This document shows positions 1 to 64,000 of a stretch of 64,000 nt of DNA, piece by piece; within the stretch, counting starts at the first letter, position 1, and each line of letters starts with the position of its first letter. Source of the DNA: Glaucostegus cemiculus. Its lineage: Eukaryota. The translations under genes and the position numbers were made by a program. Location of the stretch: positions 13,392,001 through 13,456,000 of the forward strand of contig CDPCPM010000033.1 of NCBI GenBank assembly GCA_976551045.1. The letters are read 5' to 3'. The notes below the pieces were generated by a model. It was not told where the DNA came from, searched no databases, and was given only the letters and a program-made list of their open reading frames with translations.

Positions 1-389
1 CTAATGGCTTAAGCATTGAACTTGTCAAATGCTTTTACATGCAACATGTTTATTTCATATCTATGACTATAATAGATATAAAATCTTAATTCTGATTGTA
101 ATTCCTATCTGAACAAAAATATAATTTTGTTCTAAATTTAGAGTCTGTTCATTTAAATTAGACTGTCCATGTTGCTAGTAAGCATTAAAAAATTGTGGAA
201 TCTGTCCATAGACTTTCAAAAGATCACTTGGGATATTTCCTGAAATGTTTTATAATTTGTGATTTTACTTGCAGTGATGAAAAACTCTGTCATAAGTAGT
301 TCAAATCAATTCCTGTTAGAGTATAGGGCAAAGCTGGCAGGATTAGTGATTCCTGGTTGATGAGGGATATTGAGGCTCTGGTCAGGAAA

Positions 390-680
390 GTGTAGCGGTT
401 AGCATAATGCTTTACAATGCTAGCGACCTGCGTTCAATTCTGACCACGGTCTGTAAGGAATTTGTATGTTCTCCCCGTGTCTGCTTGGGCTTCCCCTGGG
501 TGCTCCGGTTTCCTCCCACATTCCAAAGATGTACAGGTTAGGAAGTTGTGGGCATGCTATGTTGGTGCCAGGAACGTGGTGACACTTGCGGGCTGCCCCC
601 AGAACACTCTACGCAAAAGGTGCATTTCATTGTGTGTTTCGATAGACATGTGACTAATAAAGATATTTTGTCTTATCTTA
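390..680 (+). mobile_element. tRNA-derived SINE with V-SINE-like core and Rex1-like tail
   Basis: A-box-like gtgtagcggttagc and B-box-like gttcaattc. Core gggtgctccggtttcctcccaca. Tail catttcattgtgtg..gtgactaataaaga..(tctta)n. Near-identical to 1105-1354. Confidence 0.85.
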
Positions 681-1104
681 TGTCATATATACACAGCTGG
701 AATCAAGCAAGTATCTTGAGGAGTACAAGGGATGTAGAAATACACATAAGAAGGAAGTAAGGAGGGCAAAAAGGGAACATGAGCTATCCCTGAAAGATAA
801 GGTAAAGAAAACTCCTAGAAGATTCTATAAATGTATTAAAAGCAAAAGAGTAACTAGGGAAGAAGTAGGTCCCTTTAAGGATCAGTGTGGTAATCTACAT
901 GTGGAGCCACAAGAGATGATCGAGATCTTAAAAGAATTCTTCTCGTCTGTGGTTACCACAGAGGAAGATGTGAAAGCTAGTAAGCTCAGGAAAGACAATA
1001 GGGATATCCTGAAGCATATTGACATTACAAAGGTGGAGGTGCTGGTAGTCTTGAAGCATATAAAAGTGGATAAATCCCCAGGGCTTGATAAGGTGTCATA
1101 GAGT

Positions 1105-1354
1105 CACAGCACCATCACCAGCAACCGGAGTTCAATTCCAGCCGCTGTCTGTAAGGAGTTTGTACATTCTCCCTGTGCGATTGCGTGGGTTTCCTCCCAG
1201 ATTCCAAAGACGTACAGGTTAGGAAGTTGTGGGCATGCTACGTTAGCACTGGAAGATTGGCGACACTTGTGGGCTGCCCCCAGAACACTCTATGCCAAAA
1301 GATGCATTTCACTGTGTGGTTCAATGTATATGTGACTAATAAAGATATCTCTTA
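1105..1354 (+). mobile_element. Second copy of the same tRNA-derived SINE (5' partly lost)
   Basis: Aligns by eye with 420-680 (gtacaggttaggaagttgtgggcatgcta..ggctgccccagaacactcta..gtgactaataaagata). Confidence 0.85.
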
Positions 1355-1972
1355 TATAGCATAGAAACAGGCCCTTTGGCCCAACTTGTCCATGCCAGTT
1401 GTGTTGCCCAGTGAACTAATCCCATCTGGTATAAAGCAGGGAAGGAGATTGCTGGGGTCCTGGCAGAGATTTTTGTATCTTTGTTAGCGACAGGTGAGGT
1501 ATTGAAAGACTGGAGGATGGCTAATGTTGTGTCTTTATTTAAGAAGGACGGCACGGACAAGCCAGATAACTACAGGCTGCTGAGCCTAACATCAGTGGTG
1601 GGAAAGTTACTGGAAAGGATTCTGATGGACAAGATTTATTTGTATTTGGAAAGACAAGGACTGATTTGGGATGGTCAGCATGGCTTTGTTTGTGGGAGAT
1701 CATGTCTCACAAATTTGATTGAGCTTTTTGAGGGGTTGACCAAGAGGATTGACAAAGATAGGGTGATGGATGTTGTTTAAGTAGACTATAGCAAGGCCCT
1801 TGACAAGGTCTCACATGTTAAGCTGGACCAAGGGATCCAGAACAAGATAACAAATTGGATACAAAATTGCCTTGGTGAGAGGCAGAAGGTGGGAGTACAG
1901 GATTGCTTTTTGGATTGGAGACCTGTAACCTGTGGTGTGCCACAGGATTTGGTGTTAGGTTGTTTATTGTTC

Positions 1973-1974
<2 letters not shown>

Positions 1975-2003
<29 letters not shown>
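1975..2003. repeat. (TA)n microsatellite
   Basis: About 14 TA units seen directly. Confidence 0.95.
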
Positions 2004-2006
<3 letters not shown>

Positions 2007-4329
2007 AATGATTTGGAAGAAAATGTAGATGGCATGATTAGTAAATTTCAGATGACACCAAAACTGGCTGTATAGTGGACAGTAAAAAAGATTGACTAAG
2101 GTTACAACAGAATCTAGATCAACTAGAAAAGTGGGCTAGGGACTGGCTTACGGAATTTAACTCAGACGAGAGTGAAGTGATGCACTTTGGTAAGTTAAAC
2201 CAAGCCAGGACATACACAGTGAATGGCTAGGCCCCGGGGAGTGTTATAGAACAGCAAAACCTTAGGGTACAAGTACCTACTACCCTGAAAGTGGTGAGAC
2301 TTAGACAGGGTGGTGAAGAAGTATGGTACGTTTACTTTCACCAGCCAAGGCTTGAGTATAGGAGTTGGGATGTCATGTTGAAGTTGTAAAAATTGTTGGT
2401 TAGGCCACACTTGGAGTATTATGTGCAGTTCCAGTCTCCACACTAGATGAAGGATATGGTTAAGCTAGAGAGGGTGCAGAAAAATTCATGTGAATGTTGC
2501 CTGGACTGAAGGGCTTGCGTTGTAAGGAGAGATTGGATAGGCTAGGACTGTTTTCCCTGGAGCGAAGGAGGTTTATAAAATTACGAGGGGCATAGATAGG
2601 GCAGATAGTCGCAGTCTTTTTTCCCAGTGTCAGAGTCTAAAACTAGAGGGCGTAGATCTAAGGTGAGGAGAAAGATTTTGAAGGGATCTGAGGAGCAAGG
2701 TTTTCACCCAGAAGATGGTGGGTTATGGAATGAGCTGCCAGAGGAGGTGGTAGAGGCAGGTACAATTTCAACAGTTAAAAGACATTTGGGCCGGTTACCT
2801 AGATAAGAAAGGTGTAGAGGGATATATCTGAATACAGGCAAATGGGATTAGCATATACAAGCATCTTGATCGGCATGGACGAATTGTGCTGAAGTACCTA
2901 TTTCTGTGCTGTTGTATAACTCTATGAATCTACAAATCTATGGATCTCAGTTAGAATATTCATAGAATTACTTTCCAGATAACATGTTTTAACTGAAGAT
3001 TCCGTTTTCCCACAGGTCTGCATTTTGACAGTATTTTTCTTGGGAGCAGTGATCTGTACACTAAGTTTGCAGTAATCGACATACCCAATTTGCCCTGATG
3101 CATTAGAAGCCTTCAGGAAGTTGTGTTGTGGAATATCTTTCTTTAGCTTCTATCACTCTCAACCCAGCAGCTCAACTACCCATGTTATACATTGTTTGAT
3201 TTTCACTACATTTCACTGTATGTTTCGATGTATATGTGACTGATAAAGATCTTGTCTCATCTTATCTTAGTTTCCTTTTCACTGGAGATGTAGGTTTAAT
3301 ATTTGCTTATTTGCACTTTCACCTAACTCAGTCAGGATGAGGACACAGCTGAGGCTCAAAAACTGTGCAGGATGCAACTGTGTGGAAGGGTGGCAGTTCT
3401 GAAGATTGATTAAGCCTTTGTGGGAAGGGTTCTAAGGTCAGTGCTTCATTTAGAATCATAGGAAAAGCTGTTTTCATTAGTAGCCTAAAGGGCACAAAAG
3501 CACTGAACTTCAAGGGTTTAGATGGAACAATTCAACTAGCTTTCATAAAGATTATTAGCTCAACCGAGCCTATCCTCAGAAATTGTGGAATGCAGAATTT
3601 GCTGATTCTCATGAAAGTCACATTGTGCCTGAATCAATATATCAGTACAGGAGGGAGTTTCTGGTCTTAGCACATTAGGCAATTGACACACAAACAATAT
3701 GTTTGAGATGAGTGCCCATTTCAAACTTCAAGAGGGTACATCAGTCTGATCAAAGCAAAAATTCTTCATCGTGAGGTAGCACAACAAAAGTAGGAAAGGT
3801 TTGGACTCTGTGCAAAAGGTTTTACACACAAAGTGCTGACATGTTGATAAGAAGTTGTCACTTTGGTAGTTAACAATAAGGAGTTGAATTGTGCTATGTA
3901 TTTGGTGTATTTGTGCATTAATTTTACAAAGGCTTGAACAAGCATGGAGATCATGAATGCAATACTTGATAATTACATTGTAATTTCTTCATATCTTTCA
4001 TTAATGATAATTTCTTTGGTTCATATTTTAATTAGCTAAAGTTTCACAATTCAGTTTAGAGGTCAGATCGAAACTAAAATCTAATCTGGGAGTTGCTTTC
4101 TTGAACTGCTGCACTTCTTCTGGTGAAGGTACTCCCCCTGTGCTGTTGGGTAAGGAGTTCCAGTGACAATGAAGGACTACCAATATCTTTTCAAATTAGG
4201 TTGGTGTGTGACTTGGAGGGTGGTGGTATTCACATGAACCTTATTTTACACTTGTAAGTGATAACACAGAAGTGGATGATTTGATCCATGGGATCCACGC
4301 TGTCATTTTTGTTTCATTACACTGGTCCC

Positions 4330-4620
4330 TTTCCCTGTCTCCAAATTTCCCTGTACCTTTGCAACTTATTATCTCCCACACATGCCCATCAACTCCTCTT
4401 TGATTATTTTTGACATTAACTTATACTAAGGGGTAATTTACAGTAACTAATTAACCAGTGAGTACACTTTTGTAATGTGGGATGAAACTGGAGCATCCCA
4501 GAGAAACCCATGCAATCACAGGGAGAGCAGGAAAACTCTGCATGATCAGCAGTGAAGGTGAAGATTGCACATGGGTCCCTGGAGCGATGAGACTGCAGCA
4601 TTACCTGTGGCACCACTGCA
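4330..4620 (-). mobile_element. Diverged HE1/V-SINE-like tRNA SINE
   Basis: Reverse complement of the V-core (tgtgggatgaaactggagcatcccagagaaaccca). Homologous to the SINE split by the Gypsy at 43.5/47.9 kb and to 41610-41925. Confidence 0.75.
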
Positions 4621-5008
4621 TTGTTCATCATCTTCTCCTTGGTGATAGAGATCATGAGTTGGTGAGGTGTTGGCAGAGTAGGCTAGGCAAGAGACTACAG
4701 TGTGTTTTGCAGAAGGTGCAATGTGTAGCTGTGTTGAGTGAATGAATGCTCTGGTTGGAGAATGGCTTTTGAGCTGGTGGCTGTGAGATTGCTGAGCTGT
4801 GTCCAATGCATGCTGTTTTTACTATTAGTGTGCTAGCAATCCTGTAATGCAGCTTCACTAGGATGGCACCTCATATGGCACCACACGTCTGATATGCTCC
4901 TGGCATCCCTTTTGCACTCCTCAATGAATCAGGATTGATCTCTGACTTGACACATGGTAGAGTGAGGGATATATTGTTACCTCGACAACTGTTGTCTCCA
5001 CTACCATT

Positions 5009-5144
5009 TCCACCTCCTCTGTGTGAATCTGAAGTGTATTTGTTTCTTCCCTTTTCCAGTTCTGATGAAAGGTAATTGATCCAAAAAACTGACTCTTTCT
5101 GTCTCCACAGATGTTGCCTGACCTACTGAAGGTTTCTAGCATTT
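5009..5144 (+). mobile_element. Penelope-type mini-element with degenerate hammerhead ribozyme core; 9-bp TSD
   Basis: agtt-CTGATGA-aagg..tcc-(a)aaaac followed by tctccacagatgttgcctgacctactga. Flanked by actaccatt at 5000-5008 and 5145-5153. Confidence 0.65.
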
Positions 5145-6068
5145 ACTACCATTGTTATATATAGTTGGGTCCAGTCAAGCTCCTTTTGAGTGGCCAACTC
5201 CAGTTCTAATCACAGTAACCTTTAGAGTACAGAGGAGTTTTAATTCTTCTAGAAACAAGGAACGACACATTTATAAATTCACAAATCTTTAGTGGGCATC
5301 ATATAAATAAATGTCTGGCCAGAGGCATTTTATCTGAATGCTGGTGAGATGTTCAAAGAGCCTGTGCACATCCATCTGCTTACCAGCTCCCTTTGCTTTA
5401 AAAACGTAAAATGAACCTAATGTTAACAGTGGTGAGTTTTTATTTAGCTGCATATATATTACAATTTTTAATTTTTCCTTTCTAAATGGGATTAACTTTA
5501 TTGCACCTTTAGTTGTGTTACTTAGATTGGCTGTGCTAGGTACTGTAAAATTCTGTGATGTACATGCAGGTATGATATGTTATTTTCAAAGAAATTTTCA
5601 AATTTGGGAGACTGTATTTCAATATTCTCCAAGGTATTTTTTTTACATAATAAATTCATGGAAATCAATGACGTTACACCCAACTTACTTTTTGTTTTGC
5701 TACACTGAGGCTGGATCTTTCCACTGAACTGAATGGAAATTTGTAATTAACAGCCAAGGGCTCATTTCCTGAAATCCTCTGAGTTTAAATGTTTATGTTT
5801 AGAACAACTTGCGTTTCCTGTTGAGGGTTTGGATCACATTCTCTAAAGCATTCAGCAATCATTTTGTTTTGATTCTGAAAATATTTTGTTTTTTTTCCAT
5901 TGAATTGAACTTTTAAGTCTAATTGCGTTAAGTAAATTATCATATTTATCTTCCTCTCATCAACAGTAAACTGTAAATCCTTGTGCACAACCATGATACT
6001 GAAAATAAACTAAGACTTTTTTTCCATACAGAACTAGACATTAGACTGAATTATTTAGTAGAATAATA

Positions 6069-6315
6069 GGGGCAGCACAATAGCATAGTGGTTAGTGTGA
6101 CGCTGCTACAGCGCCAGTGATCGGGGTTCGATTCCCGTCACTGACTGTAAGGAGTTTGTACGTTCTCCTGTGTCTGTGTGGGTTTCCTCCGGGTGCTCCG
6201 GTTTCCTCCCACATTCTAAAGACGTACAGGCAGGGGGTTTACAATGGGCAGTGCGGACTTGTTGGGCCAAAAGGGCCTGTTACCACGCTGTAAATAAAAT
6301 TTAAAATTTAAATTT
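6069..6315 (+). mobile_element. tRNA-derived V-core SINE with a CR1-like tail
   Basis: ggggcagcac..tagtggttag A box and ggttcgattcc B box. V-core gggtttcctccgggtgctccggtttcctcccaca. Tail ttgggccaaaagggcctgtt. Confidence 0.85.
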
Positions 6316-6755
6316 AGAATAAATACATCCAATGGAAACGAGATTGTACTGAATAGAAGTATACACATTTTTCAAATCGTGAATGAAAAATAAAATGTTT
6401 TCAATATTAATGCTAGTTGAACTCTATCTGGTATTAATGACATCGGTGCCATAGTTGCATACAAAGTTAGTATGTTTGGATGAAACTGTTTTGATCATAA
6501 TTTTAATACAAATCAGGTGTTCTGTCCTTTCTTTGAGGTGCACCCACTGCCTGATACCCAACCCTGGCTTACCCCATGACCCTGAATCATTAGCATTTTG
6601 GATATTGTCTCTTTGACTTCTGCTGGGGCATTGTGCCAGAAACAAGAGTTATGCCAAATCCTGCTGCAGCAGTGTTGTGAAACAAGTTCAAGGTCTCGAA
6701 GGACAAGGACTCTGAAGACAGTCTTAGAGTTAAATGATTTATTTGCAAAGGCATA

Positions 6756-7245
6756 TGTGGGGAAAAGGTAATGGGGCGACACCACACACACACAACAAAC
6801 TGGGTACAAACAATGAAGGAAAAGCAAAGTGTTACCTGCCACCCCTTGACTCAGTGCAGGCACAGCTCCACACCACCAGGAATACTAAATTAAAACGTGT
6901 CTAACCCTGTTGAAATGCACAGCTTACCAGCAGTCTCTCCAGTGTCATTTTACAATTCCTCGGGGCAAACAAAGAGACTGGACCCAGCACACATGGCACT
7001 CTTTATAGTGCTGGAAGGCTGGGAGGTCCAGCCCAGGTAGTTCGAAAGGGCCAATGGCCAGGTCCCAGCAAAGACTAATTGATCACTGGAGGCCAATGGC
7101 CCGAGGCCAGGTACAAAGGTGCTTAAAAGGGCCAACAGTCAGGTGTACACTGATGGGTAGGGTGGAGCCAGGCCTTGATTGACAGTGGTGTGTCTTTCCA
7201 CCAGGTACTGGGCAGTACTGTCACCTGACAGCCCGGCCCTCCACA
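6756..7245 (-). mobile_element. Candidate solo LTR (490 bp)
   Basis: Starts TGTGG and ends CCACA (TG..CA terminal inverted repeats). GC-richer than flanks. Repeated gccaatggcc boxes and a minus-strand TATAAA near 7003-7008. Only 'ata' is duplicated at the flanks. Confidence 0.5.
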
Positions 7246-7329
7246 ATACAAGCATCAAGGACAGAATTCTGTTTTGAAGAAAGTGAAGCATTCACTTCAA
7301 CTAATGCCACCACTAAAATCAAAGACTGC

Positions 7330-7945
7330 TTGTAAAGCAAACAATGGAAACAAGGGGTGCAGATATTGGGATGTGATGTGCATTCTGTTGCTGAATCAAA
7401 GGATGGGTAAAGAGATCAAGCAAGAAGAGCAAGTGGAACATATAATCTAATGAAATTCTGACCAAGGCCATTTAGATCAGCTGAAAAGTTGCTGTAGTGG
7501 TGAGAAAATCTGGCTTCATTAAAATGATTGACTATAATTAATATTGCACTATTTCTAGATATGGCTATTAAGATTGTATTATTGTAAGAGAGGACTTTAT
7601 TGAAACATACAAGATCTTGACTGGTCTTGACAAGGTGAATGTTTCCTTTTCTGGGAGAATCCAGTGGGAGAAAAATATTGAGTTGCTCATTGAAGACAGA
7701 GATGAGGTAACTTTTTTTCTTTGTGAATTGTGAATCTTTAGAACTGTCTCCTTCAAAGAATGGTGGAGGCGTGACAAATACTTGTATGGTAGGGGTAGGT
7801 AGACTCTTAGTAAACAAGGGGATGAAAGGTTATGTGGGCGGATGGAATGTGAAGTTGAGAATACAATAACATCAGCTAAGAACTTATTAAATGGTGGAGC
7901 AGGCTTGAGTGGCTGAGTGGTCTACTCCTGCTATTAATTCATTTC
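7330..7945 (+). mobile_element. Old CR1 LINE 3' fragment
   Basis: Degraded RT C-terminus (ttattgaaacatacaagatcttga..) and CR1 3'UTR tggtggagcaggcttgagtggctgagtggtctactcctgct. Confidence 0.7.
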
Positions 7946-8827
7946 TACCTACATTGGTACATATTGCGGTTCATCAGTTTTGGTAAGAGAGGCGTCTTAC
8001 TCAATGAAGGACAGGTTGGAAGGTAAAGGTGTTGACCTGTTACACCATAGGCTTGTGTTGCAGTTGGTTCCAATGTGAGTGATTTGTCCACATGAGTGGT
8101 ACATCACCCACAATAGTGGTTTTCTTAGATTATTTTACCCTGCATGGGGCATTCCATGTAGGAGGATGTGGGATGATCATAAATGAACTTCTCAAATAGG
8201 CGATAGATCTTTACAGTATGATAATGCACTATGCAGGAAAAATTAGTGGTTTCAAATATCTTGGTTGCTATATCTTTCATAAGTTCAGAGTTCTGGGAAG
8301 ATTTTAAACAATGTGATATCCATTTAAAACACGATCCTTTTACAACTGCAAGTACTGGGGCATCATGGATTTTGATTGCACAGATAATCCTACATCATTT
8401 ACAGGTTTTATCAATGTTGTGTTATGTTATAGTGGTATCATCAATCATCTCACCAGTATATATAAAACAAAACTAGCAATATTGCTGTTGCATCTGTAAG
8501 CAGCTTTAGAGTTCAGTGAATTAACCTGAAAAACTTGAATGTAATATTTATCCTTGTTGAAATTCTTTATTTTTTAAGACTCCGTGCTGACCACCATTAT
8601 TCACCTGTTCTGTTTCACTCAGCAACTAAAGCAAGGGTGTAGACTGACCCTCCTCCAGTTTTTCCAACTGCTTCCATTGAAGAACATCTTCACAACTTTG
8701 TCAAGATCAGCTACATTCCTCAATAGTAAAATGAAGCCTGAATAAATATTAGAGATAACTTGGAGAAATACAGGTTATGGTGTAGCTACCTGATTTGCAG
8801 CCTATGTTACCGAACATAGGCTGTTAC

Positions 8828-11800
8828 CGAACATAGAACATTACAGCATAGTACAGGCCCTTTGGCCCACAATGTAGGCTTGTGAGGCATGATCTGCCCC
8901 TCACAAAACCATGTTGACAGTCCCTAATCAGCCTATGCTTCTCCAAATGCCCATAAATCCTGTCTTTAAGGATCTTCTCCGGTAATTTGCCCGCCACTGA
9001 AGTAAGACTCACTGTCTGTAATTCCCAAGGTCATCCCTACTCCCTTCCTTGAATAAAGGAACATTTGCCACCCTCCAATCATCTGGTACTACTCCTGCGG
9101 CCAGTGAGGACGCAAAGATCATTGCCAAAGGCATAGCAATCTCTTCCCTCACTTCCCGTAATATCATTGGATATATCCCATCTGGCCCCGGTGACTTATC
9201 TATCCTAATGTTTTCCCAGAGTTCCAGCACATCCTCTTTCCTCACGTCAACACGACCTAGCATATCAGCCTGTTGTACGCCATCCTCATAAACATCAAGA
9301 TCTCCATCAATGGTGAATACTAAAGCAATCATTAAGGATCTCCCCTACCTCATCTGACTTCAGGCATATGTTTCCTCTTTTATCCCTGATTGGTCCTACC
9401 CTCACTCTAGTCATCCTCCTATTCTTCACACATGTCTAGAACTCCATGGGGTTTTCCTTAATCCTACTCACCAAGGCCTTCTCATGCGCCCTTCTAGCTC
9501 TCCTAAGTCCATTCTTAATCTCCCTCCTGGCTACCTTGTAACTCTCCAGAGCCCTGTCTGATCAATGCTTTCTAAACCTTAGGTAAGCTTCGTTCTTTCT
9601 CTTGACAAGATATTCTATGTCTCTTGTCAACCATCCTTACTCTGCCTCAGTGGGACAAACCTACCCAGAACCTCATGCAATTACTCCCAAAACAATATCC
9701 ACATTTCCATTGTGCACTTCCCCAAGAACATCTGTTCCCAGTTTACACTCACAAGTTTCTGCTTAATAACATCATAATTCCCCCTCTCCCAATTAAATAC
9801 TTACCCATATCTTCTGCTCCCATTCCTCTCCAAGGCTATGGTAAGGGTCAAGGAGTTATGGTCACTGTCTCCAAAATGCTCTCCCACCAAGATCTGAAGC
9901 CTGATCAGGTTCATTGTCTAGTACCAGATCCAGTATGGCTTTTCCTCTAGTCGGCCTGTCCACATACTGTGTCAGGAATGCTTCCCGGACACTCCTAACA
10001 AACTCTGCCCCATCTATCCCCTTTACAGTAAGGAGGTTCCAGTCAATATTAGGGAAGTTGAAATCACCCATGATAACAACCCTGTTATTTTTGCACCTTT
10101 CCAAAATCTGCTTCCTGATCTGTTCCTCAGCATCTCTGCTACTGCTGGGGGGGTGGGGGGGGAAGGTCTGCAGAATACTCCCAATAGAGTGATCGCTCCC
10201 TTCCTGTTTCTGACTTCCACCTACAATGACTCAGTAGACGATCCCTCCAGAACGTCCTCCCTTTCTAGAGCTGTGATACTGTCCCTGATCAGCAAAGCCA
10301 CTCCCTCATCTCTTTTACCTCTGTCCCTGTCCCTTTTGAAATGTCTAAATCCTGGAATATCCAGCATCCATTCCTGCCCTTGCGACAGCCAAGTCTCTGT
10401 AATGGCCACGTCATAGTTCCACGTAGTTACCCGTGCTCTAAGTTCATCACCCTTGTTCCTGATACTTCTTGCATTAAGGTAGACACACTTCAGCCCATCT
10501 AACTGACTGCAATTTTGCCCTTTCAACTGCCTGTCCTTCCTCACAATCTTTCTACACTCTACATCTACCTGTACACTAAATGCACCAACCTCTAACCTAT
10601 CACTCTGGTTCCCATCCCCCTGCCAAACTGCTTTAAACCCTCCCCAACAGTTCTAGCAAACCTTCCCGTGAGGATATTGGTCCCCCTCCATTTCAGGTGT
10701 AATCAGAATCAGAATCATTTTTATTGTCACAACCATATACACACACACAGAATGCATAGGAGCGAGATACCATCCTCCACAGGTGCACGTCACATTAAAT
10801 AACAAGCAAGAGCCACACTAACACACACTAAAAAAACATTAAAACCACTAAAATTAAATTAAATTCAGCAGTTTAAATAAATAGTTTTAAAGTGAACGAA
10901 CTGGTGGTGGGCAGTTAAAGTGCTGGTGCGTTTCTGAGCGCCTAGCACCCTTTAGTGTTAACAGGATAGGTGGAGGAATGAGAGAGTTCACAGTTCTGAA
11001 GGCTTGTGGGAAGAAGCTATTGCACAGCCTCGTCGTTCTTGCCCTGATGCATTTGAGCCTCTTTCCAGACGGCAAGAGTGTGAAGAGATGATGGGATGGG
11101 TGAGAAGGATCCGACATTATATTTTTGGCCTTCCTAACACAATGGTCCTTGTATATGTCTGCGATGGAGGGGAGAGAGACACTTATAATCTTCTCTGCTG
11201 CCCTTACTATCCTCTGGAGGGACTTCCATCCAGCAGCTGAGCAGCTCCCAAACCAGACAGTGATACATTGAGTTAGGATGCTCTCGATGGTCCCTCTATA
11301 AAAAGTTTTCATTATCGAGGGATGGGAGTTCACTTTCCTCAGTCTCCGCAAGAAGTAGAGGCATTTCTGGGCTTTCTTAGTGAGGGCCGTGGTGTTAGTG
11401 GACCAGGTCATGTCATCAGTGATGTGCACCCCCAGGAACTTGGTGCTGCCTACTTGTTCTACAGCAGATCCGTTGATGGTCAGCGGGGCGTGCACACAGC
11501 GACCCCTCCTGAAATCCACTATCATCTCCTTGTTTTTTTCCACATTCAAGGAGAGGTTGTTGTCCCTGCACCACATGGCTAGTTGCTCCACCTCCTCTCT
11601 GTAGTCCGACTCATCATTGTCCGTGACAAGACCCACCACTGTCGTGTCATCAGCAAACTTAACAATGTGGTTAGAGCTGGATCTGGCCACGCAGTCGTGA
11701 GTCAACAAGGTGAACAGGAGCGGGTTAAGCACACAACCCTGCGGGGAGCCAGTGCTCAGTGTAACCCGTCCCTTTTACACAAGTCATACCTTCTCCACAA

Positions 11801-12860
11801 GAGATCCCAAATGATCCACAAATCTGGAACCCTGTCCCCTGCACCAACTCTTTAGCCAGGCATTCATCTGCCAAATCAACATATTCCTACCCTCACTGGC
11901 ACATGGCACAGGCATCAATCCAAAGATTACTACCCTTGAGGTCCTGCTTTTCAGCTTCCTACCTCGCTTCCAATATACCCTCTTCAGGACCTCTTCCCTT
12001 TTACTACCTAGGTCATTGGTACCAATATGAACCACAATTCTGGCTGTTCACCCTCCCCCTTCAGAATGCTGTGGAGCTGACCTGAGATGTCCCTGACCCT
12101 GGCACCGGGGTGGCAACATACCATCTGGGAGTCTCTTTCACATCCACAGAATCTCCTATCTGCCCCCTTTACTATTGAGTCCCCTATCACTACACCTTCC
12201 TCTTCTCCCCCCCACCCCTTCTGCACCACACAACTGGGCTCAGTGCCAGAGACCTAGTCACTTCAGCTTTCCCCTGGTAGGTCGTTTCCCACCCCCACCT
12301 CCCCAAACAGTATCCAAAGCAGTATACCTGTTATTGAGGGGAACAGCCACATGGAAACTCTGCACTACCTGCCTATTCTCTGTCCTTCTCCTGACAGTCA
12401 CCCAGCTACCTGCCCCCCTGCAGCTTAGGAGTGATTGTCTCCCTGTAGCTCTTCATTCTCCTGTAGGAGCTGAAGGACTGGAGATCTCCCAGAACACTCA
12501 CATCTCACAAGATAAACACACCACTGACCCTGCAGCCACTCTAACTACTCTAGCCTGGCACTGAAGGAAAAATCAAAGAAAGAAAGAAAGAAACTTACCA
12601 GGGACTTGCCTTAGCCTCCGCCTCCTGTCACCAAAGCCTCAAGTACTCCAATCCAACACTGGTCCATCCCAAAATGGCCACTCTGCTTATACCTACCTTC
12701 CTTTTACTCACTGCTGTTAATCAGCTAATCAACTATTAATAATTTGCAAATGTGCCTTTTTTAGACTCTTGCAAGGTGAAACTCACAAGCACACGCACAG
12801 AGACTCACCTCTTTTCAAAGCTCCCGCTCCAAATCTCCTGACTCTGCAAGGTGAGTCTTG
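8828..12860 (-). mobile_element. CR1-clade LINE retaining 5'UTR, ORF1 (SGNH/GDSL esterase-like) and ORF2 EN, with an internal deletion of most of RT; split by a Rex1 LINE
   Basis: ORF1 motifs VVIGDSIV..CCHPGARVRD and VHIGTNDLG. ORF2 YLNARSIRNK, ITETWL, MGDFN, LDLVL, DKSPGPDG, QHGFVRGRSCLTSL. The sequence then jumps straight to the 3'UTR and (tatgttc)n tail. The 5' end matches 27691-27910. Confidence 0.9.
10703..11758 (-). mobile_element. 5'-truncated Rex1/Babar-clade LINE inserted in CR1
   Basis: Open 281-aa ORF 10887-11732 (NPLLFTLLTHDC..KFADDTTVVG..FLGVHI..LYFLRRL..LLPSGKR..RLCNSFFPQA). (gattct)n tail. gtgtaa on both sides (10697-10702, 11759-11764). Confidence 0.9.
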
Positions 12861-14574
12861 GTTAAATGTTAAACTTCAGTAAATATGTACAGGATCTCAG
12901 GCACATTCTCGGGCATTTTTAGTATACTGTTGTGGTATTCAGTTTTATGATACCTTAATTTAACTGTGTATGTAGCATGCATATGTTGCCTTCCACTTAA
13001 TATATTGCATCTCATTGATTCGAAGAGATTAAGGTGATTAGGAATAAGTTTATCTCCCTTTGACTTTGAAAACTGATACATTTACTTTTAGTTGTATGCA
13101 GGAATTTGCCTTGGACTAGATTAGTAGTGCTGATTTCAGTTGGAGGAGTTTAATGAACAAATAAGAATAACTGATTTCCTTAACCAGGCTTGGGATTCCT
13201 GCAGTTAATTGTGGGATTTTCTTTTGACTTCACACCCAGCTGATGCACAAAAGTTCATCCCCATTAGTAACAGAAAGGAAGAATTTCAGATGAAGAGTGC
13301 AACATGGTGATGCTACTAGGAAGCACATTTAATGCTGCTGGCCAGGGTAAATTTCCAGACATTGCTACTTTATACATTCTTCATCTTAAAGCATTGCAAA
13401 TAATGATCTGACTAAACTAGAAAAATTAATAAAAGGATAATGTGAAAGAAGGGAAATGTCCCTTGGGACACCCAGCATAGCCAGGTATTTAGGTCCAGTA
13501 TTAAGATCAGGTTGCTTGATTATAATTGGTTTAAAAACATTAGTCAGATCATTTCCCGGTGTTTCTTAATTGTTATTGATGTCTAAAGCATTGCTAAATG
13601 GTGCAGCTTCTGGTCCTTTAGTGCAACCACGGACAGTAATCAGGAGTTTTGGAGGAAGAGTCGACTTTGATTCATGATCTCCCACCCTGGCAGGTGGTTT
13701 TAAAACAATGATTCCCAATGGAAATTGCTGCCACAGTTAGTAGGTCAGATTTGTCAAACCATAAGTAATGGTACAAATGTTGAATTGGGCACCCAATTTG
13801 TCTGCTGCTCAATAGGTGGTGGATATTCAGGTAAGGATCAGAGGATTGGGTAGGCCTGTAAAGTGCAGATACATCTGGTCCTTTCATACACTGGAGATTA
13901 CTCCATGGTTGTTAACTCTGGCAGTCTTCCAATAGTGGCTCAGGTAAGGACTGACTCTTTAAATAACGCTGGAGTAGCCTTCTGCCTGCCAGTTGAGGTT
14001 ATTTTTCTCACTTGAGTAGCTATGCTCCATCGTTGCAGTAATGCCAAATACATGACCATTCACCTAGGTCCATCAAGCCCATACAAGCCTGTGATTCAAT
14101 GTTTTGCTCTGCCATCTTGGAAGTGCTGTTCACATTTAGTGATGGATTTTACATACCTGTCCATCACATAATGCAGAGAAAACATGCAGCACATGACTGA
14201 ATTCCCAGCCCCATACCTCTTTGAAAGCTTTAGGCAACATTAAAACCCACCAATTTCAATCTCGATAGCTACACAGAAGTGAATAGCAAGTTCAAATATA
14301 TGTTAAGAGTCTATCCTTGAAACCTTCTTCAACACTTTACTTAGGATGGATAATATTCCTTTATTTGAGTGATACCTACATGGCGGCAGCAGCAATAATC
14401 ATCATTGGAATGGAGGAAAAAAACCTAAATAACCTGTTCCTTCAAGTGTCAAAAACCTCCATGAATAACAAAAAGTACAACATAAGTGTGTATTCCATTT
14501 TATTACAATAAAGAACAATGTGGACTATATTGGCCTATTCTATCTAAAATATAAGGAGATAAGAAATATGTTAG

Positions 14575-15100
14575 CATATGTGAACATAAGAAATATGAGT
14601 AGCCCATAATGCTCATCAAGCCTGCTTTGCCATTCAATAAGAACAGAGCTGATCCTGTGCCTTGACCATTTCCGTAGACTCTTGCATCTTCCTCATAGTG
14701 CATCTATTCCTTTTACATCTCGCTCTACTCCATCCAAACAAACTTGGATAAGCTATAGTGTGTCTTTTCCTTGCCCCCAACCAACTGACCTTTATCTAAC
14801 ACTCCTTCAAGTGGTGCCTTCTCATATGCATTTTGAATATTCAAATATAAAAGATGCATTGGTTCCCAATTTTATGTCTTGCTGGTAACATCCACAGGAA
14901 CTCTTAGATTTGTCAAGCGTGATATCCTCCTTTGTGAAACCATGTTGACTTTATCTAATCATATAATATTTTAAATGCTGTTCTTAATAACAGATGTCAA
15001 ATTAATTGGCTTATAGTTCCCCACCTTCTCTTTTCCTTCTTTCTTAAATACTGGCTTTACTTTTTACTGATCTGCTGGCATTGTCCCAGAATCTAGGGAT
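14575..15100 (-). mobile_element. Highly degraded CR1 remnant
   Basis: CR1 tail aacataagaaatatgagtagcccat.. and RT-derived cctttgtgaaaccatgttgact (QHGF). Confidence 0.6.
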
Positions 15101-15244
15101 GGATACACAGTCCTCTCTCTCATGTATGCCCCAGCTTTTCCTTGGGAGCATTTGAAGGCTAGTGCCACTATAGGTGGCTGCTTTTGCCCAAGTGATGGAA
15201 AAGAAAAGTGACATTTTCTGTTGATGTGGCACAGAAAGAAGGTT

Positions 15245-15250
15245 TTTATT
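15245..15250 (-). promoter_or_regulatory. Candidate CERS6 polyadenylation signal AATAAA (a second one at 15747-15752)
   Basis: Plus-strand tttatt about 700 nt downstream of the stop, followed on the minus strand by T-rich sequence. Use of the site is not verified. Confidence 0.45.
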
Positions 15251-15950
15251 TATCAGGAATCAGTGTCAGAAACTCAGAAGTGGTTGGATTGTTCCACAGA
15301 AACATATTGAAAGCAACCTTGCTGTATAGTTTAGCTCTTTAACTCAAGCATTTGATTTTTACTTTCAATGGGGACAAAATGGCTTCTGCGCAAACATCAT
15401 ACCAAAGAAACCATTGAGATAAAATAATTAGAAACACAAAAAAGCACAAAACATATCACTATTGCTGCCTAAACCACAGTACTCAAGAACTAGAAGTTGC
15501 CTACTGCATGTGACATGTCACAAACTACAGCAGATTGAGCTGTGCACAACATAATTAATCTAAAATGGCTTTTACTCTTCCCAAACAACATGTGGTAGAG
15601 TAAAACACTGAAAACTTCCCTTTTTCCACAAATCTCAAACATATAAAAATAAATAATGTAATATACAAAGACAATACATATGAAAATACTGTTCCCATTG
15701 AGTTGGACTACACTTACATACACAGCATGCCCACATGTACATGATGTTTATTGTCATTCATTCTCATACAGAAAATGGCAGTGCACTATCAGAATGTTTT
15801 GATATTTCTAAACCTGATATGGAGATACATGATAAAATGCATTCATAACACATTTTGTGAAATATTTCCAGGATCAAATTGTCAGCTTGTCCGTGCAATA
15901 CTTAGAATTAATAGATTTGCAACACTGTATAGTACTTCCCAGTCAAATAG

Positions 15951-16094
15951 CTAATGTTCCTCTGAATAAACACCACCACTTAGGTAGCCATTTGTCCCAT
16001 TTGTGGTGCTGCTGTGTCCACTTTTTGCAGCTGATGGTGTTGATTCTTCTTCATCAGAGCTGGACTCAATGTCACTTCGGTCATCTTTTGATAC
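15951..16094 (-). CDS. CERS6: Ceramide synthase 6, last coding exon (VSKDDRSDIESSSDEEESTPSAAKSGHSSTTNGTNGYLSGGVYSEEH*)
   Basis: ccccag acceptor, phase 0, TAG stop at 15951-15953. DxRSDxE motif, acidic serine cluster and TNGTNGYL resemble the vertebrate CERS6 C-terminus. Confidence 0.93.
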   Translation of the reverse strand, partial: VSKDDRSDIESSSDEEESTPSAAKSGHSSTTNGTNGYLSGGVYSEEH

Positions 16095-16249
16095 CTGGGG
16101 AATTAAGTGAACCATTAAAATGAAGAAGACAACTTTTGTCATGAAAATTATTAAAAAAGAAACAAAAACACAAATTAATATGGCAATTGAAATGAATAGG
16201 CTGGGTCAAAAACCTAATGGTGTAAAATGGAGGTAAGATGCACCATGAG

Positions 16250-16830
16250 TCTTTATAGCATGGAAGGAGGCCATTTGGCCCATTGTGCATGCACCAGCAA
16301 AAACAGTCTGGTCAGTGCCACTCCCCTGTACTGTCCTTGTGGCCCTTCAATGTTATCTGCTTCAAGTATCTAGTTAATTCCCTATTGAAAACAATGACAA
16401 AATCTGCTTCAACCACCTTTTCAGGGCACAATTTCAGATAAAACTACTTGCTGCTTGAAAATGTTTTTCCTCGTGTCACACCTGATCTTGTAGACAAATA
16501 CTTAAAACTGATGACCTCTGGATCTAGGCCCTTTCAAAAGTAGGAAGAGATTTTTTTTCTATTCACCTCATCTAAGTCCTTCATAATTTTGAACAGCTCC
16601 TTTATATAATAGAAACCTCAACCTTCTCTGCTCCAATCAGGACAATACCAGATCCTCCATTCCATCCAGGTAACTCATCCCTAGCACCATGCTGCTAATT
16701 TATTTCTGCACCCTCTCTATGGCTTTTATATACAAACATGGTGTGAGGACTAATGGAAGTAATATTCTAGTTTTTCCAGTAATATTCTGGTTATGGCCAA
16801 ACCAGCATTTTCTGGAGTTTCAACATAATT
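16250..16830 (-). mobile_element. Old CR1 3' fragment
   Basis: Tail tatagcatggaaggaggccatttggcccatt and degraded RT C-terminus. Confidence 0.65.
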
Positions 16831-17789
16831 ATTAAGAAACCCGATTTCACCCTTAATTGATGTGCTGAATGGATGGAAGAACTAGAGCTAAAGCCCAATT
16901 TGGCGACACTCAAAAATTTGTTAGCATATACTGGACCCTGGCTGCTTCACTCCATAGCTACCTTCCATACACTTACTGACCTCCTTTCTGTTCCCTCCTC
17001 CTCTCCACCCTTTCTCTGCATTTTAAAAATGCTTCATCTCTAAGTTTTTGGTTTAATCCTGTTTCTCTCTCATGGATGTTGTCTGATCTGCTGATTATTT
17101 CTAACATTTTGGATTTTTTTTATGGCTACACTTCCTGAATGCTTCTCCTGCCTCCTTGCCTCCCTAGCAGACCCTTATGCTATTTTGCATTTAACTGCAT
17201 TTAAATTGCATTGGTAGAAATTTAACAGTAATTATTCAGGTTATCAACAATACCTTAACTGTACTTTTTATGTACACAATATGAGATAAACAAGTCACAG
17301 GGAAAAAACACTTAAATTATTTTAGCAGAAAAATACTGAACATGTTTGAATAATGTTTCTCTTAATATTAATGCAGTGGTCACCCGCTATTTTTAATTAT
17401 TGCAACAAGAGGAATGTTGTCATTGTCTCTAAGATATAATTTATGAAGAATGAATTTGTAGAAGGAATTTTTAATGCAATCATTAAAGCCAATGCAAGAG
17501 GTAGAAGGTGGGACATTTGATTGCAAGGATATTGTAAAAAGGACAAAGAGCAGAACTGCCTGAAAAGAGTAGCACAGTTTCCAGGGTTGAAAGACTCCCT
17601 TCAATGCCATTCAATTCTTAAAGAATAAATTTAAATTGAAGTGAATAGAGAGTAAGACTGAGCTGGGCATAAAATGGACATTTTAATTTTCTATTAGGAA
17701 ATTTGGTGAAAATAATGTCCCTTGTCAATTCTTTAGCCACTTCAGAGGCAGTCGATACCTGTTAGAGGAAATACTTCAAATACTTCCTC

Positions 17790-18265
17790 AACAATGACTC
17801 TGTCACAAGCACCTTTGACTCCATCCCACAGCAACCTATCCAGACCAGACCTGCCGCTCCTCCTGACCAACAAGAGATCAAAAGGGCATATCCCAACTAA
17901 AATATAACAAGGTCTGAGGAGCAGAGCATATCCTGGCTGAAATCCTAAAATTCAGCAGTGAATAACTTCAATTATAGATGCAGAGTTTAATTCTCCATAT
18001 CTGGAAAGCGGAGGATATACCAGGGAACCTCAAGTCCACGTAACGGGAGTACACAGAAACCCTCCACAAGTGGTGGAAGGAGTGGGCCATTTCACGGACT
18101 ACCCATCTACTCCCCCATTCCCCCCATCCCCATTCTAGCACCTCCAAGCGCATCTGTGGAAGAGACTGCAGCTCCCACATTAGCCTTATCAGCCCCCTCA
18201 GAACTCTCAAAATCGGTTTGGAAGCAAGTCATCCTCCATCCCAAAGGACTGGCTAAGGAGAAGTT
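17790..18265 (+). mobile_element. RTE-clade LINE remnant (3' end)
   Basis: tgtggaagagactgcagctcccacattagccttatcagc (CGRDCSSHIxLIS-like C-terminal motif) and gcaagtcatcctc..ggactggctaaggagaag tail. Confidence 0.55.
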
Positions 18266-18926
18266 AATTATCTACATCAGGCTCCTGTGACTGCATTTGT
18301 CTACAATAGTTTATGCTTCAGTTTCCAAACAAAAACTTCTAAATTCTAGGGAGTAACAACAAAATATTTTCATGGAAAATAAAACATTGCCTATGCAGAA
18401 TAATAGTGAACATGTAGAACCGTTTAATGATTATATGATATGGTTATACTTTTGGGATAGTCCTTCATCAAAACTCCCAACATTCTGTATTCAAGAGTAA
18501 CCATTTTTTAAAATATATTTTGAAATCTCCAACATTAATTACTGATAATCTGCAAATAACCAATTCAACTCACAGTGTACCACACTGCAATATCCTAGCA
18601 ATTTGCATAACGTTTACTGAATATACCCTGAGGCTCCCAATATCTTCCGAGCAGTGGCACTGTTAGCAATTAAAGAAGCAATCAAAATCTAAACTGCAGA
18701 AGCAGAGCTTTTAATTGTGATATTGTTGTCAGTGTAGGGTCACTTGAAGCCTTCATACTGATAAGAATCCTTCATCAACCCACTGTTCTAAAAATCTGAG
18801 AATAAATTGCATTTGAAATGAAATGGGGGTTTCATGGGGTTATTAATTTAAATCGCATCATGATTCAGGACAAATAATGAAAGTATTATTTCAACAGACT
18901 GCAAAAGTTTAACCAGTAAAACTTAC

Positions 18927-18950
18927 ATGCAAAGGGTTCCACTTCCCAGC
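18927..18950 (-). CDS. CERS6: CERS6 24-nt frame-preserving microexon (AGKWNPLH)
   Basis: Minus strand: ..cttgtgcacacctggaag|GCT GGG AAG TGG AAC CCT TTG CAT|gtaagt. The peptide matches the alternative 8-aa insert I recall from the long mammalian CERS6 isoform. Confidence 0.9.
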
Positions 18951-20849
18951 CTTCCAGGTGTGCACAAGGAAGAGTTCAAATACATAGAATGAGAAAAAAA
19001 ATACTAAGTGACATCCTGCTGTTCTAAATATATTCACTGTTAATGAACTACTAATGTACTATTATTGCCTGTTGAGGTGCTGCGACCTTTCTACAGCCCT
19101 GGCACTCTTTGGGCAGGAACAGGACCAGCTATAGAACCACTAAAGATATTATTGCTATTCAGTTAACCATGTCTACGCACCTTGGTCTGTAACATTTAAC
19201 ACCCATAATTGTCTCATGTGCAATGCATTTCTTTTGCTCTTTATTAGCAGTTGTACCTTCAGGCAGTTAGGATGCATATTCTTTAAACTACTCTAGCGCA
19301 ACACTTCCTCTTTGAAGAGCTTACCCAAAACCTCGCATTGTGACCAAGATTTTGTTTTTCTGATAATGTGCTTTGGACTGGTTTACCATGTTAACGGCTC
19401 TATACAAATTCAAGTTATTTTTTTTCCCTTTGTTGTTGAGGTGTAGTTAGTCAGAAATGGGGTTCTTTGGCTCTTAATTTCCCTCTAATTTTAGCCTGTG
19501 TAAGAGGAATGAATCCAAACAGAAGTTGTCAACAACATAGCTTGGTTGTGTGATGCCAACAGTTTTTGGAATGTGAAGGAACCACATGTTACAATTAGTG
19601 TCACTTAAACTTAAATTATAGTTTGGGCAACTCACTATTTTGTTAATATATATATATTGCCTTGATCTCCCTCTAACATTGCCAGGAAGAGTAATTAGCA
19701 GCTGGGTTTTCTCACTAAATTTTTGATGTAGCTGCACTTTAAGATATAGATCATATTTAAAACATAAGCAATAACCAAGTGCTAAAAACATTACAATATT
19801 GGAAGAGCCTAATATTTAAAAAATGAGAAAGAACATTTAGTTTAACTCTTTTTGTAGCATCTCTTTCCTTTGAAGGATAAACCATTACCAAAGTAAGACA
19901 AGTGAAGAGAATGGGGGCAAAGAGGAATGTTTGCTATGGGAAAATATGGCACTGATATGTACAGGGAAGGAGCGGACAAGAATGGTTACTGGGAAGGATG
20001 GGCAGTAATTTGGGGGAAGGGGGTGGTGGTAGTGGTGGTTGGGGAGAGTGAAATCCCAGAACATGGTATCTGGGCAAATTTAATATCAGGAACAACTTTT
20101 AATTTCTTTATTTTTGTTTCTAGTTTGGCAGATTGGTCAACTGTTGGATAGGAAAGCAAATGGTGGAAGACCACAAGCAGGGACCACATGGATGTTTCAT
20201 TCAGGGTTTGTCGGCAGGGACTCTAAGCATGGCAAGTGGCTTCAGATTTGTAATTCATTTGAAATGTTCCTGTTTGCTAGGGTGCCCATCCATTCAGGTA
20301 ACATGGTATGAATCAGATTTTGTTCTACTGCACAGTCATGACTGCATATGTTGGTTTTCAAATAACTGGAATGAACCAAATTATAAAGGTGGCAACCTTT
20401 TTGAATGTAAGGGCATCTATCTGTGTATCAGTGTGTGTCAACATATTGCAACACTATTGGAAAGAGAGTTTTGTGGTGTGTCTGCTTTATAACAAGGTAC
20501 TCAATCTATTACGGATGCTTGAAGATTCAACACGTACAAGGGTTAATTGATCTTCCTTGCAAATAAACTACTTACTCTTAAATATATTTATGCATTAGGG
20601 ATTATTTTCCTTTGAGCTTGGACATTGATGCCATTGCTTAGCAAGTTTTATGTGAGTTTGTTCAGTTTTTGTAAGGTTTTCCTGTGGTTACTCAAGTAGA
20701 ATTTTGTTTGTCTCAGGTTCCCATGTTTAGCACAGTAAGACACAAGGACAAAGGTATCGACTGGCAATTTGAATAAAAGCAGGACAACACTTTCTCCAAC
20801 TGGCTATATCAGGAGCCTTGGAATGTTGCAGGTAAATGAGTGTAAATAA

Positions 20850-22340
20850 AATAAAAATCATGGGTGATTTCATCCACCAATATTACTTGGACCAATGAGA
20901 TAGGTAAAGGGGATAAAGGGTTGGAGTTCCCAGACGATGTAAAACTCCTTTCTCACTCAATATGCAAAAGTCCAATAAAGAAAGATTTGATATTGGATCT
21001 AGTAATTGGGAATGAACCAGAGCAGATACAAAATGTAGAAAATAGGTGAAACCAAGGCAATAGCGACCACATTATACTGGGCATATTGCTCTTGCTTTGT
21101 AATAAAAGATATAATGAAAACCAGGCCAAAAACTTGGAGGATATCTACTTTTGAATGACTGAGAATTAATCTTTGTCAACAATATTGGCAAGCAACAATG
21201 GTAAACTTTGAGAATTATTCAACAGAGTGCATGATCCCTATATGAATAAAAACAAAAGGGAACATTTGAGGATAAAGAAAGAGGCACAAATTAAGTGCAC
21301 AGACAATGGAGGAATGCATGATAAAACAGAATATTAAGGGATTGGGAAAGTAATAAAAAAATGGAGGTACAGGGGAACAATTAAATTGTTAAGGAACATT
21401 ACACAAAATAATAATGATTTACAGGGTCATCAATGATAAAGGAATGTTAGCATAGGCATAATGCCATTAAATGATAGGACAATACAATGGATAAATACAG
21501 GGAGATAGCAGAAATATTCATTCATTTACTTTGTTTTGGTAATTACCATAGAGATAGAACAGTTGGATGAAACATTGGATGATGTGATGACTAACGAGCA
21601 AGTGAATTTAAAATAGAAAGAGGGTATATATTAAATAAGCTAATCAAACCCTAGGAGGATAAAACTCCTTGTCTGGATGGATTGCATCCATGCATTTTAA
21701 AAGAATCTAGAGATAAGATAGCAAAAGCATCACTACACATGTTTAATAATTCATCAGAATAAGGTATAATGCCTGAAGGCTGACAGACAACTACTACAAT
21801 ACCTATAATTATGAGGGATAGAAAACGACCAGGGAATTAAAGACTAGTTGGCTTAATGCAGGGAAAGTAATGGAATACCTACTAAAGAGAATAGGAAAAT
21901 ATCTAGAAACTAAAAGTATAATAATGAATAGTCAACATAGATTTTGGAAGGGAAGTTCTTGCTTGACTAACCTTACTGAATTTTTTAAAGAGTTAACAGA
22001 GATAGTAGACGGTGATCTGGATGTAATTTTTCAGGATTTTCAAGATGTATTTGATAAAATTGTCCACTAATGAACAAGATCAGAGAATCAGGGGAAAAGT
22101 AGTGCAAGCTTACTTCAGGACAGAAAGCGGAGAGAGGCTGTGAAGGTGAGTGATGTTATTCCGCAGAATCAATGTTGGAACTGTTGCTGTCAGAAATTAT
22201 CATTAATAGTTTAGACTTTGGTATTAAAAGCATTATTATTAAGTTTGCCAGTGATACTACATTAGGGAGATGGTTGGACAGTCAATACCGAGGAATGCAA
22301 CAAATTACATTCATAACCTTCTATAATGGACAATTAATTG
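20850..22340 (+). mobile_element. Ancient, A-rich degraded CR1 ORF2
   Basis: ILDLVIGNEPEQI, SQHRFWKGSSCLTNLTEFF, DFQDVFDKIVH and aagtttgccagtgatac (KFAxD). Confidence 0.8.
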
Positions 22341-22604
22341 ATAGGTGAGAAAAAAAGAGAATCTGGTGACGTGAAGTCAATGTGAACCCTAAGTAAAATA
22401 AATGTGTGTTTTATAATGAGAAGAACCTTAGTCTTCAGGTTAGTGCTAATGGTCTGCAACCAATGAGGGAAAAAGTAGAGGCCATCACTTGTGTGCCAAA
22501 GACTGGAAATATAGCAGAGATACGATTCCCAGAGATGGTAGTTATTACCTGTGATTCTCTTCAGTTTTTACAATGGTGTTCATGCCATTGCATCACTTGT
22601 TTTT

Positions 22605-23330
22605 TTCATTCATCACTGGCAAGGCTAGCACTTATTTCCAGATCTTACATGCCAATAGGAAGATGCTGGTGAGCTGCTTGAACTGCTGCAGTCCTTCTGG
22701 TAAAGATACTTGTTTGGCAGGGAGTTCCAGGATTTAGGCCCTATGTTGATGAAGGAACAGTGATATTTTTCCAAGTCAGTTTAGTGTGCGATTTGGGTTC
22801 CCAGGTACTGTTGCTCTTGTCCTCCATGGCAGTGGAGGTCACAAGTTTGGAAGGTGCTGTTAGAGCTGCCTCGGTGAATAATTGTTGTGCCTTTTGTAGA
22901 TGGTACACACTGCAGCCACTGTGCACTTGGTGGTGAAGGGTAGTTTGTGGGGTGCCATCAAGCAGGATGCTTTCTCCTGGATGACATCAAGCCTCTTGAG
23001 AGTTGTTAGTGCTGCAGTCATACAGACAAGTGAAGAATATTCCATCATGCTCCTGATTAGATGCTGGAAAGACCTTGAGGTGTCAGGAGGTGAGTCATTT
23101 AAAATAAGATCATAAGATATAGGAGTAGAATTAGGCTACTTGGCCCACTGAATTTTCTCCGCCATTTAATCATGGCTGAGATTTTTTTGCAAGGATGAGT
23201 TGCTTCATTTGCTAATGAAAATGAGCAATATGCAAACACCAGCAACAACTCCATTCTGACCTTATGATAGAAGGAAGATCAATGAAAAAGTTGAGCAACT
23301 CAACTTCTCCTTGTTTTGGACAATATTATG
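22605..23330 (-). mobile_element. CR1/L2-group LINE 3' fragment (family also at ~4090-4250 and 63180-63930), itself holding a CR1 tail at ~23100-23185
   Basis: MEYSSLVCMTAALTTLKRLDVIQEKA. Shared 3'UTR gggagttccagga..gatgaaggaacagtgatat. Confidence 0.65.
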
Positions 23331-23364
23331 TGCAATTTGAAGTTAAATTGAACTGAACTGGGAA

Positions 23365-23602
23365 ATTGGTTTATTATTGTCACATGTACTGAGGTATAAT
23401 GAATAACTTTGTTTTGCATGCCGTCCTTACAGATTGTTTCATCATATCAGTGCATTGATGTAGTACAAGGGAAAATGATAACAGAATGCAGAATAAAATG
23501 TTACAGTTACAGAGAAAGTTCAGTGCAGGCAGAAAATAAGGTGCAAGGCTATAAAGTGGTAGATTGTGAGGTCCATTCTTCTTGTACTAGGGGACCGTTC
23601 AA
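23365..23602 (-). mobile_element. Rex1 LINE 3'UTR fragment
   Basis: Reverse complement of the 3' ends at 29110-29340 and 61690-61950. Confidence 0.8.
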
Positions 23603-25065
23603 GTTGACATATGATGCATCAGGTTACAATATATGTAGGTCACCAGTTGTTGATGGGCAAGAGAAACCCATAGCTTTCTCTTGTACTCTGAAAAGGAGCA
23701 AGTTCAATTATGCACAGATTGAGAAAGAAGCACTTGAAATGACAGAATCAAGAAATTCGATCAGATCTTACTCAGCAGATCCTTTCCCCAGTCAGGAGAT
23801 TAAATATCAGACATTCAGTCCCAATCAGTGGTGCCCTCTATGGTGGCATCAACGTTGGAACGATGGCTAACCCTTCTAATGCAGTACGACTATGCAATTG
23901 AGCACACAAGTGGAAAGCAGGCATCATTGCGGATGTTTTGCACAGGAATTGTTAGCATGAAAACAATTACTGGAAGCTTTATTTACTGGTCCTATTTGGA
24001 CAGTTACCTAGAATCACCAGGAAGCAAATGCAGTATTTGCCAAAACTGTAGGAACAAGCCACTGAAAATTCCTTTGTTGTCACAGCCTTAGTCTGTTTGA
24101 CATTTTCAGGGAGTACATGCAGGCTTTTGTGTCAAAGGAAATGATAATTTCCTGCAACTGATAAAAAAGTCATTCAAAGTGGATTGAAGTAAAACACATG
24201 GGTTGGATGACTTAAGGTCCATGTTAGGGTTTATCTGAAGAGCTTGTGGACCCCAGTTTCAACCTGCTCTTTGTGAAACAAATTGGGATTAAACATACTC
24301 TCATTCCTTCAAGTCATCACAATGGAATAAACTGAGAGACCCAGTCAGAATAGTCAAAGGAGTTCTCAAAAAGCAAGAGTTGCAGATATTCAAAACAGCA
24401 TGAAACATTGCTTAGCCAATTTCTTGATGAAGTATAGAATAACTTCAAACAATAATGCTGCCTGTTTTCAGCATTCTTGATGAGGAGAAGATTGAGACTA
24501 TTTCAATCAAATGCAGCTTCTATAATGGAACAGAAGCAGTTCAGTCAAAAATATCACAATGACATGAATCAGAACATATGCAATTTGAAGCAAAATGGAT
24601 GTGTTGCTGTTCTAAGCAGGTCAAACTCACATAAGTGGGAGGCAGGATCCATAATGAAAACAAAAGAAATTTCATTGAAATTGGTGCAAAATCTGAAGCA
24701 TTCATGTAGATCAAATGATTGCTGCTGGATATGAACCATGGAAACGTTGAAACACTTGATTGTGATTTAGCATCTGAAGTGAACCTGGTGTAGACTACAG
24801 GAAGCAAAGTACAAGATGCAAAAGAAACAAAACCTTCACTGAGTTCACTTCTGGAACCAACAGCCTAAAAGTTGATTCAGCACCAAAGCCTGCAGGAAAT
24901 TCAGGAAGACTCCAAAAACTGATCTCTAGGTTAGATTTAAAGTTGTTGCCCAATCAAGAGAGAAATCCATTCATGATTAAGTGAAATGTATAGAGTAAAA
25001 CTCTGATAATCTGCTATTGATTGTTTGGCAATCCCGATGATTTGGCATCTGACTTTCCAGTTGTT

Positions 25066-25655
25066 GATTCCTGTGTTCCCTTTAACTCCTCTTGCATTCT
25101 CCTTAACACACTGGGGCTCCAGTTCCCATGCTCCTTTGAACATGCTGGACTCTGGTTCCAGCGCTTCCATTAACCAACCAGTGCCCCATTTCCACATTCC
25201 CTTTAAACTTAGAGGCCTAAATTCCTGTGCTCCCTTTAATATCACCAGGCCCAGTTTCCTACACTCTATTAAACACACATGGGCTCCATTTCCTGCACTC
25301 CCTCCGAACTTACCAGGGCCTTGATTCCTGTGCTCCCTTCACTGGACCCCTGATTTCTGTGGATCCTTATAATTCTCCTGGTTCTGTTTCCTGCAGTCCC
25401 TTGAAGTGCACCAGGTTCTGTTTCCTAAACTCCTTTTAAACTCACTGCGGTCCCATTTCTCACGATCCCGTTAAACTGATCAGGGTCCTCTTTCCTGCCC
25501 TCCCTCATTCCCTTTAAATTTACCAGGATCCCTGTTTCCTTTAACGCCGTTGCTTCTGTTTCCTGCATTCCCTTGAAATTCACTGAATTCTGTTTCTTGC
25601 GCTCCCTTTAAATTCATTGGGGCCCTATTTCCCAGGTTCTCTTTAACATTATCAG
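25066..25655. repeat. Diverged ~34-35 bp minisatellite (~17 units)
   Basis: Recurrent unit ~TTTCCTGCACTCCCTTTAAACTCACCAGGNCCCA. Confidence 0.8.
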
Positions 25656-26130
25656 ATCTGCTAGGAGATTTATTGTACTACTTGTAACATCAAAAAGAAT
25701 AAGGAAAAGTGTGTTGGAGTATTGATAGGAATATCATTAACAGTCTGGAAAAGCTGCCAGCCTGGAGCTACCAAAGTCCTAAGCATATTGGATTAATGTA
25801 ATATTACTGTATACAGTTTAGTTAATTGTACCTCACTGTTGAAGTATAAGTGGGTGTAAACAAAAGGGACACAGTATACTTTATCTATCTTTGTATCTAT
25901 GTGACACTCTGTGGTTCTATTTTACAGTGTTATTTTGTAATTGTATAACACTGACAACAACACAGGCTGTAGCAGATGGCTAAAAGCTTCAAATGTAGAG
26001 AGGTCAAGTACTTTACCTCTTTTGCATATATAGTCCCTTAATCCACCTGTGAAAATATTTCAGAATACTAGAGAAATAGTACATTGTCTTTATCTCCTAG
26101 CTCATTTTACTGGCATTTAGGGAGACATAC

Positions 26131-26287
26131 CTTTCCTTTAGCAATAGCTTTACAAGTGATCCTGATGATCAGATATGACCAGAAGCTATGCAGCAGCTGA
26201 AGCAACAAAAGGAGCAAGTTGAAGACCCACCATGATGGATAAGGACCAACAATCTCCCAACTTTCAAACAAGGTGGTATTTAATATC
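26131..26287 (-). CDS. CERS6: CERS6 exon, 157 nt ((W)[52 protein letters not shown])
   Basis: tttgtttcag acceptor and gtatgt donor. The first G completes the TG|G Trp codon from the previous exon. TLC-domain sequence. Confidence 0.95.
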
Positions 26288-26889
26288 CTGAAACAAAATA
26301 AAAATATTCATCAGAGAATGCAGTTTTTACAATCTGGAATGCAGATTAAAATGAATCAAATATTAATTTTGGAGAAATATCAAATGTATCATTGCTTTAA
26401 AGAATATGTTATTGATACGCTTCCCAGTTCACACAAGAAGCACATCAATAAAACATGTAGCCTTTAGCAGTAAATTGTTTAATCGCCTGTTTCTCAAAGA
26501 ATCAATACTAGCAATGCTTTTGTTTTACAAAATATAAATTACTTTTATCTCCTTACTTTGTCTAATCCATTTTCTTCACTAACTGAACTCCCCGAGGCTT
26601 ACATCTAGTGAAAGCAAGTTACAAAATGCATTTAACAACTTTGCAATGAAATTCATTATCCCAGTGTTTCTCAGTTGTGGCCTCAAAGGAAAGCAATTAT
26701 TTAAAATTAGTTCAAAATGCAAATGAGATGCAGTAAGGCAAATTATGGTCAATTTATCTGAGATTGTTCAATTTGATTATATCTGATGTGTAAATCTTTT
26801 CTCTGAAACATGCTCAATGGTAAATGGATGCATTGTTATTAATCAAATTAGTTGTTTTGAAAACAAATAGCACAATACTCTATAATTCA

Positions 26890-27290
26890 ACATTACCAAA
26901 TGGATCAGAGTCAGAGCAGCTTCAAGGATGGCCCCGAATCGACCATATCTCTATTGCCTCCATCTTCACTGGACCTATTCTTCACCCCTTCTTCATTCAG
27001 ATACTGTCTTTTGAATACATAGTTCAAAGACATGGAGCCAGTCTCCAAATGTACAGTACTGACACTCACCTCTACCAGTCTCAGCCCTTTCACCGATTCT
27101 GTGTTGTCACAAGCCGTGCTCAGATAAACCAAAACATACTCAAGCTAAGCACACAGGAGAATGATATCACTGTGCCTGCAACTCATGTTTTTACCCTTTT
27201 TACTGATTTCTCTTGCCTCCAGCCACTACTTGCAACATCAGCATCCCACTTAACCTCAGTCTGAGCTTTTAACTGTACATTTCACATAAA
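26890..27290 (+). mobile_element. L2-clade LINE RT relic (probably continuing at ~29690-29880 and 31690-32030)
   Basis: GPILHPFFIQI..IVQRHGASLQMYSTDTHLY resembles L2 'GPLLF..HG.SFHMYADDTQLY'. Confidence 0.55.
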
Positions 27291-27294
27291 GCAA

Positions 27295-27690
27295 TAGAGT
27301 CGTAGAGCCATACAGCACAGAAACAGGCTCTTCACCACCCCCACCCCCCCCCACAATATCCATGCTGACCATCAAGTGCCTATCTATACTAATTCCATTC
27401 ACCAGCACTTGGTCCATGGCCTTCTATGAGATGGCGATTCAAGTGCTTGTCTGGATACTTAACTGTTGTTGTACCTACCTATGCTGCCAACTTCAGGGAT
27501 GCTTGGACTTGCACAGTGAAGTACCTTTATTCCTCAATACTCCTTAAGGTCCTACCATTGATTATGTATGTCCTATCCTTATTAGTCCTCCTAAAGTGCA
27601 TCAACTTGCACATCAGGAATAAACTCCATCTGCCATTGCTCTGCCCATTTAATCAATATCATTCTGTAGCCTTTGTTTATCCTCCTCACT
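27295..27690 (-). mobile_element. CR1 3' fragment with internal deletion
   Basis: KWAEQWQMEF ORF and tail tacagcacagaaacaggc. Confidence 0.75.
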
Positions 27691-28992
27691 GAAAAGAGGT
27701 GAGTGTCTGTGCCTGAGCAGGTGAGTTTCACTTGCAGAGTCGGGAGCTGGAACGAGATTTGGAGAGGGACGTTTGAAAAGAGGTGAGACTCTGTGCCTGA
27801 GCTTGAGAGTTTCACATTGCAATAGTCTAAATGAGGCACATTTGCTGTTTATTACCAGCTGATTGGCTTATTGTTACCTGATTGGCTTATCAACGGCAGC
27901 AAATAGAGGTAAGGCAAGTAAATGTGATTAACCTGGGAATTACAGACCAGTGAGTTTTACTTCAGTGGCGGGCAAATTACTGGAGAAGATTCTTAGAGCC
28001 AGGATTTATGGGCATTTAGAGAAGCATAGGCTGATTAGGGACAGTCAGCATGGCTCTATGAGGGGCAGGTCATGCCTCAAGAGCCTGACTGAACACTAAG
28101 GATGTGACAAAGCACACCCATGAAGGAAGAACAATGGATGTGGTGTACATGGATTTTAGTTAGGCATTTGATCAGGTTCCTCATGGAAGTCTTATTTAGA
28201 AAATCAGGAGGCATGGGATCCAGGGAAACTTGGTTCAACCATATAAGGCATATAGTGGTGGTAGATGGAGTGTATTCTCCCTGGAGGTTGGTGACCAGGG
28301 GTGTTCCGCAGGGATCTGTTCTGGGACTGGATCTGCTCTTTGTGATTCTTAAAAATGATTTGGATGAGGATGTGGAAGGGTGGGTTAGTAAGTTTGCTGA
28401 TGATACAAAGGTTGGTGGTGTTGTGGATAGTGTAGAAGGTTGCTGTAGATTACAACAAGATAGTGATAGAATGCAGAGCTGGGCTGAGAAGTGGCAGATG
28501 GAGTTCAACCCAGATAATAAGTGACGTGATACACTTTAAGAGATCGAATTCAAAGGCAGAGTACAAGGTTAATGGCAGGACTCTTAGCAGTGTGGAGGAA
28601 CAGAGGGATCTTGGGGTCCACGTCCATAGATCCCTCAAGGTAGCCACGCAAGTCGATAGGGTTGTTAAGAAGACAGTCAGAGACTTTTTCCCAGTGTGTA
28701 AATAGCTAACTTGATGCAACATGATTTTAAGGTGATTGGAAGAAAGTACAAGGGGGATGTCGGGGCACGTTATCTTACACAGTGGTCAGTGTGTGGAATG
28801 CACCATTGGCAGAGGTTGTGGGGGCAGATACATTAGGGACATTCAAGAGACTCTTCAATAGACACATGAATGATAGAAAGATAGGGGTTATGTGGGAGTG
28901 AAGGGTTAGATAGATCTTAGAGCAGGATAAAATGTCGGCACAACATTGTGGGCTGAAGGGCCTGTACTGTGCTGTAGTGTGCTATGTTCTAT
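27691..28992 (+). mobile_element. Internally deleted CR1: 5'UTR (tandem ~84-bp monomers) joined to mid-RT, second deletion near 28672, intact 3' tail
   Basis: [36 protein letters not shown]. 3' gggcctgtactgtgctg..ctatgttcta. 5' part homologous to the minus strand of 12700-12860. Confidence 0.85.
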
Positions 28993-29009
28993 CAACAACG
29001 CTATCTCTT

Positions 29010-29340
29010 TTCTATTCTCTCTTCTTCCCCCCCCCCTCCCATCGGGCAAAAGATCCAAACGCCCGAAAGCACGTACCATCAGGCTCAAGGACAGCTTCTA
29101 TCCCACTGTTATAAGACTATTGAACGGTCCCCTAGAACAGTAAAATGGACTCTTGTCCTCCCAATCTACTTTGTCATGGCCTTGCACCTTACTGTCTGTC
29201 AGCACTGCACTTTCTCTGTAACACTTTATTCTGCATTCTGTTATTGTTTTCCCCTGTACTACCTCAATACACTGATGTGATGAAATGATCTCTATGGATG
29301 GCAAGCAAAACAAAGTTTTTCAATGTACCTCAGTACATTT
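29010..29340 (+). mobile_element. Rex1 LINE 3' fragment
   Basis: PLPSGKR..ARTIRLKDSFYPTVIRLLN plus a 3'UTR matching 61600-61950. Confidence 0.85.
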
Positions 29341-29349
29341 AGATAAAAT

Positions 29350-29470
29350 TTCTTCATTAGTCACATGTAGACCGAAACACACTGTGAAGTGCATCTTTCT
29401 GGAAGCAGCCCATAAGTGTCACCACACTTCCAGCGCCAACAATAGTATGCCCACAACTTCCAAACCAGTG
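29350..29470 (-). mobile_element. 3' part of the 390-680 SINE family
   Basis: Reverse complement of ggaagttgtgggcat..gtgacactt..ggctgc..gtgtgtttcg..catgtgactaat. Confidence 0.7.
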
Positions 29471-29879
29471 TGTCTTTGACAATAATAAACCATTTTATCA
29501 ATTTAATCATTGTTTGTGTCATCTGGAAACTACTATAACAGTGAGGGTCCCAGCACAGATCCATGGGGTACATCTCCCATCACAGGTTTCCAAACACAAA
29601 ACCAACCCTCCATCCTCACCCTCTGTCTCCTAGTACTACGTCTTTCCACATCCTTTGCATCACATTAACTGTCTATGTCCTGCAACTTTGCTCATATCCA
29701 CTCCAAGCTCACTTCACTGCTGCTAAAACTCCCTTTCATACCTTTGTCATCACAACACTAACTTGGCCAGTTTCCCATTCACAGTAAACATCAGTTCATC
29801 TAAAACTCAGCTGTTCATCTTTTATCCTGCTCCAGGTCCCAGTCAGCCTTCAACTCCCACCTTGCAGCTTCCACTTGCA

Positions 29880-31690
29880 TAGTTTTTATAGATATGTAAA
29901 AAGGAAAAGTCAGACAATGGCAAGTGTGGGTCCTGACAGTCAGAGGAAGGAGAATTTCTAAATTGGAAATAAGGAAATGACAGAAGATTTAACAACTCAG
30001 GGAAGACAATACATAAAACCTGTTGGAAAAATTAGAGAATCAGGGCTCAAGTGAGAATGAGGACTGAAGGGACTAAGTATTAGACAAAAAAATGAGAGAA
30101 TTTAGTAAGCCTGAAAACTGATAAATTCTAAGGAGACAACTGATTTAGCATTATTATTGTTGTAGAGTCAGACAGCATGGAAACAGGCATATCCCAAAAT
30201 TTTGAAAGAGGAGGCTTTAGGGATAGTGAATGCACTGATTATCAACTTTCAAAGTTGTATAGATTCTCGGATTGTTCCTGTAGATTACAGCGTAGCAAAT
30301 ATGACCCCATTATTTAAGAACAGAGGGAGAGAGAAAATGGGGAGCTACCAACCTATTAGCCCAATATCAATAGTAGGAAAAATGCTGGAATCTACAATGT
30401 AGGATGCAATTTAAAAAAAACACTTTGCAAAGAATAATAGGATGGAGTAGAACCAAAATAGATTCATGAAAGGAAAATCAGCTTCAACTAAATTACTTAA
30501 GTTGTTTGCGGGTGTATCCATTAAATAGATAAGGAGAGCCAAAAGGTGTGGTGTTTTCGGATTTTCTGAATTGATGCGTTAAGACCTGGTACAGAAGATT
30601 CAACAACAAGTTCAGAAAACATGGAATTAAGGGTAATGTGCTAACATGGACAAGGAATTGATTATCAGACAGATAACAAAGAGTGGGAATACATGGATTG
30701 TTTTCAGGTCAGCAGGCCGTGATTATTGGGATACTGCAGGAGTCTGTGCCTGGATCCCAGCTATTCAGACTAATTTCCATTTGGGGACCAAATGTCATAT
30801 TTCCAAGTTCATTAGTGATACTAAACAAGGTGGGATTTTGAGTACAGAAGAGAATGTATGGAGGCTTCAAGGATATATAGATAAGCTGAGCAACTGGGCA
30901 ATTGGAATACAATGTGAGAAAATGTAAGGTTACCAACTTTGGTGTACACAACAGAAATGTAGTTTATGACATTCAGTGTTTTAAGATGGTGAGAAACTGG
31001 GTGATGCTCAAATTCAAAGGGGCCAGGCGTACTTGTACATAAGTCACTGAAAGTCAACATACAGGTGCAGCAAGTGGTTATGAGGGCAAATGGTATGTTA
31101 GCATTAATTATGTGAGGATTTTAATATAAGAACGAGAAGTTTTATTGCAATTGTATAGGCCTTTGGTGAGCCCACACCTGGAATATTGTGCACAGATTTG
31201 GTCTCCTCACCTGAGAAAGAATGTAGTTGCCATGGAAGCAGTGCAGTTAAGGTTCACTCGACTGGTTCCAGGGGCAGCGGGTTTGCAGTGTAAGGAGAGA
31301 TAGAGCAGACTGGGACTGTACTCTTTGGAGTTTAGAAGAATGAAAGGGGATCCCATCGAAACACAAAATTCTTAAAGAGCCTGGCAAGCTCAATGTGTGG
31401 AGAGTGTTAAAACTGGCTGAGGAGTCCAGGACAAGGGTTGCTCTTTCAGAATAAGAGTAAGGCCAATTAGAACTGAGGTGAGGAGAAACTTCTTCACTCA
31501 GAGGGTGGTGAAGCTTTCAAATGATCTATTCCAGCAGGCTATAGAGGTTCAGTCATTGTGTTCATTCAAAACAGATTGATAGATATCCAAATCAAGGGAC
31601 ATGGGATAGTGGTGGAGAATGGTGTTGAGATAAGAGATCAGTGGAGCGAATTCAGAGTGCTCAAACTCCTGCTACTATTACTTAGGTTCT
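29880..31690 (+). mobile_element. Old CR1 ORF2 and 3' end
   Basis: ANMTPLFKNRGREKMGSYQPIS, ISKFISDTK, ggtgagcccacacctggaatattgtg (VRPHLEYC). Confidence 0.8.
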
Positions 31691-32569
31691 TTCAAAACCC
31701 TTCAGAAGCTCACCCACCTTACTTACTAATAACTTCTTTAATTTTTAGTCAGGTGTCCTGTTCTGCCAACCTTTGGTTTTCATTCTTGCGGAGCCTGGAT
31801 CTACTGAGGTTTCATGCTTGGAATTCCCTCTCTACTTGGCCACATGCCCAATGCCATCTCTTTCTTTAAGACCTTTCTTTAAATTAATCTCTTTTGCTAA
31901 ACTTTTGGTTTCCCTCCCCCATGCCCTCCCCCGCATCTCCTTTGTTTTCTCGGCATTTATTTTTATCTGCTGTAGGCATTGTGAATTATCTTGAGTTCCA
32001 GCTTACCAGTTAAATGTAAGCCGCTATTACAGACTTCAGCATTGACATTATAGAACCACTACATTTTTCTCCATTCTTCCCATCTGACACTACAGATTTT
32101 AAACTGATTTATAACATTCAGTTTTTTTAAAACTTTAAAATGAATAAACTGAGCATTCCATCTATGCAATGAGCTTTTCAGTTACTAATGTGGTATGTTT
32201 TTATGGTTCACGGCAATATATGCCATAAAAATAGAACTGTTTTATTCAGTAATCATAATCTAAGGAATGTCAAGGAAGCAGTGAAGAGTAGCCCAGTAGG
32301 TAAGTGTGATTCATCTTTATTGAACTGAGAGAAGCAGGAGCAGGAATCCTTCCCTAGACTCCACAACTATAAACCACTTACTGGTGTACTGGATCAGCAA
32401 ATATTCCCCATTTTCTCTAAGAATGAAACTCCCACCAACAGGGTTATTTATAACAATGGTCTGCCAATAGCCTGGGATGGATGCTTTTCACTGGCAGTGA
32501 GCTACGCACTATTTAATGCACTTCCTGCCAACATTTTCTGTTGTGAGTTCCTCTGCAGAGTCAATTTTC

Positions 32570-32825
32570 ATACAACATCTTTCATGACCCCTGGATATCC
32601 CAAAGCATTTTGGAGACAATTAAGTACTTTTAAAACCTAGTCACTGTTGTGACATGGGAGGAAGGCATCTAACTTTTGCACAGCGAGCTCCCTGAAAAAA
32701 CTGTGGGATAACAACCACATAATCAATCTTTATTGATATCAACTGAAATACTGACAGGACTCCTGAGATAATGGTTCTATTCACCTCCACTGAGAGAGCA
32801 GATAAGGCCTCAGGTTAACATACAG
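32570..32825 (-). mobile_element. Deu-domain SINE (SacSINE1/AmnSINE-like), ancient
   Basis: tagtcactgttgt..ttgcacagcgagctccc..ctccactgagagagcagataaggcctcaggttaac resembles the Deu-domain consensus as recalled. Confidence 0.6.
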
Positions 32826-33384
32826 ACAAATTGGTTATATTTTTACCTCCATGTTGAAGCATATCAGAAGGAATTAGTTGTCAATCACTATCAGATGTAG
32901 CCTTTGAAGGAAGTTTGTAACAGGTATTAGTGAGCTATTAACTAATGCCATAATCTATTCAGTCCAATTTGTGTGTATGTTATTGACTCTTCAGATGATC
33001 TTCAATACACTTTAGTTTCACATAGCTGCTTCACTATGGAAACAAATGTAGATAAATACTTGCAAAGTATGTTTTGGATACTTCTGTAATTCTGTTTAGT
33101 CACAATTTTGTCTTAGTGGGAACAGATGTATGAACATGACATAAATGATAAACTTTCAGTGGGTTTATGAATTCTGAAAATGATTACAACTGGTAGGAAT
33201 GAGGGTATTTCTTAAATGTCTGGAAAGAAAGACAATTCAAGGGATTTAAAACATCTGGTGTATCTGCTTAGTTTTCACAATGTGATTCAAAACTAATAAC
33301 TTGAATTTACTTTAAAAATCACTTTAATCATAACTACTTCTCCATTATCAGTTTATTAAGGTGAAAGGAGTTATTAAAATATAT

Positions 33385-33480
33385 TGTCCTGATACAGGGT
33401 TTCAACCTGAAATGTTGACAGTTCCTTCTGTCCACAGATGCTGCTCAACCAGCTGACTTCCTCAAGCAGATTATTTGTTG
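33385..33480 (+). mobile_element. 96-bp Penelope-type mini-element with hammerhead relic; 13-bp TSD
   Basis: tgtc-CTGATAC-aggg-tttcaa-cct-GAAATGTT-gaca followed by tccacagatgctgctcaaccagctga. tattaaaatatat at 33372-33384 and 33481-33493. Confidence 0.7.
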
Positions 33481-35958
33481 TATTAAAATATATAACCTAC
33501 CTAAGGTAATAACAATGCTACAGATACAAGTTCCACATATATTTACCTATTTATATTGAAGTTTGTACATTTCTGCAGCAGCATTGCTTGTAAGAAGTAA
33601 AATAAAGTCACAAATGATATTTGATTAACTTTTAAAAAGTTACAGAAATGGAAGATAGAAACTGCCATCCATCTTTCTGAACATGATGTCAGCTCCACTT
33701 GCTCACAGCATGTGATGCTTACCAACATTCCAAGAGTTTGGGTGTGAGCGAACCAGATAGTGTTCACCATTAAAGACTAGCTAGCAGATTTGCCAGGGGA
33801 AAGCATTTGACTTCCCTGCACCCTATTTACACACTTAATACTTTCCAATGACTCTTATCCCTAAAGTTTATCAGTAACATGGACATAACTATCATTAAAT
33901 TAACCAGAATTTATTTCAAAGAGGAAAATAAACACAATCAGACTTTAGCTAAACTACTCTCATACTGTGGTATTATATGTTGTGTATGTAAATGTATTGA
34001 TGTCACATGACATCAATCACTATAGCAAACAGCTGGATGTGGGGCCTATCGGACAAACTTGTGAGTTGAACTATTTAAATAATTTCAGCAACTCTCTGCC
34101 CACCACCCCCATCCAATTCCTCCCAACTTCCCTACCTCTGATATCCTCTTTCTTGCAGCAACTATATGTGTCAGGGACCTTCCCTTCCATTCTCTGATGC
34201 CTGAAAAACTGCTCCTGTCTGCTGAGCATGCAGTAAAAATGCAAATATTGATGGTTCCCATTCACAACCACAGACTTGATTTGCATTGATCCCTCCATCT
34301 ATATTACTGTGGTAACCACACAACCTGGCCTTTAAGCAGGCGTAACTTTTGTCCTGAACAGCATGTTTGTCAGATCTGGTGTCTTTTCCACCAGTTTCTG
34401 GTGGGTGTGAGTGTTGGTAAATGCTTTGGGGGTTTCTTGCTCAACTGTCAGAGGCCTGCCTTGCACCTCCCATTCCCTGAGGTCTTTTCCAACATTAGGA
34501 ATCCGTGAAGCACCATAAAACCATACACAGAAAAATCCTTAACAACAAATATCAATATTTTTGCTGACAAGGCTTTAAGGATATATACATATATATAAAA
34601 CTATTTTACATAATTAGTTTAAAATGTGTATTGCTATAACAGATCTTGAAATGCCATTTTAAAAATAAGCTATCATGTTTTAAATTTAAATATTTAAAGT
34701 TGCTGGATTTTAATAGAAATAAATATAGATTATTTGCCCTAAAATTCATCCTTAAAATGCTACTCACCCTACAAAGTTTATAAGGTGCGAAAGGTTTGAA
34801 ATTGTATTCAAACTGTAAAGAAGATGTTGTACCCTTTATACATGTTTGATGAAATCACTGCATGATGCAGATTATATAAAATTGCTGGCAATAAGTTACA
34901 TGACAGGAAATGAATTCAACACTTCTAGAAAATGTCATAAATGTCAGCAGAGCCAAATGGTGAATTGCTGCTTTAAACTCTTTGACAGCTAGTTGTTGTT
35001 CTTTATGGTATTTACCATACCATTATACACAACAATCCATTTTATAGAAAGCTATTTCAGTAACTATTCAGTAAATATCCCAAAATCACAACAGTGCAAA
35101 GCTAAAATTATCTGCCACATACAATTCTTATACGATTGTCTTATATTCACAATTGTTTGTGACAGAAAAGTAGTAGTTATTAACCATTAGCAATCTCTGC
35201 CTGTCTTTGACTTATTAATTGACCTGTATTAATCTGGATGTATTGGTGCTGAAGTTGATCTGTGCTTTGGCCATCCCTTTGAGCGTAAAATTAAAGTTCT
35301 GGGTGAAATCCATTACCTAGTCTGCACCAGTGGCAAAGCTGCTGTCATATTGGTTCACACTGCTTAAAATCAATGTTGGCTCAATTTAAATGTTCAAAAC
35401 AGGGTCCTGCTCCTATTTTAGGACCCATCAGCAAATTTTGTGAAAACTGCGTGTATCAGACATCTTGCATGTTTGACTAATTTCTTCCACTTTTACTTTG
35501 GCCAGCTCTGAGATCCTTAAACGGGAAAAAAGGTCTAAACTGTACTTGTCCACTTTTTCAGTCAGGAGAAGCATTGGCGAGAGTTGTTCCAAATTAAGGA
35601 TGGAATCCTAAACTGCCTGAGGAAAGACTGAATGGAGGAAGAAGAGGCAAAGCCACGGAAAGGGCAAATGTATTTAAAGATTTCACACATTGTTGCGAAG
35701 TTATAGTTTATAGCTTAATTTGTATATTTTTTACAGCATGAAGATATTTTACATCAAAAATTACAAACCTTACATGACTGAATTGTTCTCAAAAATACTA
35801 GGGTTAATTAGTAAATTAATGCAATCGGTCAAAAAGAGCAAGTCAAGTGAGATGTAGATGAATCGCCAACATGCGCTGTACAGGATAATTCAAAGCCATT
35901 GATGATTCTCACTCCCAAATGCATAGAGGATCCTTTGATGTCTTCAAATGCTAATTTT

Positions 35959-36012
35959 CATTGATGAAATGGGACTTAAACTTCTTTAAGTTTAAGTCCC
36001 ATTTCATCAATG
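35959..36012. repeat. Perfect 25-bp inverted repeat with 4-nt loop
   Basis: cattgatgaaatgggacttaaactt-cttt-aagtttaagtcccatttcatcaatg. Confidence 0.95.
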
Positions 36013-37611
36013 TGGGTTTCATATTTGCTCAAATCTCTATTTGTTTACACTGATTTTTACTTGTTTTATGCTCAGGGGTCCAGTAATGAGATTTTCACGA
36101 CACCACCATAAGATAGTTAGTTAAACTTTTGCAAAACATTTTGAGCCTAAACAGTGTGACTTCAACTCGGAGCAATACAATGAGGGGATGATGGCCACAA
36201 TGTGCCTGCTTCCAGACCAATGATCATCAACAGGTGAACTCCTGGCACCTTAGGGCATCTGCTGCAGCTCTCCCTCCATGTGAAGGCAAGAAGTGGGCTG
36301 GATCCCCAGGATGAACCAACTATCGATCAGTGCTGAGTTAGGGGTTGGTGGAGGCAGGTTTTATGGAAACATCAAAAGTATGGGCCCAAGGTTACTAACA
36401 CTGTATTCCCACAAAAAGAGAGAGGTGGTGGGTGGAGCTTGTTGTGGAAGCCAACCAAACGAACTCCAATGTTTAACAGCAAATCCCAAAAACAGCAAAA
36501 GCTCAGTGGGCCAAAGTATCTCCTGTAACAGTGGTGCTGTACGAAAAAATATTAAGTAAGTGAAGGAGGAGAAAGGAAATATAATACAGAAGTTATCTTT
36601 TCCTGGAATGTGAGTACTAAACTTGAAAGGCAACACTCCAAGCCACTCTGAAAATCACATAAAAGCCAAGTGTTTTTTCAAAAATCCAGCTGTTCATGCT
36701 TTCAGCTCAGAGGATAAACGTTTCTCACTACCATCCATTACATTTCTTCCACATTCACCCTCAAAAAGCATTGTCCTTAGTAGTGTTAGCTTTGTCTGGG
36801 AATTCCTTAAGTTTAAGAATAAACCTGGAAGGGTGGCTGAGGCAGGGATAGGACTTCAAAGATTCTTCCACCTATTGTGCCTGTGGCAGCTACTTAAAAG
36901 TGTCCTTTGAAATTGCACAGTTCCAGTAAGAGACCCACTCAGGCTGTTCATTGGTGCTTTGGCTGGGTCCCAGTAGCCAAGTCTAGGCTACTCCTAGTGC
37001 TTGGACCTGACATCAGGTGGGACTGAGGCTCAACATTATTAGGGACCCTAAGACCAGGCAAACAGTGGAGGTGGCAAGTCCTTATTTCATCTTCAGCTGT
37101 AGCCTCCACAGCACTTGTCCAAAGGGCTGTGACTATCCTGGGGATTCCTGGTTCATCTCCACAGCTCTGCCGGTGAAATGGGAAAATTAACGTCCCATAT
37201 CAATGCTACCTAGGACAGATAACTTTTCCTTCAGGTACAGGAATCCCACACAATATGGGACAGTTGTTAGTCCAATTATTTTCATCACATATTTTAAGTT
37301 GTAGCCTTTGCAGGAGGTAAATTTTAATGATCTAGGATGAATACATTACCAATCATGGTTACCATTAATGTGGACATTTCATTGACCTGAACAATGCATA
37401 GAACAGATACATTCCTGTTGGCTGCTTCAACATTCTGTGTCAAATTTGTTCCAGCGACAAAGAAAGGCAATAATAAAGCAAAGAAAAAAGTGAAGAAAAG
37501 AAATAGTAAAAAAACACAATCGAGTTCAGATGGGAGAATGGCTATAACTTTTCTTCAATGTGGGAAACATTTCAAGGTGTTTTAACGTGACACAAACAGG
37601 CAGAACTATCA

Positions 37612-37860
37612 ACGGTGGTTCAATGGATAGCATTCCCACCTCTGAACCAGAATTCCACTCTGGAGACATGACCGCAAGCCTCTAAGCAGACACACTAATG
37701 CAGTACTGAGGGAATGCTGTTTGATTTTTGTCCTTCAGTTGAGATGAAATTGAGGTTGCATTTTCTTTCCAGGAAGAAACAAAAGGTTCCATGATTTTAT
37801 CTTGAAAAAGTGCAGTGAAATTATCCCGGTGCCCTCACCAATATATTTCCTCAACCTGTG
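37612..37860 (+). mobile_element. Deu-domain tRNA SINE, ancient
   Basis: tRNA-like head gtggttcaatggatagca, then tgcagtactgagggaatgctg and cccggtgccctcaccaatatatttcctcaacc. Confidence 0.6.
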
Positions 37861-37899
37861 CTGGAACCATAATTTGACAAGATACTTAAAAGTGATTGA

Positions 37900-38525
37900 A
37901 GTATCGAATGCTGAGCCTAATAGTTAGAGGGCTGGAGGGCAAAAGGATAAAGTTATCCTGATGGCTAAATGGGATTAAAAGCAAAATTGCCACAGCTGTA
38001 CAAAGACCTGGTTAAACTGCTACGAGTTCCTGAAGGATATACTAGCTGTGAATGGTGTGCAGCGTAGAATTCCCGGAATGATACCTGATGCGTATTTTCT
38101 CCTCATAATTTAATCAATGGATAACATTATAAAAAATTCTAGCTATGAAGGAGAGCTGATAGGGTAGCTAAAGATAAATTATTGCTGCAGCTGGGTAGCC
38201 CAAGATGAGAAGGCACCATCAAAACTTGGAGCAGGGCTTTATAAGAATCAGGTTAGGAAATATTTCTGTATACAAAGAATACTTATAACTCTTCCAAAAA
38301 TGGCAATTGATATGAGGTCAACCGTAATTTGAAATTGACAAGTTTTTGATGACAAGGGTAAAATGTTATAAAGCAATGGAGAAACACAGCACAGAAATAG
38401 GACCTTCACCCTACCATGTCCATGCCATAATATGTGGGCAAAGATGCAATAAGTAAGGTGACACATCAGCTGTGAACTCATCGAGGTTTGAGGGATTAAA
38501 TGGTCTCTTACTGTTCCTATAATCA
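37900..38525 (+). mobile_element. Ancient CR1 3' fragment
   Basis: Degraded RT C-terminus and tail gagggattaaatggtctcttactgttcctat. Confidence 0.55.
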
Positions 38526-38823
38526 ATATCACTTAAACAAGATTGCTGTTTGCAGAAATGTACCATGAGCAAATTCCTATTGTGTCCTCTACATGTGGCT
38601 ATGCCTGAAAAATATTTCATTCACTGTAGAGAAGTTTGAGGCAACTCAAAAGTGTGAAAAATGCAGCATAAATACTTGTCTTTTTCAAGGTATCTGTTAA
38701 ATTAGGTTGTCCAATTAAATATGCAGTTTTCCAAAAGGTCATTGCATTTTGGCATGCTTCTATTAGTAAAATAATAAAGTTGCTGTGAAATATATTGAGG
38801 TATTAGGTTAATTGTTTACTCAC

Positions 38824-38930
38824 CATATTGGGTAAAGACCAAGCCTTGTACTTATGAAGACCAAGCTAAACATTACAAACAGAAGGTCACACAGTCTTTG
38901 ACATTTGGCATAGTTTGCCATCTTAGCTGC
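38824..38930 (-). CDS. CERS6: CERS6 exon, 107 nt ([36 protein letters not shown])
   Basis: taatttgcag acceptor and gtgagt donor. Phase 0 start, ends in TG (phase 2). Confidence 0.95.
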
Positions 38931-39431
38931 CTGCAAATTAAAAAAAACACTGGTTTTGGATTTTCAATATCTGACTAATATTATTAAGTCTTTAACTTGC
39001 TCCTCTCCTTAAGAACAAGTAGATCAAAAGTGACACAAGAGTTCATTAATCTGTGCCTAGTCACAAATAATATTATAGTACCAAGATCATTAAATGCATC
39101 AAATGCCTTGAGGTGAGTATGTTTCTCATTTAATTATAATCTGTGGATTTAGCTCACAAACACACAATTACTAACATGGCAAGAAAACATTTAGGTTCAG
39201 AAAAATGGAAATAATGTGGATGAAATAAGCAGATAAACTATGAAGCAAGCTTGTACATAAACACATAAGTAAATTGCATATTCAACAAATGACAGATTGC
39301 TTAATCTATGAGTCTTTATATTCACTGCACAGAATAAGTAATTTACACTGATCTTAGAAAATATACAGTGAAAGTTACTTATTCTATGGAGTTTTTTCCT
39401 GAGGGGATTATTTCAGACTATGTTTACTTTA

Positions 39432-39690
39432 AACTCTTTAGCCAGAGGGGTGGTGAATTTATGGAATTCCTTGCCACAGAGAGCAGTGAAGGCCAGATCA
39501 TTGGAGATAATCAAGAAGGAGATAGATAGATATCTAACTGGTCAAGGTATCAAGGGATATGGAGATAAGGCTGGAATTTGGGGTTAGAATAAGTTTTTCT
39601 CCTCCCTTTTTCCTCACCCCCCCTTCCCTTTGGAACAGACTCGATGGGCCGAGTGGCCTACTTCTGCTCCCTTGTATTGTGATCTTGTGG
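39432..39690 (+). mobile_element. CR1 3' end
   Basis: cagaggggtggtgaatttatggaattccttgccacag..gatgggccgagtggcctacttctgctcc. Confidence 0.8.
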
Positions 39691-40539
39691 TTATCTGTAA
39701 ATAAACAATTAAAATAATCCCCATCAATCATATTCTTTCTGAGACCTTGTATGCTTGTTTTGCAATGACTTTCTGCACTTGTATCATTACTGACCTCTTA
39801 CTGAAGCTGCAGGAATTGTGAATTCCAGCTCTGAAAAAGAGCACAGCTGAGCTGGTCCCCCAACCATAGCACTCCTTTTACTTAGTCAACTATGTTTTTG
39901 TTTGAATATAATGAAAAGGAAATTGTTTCAGTTAACCTTGATATTTTAAATTCTTTAAACCTGGGGAGTAATGTTCATAGCATGAAATAAGAACATTTTT
40001 TTCTTTAATACTCAGTATCTGTCAAGGCCTTCCAGGTTAGATACAGCATGTGCTTGAACCAGAGTGAACCTCTGTCAATCTATCTTATTCTGATCCAAAA
40101 CAGGACCTCCACTAAACTTTCCATTTTTAATATCATTCATTACTATAACTAGTGTGTTATGTCATGGGATATTATATTCATTATGACTTTATGCTGTAAA
40201 ACTGTTCATTTTTTTTGTTTTCTTTCAGATAACACACAAAGATTACTCTGGGATGTACTTGAACTCAAAAATGTAGGATAGACAGTGTGTTAATCTGTTT
40301 TGCCAACAAGACCCCTTGCAGCATTTTTTAAATGAATCCTGGTTCTGAATACTTTTATTAAAAATATTCAATGTGCCAAATCATACTCATTATATTTGCC
40401 AAAAACAATTTCTAAAACATGCTCATAAATAAATCTTGACCATCTGGATCCTCTTGATGCAGTTTTGTTATTTCTTAATATACTCAATGGAAATTCTGCT
40501 TCCCAGCTAACCAGAATTGGACATACAAGATTCTCTCAC

Positions 40540-40640
40540 TGGAAACTTAGCTACACATATTTGGAAGGCTGCAAGTTTGATTCCTGGCCTGAACTGAGCC
40601 AGCTGATCTCAGCTGGGTGATGGCTGGAGTGGCCTCTATA
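40540..40640 (+). mobile_element. Possible LF-SINE-like relic
   Basis: gtttgattcctggcctgaactgagccagctgatctcagctggg resembles the LF-SINE motif GCTGAGTTAGCTGATCTCAGC as recalled. Confidence 0.4.
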
Positions 40641-41250
40641 CATACAGCTGCATTACAACCAGGGTTCCTGTTCCTACTTTTTCTGCTTTATGTGCACTTG
40701 TGCATGTCAATATGGGGTCAATATCAGAATATAGTTGTCATACATTGTTTAGCATTATGCATGAAAAATGCCATATTAGGCAAAGACAAACATTGTCTGA
40801 CCAAGCACTCAAAGGCTTCAGAATAAGAGGAAGGGAAAACAATGTTGTGGGAAAAGTGAAAGACGAAATTCTAATTACTTTCTTTCTTAGTCTGATTAAC
40901 AACATTAATCTGGCCAATTTCTTATATTAGATAATTCTTCAGGGTGAATGTCAAGCAAGGCTAGGGGGTTACTCACTGGGAGGAAGCTTATTAACAGTAT
41001 AGGAGGTTTGGAAGGCAGACAGTAATAATGCAAAAGGGCTTATGTAAATAGAAAGAGGTAAACAAAACTCATTAGTGGAAACATAACTATGTTTTTGTGA
41101 TTTTTCCCTCTGCCAATTCACAAAATATTATTAGTATGGATCTGGTAGTAAGAAGACGATTTTTGTTTACATAGTGATATGTGTGATAATGCCCAGTTCC
41201 CAGTTGCAATGTCGTAAGGACTTATTAAAGGTAATGAACACTTTCCTTAC

Positions 41251-41379
41251 CTCTAACAGAAAGTCAGATGCATCATGAAGGCACATGACCAGTGTTCCTA
41301 CTCGCACCATGTTGTTGACATATGAAAATGTTATAAGCGCTATTGTTGCAATGTGATGCAAAAACATAATGGCAAAGTC
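41251..41379 (-). CDS. CERS6: CERS6 exon, 129 nt, Lag1p motif ([43 protein letters not shown])
   Basis: tcttgttttag acceptor and gtaagg donor, phase 0/0. Catalytic HH and LHDxSD of ceramide synthases. Confidence 0.96.
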
Positions 41380-41611
41380 CTAAAACAAGAAGAAAAAGCT
41401 GGGTAATAACTTAGTGCAAATTTCACAGCAATTGTCCAATACAGAGCACCCTGCACAGTTCACAAACTTAGAATAAAAATTCTACTGGAATGATCTGAAC
41501 ATCCAACATTCATCTTTGGGTGACTAATTATCAAAAAAGAACAATTTGAACTCGTATCTAGGCAGTTTACAAAACATCCCACACATCAACTTGTTCAAAA
41601 GGAAGTAATTT

Positions 41612-41925
41612 GTCATAGAGTCCTACAGCGCAGAAACAGGCTCTTAGATTCACTGAGTCCACACCAAATATCGTGCACACATTTACACTAATCTTGCACT
41701 TATTCCCATCAATGACATTCAGATTCTACCACTCGCCTAAGCATCAGGGCCAATTAACCTACCAATCCACATGTCTTTGGGATGTGGGAGGAAACTGGGC
41801 CACCCAGAGGAAACCCACATGGTCATAGGGAGAATGTGTAAATTCCATACAGACTGTTCCAGACCAAACCCAAGTCGCTGGAACTATGAGGCAGCGGCTC
41901 TACTAGTTGTGCACTGTGCCACCAA
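41612..41925 (-). mobile_element. HE1-like tRNA SINE with CR1(HER1)-derived tail
   Basis: Minus-strand head ggtggcacagtg. V-core (plus tgtgggaggaaactgggccacccagaggaaaccca). Tail (plus) tcatagagtcctacagcgcagaaacaggc. Confidence 0.8.
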
Positions 41926-42899
41926 GTTATTAAACCATTTGTTTTATGTCTGAATTCTTTAGTTGCAATTTTTATGTCACTTTCCATTTGAAATGCAATG
42001 ATCAATCTTACAATTCTGAAAACTATCAAGTTTTCTGATGTGTCATTCCAGTTCTTAGTTAAAGCTTATTTAAGTGGCATATTGTTCAACTGGTGTTGGT
42101 TCTGCGTCACTTAGCAGAAGATGGTAGCACTTCTTAAAGGACAACAACTGATGCAATTATAGATGAAAAAGACCAAAAGAAAACAGAAATAATTTCCATG
42201 AGGATTTATTTGAATTAAGCAGTTGGTTTTACTTTAGCCTGTTTCACAGCACTGACCATAGATATTTAGATTCTTACAGTAATTTACACAAAGCGAGCTG
42301 TCCTGTGTAGTTTCATATTGTATTATTCAGCTTTTGGGGAAAGACTTGGTAGTTGGAGCACAATATCAAGAAAGTGATATGTAACAAGCAAAAGGCCCAA
42401 GCATCTCCTGCCGAAGCTTCATAACATGAACTGATACGAGTACCATTCCACAGGAAATAACGTCTGTTTATGCTCTCATTGAGAGGATGTAGTGCATAGA
42501 TTTAGCTCCTGGAGCCTCACAGTCTGGCTTGCAGTCTTGCAGATTGTGCTTTTCAAAGAGTCAAGAATCACGCTGTGGTGTCTCCCACATTCAAATAGCT
42601 TGTTTACAGAGTAAGCACTCTTTGCGTCTTGCAATCATTTGCCCAGATTGTAGTGGGATCTTTGCCTTTGCATTGAGAAATGGAGCCATGATTACCACAT
42701 GTCTCCACCATATTCTATGATGATTAATTCCACCATTTTTCTCTCATAAACTTCCCTCCAAACTTCCTTTAACAACAGATGTGGCCCTTAAACAGATAGT
42801 CCCCACACTAGATTTACTGTGCATTAGGTGTGTTTTACAGGTTAAGCTATCTGGAATTGCTTTCATGTGCTAGAACTTAAATCAAATTTGTTCTCCTGA

Positions 42900-43370
42900 C
42901 CCTCTAACCACCTTGATCCACAAACCTCAGCTGCTTCAAAATTTTGCTGCCCTTTTCCTACCTCACACCAAGTCCCTTTGACCCATCACTACTCTTCTCA
43001 CTGTCACAGGCATTATCTCAAAATTAAAATTTTCATTTTTGCTTTCAAATTGCTCTGTTAGCTTACCCCTTCCTATGTCCTCCTCCATGAAATATCTTTT
43101 CCTTCCATTCTGACTTCTAGTGCATCCCATGCTTTAATCACTCCACCACTGGCTGTTGTACTTTGACCAGCCTAGGCCCCAATCCCTTGAATTTCCTCCC
43201 TATACGTCCATGCCTATCGACCTACCTGTCTGACAAAGCTTTTGATCCTATGTTTTTATGTGGTTCTTTGTCAAACTTTGTTCGATACTGATATTCTGAA
43301 GTACTTTCGGATATCTTGGCACATTAAGGATATTTGGATGTACCTTAATGCATGTTGTTGTTAATAAATA
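42900..43370 (+). mobile_element. L2-clade LINE 3' remnant
   Basis: aaattaaaattttcatttttgctttcaaa (FKILxxxFK-like), ctaggccccaatcccttgaatttcctccct, tail ..tgcatgttgttgtt. Confidence 0.5.
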
Positions 43371-43622
43371 AGCACTCCCAGTGGAAATTGTGCCAAGGCA
43401 GCAATTATAATATAAGGTATGACAAATCTTATAAGAACAGAGGAGAAGGCAATTTGGTTCATCAAATCCATGATGGCACCTAAGAGAGTAACCCTGTTAG
43501 TCGCATTCTCCCTCTCCTAATTTTCCCCGCACTCCTGCATCTGTTTTCTTTCTCACACATGCCCATTAACTCCCCTTTGGTTCTTTTGCCACTTACCGAC
43601 ATTAAAAGGTAATTTATAGTGG

Positions 43623-43856
43623 TGAAGCAGCCAGCAGGGTGCGACTTAAAAGAACATGAGGACACGGAGACTCGATCGAGCATGTTTTTAATAACTTACC
43701 AAAAGCCGCGCATATCCCGAACTACAAAAAAATGGCCGGCGGAAGTGACGTCATACTCCTGCCGGAAGTCCCGCCTTCCGGCACTATCGCGGGAACCTGC
43801 ACATTTCCCCGCGATGGCCGACGGCGTTTCAGATCCCGACATTGTGAGTCGCTACA
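43623..43856 (-). repeat. 3' LTR (234 bp)
   Basis: Direct repeat of 47624-47858 (about 19 differences counted by eye, mostly CpG transitions). Preceded on the minus strand by a G-rich PPT (plus ccacccccccca at 43857-43868). Confidence 0.95.
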
Positions 43857-46800
43857 CCACCCCCCCCAGAAACGCCCAGCGGAGTCGCGGGGCCATCAAC
43901 CCGATTGCCCAGCTTGGGAGGCCTACCCCGCCGTCGTGGCGAAGGCACCCTGACCGGGTGTGCAATGTCCAGATGTGCCGGCTTCAGGCGGTCCACTGTG
44001 AAAGTCTGCTCACGACCCTCAACCTCGATGACATATGTTGAACCACTGCGCTGGACCACCCAGAAAGGCCCCTCGTACGGCTTCTGCAGGGGCGACCCAT
44101 GTCTTCCCCGGCGGATGAAAACGTACTCACAGCCCTGGAGGTCCTTCGGAATGAAAGAAGGCACTGTGCCGTGCCTGGAGGCCGGGATCAGTGCCAAGGT
44201 CCCCACCTTGGCCCGCAGCTTCGCTAACACTTCCGCCGGAGTCCCTGCTGGGTCCTGAGTCCCTGGTACAAACTCGCTCGGTACCGTGAGGGGGGAACCA
44301 TAGACCAGCTCGGCTGAGGAGGTGCCCAAATCTTCCTTGGGGGCCGTAAGGATGCCCAGCAGGACCCAGGGGAGCTCGTCTGTCCAGTTAGGTCCCTGCA
44401 TGTGAGCCATCACGACGGACTTGAGGTGCCGGTGGAAACGCTCCACCAAACCATTGGCCTGCGGGTGGTATGCCGTGGTGTGATGCAGGTGTGAACCCAG
44501 GAGCTGCGCCAGTGCCGTCCACAAGCCGGACGTGAACTGCGCCTCTTGGTCGGAGGTAATGTCCGTCAGGAGGCCAAACCAGGCAATCCAGTGGGCAATG
44601 AGGGCTCTGGCACAGGACACGGTGGACGTGTCTGCCAGCGGCACTGCCTCTGGCCACCTGGTGAACCTGTCCACCACAGTGAAAATGTACCTGGCGCCCT
44701 GGGAAACTGGCAGTGGTCCAACGATGTCCACGTGAATGTGCTGGAACCTGCCAAGCGTTGGCTGAAAATGCTGGAGGGGAGCCTTCACGTGCCGCTGGAC
44801 CTTGGCCGCCTGACATTGCACGCAGGTTCTGGCCCAGTGCCCCACCTGCTTGCGTAGACCATGCCATACGAATTTTTCTGCCACCATCCTGATAGTCGCC
44901 CTGATGGACGGGTGGGCCAGGCCATGCAGGGCGTCGAAAAACCTGTCGTCTCCACGCTGCTGGCACCACCGGACGGGGTCTGCCAGTAGACGTGTCACAC
45001 AGGAGCCGGATCGCCGTAGGGCTAACAGGAACATCTTCCAGCCAGAGTCCCGAAAGCGCGGTGCGGTATGCCGGGATCTCATCGTCTGCCTGCTGCGCTT
45101 GCGCCAGCGCCGTGTTGTCGACGCCCGTGGCTGGGGTGGTCGCTGAATGGATGTGGGGGTGGGACAGCATGTCGGCGACCACATTGCTCTTCCCAGCGAT
45201 GTGGCGGATGTCGGTGGTAAATTCCGAAATGAAGGAGAGGTGCAGTTGCTGCCGAGCCGACCACGGGTCCGACGTCTTTGCCAGGGCAAACATGAGGGGC
45301 TTGTGGTCCATGTAGATGGTAAAGTACCTCCCCTCAAGGAAATAACGGAAATGGCGGACAGCCAGGTAAAGAGCCAGCAGCTCCCTATCAAAAACGCTGT
45401 ACCTGACCTCTGGCGGCCGCAAATGTCGGTTGAAAAAAGCGAGCGGTCTCCACTGGCCCTCAACGAGTTGTTCCAAGACCCCACCGACCGCCGTGTTGGA
45501 AGCGTCGACAGTGAGTGCTGTGGGGACGTCGACTCTTGGGTGCACCAGAAGTGTTGCCTCCTTGGCCAGTGCCTCCTTAGCCCGATCGAAAGCTGCCGAG
45601 GCCTCCGCGTCCCAAACAACATCCTTGGCCTTGCCGGCCATGAGTCCGAACAAGGGCCGCATGATGCGTGCTGCTGCGGGCACAAAACGGTGGTAGAAGT
45701 TCACCATTCCCACGAATTCTTGCAGGCCCTTGACCGTGTAGGGCTTGGGAAATTGGAGGACGGCCTGCACCTTGTCGGGTAGCGGGGCGGCGCCATGCTG
45801 GTTCACCCTGTGGCCCAAGAAGTCGATCTCCCGCAACCCGAATTGGCACTTCGCCAAGTTGATCACCAACACGTGGTCGCTCAGGCGCTGGCAGAGCTGA
45901 CGGAGATGAGCTGAGTGCTCCTTGCGCGACTTGCTGGCTACCAGGATGTCATCCAGGTACACAAAAGTGAAATCGAGGCCTCTGCTCACCGAGTCCATTA
46001 GCCGTTGAAAAGTCTGGGCGGCGTTCTTTAGGCCGAAAGGCATTCGGAGGAACTCGAACAGCCCAAAGGGGGTGATGAGGGCTGTTTTAGGCACGTCATC
46101 GGGGTGAACAGTGATCTGATGGTATCCCTGGACCAGGTCAATCCTAGAGAAAATGGTCGCCCCATGGAGGTTCGCTGTGAAGTCCTGGATGTGGGACACA
46201 GGGTACCTGTCGGCAGTCGTGGCATCATTGAGTCTCCTGTAGTCTCTGCAGGGTCTCCAGCCCCCCGCTGCTTTGGGCACCATGTGGAGCGGGGATGCCC
46301 ATGGGCTGTCGGAACGGCGGATGATGCCCAACTCCTCCATCCTGCGAAACTCCTCCTTGGTGAGGCGGAGCTTGTCGGGCGGGAGCCTGCGGGCACGGGC
46401 ATGTAGCGGAGGTCCCTGTGTGGTGATGTGGTGCTGCACGCCGTGCTTGGGGACTGCAGCGGAAAATTGCAGGGTGTTGTTGGAGAGTGGAGAGTGCAAC
46501 AGAGTCAAGGTGGGGGGCAGGTGACCGGGCCTTCCCGAGCTGGTAGCTTTGGAAATTCTCAGCATGGACCAGACGCCGGCCCTTCAGATCGACCAGCAAG
46601 CGGTTGGCGCGCAGGAAATGTGCCCCTAGCAGTGGCTGCGATACCGCTGCTACAGTGAAAGTCCAGGTAAACGAACTGGTCCCAAAACGTAACGGGATGG
46701 TGCGCAGGCCGTAGGTGCGGATGGTAGAGCCGTTCGCAGCGGTGAGTTCAGGGCCGTTGACCGCGTTGCGGGTACCCATGTTGGAGGGGGGAAGGACGCT

Positions 46801-46920
46801 GATTTTGGCCCCCGTATCCACCAGGAAACGCCGCCCAGTGAGCCGGTCCCAAAGGAAGAGTAGGCTGTCTCACTGGCCAGCCGTCGAAGCCACTAACGAC
46901 GGCCAGCCTTGGCGTTTCCC
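43829..46920 (-). pseudogene. Gypsy pol (protease, RT, RNase H, integrase), disrupted
   Basis: FLVDTGA; SPWASPLHMV..DYRRLN..MPFGLKNA..YLDD; TVDAS..DRELLA; HHCC (HGLAH..CVQC); HVDIVGP..SDQ..QANGLVER; GPF module. In-frame TGA at 46870-46872, a frameshift/deletion near 46480 and a frameshift near 44940. Confidence 0.93.
46876..46920 (-). other. Programmed -1 ribosomal frameshift signal (gag-pol)
   Basis: G GGA AAC heptamer (46914-46920) in the gag frame, 6-nt spacer, and 11-bp stem GCUGGCCGUCG/CGACGGCUGGC with the gag UAG in the loop. Pol lies in the -1 frame. Confidence 0.8.
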
Positions 46921-47585
46921 GGGAAAGAACACGGCAGCTGGCAGCGGCACGCATTCGTCCCCCACCTCTTGTGGTAGAAACACCACTGCCTTGGGCCTTT
47001 ATCTTTGTCCTCTGCGGGCCCTGACGGTTTGGGTTTTGGAACCCTAGCCGGAGGCTGCGAGGCCGCCGCTATGCAGGCGGAGGCCACTCCTCACCGCCGA
47101 CTGCACCAAATGACATCCGCTGTGGCCGTGAGGGCACGCGGGTCGCTGAAATCTCCGTCGGCGAGGAGGGGCTGCATATCATCCGGGAGTTGCTCGAGGA
47201 ATAGCTGCCGGAACAGGAAACATGGCTGATGGTTGTCCATGAGTGCCAGCATCTTGTCCATCAACTCGGAGGGCTTGTGGTCACCTAGGCCGTCCATATG
47301 GAGGAGCCTCGTGGCTCGGTCGCTGAGGGAAAGGCCGAACGTGCGGATGAGGAGAGCCTTGATTCGGACGTACCTGTCCTCCGTCGGTGGCTGGCTTAGG
47401 AAATCAATGATGCGACCGGCCGTGTCCTGGTCGAGGGCACTGACCACATAGTAATACTTCGTGGCGTCGGCTTCGATGCCCCTGACGCTGAACTGGGCCT
47501 CCGCCTGTTCAAACCAGACTTGAGGCTGCGAGGTCCAGAAAACCGCGAGCTTGAGTGCCATGGCGTTGTGGGAGTCAGTATCCAT
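46893..47585 (-). pseudogene. Gypsy gag with CHCC knuckle; one in-frame TGA at 47091-47093
   Basis: LKLAVFWTSQPQVWFEQAEAQF..LGDHKPSELM..LFLEQLP, continuing in the same frame to WCFYHKRWGTNACRCQLPC. Confidence 0.9.
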
Positions 47586-47607
47586 GATTCCAGATGCCGT
47601 CTGGAAT

Positions 47608-47621
47608 CGTCAGGGTCACCA
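47608..47621 (-). promoter_or_regulatory. Primer-binding site complementary to tRNA-Trp
   Basis: TGGTGACCCTGACG, 2 nt after the 5' LTR, versus the tRNA-Trp complement TGGTGACCCCGACG (one G:U). Confidence 0.85.
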
Positions 47622-47623
47622 AA

Positions 47624-47858
47624 TGTAGCAGCCAGCAGGGTGCGACTTAAAAGAACACAAGGACACGGAGACTTGTTCGAGCACGTTTTTAATAACTTAC
47701 CAAAAGCCGCGCATATCCCGAACTACAAAAAACACGGCCGGCGGAAGTGACGTCATACTCCCGCCAGAAGTCCCGCCTTCCGGCACTATCGCGGGAACTC
47801 GCGCGTTTCCCCGCGACGGCTGATGGCGTTTCAGATCCCGACATCGTGAGTCACTACA
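47624..47858 (-). repeat. 5' LTR (235 bp)
   Basis: tgtag...ctaca termini; direct repeat of 43623-43856. Confidence 0.95.
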
Positions 47859-47965
47859 GTGGCTAATTAATCTGCAAGAACATCCTTGAGATGTGGCAGG
47901 AAACCAGAGCACCAAGAGAAACCCACATAGTTGTGGGAAAGAATGTGCAAGCTCCACATAGATAC

Positions 47966-48285
47966 AGGTGGCACAGAGGCACAGGAGCTAGTGTTGTTGC
48001 CGCATTGTTCCAGTGTTCAATCCTGATTTCGGGTGCTGTCTGTGTGGAGTTTGCTGCTTCTCCTTGTGAGTGCTTCACTTCTATCTCCTACATCCCAAAG
48101 ACATGCTGGTAGGTTGTTTGGCCATTGTGAATTACCCCAAGTGTAGCTGGGTGGCAGGAGAATGGGGTGGGAGTAGACGTACTGCGAGAGAACAGGCTGT
48201 AATGAGATATGTGGAGGATTGGGACTAATGGGATCAGCATAGACTCAATGGGCCAAATGTCCTCCTTCTTTGTCGTAACAATGTA
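47966..48285 (+). mobile_element. tRNA-derived SINE with CR1-like tail
   Basis: ggtggcacag head, gttcaatcctga B box, gtctgtgtggagtttgc, tail atgggccaaatgtcctcctt. Confidence 0.7.
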
Positions 48286-48411
48286 TCAGAAATCGATCCA
48301 CCTCTTCCTAAGATTTACACTTTTTAACAAGTTAGGTTTCACATGCCCCTGTATGGTCAGAATATTTTCTGCAAAAGGGCAGTGGGAAATTCTACAGGAG
48401 AGCATTGCTTA

Positions 48412-48575
48412 GCAACAAAAGCAGACAACTCTGGAAGCACTCAGCAGGTCATGTAACATTTGTGTAGAGAGCAAAAGAGTTAATGTTTCGGTTCAGTGAC
48501 CTTTCAGCAGATTTGACCTGCCGAAGACTTCCAGCATTTTCTTGTTTTCTTCAGACTTCCAGTATCTGCAGTATG
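48412..48575 (-). mobile_element. Penelope-type mini-element with hammerhead relic and inverted partial copy
   Basis: Minus strand CTGCTGA-aaggt-cactga-acc-GAAACATT-aact. ctggaagcactcagcaggtca and tgacctgccgaagacttccag form inverted arms. Confidence 0.65.
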
Positions 48576-49259
48576 TGGTTTTGGATATTTCTTAGCAACT
48601 TGATTTGGGTATTCTTAAACACAGTGGGCTTCTGTCTGGGGGGGGGGATTTCCTGCTGGCTGACTCGACAGTTCAATGAATTTTGAAATGTAGTGACATA
48701 TTTTGGACCAGTTGAAGTTATCTACAAGATCTGCTTGACACATATGAAAAAGATTTAACAAACAAGTTACCACAAGATTCTTTGGGGATTCTACTAATCT
48801 CTCATCGTAATTTTGTGGGAGTTGGTAAAATCACTCCAGGAAAAAAAAAGTGGTTTCTGAAGCTTGCTGGCTGTGAGGAGGGACAAACAAATGAGAGATC
48901 CTTATAAGGAAAATGAAAATTAAAGTAAGAAACCAAGGCCTTGGGATTTCTTGCTTCCTGGCCCTGCTATTTATTGGGAGATAGTGATGGGAAGGGTGGG
49001 GTGAAACAATGTTACAGTTTCATTTGCTTGGAAAACTAGAAATGCAGTTGATAGAGAGCAATGCTGAAGGTAGTGACTCATTTTTCTGCTAGAATGAGGC
49101 ACTTATCGTCTGCAGCAGCCTGAGCTGGAAGAGCAGGGAGGAACAGTGTCAAGAGCTCTTGTTTCAGTGAGGGAGATCATAATGACTGAGGAGAAGGTGA
49201 TGGGCATTTAGGGGCTTCAGACCATAGGTTAGTTCACATGTCAGCCTGGAGTTGAGTAG

Positions 49260-49392
49260 GGTGTTGGTGTGTGTGTGCGTGTATGCACGTGTGTGTGCGC
49301 GCGCGCATGTGTGTGTGTGTGTATGAATCTGTCTGTGTGTGTGTGTGAGTGAGTGTCTTCTGTGTGTGTGCATGTGTAGGTCTGTGTGTGTA
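49260..49392. repeat. Compound (GT)n/(GC)n microsatellite
   Basis: gtgtgtgtgtgcgtgtatgcacgtgtgtgtgcgcgcgcgcatgtgtgtgtgtgtgt.. Confidence 0.9.
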
Positions 49393-52300
49393 GGTCTGTC
49401 CATTATGGCAGTGGACGGAGGGGTGCTTGGTCAATCACACAGATGGAGATGATTACACACATTAGTCTGGGCGTTGGAGGGGGGGCACTCCTACTCCTCC
49501 TGATCCTGGAAAGCCACTTAACCTGCTTGATCAGGAATTCCTGCCCACCCTTCAGCTGCCAGATTTCCTGACTTCTGAAACCTGGTCCACAACTGTTGAA
49601 GGTACAAGTCTGTGAAAACCTGAGGCATGGATCTCATTTGCACATACAAAATACTGAAGCTTTCCTCTCGCCAGCAGGTTACTTGCCTACAATGGTTGGA
49701 GTAAATTTAACTGTAGCACACTATGGACAGATTTCAGAATTTTCCTGGCAGTTGGGGGGAGTGGAAAAGAAAATTCTGCTCTATGTTTCTGTAGCAACTA
49801 TAATTGTAACTGACAGCAGATAACCTGAACTCACCAAAGACCTCAGAACTTAAAAAAAAAATTTAAAAATCCCAGATCAGCTCTACTTCTCAGGGAGTCA
49901 AGGAAAGAATGGCTGGGGCTAAAGTGGCCATGGAGAGAGGCGAATGGTAAAGTTACCTGAGCAGTTGTATGTGTCTGCAGCTTGTACCTACCAATCATTA
50001 GTCTTAAGCCTTGTCAGATCTGTGGTTGCTGCAGGGCAGCAGTAGATTCTATCTTGTTGTAACTATCAGCATCTTAAGGGATTTTGACAACCTCAGGATT
50101 TTAATTTGCGGGTTATGTTTTTGGTTCTCTGCTTCCAATTTAATCTAAGGTAACAGAATCATGCAAGATTTTGTGTATGGATGGTAGAATTAGGAGTGAT
50201 GCTTTGTGAAATGGTGTCTCTAAATGTGCCTCAGCATCTAAGTAACCTATTTATGAAAAACCTGCAATTGGATTGTGAATATTGCACGTTGTATGTGATG
50301 TGTCTGACCAATTACATAGCAATTCTGAGAACCTATTTTGGATGTGATGTGGCATCTTGTCAAATAAATAACTGGAAGATGTAATTTGTTTGGTCAGCTG
50401 CCGAATCACATCCAAAATAAATCTGTCAAGCTAAAAAGACAATCCATTTCTGAGAAACAGTACAAAGAAAGAAATTTTTAGCAGCGGCATGTCTCCCTTT
50501 CTTTTGGGGAAGATACAAAGTGTGAAGATTTCTTCCGCACATTTGTTCATAGGGCTGCCAGTTGTAAACATGCACATAATTTTGCTACACCTTTGTATCA
50601 AAGAAATCTCCCCCCACAGATTTAGGAAAAAAAAACACTGAGAAAATCTTCAGATTTCATTGAACTCTGTGAGCTCTTTGTGACCCTGTTGCCTCCATAC
50701 ACACCAGTCACAATAATCTGCCTGAAATAACTGATAAATAGGAGGAAATGCACCTGTGCATATATAATTTAAAACACATGCATCAGTGAGACCCTTGGTT
50801 TTTGTGACTCTTAACATAAATACTGTGGAGTGAAAACTGATCCATATTTTGCCCATTTTCTACGTGGAAAACAGTGCTAAAAGGAACCTACTTTGTTGCA
50901 CAATAACTTGAGGCCCACTTACACCTGCATAAAATGTATCATCATTTTATTAAGTTTCCTGAGGTGCAAGAAATAGACAGCAGTGGCCCAAAGAGAATGT
51001 CTGTTTTGCTGAAGAAGCACAGTGAACATCAACAACTCACTACACTCATTAATTAAGGACTAAAATCAATCTGAGCCTTGGACTTATGTTCCAGGCTGAG
51101 ATCACTCTCTGCATTGTCTGTTCTAATTCAACAGCATGAAAAAAAAGTCCTAGATTAAGACTTTAGAATTGGTAATTTATAAAAAAAAAAGAAACTTGCA
51201 ATGCTGTTTGTGGATGCATTTACATTAATACTGCTACAATGAACTGCTATGGTTTTGCTTCACTGTGATGCCACAATTATGGCCTGACGACAGCCTGACC
51301 ATACTGAAATGTGGGGTGACTCTGCAGAAGTTTTGCCTGTGAGCTAATTGGGATCTTATCGCTTAATGTACATTGCATAATTTTAGAATGATGTGAAGCT
51401 GAAACACTTTGCATCAACATTATAATTTTTAATGAAATTCTCTCTTAAATTAGCATCCCTTCAAAAGTTATAATTTGTAATGAATCACTCTCTTAATTTT
51501 TTTTCACAGAGCTCACCATTTGAATAGTGCTCTTGAATTTGTCTTAGATAATACAGTCTGCAAAGTTAATGATAATATAGATAAATAATTGAGCTTATCT
51601 GGAACATCAGCCTTAATGTACCACCAATTTTAGTACTGTCAGTTTCAAGACTCGCCATTATATAAGCAATTCAAGCATTTGTATTCACTGCAGTAATACA
51701 GTAATTCCCAAGCACATTAATATTTAAAAGGCAATTGAAAGAATGTTCCTTGTACTGCATCAAAAATATTACTTTAACCAGCTATAAAAGCTGCATTTGG
51801 AATACTAAGTAATCTAAGATGCAGGAATTAAGAAGAAGGAACAGAGATGTGCAACATTATTTATTTGACTAGAATGCAATGATAAGAGTCTGCAGGGTGA
51901 AAAATTTACGGATGGAAGAGATGGAATGGTGAAAAAACACAATTACAATGTACCTACAATCAGCAGGTCTTGCATTACCATGAAATATGACAAAAATCAA
52001 GGACTATAGGATTTAATCTAATTTCAGATATAATACATCTTTTGTATTAACATAAGGATCAAAAGCAGCATTCCCAATACACCTCTAATGTAATATGATA
52101 CGTAAGGGACTAAGTACAGTGTATATGTAAAAAAGAGCAACATCACCAAATGATGCAACTGATCACAGGTATACTATTGTGCACATATATGCAGTTTGCA
52201 CTCTCCATGTTTCTCAGGTATTATTCTGTGCACTTTGCATGTCATATCACTACAGACTAGAAACCACCTGGGGCTTATGTGTCACACTGGCAGTGAGGAT

Positions 52301-53862
52301 GGAATTAAATTAAGCATCCCAAAACAATAAAATTGTCGACTACATTGAGCAATTGATAGGATAAATCTAAAAAAATGAATAGTCCAATAATTTAACTGTG
52401 CAGATTTGAAGTGACAGACTCAAGCTTAGACTCAAGCAGAGGAGAAATAAAGTTAAGTGCATGCAGATTATCAGCTACAATTAATGTAACTGTTAAAGTG
52501 GGAATGACGCAAGATGGCAACTTAGGTCCAATTTAGCTACATTTGGAACAGTGCTAGTGGTAATACACAGGAGCCCTTCAGTTCTTCCATAGTGTGGATG
52601 GACATGTTTTTTGGGACAGATAATGTTGTTTAAACTGAGGAAAAGGGTGAAAGTTTTCTGCTGAAAACATAACCATAAGAGAGTTTAAGAACGTAATTTT
52701 TTTTGCCAGTAATAGGTGTGGAGATTTGGGCCACTTTGGCAGAGGTCCTGATACCATACAAGAAAACGGATGTGGCAGTCGATGAGATGAAGGTGAGCTT
52801 GTAGAATCAATATATTGATATTACATAAAGTTACAAAATATTTCTGTACTTTTGGAGATCACAGAAAGCTATAATTTAAAGGCAAATACCAAAAGTCAAA
52901 TAAGAGTGATCATATAGATGTGTTGAAGAAACTCCCCCAACGTTGTAATTTTGATACCTTCCTGAACCAAGTACTGTGGGACAAGCCTGTGTGCAGTTTA
53001 ACAGACAATCAAGTCTGATTTGAGCTATTAAATACACAAGGTTTAATGTTTTAACACATATGTAGAATTTGATGGACATGGCTTCCAAAAATGATAAAGA
53101 ATTTCTACTGGTGTAGCAACGGCAGGAGCTCCAATACTAAGCCCGAGTCACCTGCGTGAGGATGATAAAGATGGAAAATGTGGAAATATGCATGTGGAAA
53201 ATGCTGCCACCAATGTAACGAAGGGTATTCAGCACAAGTATGCCAGTTTAAAGTATGCCTGATTAAAAGACAAAAGTCATGCCATCTGAATATGTAAGGC
53301 TAAACCTATGATTGAAAGCCAAAATACAGACAGCAAAGCATGTTCTCAATTTAAGGGCAACTTAAATCAAACACACAGAAGGGAGGTTTATATGATTTTG
53401 AAGCTGTTGAGAAAGGCGAAGAAGAGCTTAAACAGAGTATTTGCTACTGGCAACAATGAAAGGTTAGACTAAGCTCTGCAGTGGGCAGTTGGGGACTTCC
53501 ACCTGTCCACCCTCTGTGAGGCAGAGCAGGCACTTACAACATTTGTGTTTGTGGACTGCAACCAGAAGGTAGAGATAGGCTGGAGGTCAGATACTGACAC
53601 TCCTGAGCTCTCACTCAGTGAACCTGACAGCAGTTCTGGATCATCCGTAGGTGAGGGACCTCCATATCTGGCCCCTCAGCATTACATCCATTATGACTGG
53701 ACAGAAACAATTCAAAGTCAACTTTCAATAAAAAAAAAGTTCAAGTTAAGCTTTTGTTTTTTTATTCCACTTTAAATCTGTGTTTTTAATTGATTTACAA
53801 TAGTGTATTTTTACAAATTTAGTTAGTTTATTTTTAATTATATTTTATATCATTTCTATTTG

Positions 53863-54605
53863 TAGACTAGTGAGTCTTACATCAGTGGTGAGCAAACTAT
53901 TGGAGGGGATTCTTAAGGACAGGATTTATGAGCATTTGGAGAAGCATAGTCTTATTAGGGATTGCCAACATAGCTTTGTGAAGGTCAGGTCGTGCCTCAC
54001 AAGCCTAATAGAGTTTTTTGAGGAAGTGACAAGACAAATTAATGAAGGTAGAGCAGTAGATGTGGTGTATATGGATTTTAGGAAGGCGTTTGACAAGGTT
54101 ACCTATGGTAGGCTCATTCAGAAAGTTATAAGATCCATGGAAAATTGGCTGTGTGGTTTTGAAATTGGCTTGCCCACAGAAGGCAGAAGGTGGTTGTAGA
54201 AGGGGAATATTCAACCTGGAGGTCAGTGACCAGTGGTGTTCCACAGGGATCTGTTCTAGGACCACGGTTCTTTGTGATTTTTATAATTGATTTGGATGAG
54301 TAAGTGGAAGGATTGATTGCTAAGTTTGTAGATGACACAAAGGTTGGTGCTGTAGTAGATAGTGTAGAAGGTTGTGGTAGGTTGCAACAGGATTTAGACA
54401 GGGTGCAGAGCTGGGCAGAGAAGTGGCAGATGGAGTTCAATGCTGAGAAGTGTGAAGTGATACACTTTCGAAGAACAAACTTGAAGGCAGAGTACATGGT
54501 TAATGGCAGGATTCTTAGCAATGTGGAGGAACAGAGAGATCTTGGGGTCCAAGAACATAGATTCCTCAAATCTGATGAACAAGTGGATAGGGAGATAAGA
54601 AAGTG
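53863..54605 (+). mobile_element. CR1 RT fragment
   Basis: SLTSVVSKLLE..QHSF..DFRKAFDKV..KFVDDTK..WQMEFN. Truncated at both ends. Confidence 0.9.
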
Positions 54606-55985
54606 TATTGAATGACTCTCAATTGTCTGACTCTGTGTGTAGTTTTTGTATTTTTAATGATTTCTGAGTGATTTTGCATGTTTGTAATTTACTGTACATA
54701 TTATAATTTTTTTAAATTACATTCATTTCAATAGATTTTATATATTTGACCCTCAGAGGTATTTAAAAACTCTTCCATGACACCTTTAGCAGGAATTGAA
54801 GCTCTGTCCCAAGCTTCACTTTCTCCCAAAGGCTATCAGGGGTATTCCAAGGAAAGCGTTTCAATATCATGCTTTTTGAGACTTTCTTGCAAGTGAGGCT
54901 TCACTTTGCCTTACCAGGTATCTCCAGGATCCAGAGGCCCAGTGAGATTTCACCTACTTATTCATATCAGGTAAGTGGAAGTGTGCGGTGGGCAACATTT
55001 CATCCAGCACACTTTGTGTTCACCGAGACCATGGAACAACCAGTTCAACTTTCTGACAGATTCTTCTGTACCTAATCCACTTTTAAAGGCAAATCATTTT
55101 AACAATATTAATTACTGCCCCCAATTTTAATCTTAGTTGTCTAAAATTGTTTTAAGTAATTTACTGGCATTGAAATATAATTTTAAAGAGGTATGATTGA
55201 ATATTATTTGCATAACTATTGTTACATTTTATAAATAGCTTGGTTTTACAATGGGAATTGACATTCCTTGGAACACTGCCTTTATGATCCAGCCAAAAAA
55301 AGCACATTCAAAATCTGCATGTTACAAAGAATGGGCGTCATATGTTTTCAGATGGAAAGCAACATTGAACTTGATTTTAACCTTGCTAGCAGTCTTACTG
55401 CATGTCCACATACAGTAAGTGCCAGTGTCCAAATTGATATTTTATCTGTATATTGGAATCTGCCTTCAACGTTACTGAAATCTGACCAATTCGGATCTCA
55501 AGGTCAAAAACCATTTTACATGTGTTTTTTTAAGGTGAGTTTCAAAGTATATATTGGGGGCAGGGCATTTTGTACACTGTCAATGTGAAAAGTTTAGTGT
55601 TCGCAAGAAAAATCTATCATTATATTCTTGACCCCTGTTGTTTGTGTCAGAAGCCAGAAACTTGTCACCAAAGATTGGGGAAGAAGTCATATTTTGGTCA
55701 TGAGTACTAAAAGCGTGTGTGAGAATTGCCCACTGCTTGTACTTGTGTCAGGCATTTTGTTCCATTGAAGTCAATCGACAAAATGTATGATGGTATGCAC
55801 AACACGCAAGCAATATTCTCACATATATTTAGCAATGGACACACTTCTTCTACAATATGTTTTAAATCTTATTTAATAGTGTCCATTGTTGTACTGTTTT
55901 CACTTCTCATTCAAGGCTTTTCTAGGCACTTTTTACCTGATGTTGTGGTACCTCCATAAAACTTAACATTTCTATTCCTTGTAAG

Positions 55986-56163
55986 CAAACATTGCTAGGT
56001 CTATAGCACCATGTACTACTGTACAATGAGGAAGAAAGATCTGAAATAATTACAGTACAATGTACCAGTAACATTAAAACAGAAGAAATGTTCAAGAGCA
56101 GCATGCACCTGACAAGGTTGTGAATTTTGAAACAGTGTGAGTTAGTGAAATGCATATGTTGGT
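55986..56163 (+). repeat. Copy 1 of a ~175-bp dispersed direct duplication
   Basis: caaacattgctaggtctatagca..gaggaagaaagatctga..ttacagtacaatgtaccagtaacattaaaacaga..tgcatatgttggt, repeated at 62338-62509. Confidence 0.9.
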
Positions 56164-56394
56164 TTAAAAATCCAAGCCATCATAAAATATAAACTGTATT
56201 ATTCCACTTGCCTGGGGGTGCTGACTTTGCTGTGTTTATGGCCACTAGCCTATCTGGCACCATGCCCAAGTGGCTATTTCTCACATATGCTCAAACTACC
56301 CTTCCACTTACTAACCTAGGACTAATAAAGCAATGGTTGAACTTGTACTGGCCAAAATAAGAATTCGGCCAAGATTAATCCTCAGTCCTTCCTG

Positions 56395-59300
56395 ATAGTC
56401 CATTGAGAACAAAGTTGATGAACTAAGGGCAAGACTGACCTACCAAAGAGAACTGAGGGACTGTTGTGTACTATGTCTCACTGAAATGTGGCTTACACCT
56501 GCCTCACCTGACTGTGCTATTCAGCCTGAGGGCTTCTCAATTCATCGAATGGATTGTACAGTGTCCTCAGGCAAAGTTAAAGGTGGAAGGGTCTGCTTCT
56601 TAATCAGTAACTTATGGTGCTTGGACGTGACAGACCTGGTGAGCTCCTGCTCATCCAGCCTGGAATATCTAACGGTGAAGTGTCGACCATTCTATCTGCT
56701 AAGGAGTTCACTTCAGCTATCCTGATGGCAGTCTACATCCCACCACAGACGGACATGAAGCCTGCACTCAATGGCTATAGTCCATGGTCAACAGCCCCGA
56801 GACAGGATACCCTGAGGCTCTCTTTATTAATGCAGGTGACTTTAATCAGGCCAACATCAAGAGTGTGTTACCTAAATGCTATCAACACATCTCCTGCTCC
56901 ACCAGGGGCACTAACACCCTTGACCGTTGTTATACAACCATCAAAGATGCCTTCCGATCCACCCCTCATCCTCACTTTGGGAAATCAGACAACCAGGCTG
57001 TGCTTCTTCTCCCTGCATACAAATGGAAACTGAAATGGGAGGATCCGGTACGGAGAATTGTGCAGTGCCGGTCTGAGGAAGCGGATGAGCTCCTATGTGA
57101 CTGCTTTGAGACAGTGAACTGCTCCATGTTCAAAGACTCAGCTGCCAGCTTGATGAGTATGCCACCACCATCACAGACTTTATCAGCAAGTGTGTGGAGG
57201 ACTGTGTACCAAAGAAGACAATACAGGTGTTCCCAGACAGGAAACCATGGATGAACCGGGAGATCCACTCCCTACTGAAGGCGAGGACTGCTGCACACAG
57301 ATCTGGTGATCCTGATCTGTACAAGAAATCGAGCTATGACCTTTGGAAAGCTATAAGGAATGCCAAGAGACAATACCAACTCAAAATAGAGTCCCATACC
57401 AGCCATCGGTTATGGCAGGGCTTACATGCTATAACAGGCTACAAGATAAAGATGGGCTGCTATCACAGCGTGTCCCTTCCTGATGAACTTAATGCATTCT
57501 ATGCACGGTTTGAACGGAAGAGAAGTGGATTGTCACCATCCACCCTGACAGTCTCTAATGCATCTGCACCTGTGATCACAGTGGAGGACGTAAGATCAGT
57601 TTCCCGGAGAGTGAACACGAGGAAAGCACCTGGCCCAGATGGTGTCCTTGGCCATGTGCTCAGATCTTGTGCTGATCAGCTGGCAGAAGTATTTGCGGAG
57701 TGGGTATTGAACATTCCTGGTTTTCAGTGTTTTAAAAAGGATAGGGAGGGGGGGAGAAGAGGAGGAGGGGTGGCGATATTGGTCAGGGATGATGTTACGG
57801 CTGCGGAAAGGGCTGAGTTTGCGGAAGGATCCTCTTTCGAGTCGGTGTGGGTGGAAGTGAGGAATAGGAAAAGTGTGGTTACGCTGCTGGGAGTATACTA
57901 TAGGCCCCCAGGTAGCAGTAGGGATATAGAGGAGCAGATTGGCAGGCAGTGCTTGGACAGAAGCAAAGATAATAGGGTTGTAATAATGGGTGATTTCAAC
58001 TTCCCGAATATAGACTGGGACATGCTCAGTGCCAGAGGTTTGGATGGGAATGAGTTTGTTAAGTGTGTCCAGGATGGATTTCTAGAGCAGTATGTTGACA
58101 AACCGACTAGAGGGAATGCTGTGTTGGATCTGGTCTTAGGAAATGAACCAGGACAGGTGAGAGATCTACTAGTGGGTGAGCCTCTGGGAGACAGTGATCA
58201 TTCCTCGATAAGCTTTAGAATTGTCATGGACAGGCATAAGTGCAGGGAGCGTAGGAAGATATTCAATTGGGGTAGGGCAGACTATGAGGCTATAAGGAAA
58301 GAGCTTGGGAGTGTAAATTGGGAAGTCCTTTTTGAGGGGATGTGTACTGTAGAGATGTGGACGTTGTTCAGGGATGTTTTACAGGATGTTGGGGACAGAT
58401 ATGTTCCGGCAAGACGGAGGAAGAATGGAATAGTGAAGGAACTGTGGGTGACAAGAGAGGTAGAAAGACTGGTTAGGAGGAAGAAGGAGGCTTACGTAAG
58501 GTGTAAGTGGCAAGGCTCTGATGTGGCCCGTGAGGAGTATAGTATAGTGAGAAGGGAACTTAAGAAAGAGCTGAGGAGAGCTAGAAGGGGACATGAAAAG
58601 ATGTTGGCTCGTAGGGTTAAGGAAAATCCCAAGGCTTTTTTCTCTTATGTGAAGGGCAGAAGGATGACTAGGGTAAAGGTAGGGCCTATTAAGGACAAAG
58701 GTGGGAGGATGTGCCTGGAGGCGGCAGAGGTAGGGGAGGTACTTAATGAATACTTCTCCTCTGTATTCACCAAGGAGAGGGGCCTTGATGATGTGACGGT
58801 GAGTGCTGACAAGGGTAATATTCTTGAGTATGTAGCTATAGAGAGGGAGGAGGTGATGAAATTGTTAAGTAGTATCAAGACTGATAAGTCTCCGGGGCCC
58901 GATGGAATATTCCCCAGGCTGCTTCGGGAGGCGAGGGAGGAGATTCTTGATCCGCTGGTGAGGATCTTTGAGTCCTCGTTGTCCACGGGGATGGTGCCGG
59001 AGGATTGGCGGGTAGCGGATGTTGTTCCCTTGTTTAAGAAGGGCAGTAGAGATAGTCCGGGAAATTACAGACCGGTGAGCCTCACGTCTGTGGTAGGTAA
59101 GCTGTTGGAAAGGATTTTGAGGGACAGGATCTATGAGCACTTGGAGAGTCATGGACTGATTAGGGACAGTCAGCATGGCTTTGTGAAGGGAAGATCTTGC
59201 CTCACGAGCCTGATAGAGTTCTTTGAGGAGGTGACGAGGAAGCTTGATGAGGGCAGGGCGGTGGATGTAGTGTATATGGATTTTAGTAAGGCGTTCGATA

Positions 59301-61950
59301 AGGTTCCTCATGGCAGGCTTCTTCAGAAGGTCAGAGGTCGAGGTATCCAGGGGAGGTTGGCTGTGTGGATAAGAAATTGGCTTTCCTGTAGAAGGCAGAG
59401 GGTTATGGTGGAGGGAGTGCCCTCGGATTGGAGGGCTGTGACTAGTGGAGTCCCGCAGGGATCGGTTCTGGGGCCTCTACTCTTTGTTATATTCATAGAT
59501 GATTTGGATGAAGGAGTGGAGGGATGGGTTGGTAAGTTTGCAGATGACACCAAGATCGGTGGTGTGGTAGATAGTGTGGAGGACTGTAGGAGCTTACAGG
59601 GGGATATTGATAGGATGCAGAAATGGGCTGACAGGTGGCAGATGGAGTTTAATCCGGAGAAGTGTGAGGTGGTGCACTTTGGGAGGACAAACTCCAGGAC
59701 AGAGTATAAGGTAAATGGTAAGGTTCTTGGCAGTGTAGAGGAGCAGAGGGATCTGGGGGTTCATATCCACAGTTCGCTCAAAGTTGCCTCGCAGGTGGAT
59801 AGGGCTGTTAAGAAGGCTTATGGGATGTTGGCTTTTATAAATAAAGGGATTGAGTTCAAGAGCAGAGAGGTGATGATGCTGCTTTACAAAACTCTAGTTA
59901 GGCCGCACTTGGAATATTGTGTTCAGTTTTGGTCGCCGCATTATAGGAAGGATGTGGAGGCGTTGGAGAGGGTGCAGAGGCGTTTTACCAGGATGATGCC
60001 TGGATTGGAGGGTATGGAATATAAAGAGAGGCTTAAGGTGCTAGGGCTCTACTCATTAGAGAGGAGGAGGATGAGAGGGGACTTGATAGAGGTGTTTAAG
60101 ATATTGAGAGGAATAGATAGAGTTAATAGTCAGCGCCTCTTTCCCAGAGCGCAGATGCTCAAGACGAGAGGGCATGCCTTTAAGATAATTGGTGGAAAGT
60201 ATAGGGGAGATGTCAGAGGGAAGTTTTTCACCCAGAGAGTGGTTGGTGCATGGAATGCACTGCCTGGGGTGGTAGTGGAGGCAGATACGTTGGACAGGTT
60301 TAAGAGATTGTTAGATAAGCACATGGAAGAATGTGGAATAGTAGGATATGAGGGTGGAAAGAGTTAGTTTGGGAGATGTTTGTAGGATGGCACAGCTTGA
60401 TGGGCCAAAGGGCCTGTTCTGTGCTGTATTGTTCTATTGTTCTATTGTTCTATTGTTCATATTTAACCTCTCCCTGCTTCAGTCTCAGGTTCCTACCTGT
60501 TTTAAGAAGACTACTATCATCCCGGTATTTAAAAAAAGCAAGGTAACATGCCTCAATGACTACCGGCCAGTGGCTCTGACATCCACCATCATGAAGTGCT
60601 TTGAGAGGCTGTTCATGGCACGTATCAACTCTAGCCTACCAGACAACCTTGACCCACTGCAATTTACCTATTGCCAAAACAGGTCTACAGCAGATGCCAT
60701 CTCCCTGGCCCGACACTCAGCTCTGAAGCACCTAGACAGTAAAGACATCTATGTTAGACTATTGTTTATTGACTACAGCTCTGCCTTCAATACAATAATC
60801 CCAAGCAAGCTTGTCACCAATCTCCCAGACCTAGGACTCAACACCTTCCTCTGTAACTGGATCCTTGACTTTCTAACCAACAGACTGCAATCAGTGAGGA
60901 TAGGCATCAATACCTCTAGCACGATTATTCTCAACACTGGTGCCCCACAAGGCTGCATCCTCAGCCCTCTACTCTAATCCCTATACACTCATAACTGTGT
61001 GCCCAGATTCTGCTCTAACTCCATCTACAAGTTTGCAGATGATTCCACCATTGTAGGCTGTATTTAAAACAGCAATGAGTTAGAGTACATGAAGGAGATA
61101 GAGAGCTTAGTGAAATGGTGTCATGACAACAACCTTGCCCTCAATGTCAACAAAAGAGCTCGTCATTGACTTCAGGAAAGGGGATGGTGTACATGCACCT
61201 GTCTATATCGATGGTGCTGAGGTCGAGAGGTTTGAGAGCTTCAAGTTTCTAGGAGTGAACATCACCAATAGCCTGTCCTGGTCAAATCACGTAGAAGCCA
61301 CAGCCAAGAAAGCTCACCAACAGCTCTACTTCCTCAGGAGGCTAAAGAAATTTGGTTTGTCCCTTTTGACTTTCACCAATTTTTACCGATGCACCATAGA
61401 AAGCATCCTATCTGGATGTATCACGGCTTGGTATGGCAACTGCTCTGCCCAGGACCGCAAGAAACTGCAGAGAGTTGTGGACACAGCCCAGAGCATCACA
61501 GACACCAGCCTCCCCTCCTTAGACTTTGTCTTTACCTCTCACTGTCTTGATGAAGCAGCCAGCATAATCAAAGACCCCACCCACCTGGGTCATTCTCTCT
61601 TCCCTCCTCTTCCATCGGGAAGAAGATACAGGAGCCTGAGGGCATGTACCACCAGACTTAAGGACAGCTTTCTACCCCACTGTGACAAGACTATTGAACA
61701 GTTCCCTTATACAATGAAATGGACTATGACTTCATGATCTATGTTGTTGTGACCTTGCATCTTATTGCAATGCACTTTCTCTGTATCTGGGACACTTTAC
61801 TCCTGTACTGTTATTGTTTTTACCTGTATTACATCAATGGTCTCTGTACTAACTCAATGTAACTGCACTGTTTAATGAATTGCCCTGTACGATTGGTATG
61901 CAAGACAAGTCTTTCACTGTACCTCAGTACAAGTGACAATAATAACCAAA
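56395..61950 (+). mobile_element. Near full-length degenerate Rex1/Babar LINE (EN + RT) split by a CR1 insertion
   Basis: CLTEMWL, AGDFN, TLDRCY, SDNQAV, KAPGPDG..CADQLAEVFA|[44 protein letters not shown]. 3'UTR ..gtgacaataataaccaaa. Confidence 0.92.
57700..60458 (+). mobile_element. Young 5'-truncated CR1 LINE with uninterrupted ORF2 (partial EN + complete RT)
   Basis: About 890 codons without a stop to 60367. GDFN, SDH, GPDG, NYRPVSL, QHGF, DFSKAFD, GVPQGS, FADD. Tail (tattgttc)x4 at 60427-60458. Confidence 0.96.
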
Positions 61951-62337
61951 AATAAACTAATACGAATCTATGTGGATTGACAATTCTGTGGAAAAAATCC
62001 TCAAAGAGATCATAAAAAGTATTGGTTCTGCTATCGAAGATGGAAAATTGTCTTCTATATAGCATATCACTGATTAATGTAGCGTAGGATATTGAAGTTA
62101 GATGATTTCTGCTCTAGTGTTTGAAGTAAGTAGCTGAAAAACAAGCACGCAATTTGACCTTATTAGCAGAAAGATGAAAGAATGAATATATTATTGTGAT
62201 AATTCTCGAGGGGCATTATTCATAAAGTCCTAACGATTAAAACATAACTCTAATGGAATTATATTCGAGCACTTTGACTTTGTCTGATTCATTTTGGTTT
62301 TTGAAGTTGAATGAATTAATGCTATGTCAAACATGAA

Positions 62338-62509
62338 CAAACATTGCTAGGTCTATAGCATCATGTACTAATGTACAGTGAGGAAGAAAGATCTGAGATA
62401 ATTACAGTACAATGTACCAGTAACATTAAAACAGAGGAAATGTTCAAGAGCAGCACGCAACTAACAAGGTTGTGGTAAATTTTGAAACAGTAGGAGTGCA
62501 TATGTTGGT
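62338..62509 (+). repeat. Copy 2 of the ~175-bp dispersed duplication
   Basis: See 55986-56163; roughly 85-90% identical by eye. Confidence 0.9.
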
Positions 62510-63179
62510 CTCACACACACATACATAAAGTTATTTCCTTTTGGATATACTTTCAATTCCAATTAGATTTACTTAATTATTTTAGACATGACTTGCTGTC
62601 TTTATGGTTCTTGGTATATTCACATCCAAAATTTCTGGTAATTCACAGGCAGATATTGCAATAAATTGCAATAAATTCTGTTTGATTTCCTGGTTAATAC
62701 CAGCTTTCACTCTACAGTAATGACAAATGAACAAGAAAGCATAGGCGAAATGGGTAGAAAGATCATCTGTACTAAAGGAGCGATATAGTACTTGCTGCGC
62801 ATTGGACTCTGCCTCTGAAATTTACTTGAACAGCTAAACCAAATTGCAGAAGCAGTGTAAAAGTTCTATCTTCCTTGTTTGACACGTCAGATGCGGACAA
62901 ATTTCTACCCCATTTTTTACTTCAGGATGAAATACTAAAATATTAATCACATATTTGAAAGCCTTACTTAGCTTTTAAATCATTACATTCCTTATTGAAA
63001 TCCATATTGAGTAATCTATTAAAGCGTCCCAATTTCTGACCTTTGCAGGCAGCTCTATGTTTAAACTCAGTGAGAAAGAAGGAATTTGCATTTTAATAAT
63101 AGTTTTGTTGTATTAGATGTCCTAACACTTCACAAATTTAAAGGAATGATAATTCTTATAAGTTCATTTTCAGAACCTG

Positions 63180-63930
63180 GGTGGCAGTAGCAAGGCCAGC
63201 TTTTAATATCCCTTGAAGTTTGTGGTGAGTTGCCACCTTGATCTGCCATTGTTCTTACAGTGAAGGTATTCCCACAATAAAGAGATCCAGGATTAAGCCA
63301 CAGGGACAATGAAGAACCAGTGATATATTTACAAGACAGGATGGTGTGCAACCTGGGGGAAAACCTGTAGGCAGCGGAATTCCCATTTGCTTGCCGCACT
63401 CGTCGTCCTTGGTGGTGGAGGTCGCAAATTTGGGAGGTGCTGTTGGAGTACCTTCAGTGCATTTTGTAGAGGATGTGAATGTTTAGGGTGGCTGTTGGAT
63501 AATGTTGAGCTTCTTGAGTGCTGTTGACTCTGTACTCTTTCAAGCAAACGGAAAGGCTCCCGTTACAGACTTGACCTGTACTTTCTTCATGGTGGAAAGG
63601 CTCTGGGTTGGCAGGAAGTGGTCACTTACTGCGGGATACTCAGACTCTGACTGCACTTGTAGCTATGGTGTGACTTGCTAATTGAGATTCTGATCCATGG
63701 TTACCTCCAAGATGTTGATGTTAGGGGACCTGATGAGAGTAATGCCACTAAATCTCAAGAGTAGGGTGATTACATTGTTTCTAGTTGAAGATGGTTCTGG
63801 CCTGGCACGCCTGTGGTGCAAATGCTCAGCTCATGTCTGAATGTTACCTTAGTCGTGTTGTATACTGGCATGAACTGCTTCATTTGCTGAGAAGTTGGGA
63901 ATGGAGTTGAACATTGTGCAATCATCAGCA
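63180..63930 (-). mobile_element. CR1/L2-group LINE RT C-terminal fragment
   Basis: Minus-strand tttgctgatgattgcacaatgttc (FADDCTMF). 3'UTR shared with 22605-23000. Confidence 0.7.
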
Positions 63931-64000
63931 AATAGAACATAGAACATTACAGCACAGTACAGGCCCTTCAGCCCACATTGTTGTGCCGACATTTTATCCT
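63931..64000 (-). mobile_element. CR1 3' tail running off the window edge
   Basis: atagaacatagaacattacagcacagtacaggcccttcagcccacattgttgtgccgac; same family as the 8828 and 28930 tails. Confidence 0.85.

Follow-up and report, generated by a model that had tools for sequence, protein, structure and literature searches.

The window, a stretch of 64,000 nucleotides from Glaucostegus cemiculus, holds part of a ceramide synthase 6 (CERS6) gene on its minus strand, with a 24-nt microexon between exon 9 and the last coding exon. The features discussed below are, in window coordinates:

41251..41379, minus strand: CERS6 exon 7, 129 nt, encoding the catalytic His-His
38824..38930, minus strand: CERS6 exon 8, 107 nt
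26131..26287, minus strand: CERS6 exon 9, 157 nt, encoding the TM6-TM7 loop plus TM7 as far as K334 in human numbering
18951..19003, minus strand: acceptor region of the microexon, with its AG, a purine-interrupted last 14 nt, TGC at 18964-18962, a set-back pyrimidine tract and about 50 nt free of AG
18927..18950, minus strand: CERS6 microexon, coding exon 10 of 11, 24 nt, phase 0, AGKWNPLH, flanked by AG and GT
18921..18926, minus strand: microexon donor, a strong consensus-type GT whose G completes TGCATG
18818..18880, minus strand: five YCAY motifs, 47-109 nt into the downstream intron, as a group within background
15951..16094 to the stop, minus strand: CERS6 last coding exon, encoding VSK, DxRSDxE and a serine/acidic cluster, with RNA reads on the exon and 3' UTR

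Alignment and phylogeny support the gene as a CERS6 ortholog, as originally predicted. Exon 9 aligns to human CerS6 residues 283-334 and finds its best matches in shark and ray CERS6, and the window protein is 97% identical to sevengill shark CERS6 over 178 residues. In a 34-row tree with lamprey and hagfish as the sole outgroup, the window peptide falls within a 15-row CERS6 clade (100/98) and its cartilaginous subclade (99/96), apart from CERS5. The catalytic His-His and DxRSDxE are both present in the translations. Three collinear NOSTRIN-like matches lie on the same strand about 50-60 kb downstream on contig C33; they are weak (3/34 matches, E 4e-5 to 5e-4), and the expectation of NOSTRIN as a neighbour is taken from fused CERS6-Nostrin models in other vertebrates. 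A search of the same genome with manta CERS6 protein adds six more exons upstream on C33, which makes the microexon exon 10 of 11, and recovers separate ceramide synthase paralogs on C20, C213, C15, C351 and, weakly, C157.

Other features of the window were observed in passing. Intron 6 of CERS6 contains long open frames at about 47700-43700 (minus strand) with similar text at both ends, which we take to resemble the gag and reverse transcriptase/integrase of an LTR retrotransposon. The open frames at 11774-10890 (minus strand) and 59500-57600 resemble LINE-type reverse transcriptase fragments. A search of the two introns flanking the microexon gave a 42-nt candidate microexon at 20998.

Sequence comparison confirms the 24-nt stretch as a real CERS6 exon in a cartilaginous fish. 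Read on the minus strand it gives AGKWNPLH, its length lies inside the 3-27 nt microexon range, and exon 9 joins the last exon in frame with the microexon present or absent. A shark CERS6 protein matches it by tblastn at 11/11 residues between exons 9 and 11; such a match at the right place puts the microexon itself far beyond chance. The same octapeptide is annotated in many sharks, rays and mammals, and corresponds to Ala335-His342 of the long human isoform. The original prediction of a frame-preserving exon carrying the long-isoform peptide thus stands. An in-frame AG inside the microexon (18943-18942, minus strand) could define a 15-nt WNPLH exon like the CERS5 exon described below; this form appears in 0/59 inserts among 120 listed homologs.

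RNA reads over 15400-18900, a span that stops short of the microexon, number 41, 11, 40 and 0 records in four runs, with no splice joints or loose ends in that span. The records come from three runs with the same species label and lie nearly all on the last exon and UTR; first mates are mostly plus, which fits minus-strand RNA in common stranded libraries. Between 15418 and 16038 the reads differ from the assembly at 10 sites and carry a 6-nt insertion behind 15813, which suggests that the runs derive from another individual, population or close species.

The exon is conserved from cartilaginous fish to mammals, as was predicted, and both isoforms are on record. Among 120 listed homologs (327 found), 59 carry the eight-residue insert, 39 lack it (a few of these being CERS5 or hagfish proteins) and 22 are uninformative (21 without the tail and one otherwise broken). 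Position 1 varies across 106 fetched inserts (A 66, V 21, T 10, S 7, I 2), while the remainder is nearly fixed (G2 in 105, K/R3 in 106, L7 in 102, H8 in 99); W, N and P are uniform, W and P having been selection criteria. The insert is present in 27/33 cartilaginous-fish CERS6 proteins and absent from 6/33, three unnamed proteins having been assigned by sequence. Little skate has CERS6 forms of 389 and 381 residues, each found in RefSeq and in Logan contigs; insert-less CERS6 is represented by four Logan contigs from this species and by a smooth-hound model. The mouse X1 protein P0124 carries AGKWNPLH, and proteins with and without the insert are on record from sharks to mammals. Skate CERS6 (P0136, P0184-P0187) reads DDQSDIE, Q replacing the R of the otherwise family-defining DxRSDxE motif. 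On these records the exon is likely optional in this fish, a cassette. The novelty implied at the outset is low: annotations throughout the jawed vertebrates already include the exon, and its peptide and mouse regulation are known as well.

The acceptor is atypical, and all the splicing motifs that were predicted are present. A TGC occupies -14 to -12, between the pyrimidine tract and the AG; pyrimidines make up 78% of positions -50 to -15 versus 50% of -14 to -3; and the next AG upstream is 53 nt off. A TGC starting at -20 to -6 is found at 24% of all minus-strand AG and is of low specificity. The TGCATG at the exon/donor junction takes five letters from the end of the exon and its final G from the donor, and is the sole such hexamer in 18700-19100. 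The YCAY motifs start at 18880, 18863, 18837, 18826 and 18821. Gene-body windows contain that many YCAY per 110 nt (at least five) in 8% of cases, and three within 17 nt in 0.5%, by a cut picked post hoc. The UGC and YCAY motifs alone are statistically weak and common by chance. Predicted RNA structure is no stronger than expected, 0/3 folds beating shuffles (z 1.33, 1.22, -0.05).

Two of the three regulators originally proposed from these motifs are not supported. RBFOX-activated exons carry TGCATG free in the downstream intron; here the hexamer overlaps the exon end and donor, and none lies free within 18700-19100. Protein binding at such a junction is expected to hinder the donor, not help it. 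The most fitting view of the hexamer is that it follows incidentally from Leu-His codons joined to GT; it cannot persist where the last residue is N or D (7/106 inserts). NOVA-activated exons carry a downstream YCAY cluster above background; the density here is within background and no supporting paper was found in the literature searched, though NOVA may act on the microexon.

The proposed dependence on SRRM3/4 is borne out for the 24-nt mouse Cers6 exon. Humans have two CERS6 transcripts, the short one without Ala335-His342; their functional difference is not known, and both are kept in mammals and chicken (PMC6315813). The human microexon is a translated one, and RNA as well as ribosome data show it changing between glia and glioma (PMC7156646). 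A 24-nt mouse Lass6 exon, MmuEX0026173, is included in wild-type cortex and hippocampus at PSI 93.8, 88.0, 88.6 and 88.7, and in SRRM4 knockout at 79.2, 79.3, 71.2 and 67.7, a drop of 15.4 PSI points in knockout brain (p 0.0096; PMC4387716, table S2). The same exon is labelled 'eMICdep', or SRRM3/4-dependent (PMC8797185, table S2); in the available part of that eMIC table CERS6 occurs once, in the mouse sheet. By gene and length, MmuEX0026173 is taken to be the counterpart of the window exon. A UGC lies between branch point and AG in 74-79% of SRRM3/4 microexons, where it helps inclusion but is not required (bioRxiv 2024.09.17.613571). The searched part of the supplements holds no cers6 row for a zebrafish microexon screen (PMC12626420) and no CERS6 row for a retinal microexon study (PMC9303857); none occurs in the searched supplements of PMC7156646 or PMC11142752.

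A similar candidate exon lies in the paralogous CERS5 gene. Over 105 residues the C20 paralog shares 95-98% identity with ray and sawfish CERS5 and 83-87% with shark CERS5, as would be expected if the source is a batoid, which it probably is. Listing the donor sites in its last intron gave the following candidate, which a search of that intron with the shark peptide WNILL had missed:

C20:2991543-2991557 (L006:1543-1557), plus strand: candidate CERS5 microexon, 15 nt, WDLLF, with its donor at L006:1558 and an AG 15 nt upstream

The candidate and its donor match the CERS6 exon and donor at 25/30 letters, a score that 1/300 shuffled queries reach in the same 7.6 kb. When anchored on the donor, 18/24 upstream letters match the CERS6 exon, versus at most 14 at the other 535 donor-like sites; because anchoring removes the splice consensus from the comparison, the likeness exceeds that consensus. 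Both exons occupy the same intron in the same phase, the candidate's AG corresponds to the in-frame AG inside the CERS6 microexon, and the next 60 nt are also weakly alike (46/2000 shuffles). Read-through translation of the candidate matches the tail of a sawfish CERS5 model at 27/29 residues, counted by eye, which indicates that the sawfish model uses the candidate acceptor. The candidate has no TGC in the 60 nt upstream, one YCAY, and two intronic TGCATG about 80 and 140 nt downstream; with these different motifs, its regulation may differ from that of CERS6. The last introns of the paralogs on C213, C15 and C351 hold no matching exon, their best 10-14/24 letters being background. The C213 gene (C213:362850-390841, minus strand) encodes another ceramide synthase; it ends in a CERS5/6-type tail, VSKDERSDVESS, and its 1.9-kb last intron lacks the microexon.

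CERS5-side inserts occur in other lineages. A chimaera protein carries SVKWDLCL in its X1 form and lacks it in X2, and a catshark protein carries WNILL; NCBI names these proteins CERS6 or CERS6-like, and the tree groups them with CERS5 (91/91). The insert is present in 2/15 listed cartilaginous CERS5 cluster members. In frogs, 6/15 listed cluster members of CERS5 carry VGTGKCHPLP, and one frog CERS6 has LGTGKWNPLH. Teleost CERS5 models (P0351, P0392, P0394, P0400, P0306) show alternative tails after exon 9 that may be the same exon in other frames. Rodent CERS5 models contain an extra exon that ends AGQFHPLH in one frame, with other models using shifted frames of the same DNA. Decoding two reading frames together recovers that DNA in 3/5 peptide pairs: there is one solution, 18/24 letters identical to the window exon, and 0/500 shuffled peptides are compatible. 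For an unnamed contig protein of rodent type, the implied exon is 107 nt long, with 17-18/24 identity in 2/4 pairs; overall, 4/9 pairs, drawn from different species, give no solution. The implied 107 nt is the length of a mouse Cers5 exon labelled 'Neural' (PMC8797185). Human CERS5 exon 10 follows a 157-nt exon, is 103 nt long and is included in normal brain; its inclusion alters the reading frame and costs the protein four phosphoserines, and C16-ceramide is not restored by this form (PMC11142752).

At the protein level, the insert falls where it was predicted to, after TM7 has ended on the cytosolic side and three residues ahead of the DxRSDxE/phosphoserine motif. AlphaFold models of both skate isoforms have pLDDT <50 from residue 334 on; a short helix at 342-348 in the long-isoform model was rejected as not reliable at this pLDDT. 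The DxRSDxE motif influences how CerS2 and CerS6 interact and the ceramide made in vivo, while activity in vitro does not depend on it (PMC8789539; PMC9292091), and CK2 sites lie in or beside it (PMC8789539; PMC9292091; PMC13201657; PMC11919693). In the CerS6 structure, DxRSDxE is unmodelled and points away from the dimer interface, and the TM6-TM7 loop closes the acyl tunnel across the membrane from the insert (PMC11919693). The available text of PMC11742613 has nothing on the CERS6 insert. The DxRSDxE study numbers the motif 338-344, in keeping with the short form, and the construct used for cryo-EM agrees with the long one, so that papers mix the two CERS6 isoforms.

These observations suggest a route from splicing to ceramide. 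By the mouse data and the anatomy of the site, the weak purine-interrupted acceptor would be skipped by default. As in mouse, SRRM3/4 would act through the UGC between pyrimidine tract and AG, promote early spliceosome assembly and so bring about inclusion. The insert would then lengthen the disordered segment that connects TM7, at its cytosolic end, with the DxRSDxE/CK2-serine cluster, its Trp likely resting at the membrane surface; a longer link could alter partner or dimer contacts or tail phosphorylation, and with them the cellular output of C16-ceramide, with acyl-chain choice expected to be unchanged. In outline, exon 10 is probably a cassette exon whose inclusion in the neurons of this fish would depend on SRRM3/4, with eight residues that tune the regulatory tail and not the active site. 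The protein part is more tentative: that the insert lengthens or anchors the tail, tuning contacts or phosphorylation and C16-ceramide while sparing acyl choice, is plausible at somewhat less than even confidence.

Several other readings bear on the exon and its peptide. The exon could be real but constitutive or broadly included in this fish, with neural restriction arising later or in particular lineages. The high share of cartilaginous-fish CERS6 proteins with the exon (27/33), the strong consensus donor and the PSI of 68-79 that persists in mouse SRRM4-knockout brain point this way; yet gene models tend towards the longest form, versions without the exon are known from little skate (RefSeq and the four Logan contigs) and the smooth-hound model, the acceptor is of the weak UGC type and the mouse exon depends on SRRM3/4, all of which leave constitutive use unlikely. 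That the stretch is intronic DNA resembling an exon by chance would agree with the want of a junction read in this species (reads over 15400-18900), but the 11/11 match in the right place and phase and the identical peptide in so many sharks, rays and mammals make this vanishingly improbable. For the peptide, the disordered context would suit a linear motif, and W-N-P is found in 59/59 inserts among the 120 listed homologs, none of which has a different insert; the eight residues might therefore be a W-N-P docking motif for a neuron-specific partner and not a tail-tuning spacer. No such partner is known, however, and the CERS5 counterparts keep position and rough length while varying at just these residues (WDL, WNI, CHP), so docking is rather unlikely, though the least improbable of these alternatives. 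The insert might instead be near-neutral for the protein, its conservation reflecting splice-signal constraint in a very short exon. Variation at the first residue agrees with this, as do the unchanged in-vitro activity on deletion of the adjacent motif, the activity of long and short constructs alike (separate papers, the isoform of each being read from its numbering) and the retention of the letters in rodent CERS5, which reads them in another frame. Against near-neutrality, the peptide has persisted from chimaera-grade lineages through to mammals, most of its changes being conservative, and the exon is translated and regulated; near-neutrality is slightly less probable even than constitutive use.

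The CERS5 look-alike, too, might be unrelated, a product of chance, splice-signal convergence or later gene conversion. The comparison spans 24-30 nt, part of it splice consensus; the CERS5/6-like gene on C213 and two other paralogs lack the exon; 0/7 lamprey and hagfish proteins (protein models only) have an insert; 4/9 two-frame decodings fail; the insert appears in few of the listed cartilaginous CERS5 members (2/15); and the CERS5 side of the tree is supported at 91/91 only. Set against this are the donor-anchored match (18/24 versus at most 14 at 535 other sites), the shared intron and phase, and the similar inserts found from chimaera, catshark and sawfish to frogs and rodents, a spread that one late conversion could not produce. 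Lack of relationship is accordingly quite improbable, more so than near-neutrality of the insert.

A look-alike exon at the same spot in CERS5 implies that the switch likely predates the CERS5/CERS6 split. Judged on sequence, the CERS6 microexon probably shares its descent with the alternative exon that CERS5 has in the corresponding intron, both going back to one microexon older than that split. On the CERS5 side the exon measures 15 nt in sharks and rays, 24 nt in chimaera, 30 nt in frogs and 103-107 nt in mammals. A fuller scenario, which we favour with modest confidence, places one neural microexon in the last intron of an ancestral CERS5/6 gene before the gnathostome duplication; CERS6 would have frozen an eight-residue, tail-preserving SRRM3/4 target, while the acceptor of CERS5 drifted until the exon shifted the frame and, in brain, removed the DxRSDxE/phosphoserine tail. 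The link between the two exons is probably unreported: no paper uniting CERS5, CERS6 and a microexon was found in the literature searched, though subscription papers, VastDB or bioRxiv supplements may state it.

If the scenario is true, both C16-ceramide synthases are switched in neurons by one ancient element with opposite effects, and control of neuronal C16-ceramide passes from CERS5 to a retuned CERS6. The TM7-to-tail junction would then be a long-standing site of control over neuronal ceramide. CERS6 is a drug target, its two isoforms are not known to have been compared, and skipping of CERS5 exon 10 raises C16-ceramide in glioblastoma; the proposed link offers a testable case of a microexon becoming a frameshift switch by acceptor drift.

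The closest known system is the mammalian exon itself. Mouse Cers6 MmuEX0026173 and human Ala335-His342 (392 versus 384 aa) share gene, 24-nt length, position and peptide with the window exon; the window copy differs in belonging to a cartilaginous fish, whereas regulation has been measured only in mouse and human. Like SRRM3/4 (eMIC) microexons, the window exon is shorter than 28 nt and frame-preserving, with a UGC before the AG, a long AG-free zone and a strong donor; within this class, the knockout effect on mouse Cers6 is moderate (-15 PSI). The human CerS6 cryo-EM structures 8QZ6, 8QZ7 and 9EOT contain the residues to which exon 9 aligns (283-334). Their construct fits the long isoform and ends at Asp350, without the last 42 residues, and the models stop at 330 or 334, which leaves the insert unmodelled (PMC11919693). 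Exon 10 of mammalian CERS5 (103 nt in human; MmuEX0026165, 107 nt, in mouse) lies in the same intron, after a 157-nt exon, and is included in brain. The mouse Cers5 exon is listed as neural but not eMIC-dependent, and the human exon is affected by PTBP1 and SRSF3 in glioma cells. CERS5 exon 10 is longer and non-triplet and strips the phosphoserine tail, whereas the CERS6 exon keeps it.

Follow-up and report, generated by a model that had tools for sequence, protein, structure and literature searches.

Introduction

Hammerhead ribozymes have already been reported in the pLTRs of Penelope-like elements (PLEs), as have dispersed single copies, tails and inverted arms (PMC4209133, PMC11167929, PMC8557442, in the portions available). 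The pLTR arrangement, in which terminal sequence is present at both ends of the element, is likewise described in the accessible sections of PMC8557442 and PMC3846280. For a PLE of the anole, the available text of Frangieh et al. (2024; PMC11167929) describes two internal start sites for reverse transcriptase (RT) that define a tail of 30–40 bp. The same text reports AT-rich targets, extension of both DNA strands and the use of uncleaved RNA as the template. We found no paper describing PLE hammerheads in sharks or rays, although a preprint on non-LTR retrozymes lists one chondrichthyan (bioRxiv 10.64898/2026.07.22.740005). The family treated below may already stand in Repbase or Dfam.

Here we describe a hammerhead-bearing insert of 96 bp from Glaucostegus cemiculus, together with the subfamily of genomic copies to which it belongs. 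The insert lies in a stretch of 64,000 nucleotides that is called the window throughout. Taken singly, it is fossil debris within what appears to be an intron. The subfamily as a population, in contrast, bears on two open points concerning PLEs, namely the purpose of the hammerhead and the origin of the inverted ends and the tail.

Results

A 96-bp insert within a target-site duplication

A perfect 13-bp direct repeat (33372–33384 and 33481–33493) flanks 96 bp of sequence (33385–33480). The first-pass annotation of the window had claimed both this duplication and a hammerhead-like motif inside it, and both are present. An exact 13-bp repeat at equal spacing is found at 4 of 63,401 other start points in the window, a rarity that makes a retroposition-type insertion likely. 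Positions within the element are numbered with the A of AGTC as +1. The parts of the locus are as follows.

33372..33384, no strand: left copy of the 13-bp AT-rich target-site duplication, read from the sequence (chance 4/63,401)
33385, plus strand: junction base T in place of the subfamily's A(+1), from the subfamily alignment
33386..33420, plus strand: decayed minimal type I hammerhead, predicted cut after 33416
33421..33480, plus strand: remainder of the stub, putative part of the 5′ untranslated leader of the element, ending at about +97
33481..33493, no strand: right copy of the target-site duplication, read from the sequence

The focal hammerhead has a 3-bp stem I (GTC/GAC), and its core carries the ancestral A9C change plus a copy-specific G8A change. 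Stem II is of the GGG/CCC type with CpG decay; the "cct" previously assigned to this stem is a product of that decay. Stem III is palindromic and has undergone two CpG decays. The proposal that CpG decay underlies the different palindromes holds, and GAAACATT at 48480 fits an origin from GAAACGTT, but the focal GAAATGTT does not come from GAAACGTT; it equals GAAACGTC after two CpG decays. The 3′ end corresponds to the shorter of two 3′ end points used by the subfamily (about +97). Scanned against Rfam with a cut-off of E ≤ 10, the window gave 10 matches, none of them to a hammerhead family, and the predicted folding of the insert is no more stable than that of shuffled sequences (z −0.32).

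Target-site duplications are present in 3 of 53 solo copies of the subfamily (control 0/53), and in having one the focal copy is untypical. It represents the smallest regular product of the element, spanning +1 or +2 to +96, and would be inert.

Host gene and other copies in the window

Minus-strand reading frames matching the Pfam TLC domain lie on either side of the insert.

26128..26307, minus strand: TLC-domain (ceramide synthase type) exon-containing frame, from Pfam, on the 3′ side of the host intron
38823..38963, minus strand: TLC-domain exon-containing frame, from Pfam, on the 5′ side of the host intron
41379–41251, minus strand: third frame matching the Pfam TLC domain

From the position of these frames, the insert appears to be antisense within an intron of a ceramide-synthase-type gene. 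A motif of this gene type marks 16205–15954 as a likely last exon.

Other repeats are also present. Inside the host gene, the interval 43623–47858 is bounded by two ~235-bp repeats that are 92% alike (43623–43856 and 47624–47858). We take it to be a Gypsy-type LTR element, with minus-strand frames that carry protease-like and RNase H/integrase-like motifs. A long LINE-like repeat occurs at 1508–2763, 8876–10374, 27930–28990, 53864–54614 and 57697–60445, in copies 63–89% alike and partly inverted, and another RT-like frame is located on the minus strand at 11774–10890.

Three further hammerhead-related copies had been noted. They lie near 5058, 48480 and 17060, on the plus, minus and plus strands, the last without a core. 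All three are real, but they belong to a sister subfamily (AGTT type) and not to the focal one. They resemble one another more than the focal insert, and a BLASTN search of the window with 33360–33520 (E ≤ 1) did not find them.

5016..5148, plus strand: sister-subfamily (AGTT type) copy with the GAAACG box destroyed; ends approximate
17052..17115, plus strand: core-less sister-subfamily copy, similarity from about +32, near the predicted cleavage site; ends approximate
48414..48511, minus strand: sister-subfamily copy, main arm of a head-to-head pair, starting at about +4; ends approximate
48514..48575, plus strand: inverted partner arm of the preceding copy; end approximate

The 17052–17115 copy and locus L480 elsewhere in the genome are both AGTT-type copies with similarity from about +32, beside the predicted cut; two cases are too few for enrichment. 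The 5016..5148 copy reaches ~42 nt upstream of stem I and lies beyond the last coding exon of the host gene. Since this copy outside the coding span is damaged too, the damaged cores noted inside the ceramide-synthase gene are no sign of selection.

Compensatory change had also been read from a TGTC/GACA stem I in the focal copy set against AGTT and AACT in the others. The last two motifs do exist, but in separate copies: the one near 5058 has AGTT/GACT and the one near 48480 has AAAT/AACT. In the focal copy the T is the junction base, and the subfamily has AGTC/GACA with a 3-bp stem, so that TGTC/GACA is not part of the covariation between subfamilies.

The insert is a terminal piece of a coding element

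Thirty longer copies of the subfamily were walked upstream, where ~560 nt of pyrimidine-rich sequence is followed by the end of an ORF. Among 30 loci chosen by their RT-thumb/GIY-YIG region, 26 match P0001, a natural RT+GIY-YIG protein of the same genome (Pfam RVT_1 and GIY-YIG). A single alignment runs from the ORF end through the hammerhead in 13 of 30 loci picked by coding sequence, and one locus (L309) has RT, a Cys-containing linker, GIY-YIG and then the hammerhead in order. The coding copies in the focal subfamily are decayed, and the focal stub contains no coding sequence.

The same terminal sequence is also found ahead of the ORF. Three of 30 loci (L343, L351 and L358) share ~260–290 bp beyond +133 (71–75% identity, E 1e-40 to 1e-51). 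An ATG is located at +168 in every one of them, and L343 continues into RT sequence (E 1e-19). The core is of the focal type in L343 and of the sister type in L358; of the stub region, L351 retains no more than the final ~29 nt. Because the stub sequence occurs both at the 3′ end and before the ORF start, it is both 3′ terminus and 5′ leader, as in the pLTR arrangement of PLEs.

Judged from these sequence comparisons, the insert is most simply classed as the decayed end of an old Neptune-type PLE and not as a separate retrozyme. The assignment to Neptune is provisional, being based on the Cys-containing linker and 22–35% identity to P0001. The first-pass annotation had tied a retroposed piece with a minimal hammerhead to PLEs and had postulated a GIY-YIG/RT partner. 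The insert indeed matches the terminal repeat of such an element, and the coding partner is linked to that repeat in cis. A separate family of tiny non-autonomous elements, which it had also proposed, gives way to a terminal piece of the coding element itself.

A young Neptune-type family, recovered by a Pfam GIY-YIG search of the genome, was considered as the parent and rejected: its hammerhead is different, and BLASTN similarity to the focal insert was absent from the 20 loci checked. This family (L072; G000 contigs C72, C361, C64 and C85) is clustered on a few contigs and has frames open to 740 aa, and an intact core with a 5-bp stem I lacking AG. A regular tandem array of the young Neptune type at G000:C4:8736-23205 has periods of ~1354 and 1179 bp and an intact canonical hammerhead. 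On its sequence, this array would be a better candidate for dimer cleavage or retrozyme-like behavior than the focal stub.

Family size

Used as a DNA query, the insert returned 2,413 candidates in the 2.85-Gb genome. Forty of these were scored, and the 39 besides the focal copy have 83–90% identity. A generic canonical-core pattern gave 20,943 matches, compared with 1,317 for a reversed control; this number is an upper bound, as several of the first 30 loci have no stem I or resemble other coding repeats. Patterns specific to the subfamily matched 645 places (core) and 1,394 places (downstream part), with none in controls. Capture–recapture yields roughly 29,000–41,000 arms, an estimate based on only two and three overlaps.

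The ribozyme core of the subfamily

A consensus failing to restore CUGANGA was one of the results that the first-pass annotation counted against its own proposal, and the focal subfamily gives this result. Among copies chosen regardless of their core, the sequence is CUGAUGC instead of CUGAUGA. Position 9 is C in 26 of 29 long copies and in 58 of 67 copies picked by downstream sequence; it is also C in 73 of 89 copies where the search pattern left that site open. The focal subfamily thus departs from the canonical CUGANGA/GAAA/NUH core, which sister families have. Even a core pattern that tolerates CpG decay fits no more than 2 of 90 genome copies. For the 3′ box the ancestral sequence is GAAACGUC; GGG/CCC makes up stem II, and three pairs form stem I. 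A is found at +1 in all 25 long copies aligned there (of 30 long copies in all). CpG sites in the core have decayed in ~40% of copies, as expected of neutral fossils. One AGTT-like copy, L496, also has C at the ninth core position, which could mean that the change has arisen repeatedly or that the copy is a hybrid.

Covariation of the stems, as previously claimed, is seen between subfamilies. Across a set of 18 cores drawn from several subfamilies, pairing is seen in 84% of cells versus 67% after shuffling, a comparison to which no probability is attached because the structure was drawn by hand and the rows are related. In the same cores, 7 of 8 pairs have two-sided change, and 22 cells are changed on both sides versus 7 in shuffled data.

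In the available part of the anole study, a G8C change abolishes cleavage (PMC11167929). By analogy, the loss of G8 very likely leaves the focal copy unable to cleave. A9 is described as conserved in the accessible text of PMC3705267, and a literature search on A9 substitutions in hammerheads gave no usable paper. An A follows the changed site in this subfamily and might take the place of A9.

End points of the copies

End positions were counted in 90 copies selected only on sequence from +45 onward. The 3′ ends are bimodal, with 39 at +88 to +110, 46 at +120 to +133 and 5 elsewhere. The gap between the two end points is ~35 nt, in agreement with the PLE tail. An adjacent inverted arm accompanies 42 of the 90 copies. 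When 5 duplicates are removed from 76 inverted pairs, 66 of the 71 unique pairs combine one short and one long 3′ end (Fisher p 1e-13).

The 5′ ends accumulate at +1/+2, where stem I begins. Of 55 copies that reach +6, 41 stop between −5 and +6, where the stop rate is 0.068 per nt, versus 0.002–0.018 in other bins. Five of the 90 copies end at +32 to +35, around the predicted cut. A pile-up of 5′ ends at the cleavage site, predicted beforehand for a canonical-core family, failed to appear (1/86).

The +1 pile-up differs by family: 41/55 in the A9C subfamily, 7/65 in family 2, 0/24 in family 3, which has many near-identical copies, and 8/14 in the canonical AGTT family, for which 23 loci were kept after 7 of 30 belonging to another family were dropped. 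The pile-up does not track A9C, and A9C as its cause is not supported, as the canonical AGTT family shows the pile-up too. Family differences may reflect how often master copies sat in tandem, because only a second pLTR–ORF junction in an RNA would yield long copies. Back-splicing, or splicing from the ORF end, was rejected as the source of the 5′ edge, because the flanks of short copies do not match it. In family 3, the short 3′ end often enters a long GT repeat (L031, L032, L035, L036, L516, L529, L532 and L538).

Discussion

A proposed origin as run-off cDNA from internal RT start sites

We consider it probable that the insert is a terminal piece of a PLE (+1 to about +96) made by an internal start of RT on the element RNA and run-off at the 5′ end of that RNA. 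In such a scheme, +1 would be the transcription start of the element RNA, and an endonuclease cut in AT-rich genomic DNA would prime the RT. Synthesis would begin at +97 or +133 on uncleaved RNA, with each of the two cut DNA ends primed at one of these points, which would be the counterparts of the two internal start sites of the anole element. The cDNA would then run off at the RNA cap, and repair would leave either a duplication or a head-to-head pair. With neither the promoter upstream nor any RNA past +133, the resulting stub would be a dead end.

Several features of the 5′ edge bear on this proposal. CCAAT at −73, TTTATA at −31 and TCA(+1)GTCC form a promoter-like layout with TATA-like and initiator-like motifs; sister family 2 has TATATA at −31. 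A copied cap would give an extra G before the start. In 10 of 14 informative copies, A(+1) has such a G before it (p 0.0008, a post hoc test); among copies that begin at G(+2) the count is 9 of 21 and not significant (p 0.15). Of the 24 short copies that carry A(+1), 10 agree with the consensus at −1 as well, so either some RNAs started a little farther upstream or the edge is not sharp. The available part of PMC3846280 reports a TATA and an initiator together in a pLTR from a rotifer; a literature search for a TATA-linked start in PLEs found nothing. No RNA run was listed for 25500–34000 of the window, which counts neither way. Against a start site at +1, the pile-up is not general across families, and the same bases can be read as a 3′ splice site.

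Alternative explanations

A 3′ splice site at stem I could set the 5′ edge, if RT copies spliced RNA or stalls at bound splicing factors. All four subfamilies examined have a pyrimidine tract and CAG before stem I, and AG is retained even where the A is unpaired in stem I. The AGTT subfamily has a CTAAC branch motif ~25 nt upstream and no TATA, and the Penelope intron of Drosophila virilis ends at helix I (PMC4209133). A search upstream of 52 short solo copies nevertheless found no exon in common. The few duplication-bearing copies begin 0–2 nt from the repeat. Family 3 has a good acceptor yet no pile-up (0/24), and sister family 2 has no yUnAy match to accompany its TATA-like motif. A start site is favored over a splice acceptor because RT would not halt 1–3 nt past a splice junction, and we judge the splicing explanation unlikely.

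The short copies could instead be a self-propagating non-autonomous family, similar to SINEs or retrozymes, that has an internal promoter and is mobilized in trans. A 5′ start that is fixed in most copies, and a pile-up that varies between families, would suit such a family. There are precedents in the accessible portions of two reports: Penelope of D. virilis has an internal promoter (PMC2377424), and non-LTR retrozymes are proposed to derive from PLE ends (bioRxiv 10.64898/2026.07.22.740005). Against such a family, a comparison of 52 short solo and 30 long copies over 133 nt gave no diagnostic base once CpG columns were set aside. The four window copies include no tandem array, and only scattered direct duplications occur among the genome copies examined. 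Both types of 3′ end and the inverted arms are those of the parent element, and, in the available part of PMC11167929, the anole protein needs RNA beyond the RT start sites, which the stubs lack. We consider independent propagation of the short copies quite improbable.

Ordinary random 5′ truncation, with a pile-up produced by microhomology or alignment artifact, is very improbable and already largely refuted: ~40% of copies (35/90) do end at scattered points in the hammerhead and decay blurs alignment ends, but the stop rate at −5 to +6 is ~4 times that of the next-highest bin and ~10 times that just upstream, and the same method gives no peak in family 2 (peak versus +7 to +30, 41:23 versus 7:20, p 0.001).

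Significance

A broader proposal is tentative, and we give it less than even credence. A subfamily with A9C and a dead or crippled ribozyme may have made tens of thousands of insertions, in which case cleavage would be dispensable for PLE transposition in vivo. Each cut end would prime at a different RT start site, and most cDNAs would run off a cap-bearing 5′ terminus located at the first base of stem I. If true, this would be natural in vivo evidence on the role of hammerhead cleavage in PLE transposition, with the insertions serving as a record of the reaction. The A9C subfamily was amplified beside sisters with canonical cores in one genome, which offers a direct comparison for a cleavage assay. 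For the in vitro PLE system that already exists, the junction counts yield predictions that can be tested.

Comparison with known systems

The element most resembles the EN+ Neptune PLEs, as these are presented in the available sections of PMC8557442 and PMC3846280. Common to both are RT, a Cys-containing linker and, at the C-terminus, a GIY-YIG domain, a pLTR with a hammerhead, frequent 5′ truncation, an inverted 5′ arm, and an optional tail of 30–40 bp at one end only. Unlike those elements, the subfamily here has C at core position 9, and its sharp 5′ end at stem I is absent from those sections.

With minimal type I hammerheads the ribozyme shares a short stem I, an extra base before G10.1, the G10.1–C11.1 pair and a palindromic ACGU in place of stem III, as well as occurrence mostly in single dispersed copies and covariation between families. 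It differs in its CUGAUGC core, compared with CUGANGA, and the focal copy has lost G8 too.

PAc (Poseidon) of Anolis carolinensis, in the accessible portion of PMC11167929, likewise has two RT start points about one tail length apart, downstream from the hammerhead. It also has an AT-rich target and uses both strands, and its insertion in vitro needs no cleavage. The PAc ORF begins inside the hammerhead, whereas here the ATG is at +168. The pairing of short and long arms reported here is a count from genomic copies.

Animal non-LTR retrozymes (PMC7229834 and bioRxiv 10.64898/2026.07.22.740005, in the parts available) are similar in being non-coding, in carrying a type I hammerhead and in their proposed origin from PLE ends. 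They are tandem, with two or more intact ribozymes and circular RNA. In contrast, the insert described here consists of one decayed monomer, identical to a coding element's end, and the copies in the window are single or head-to-head.
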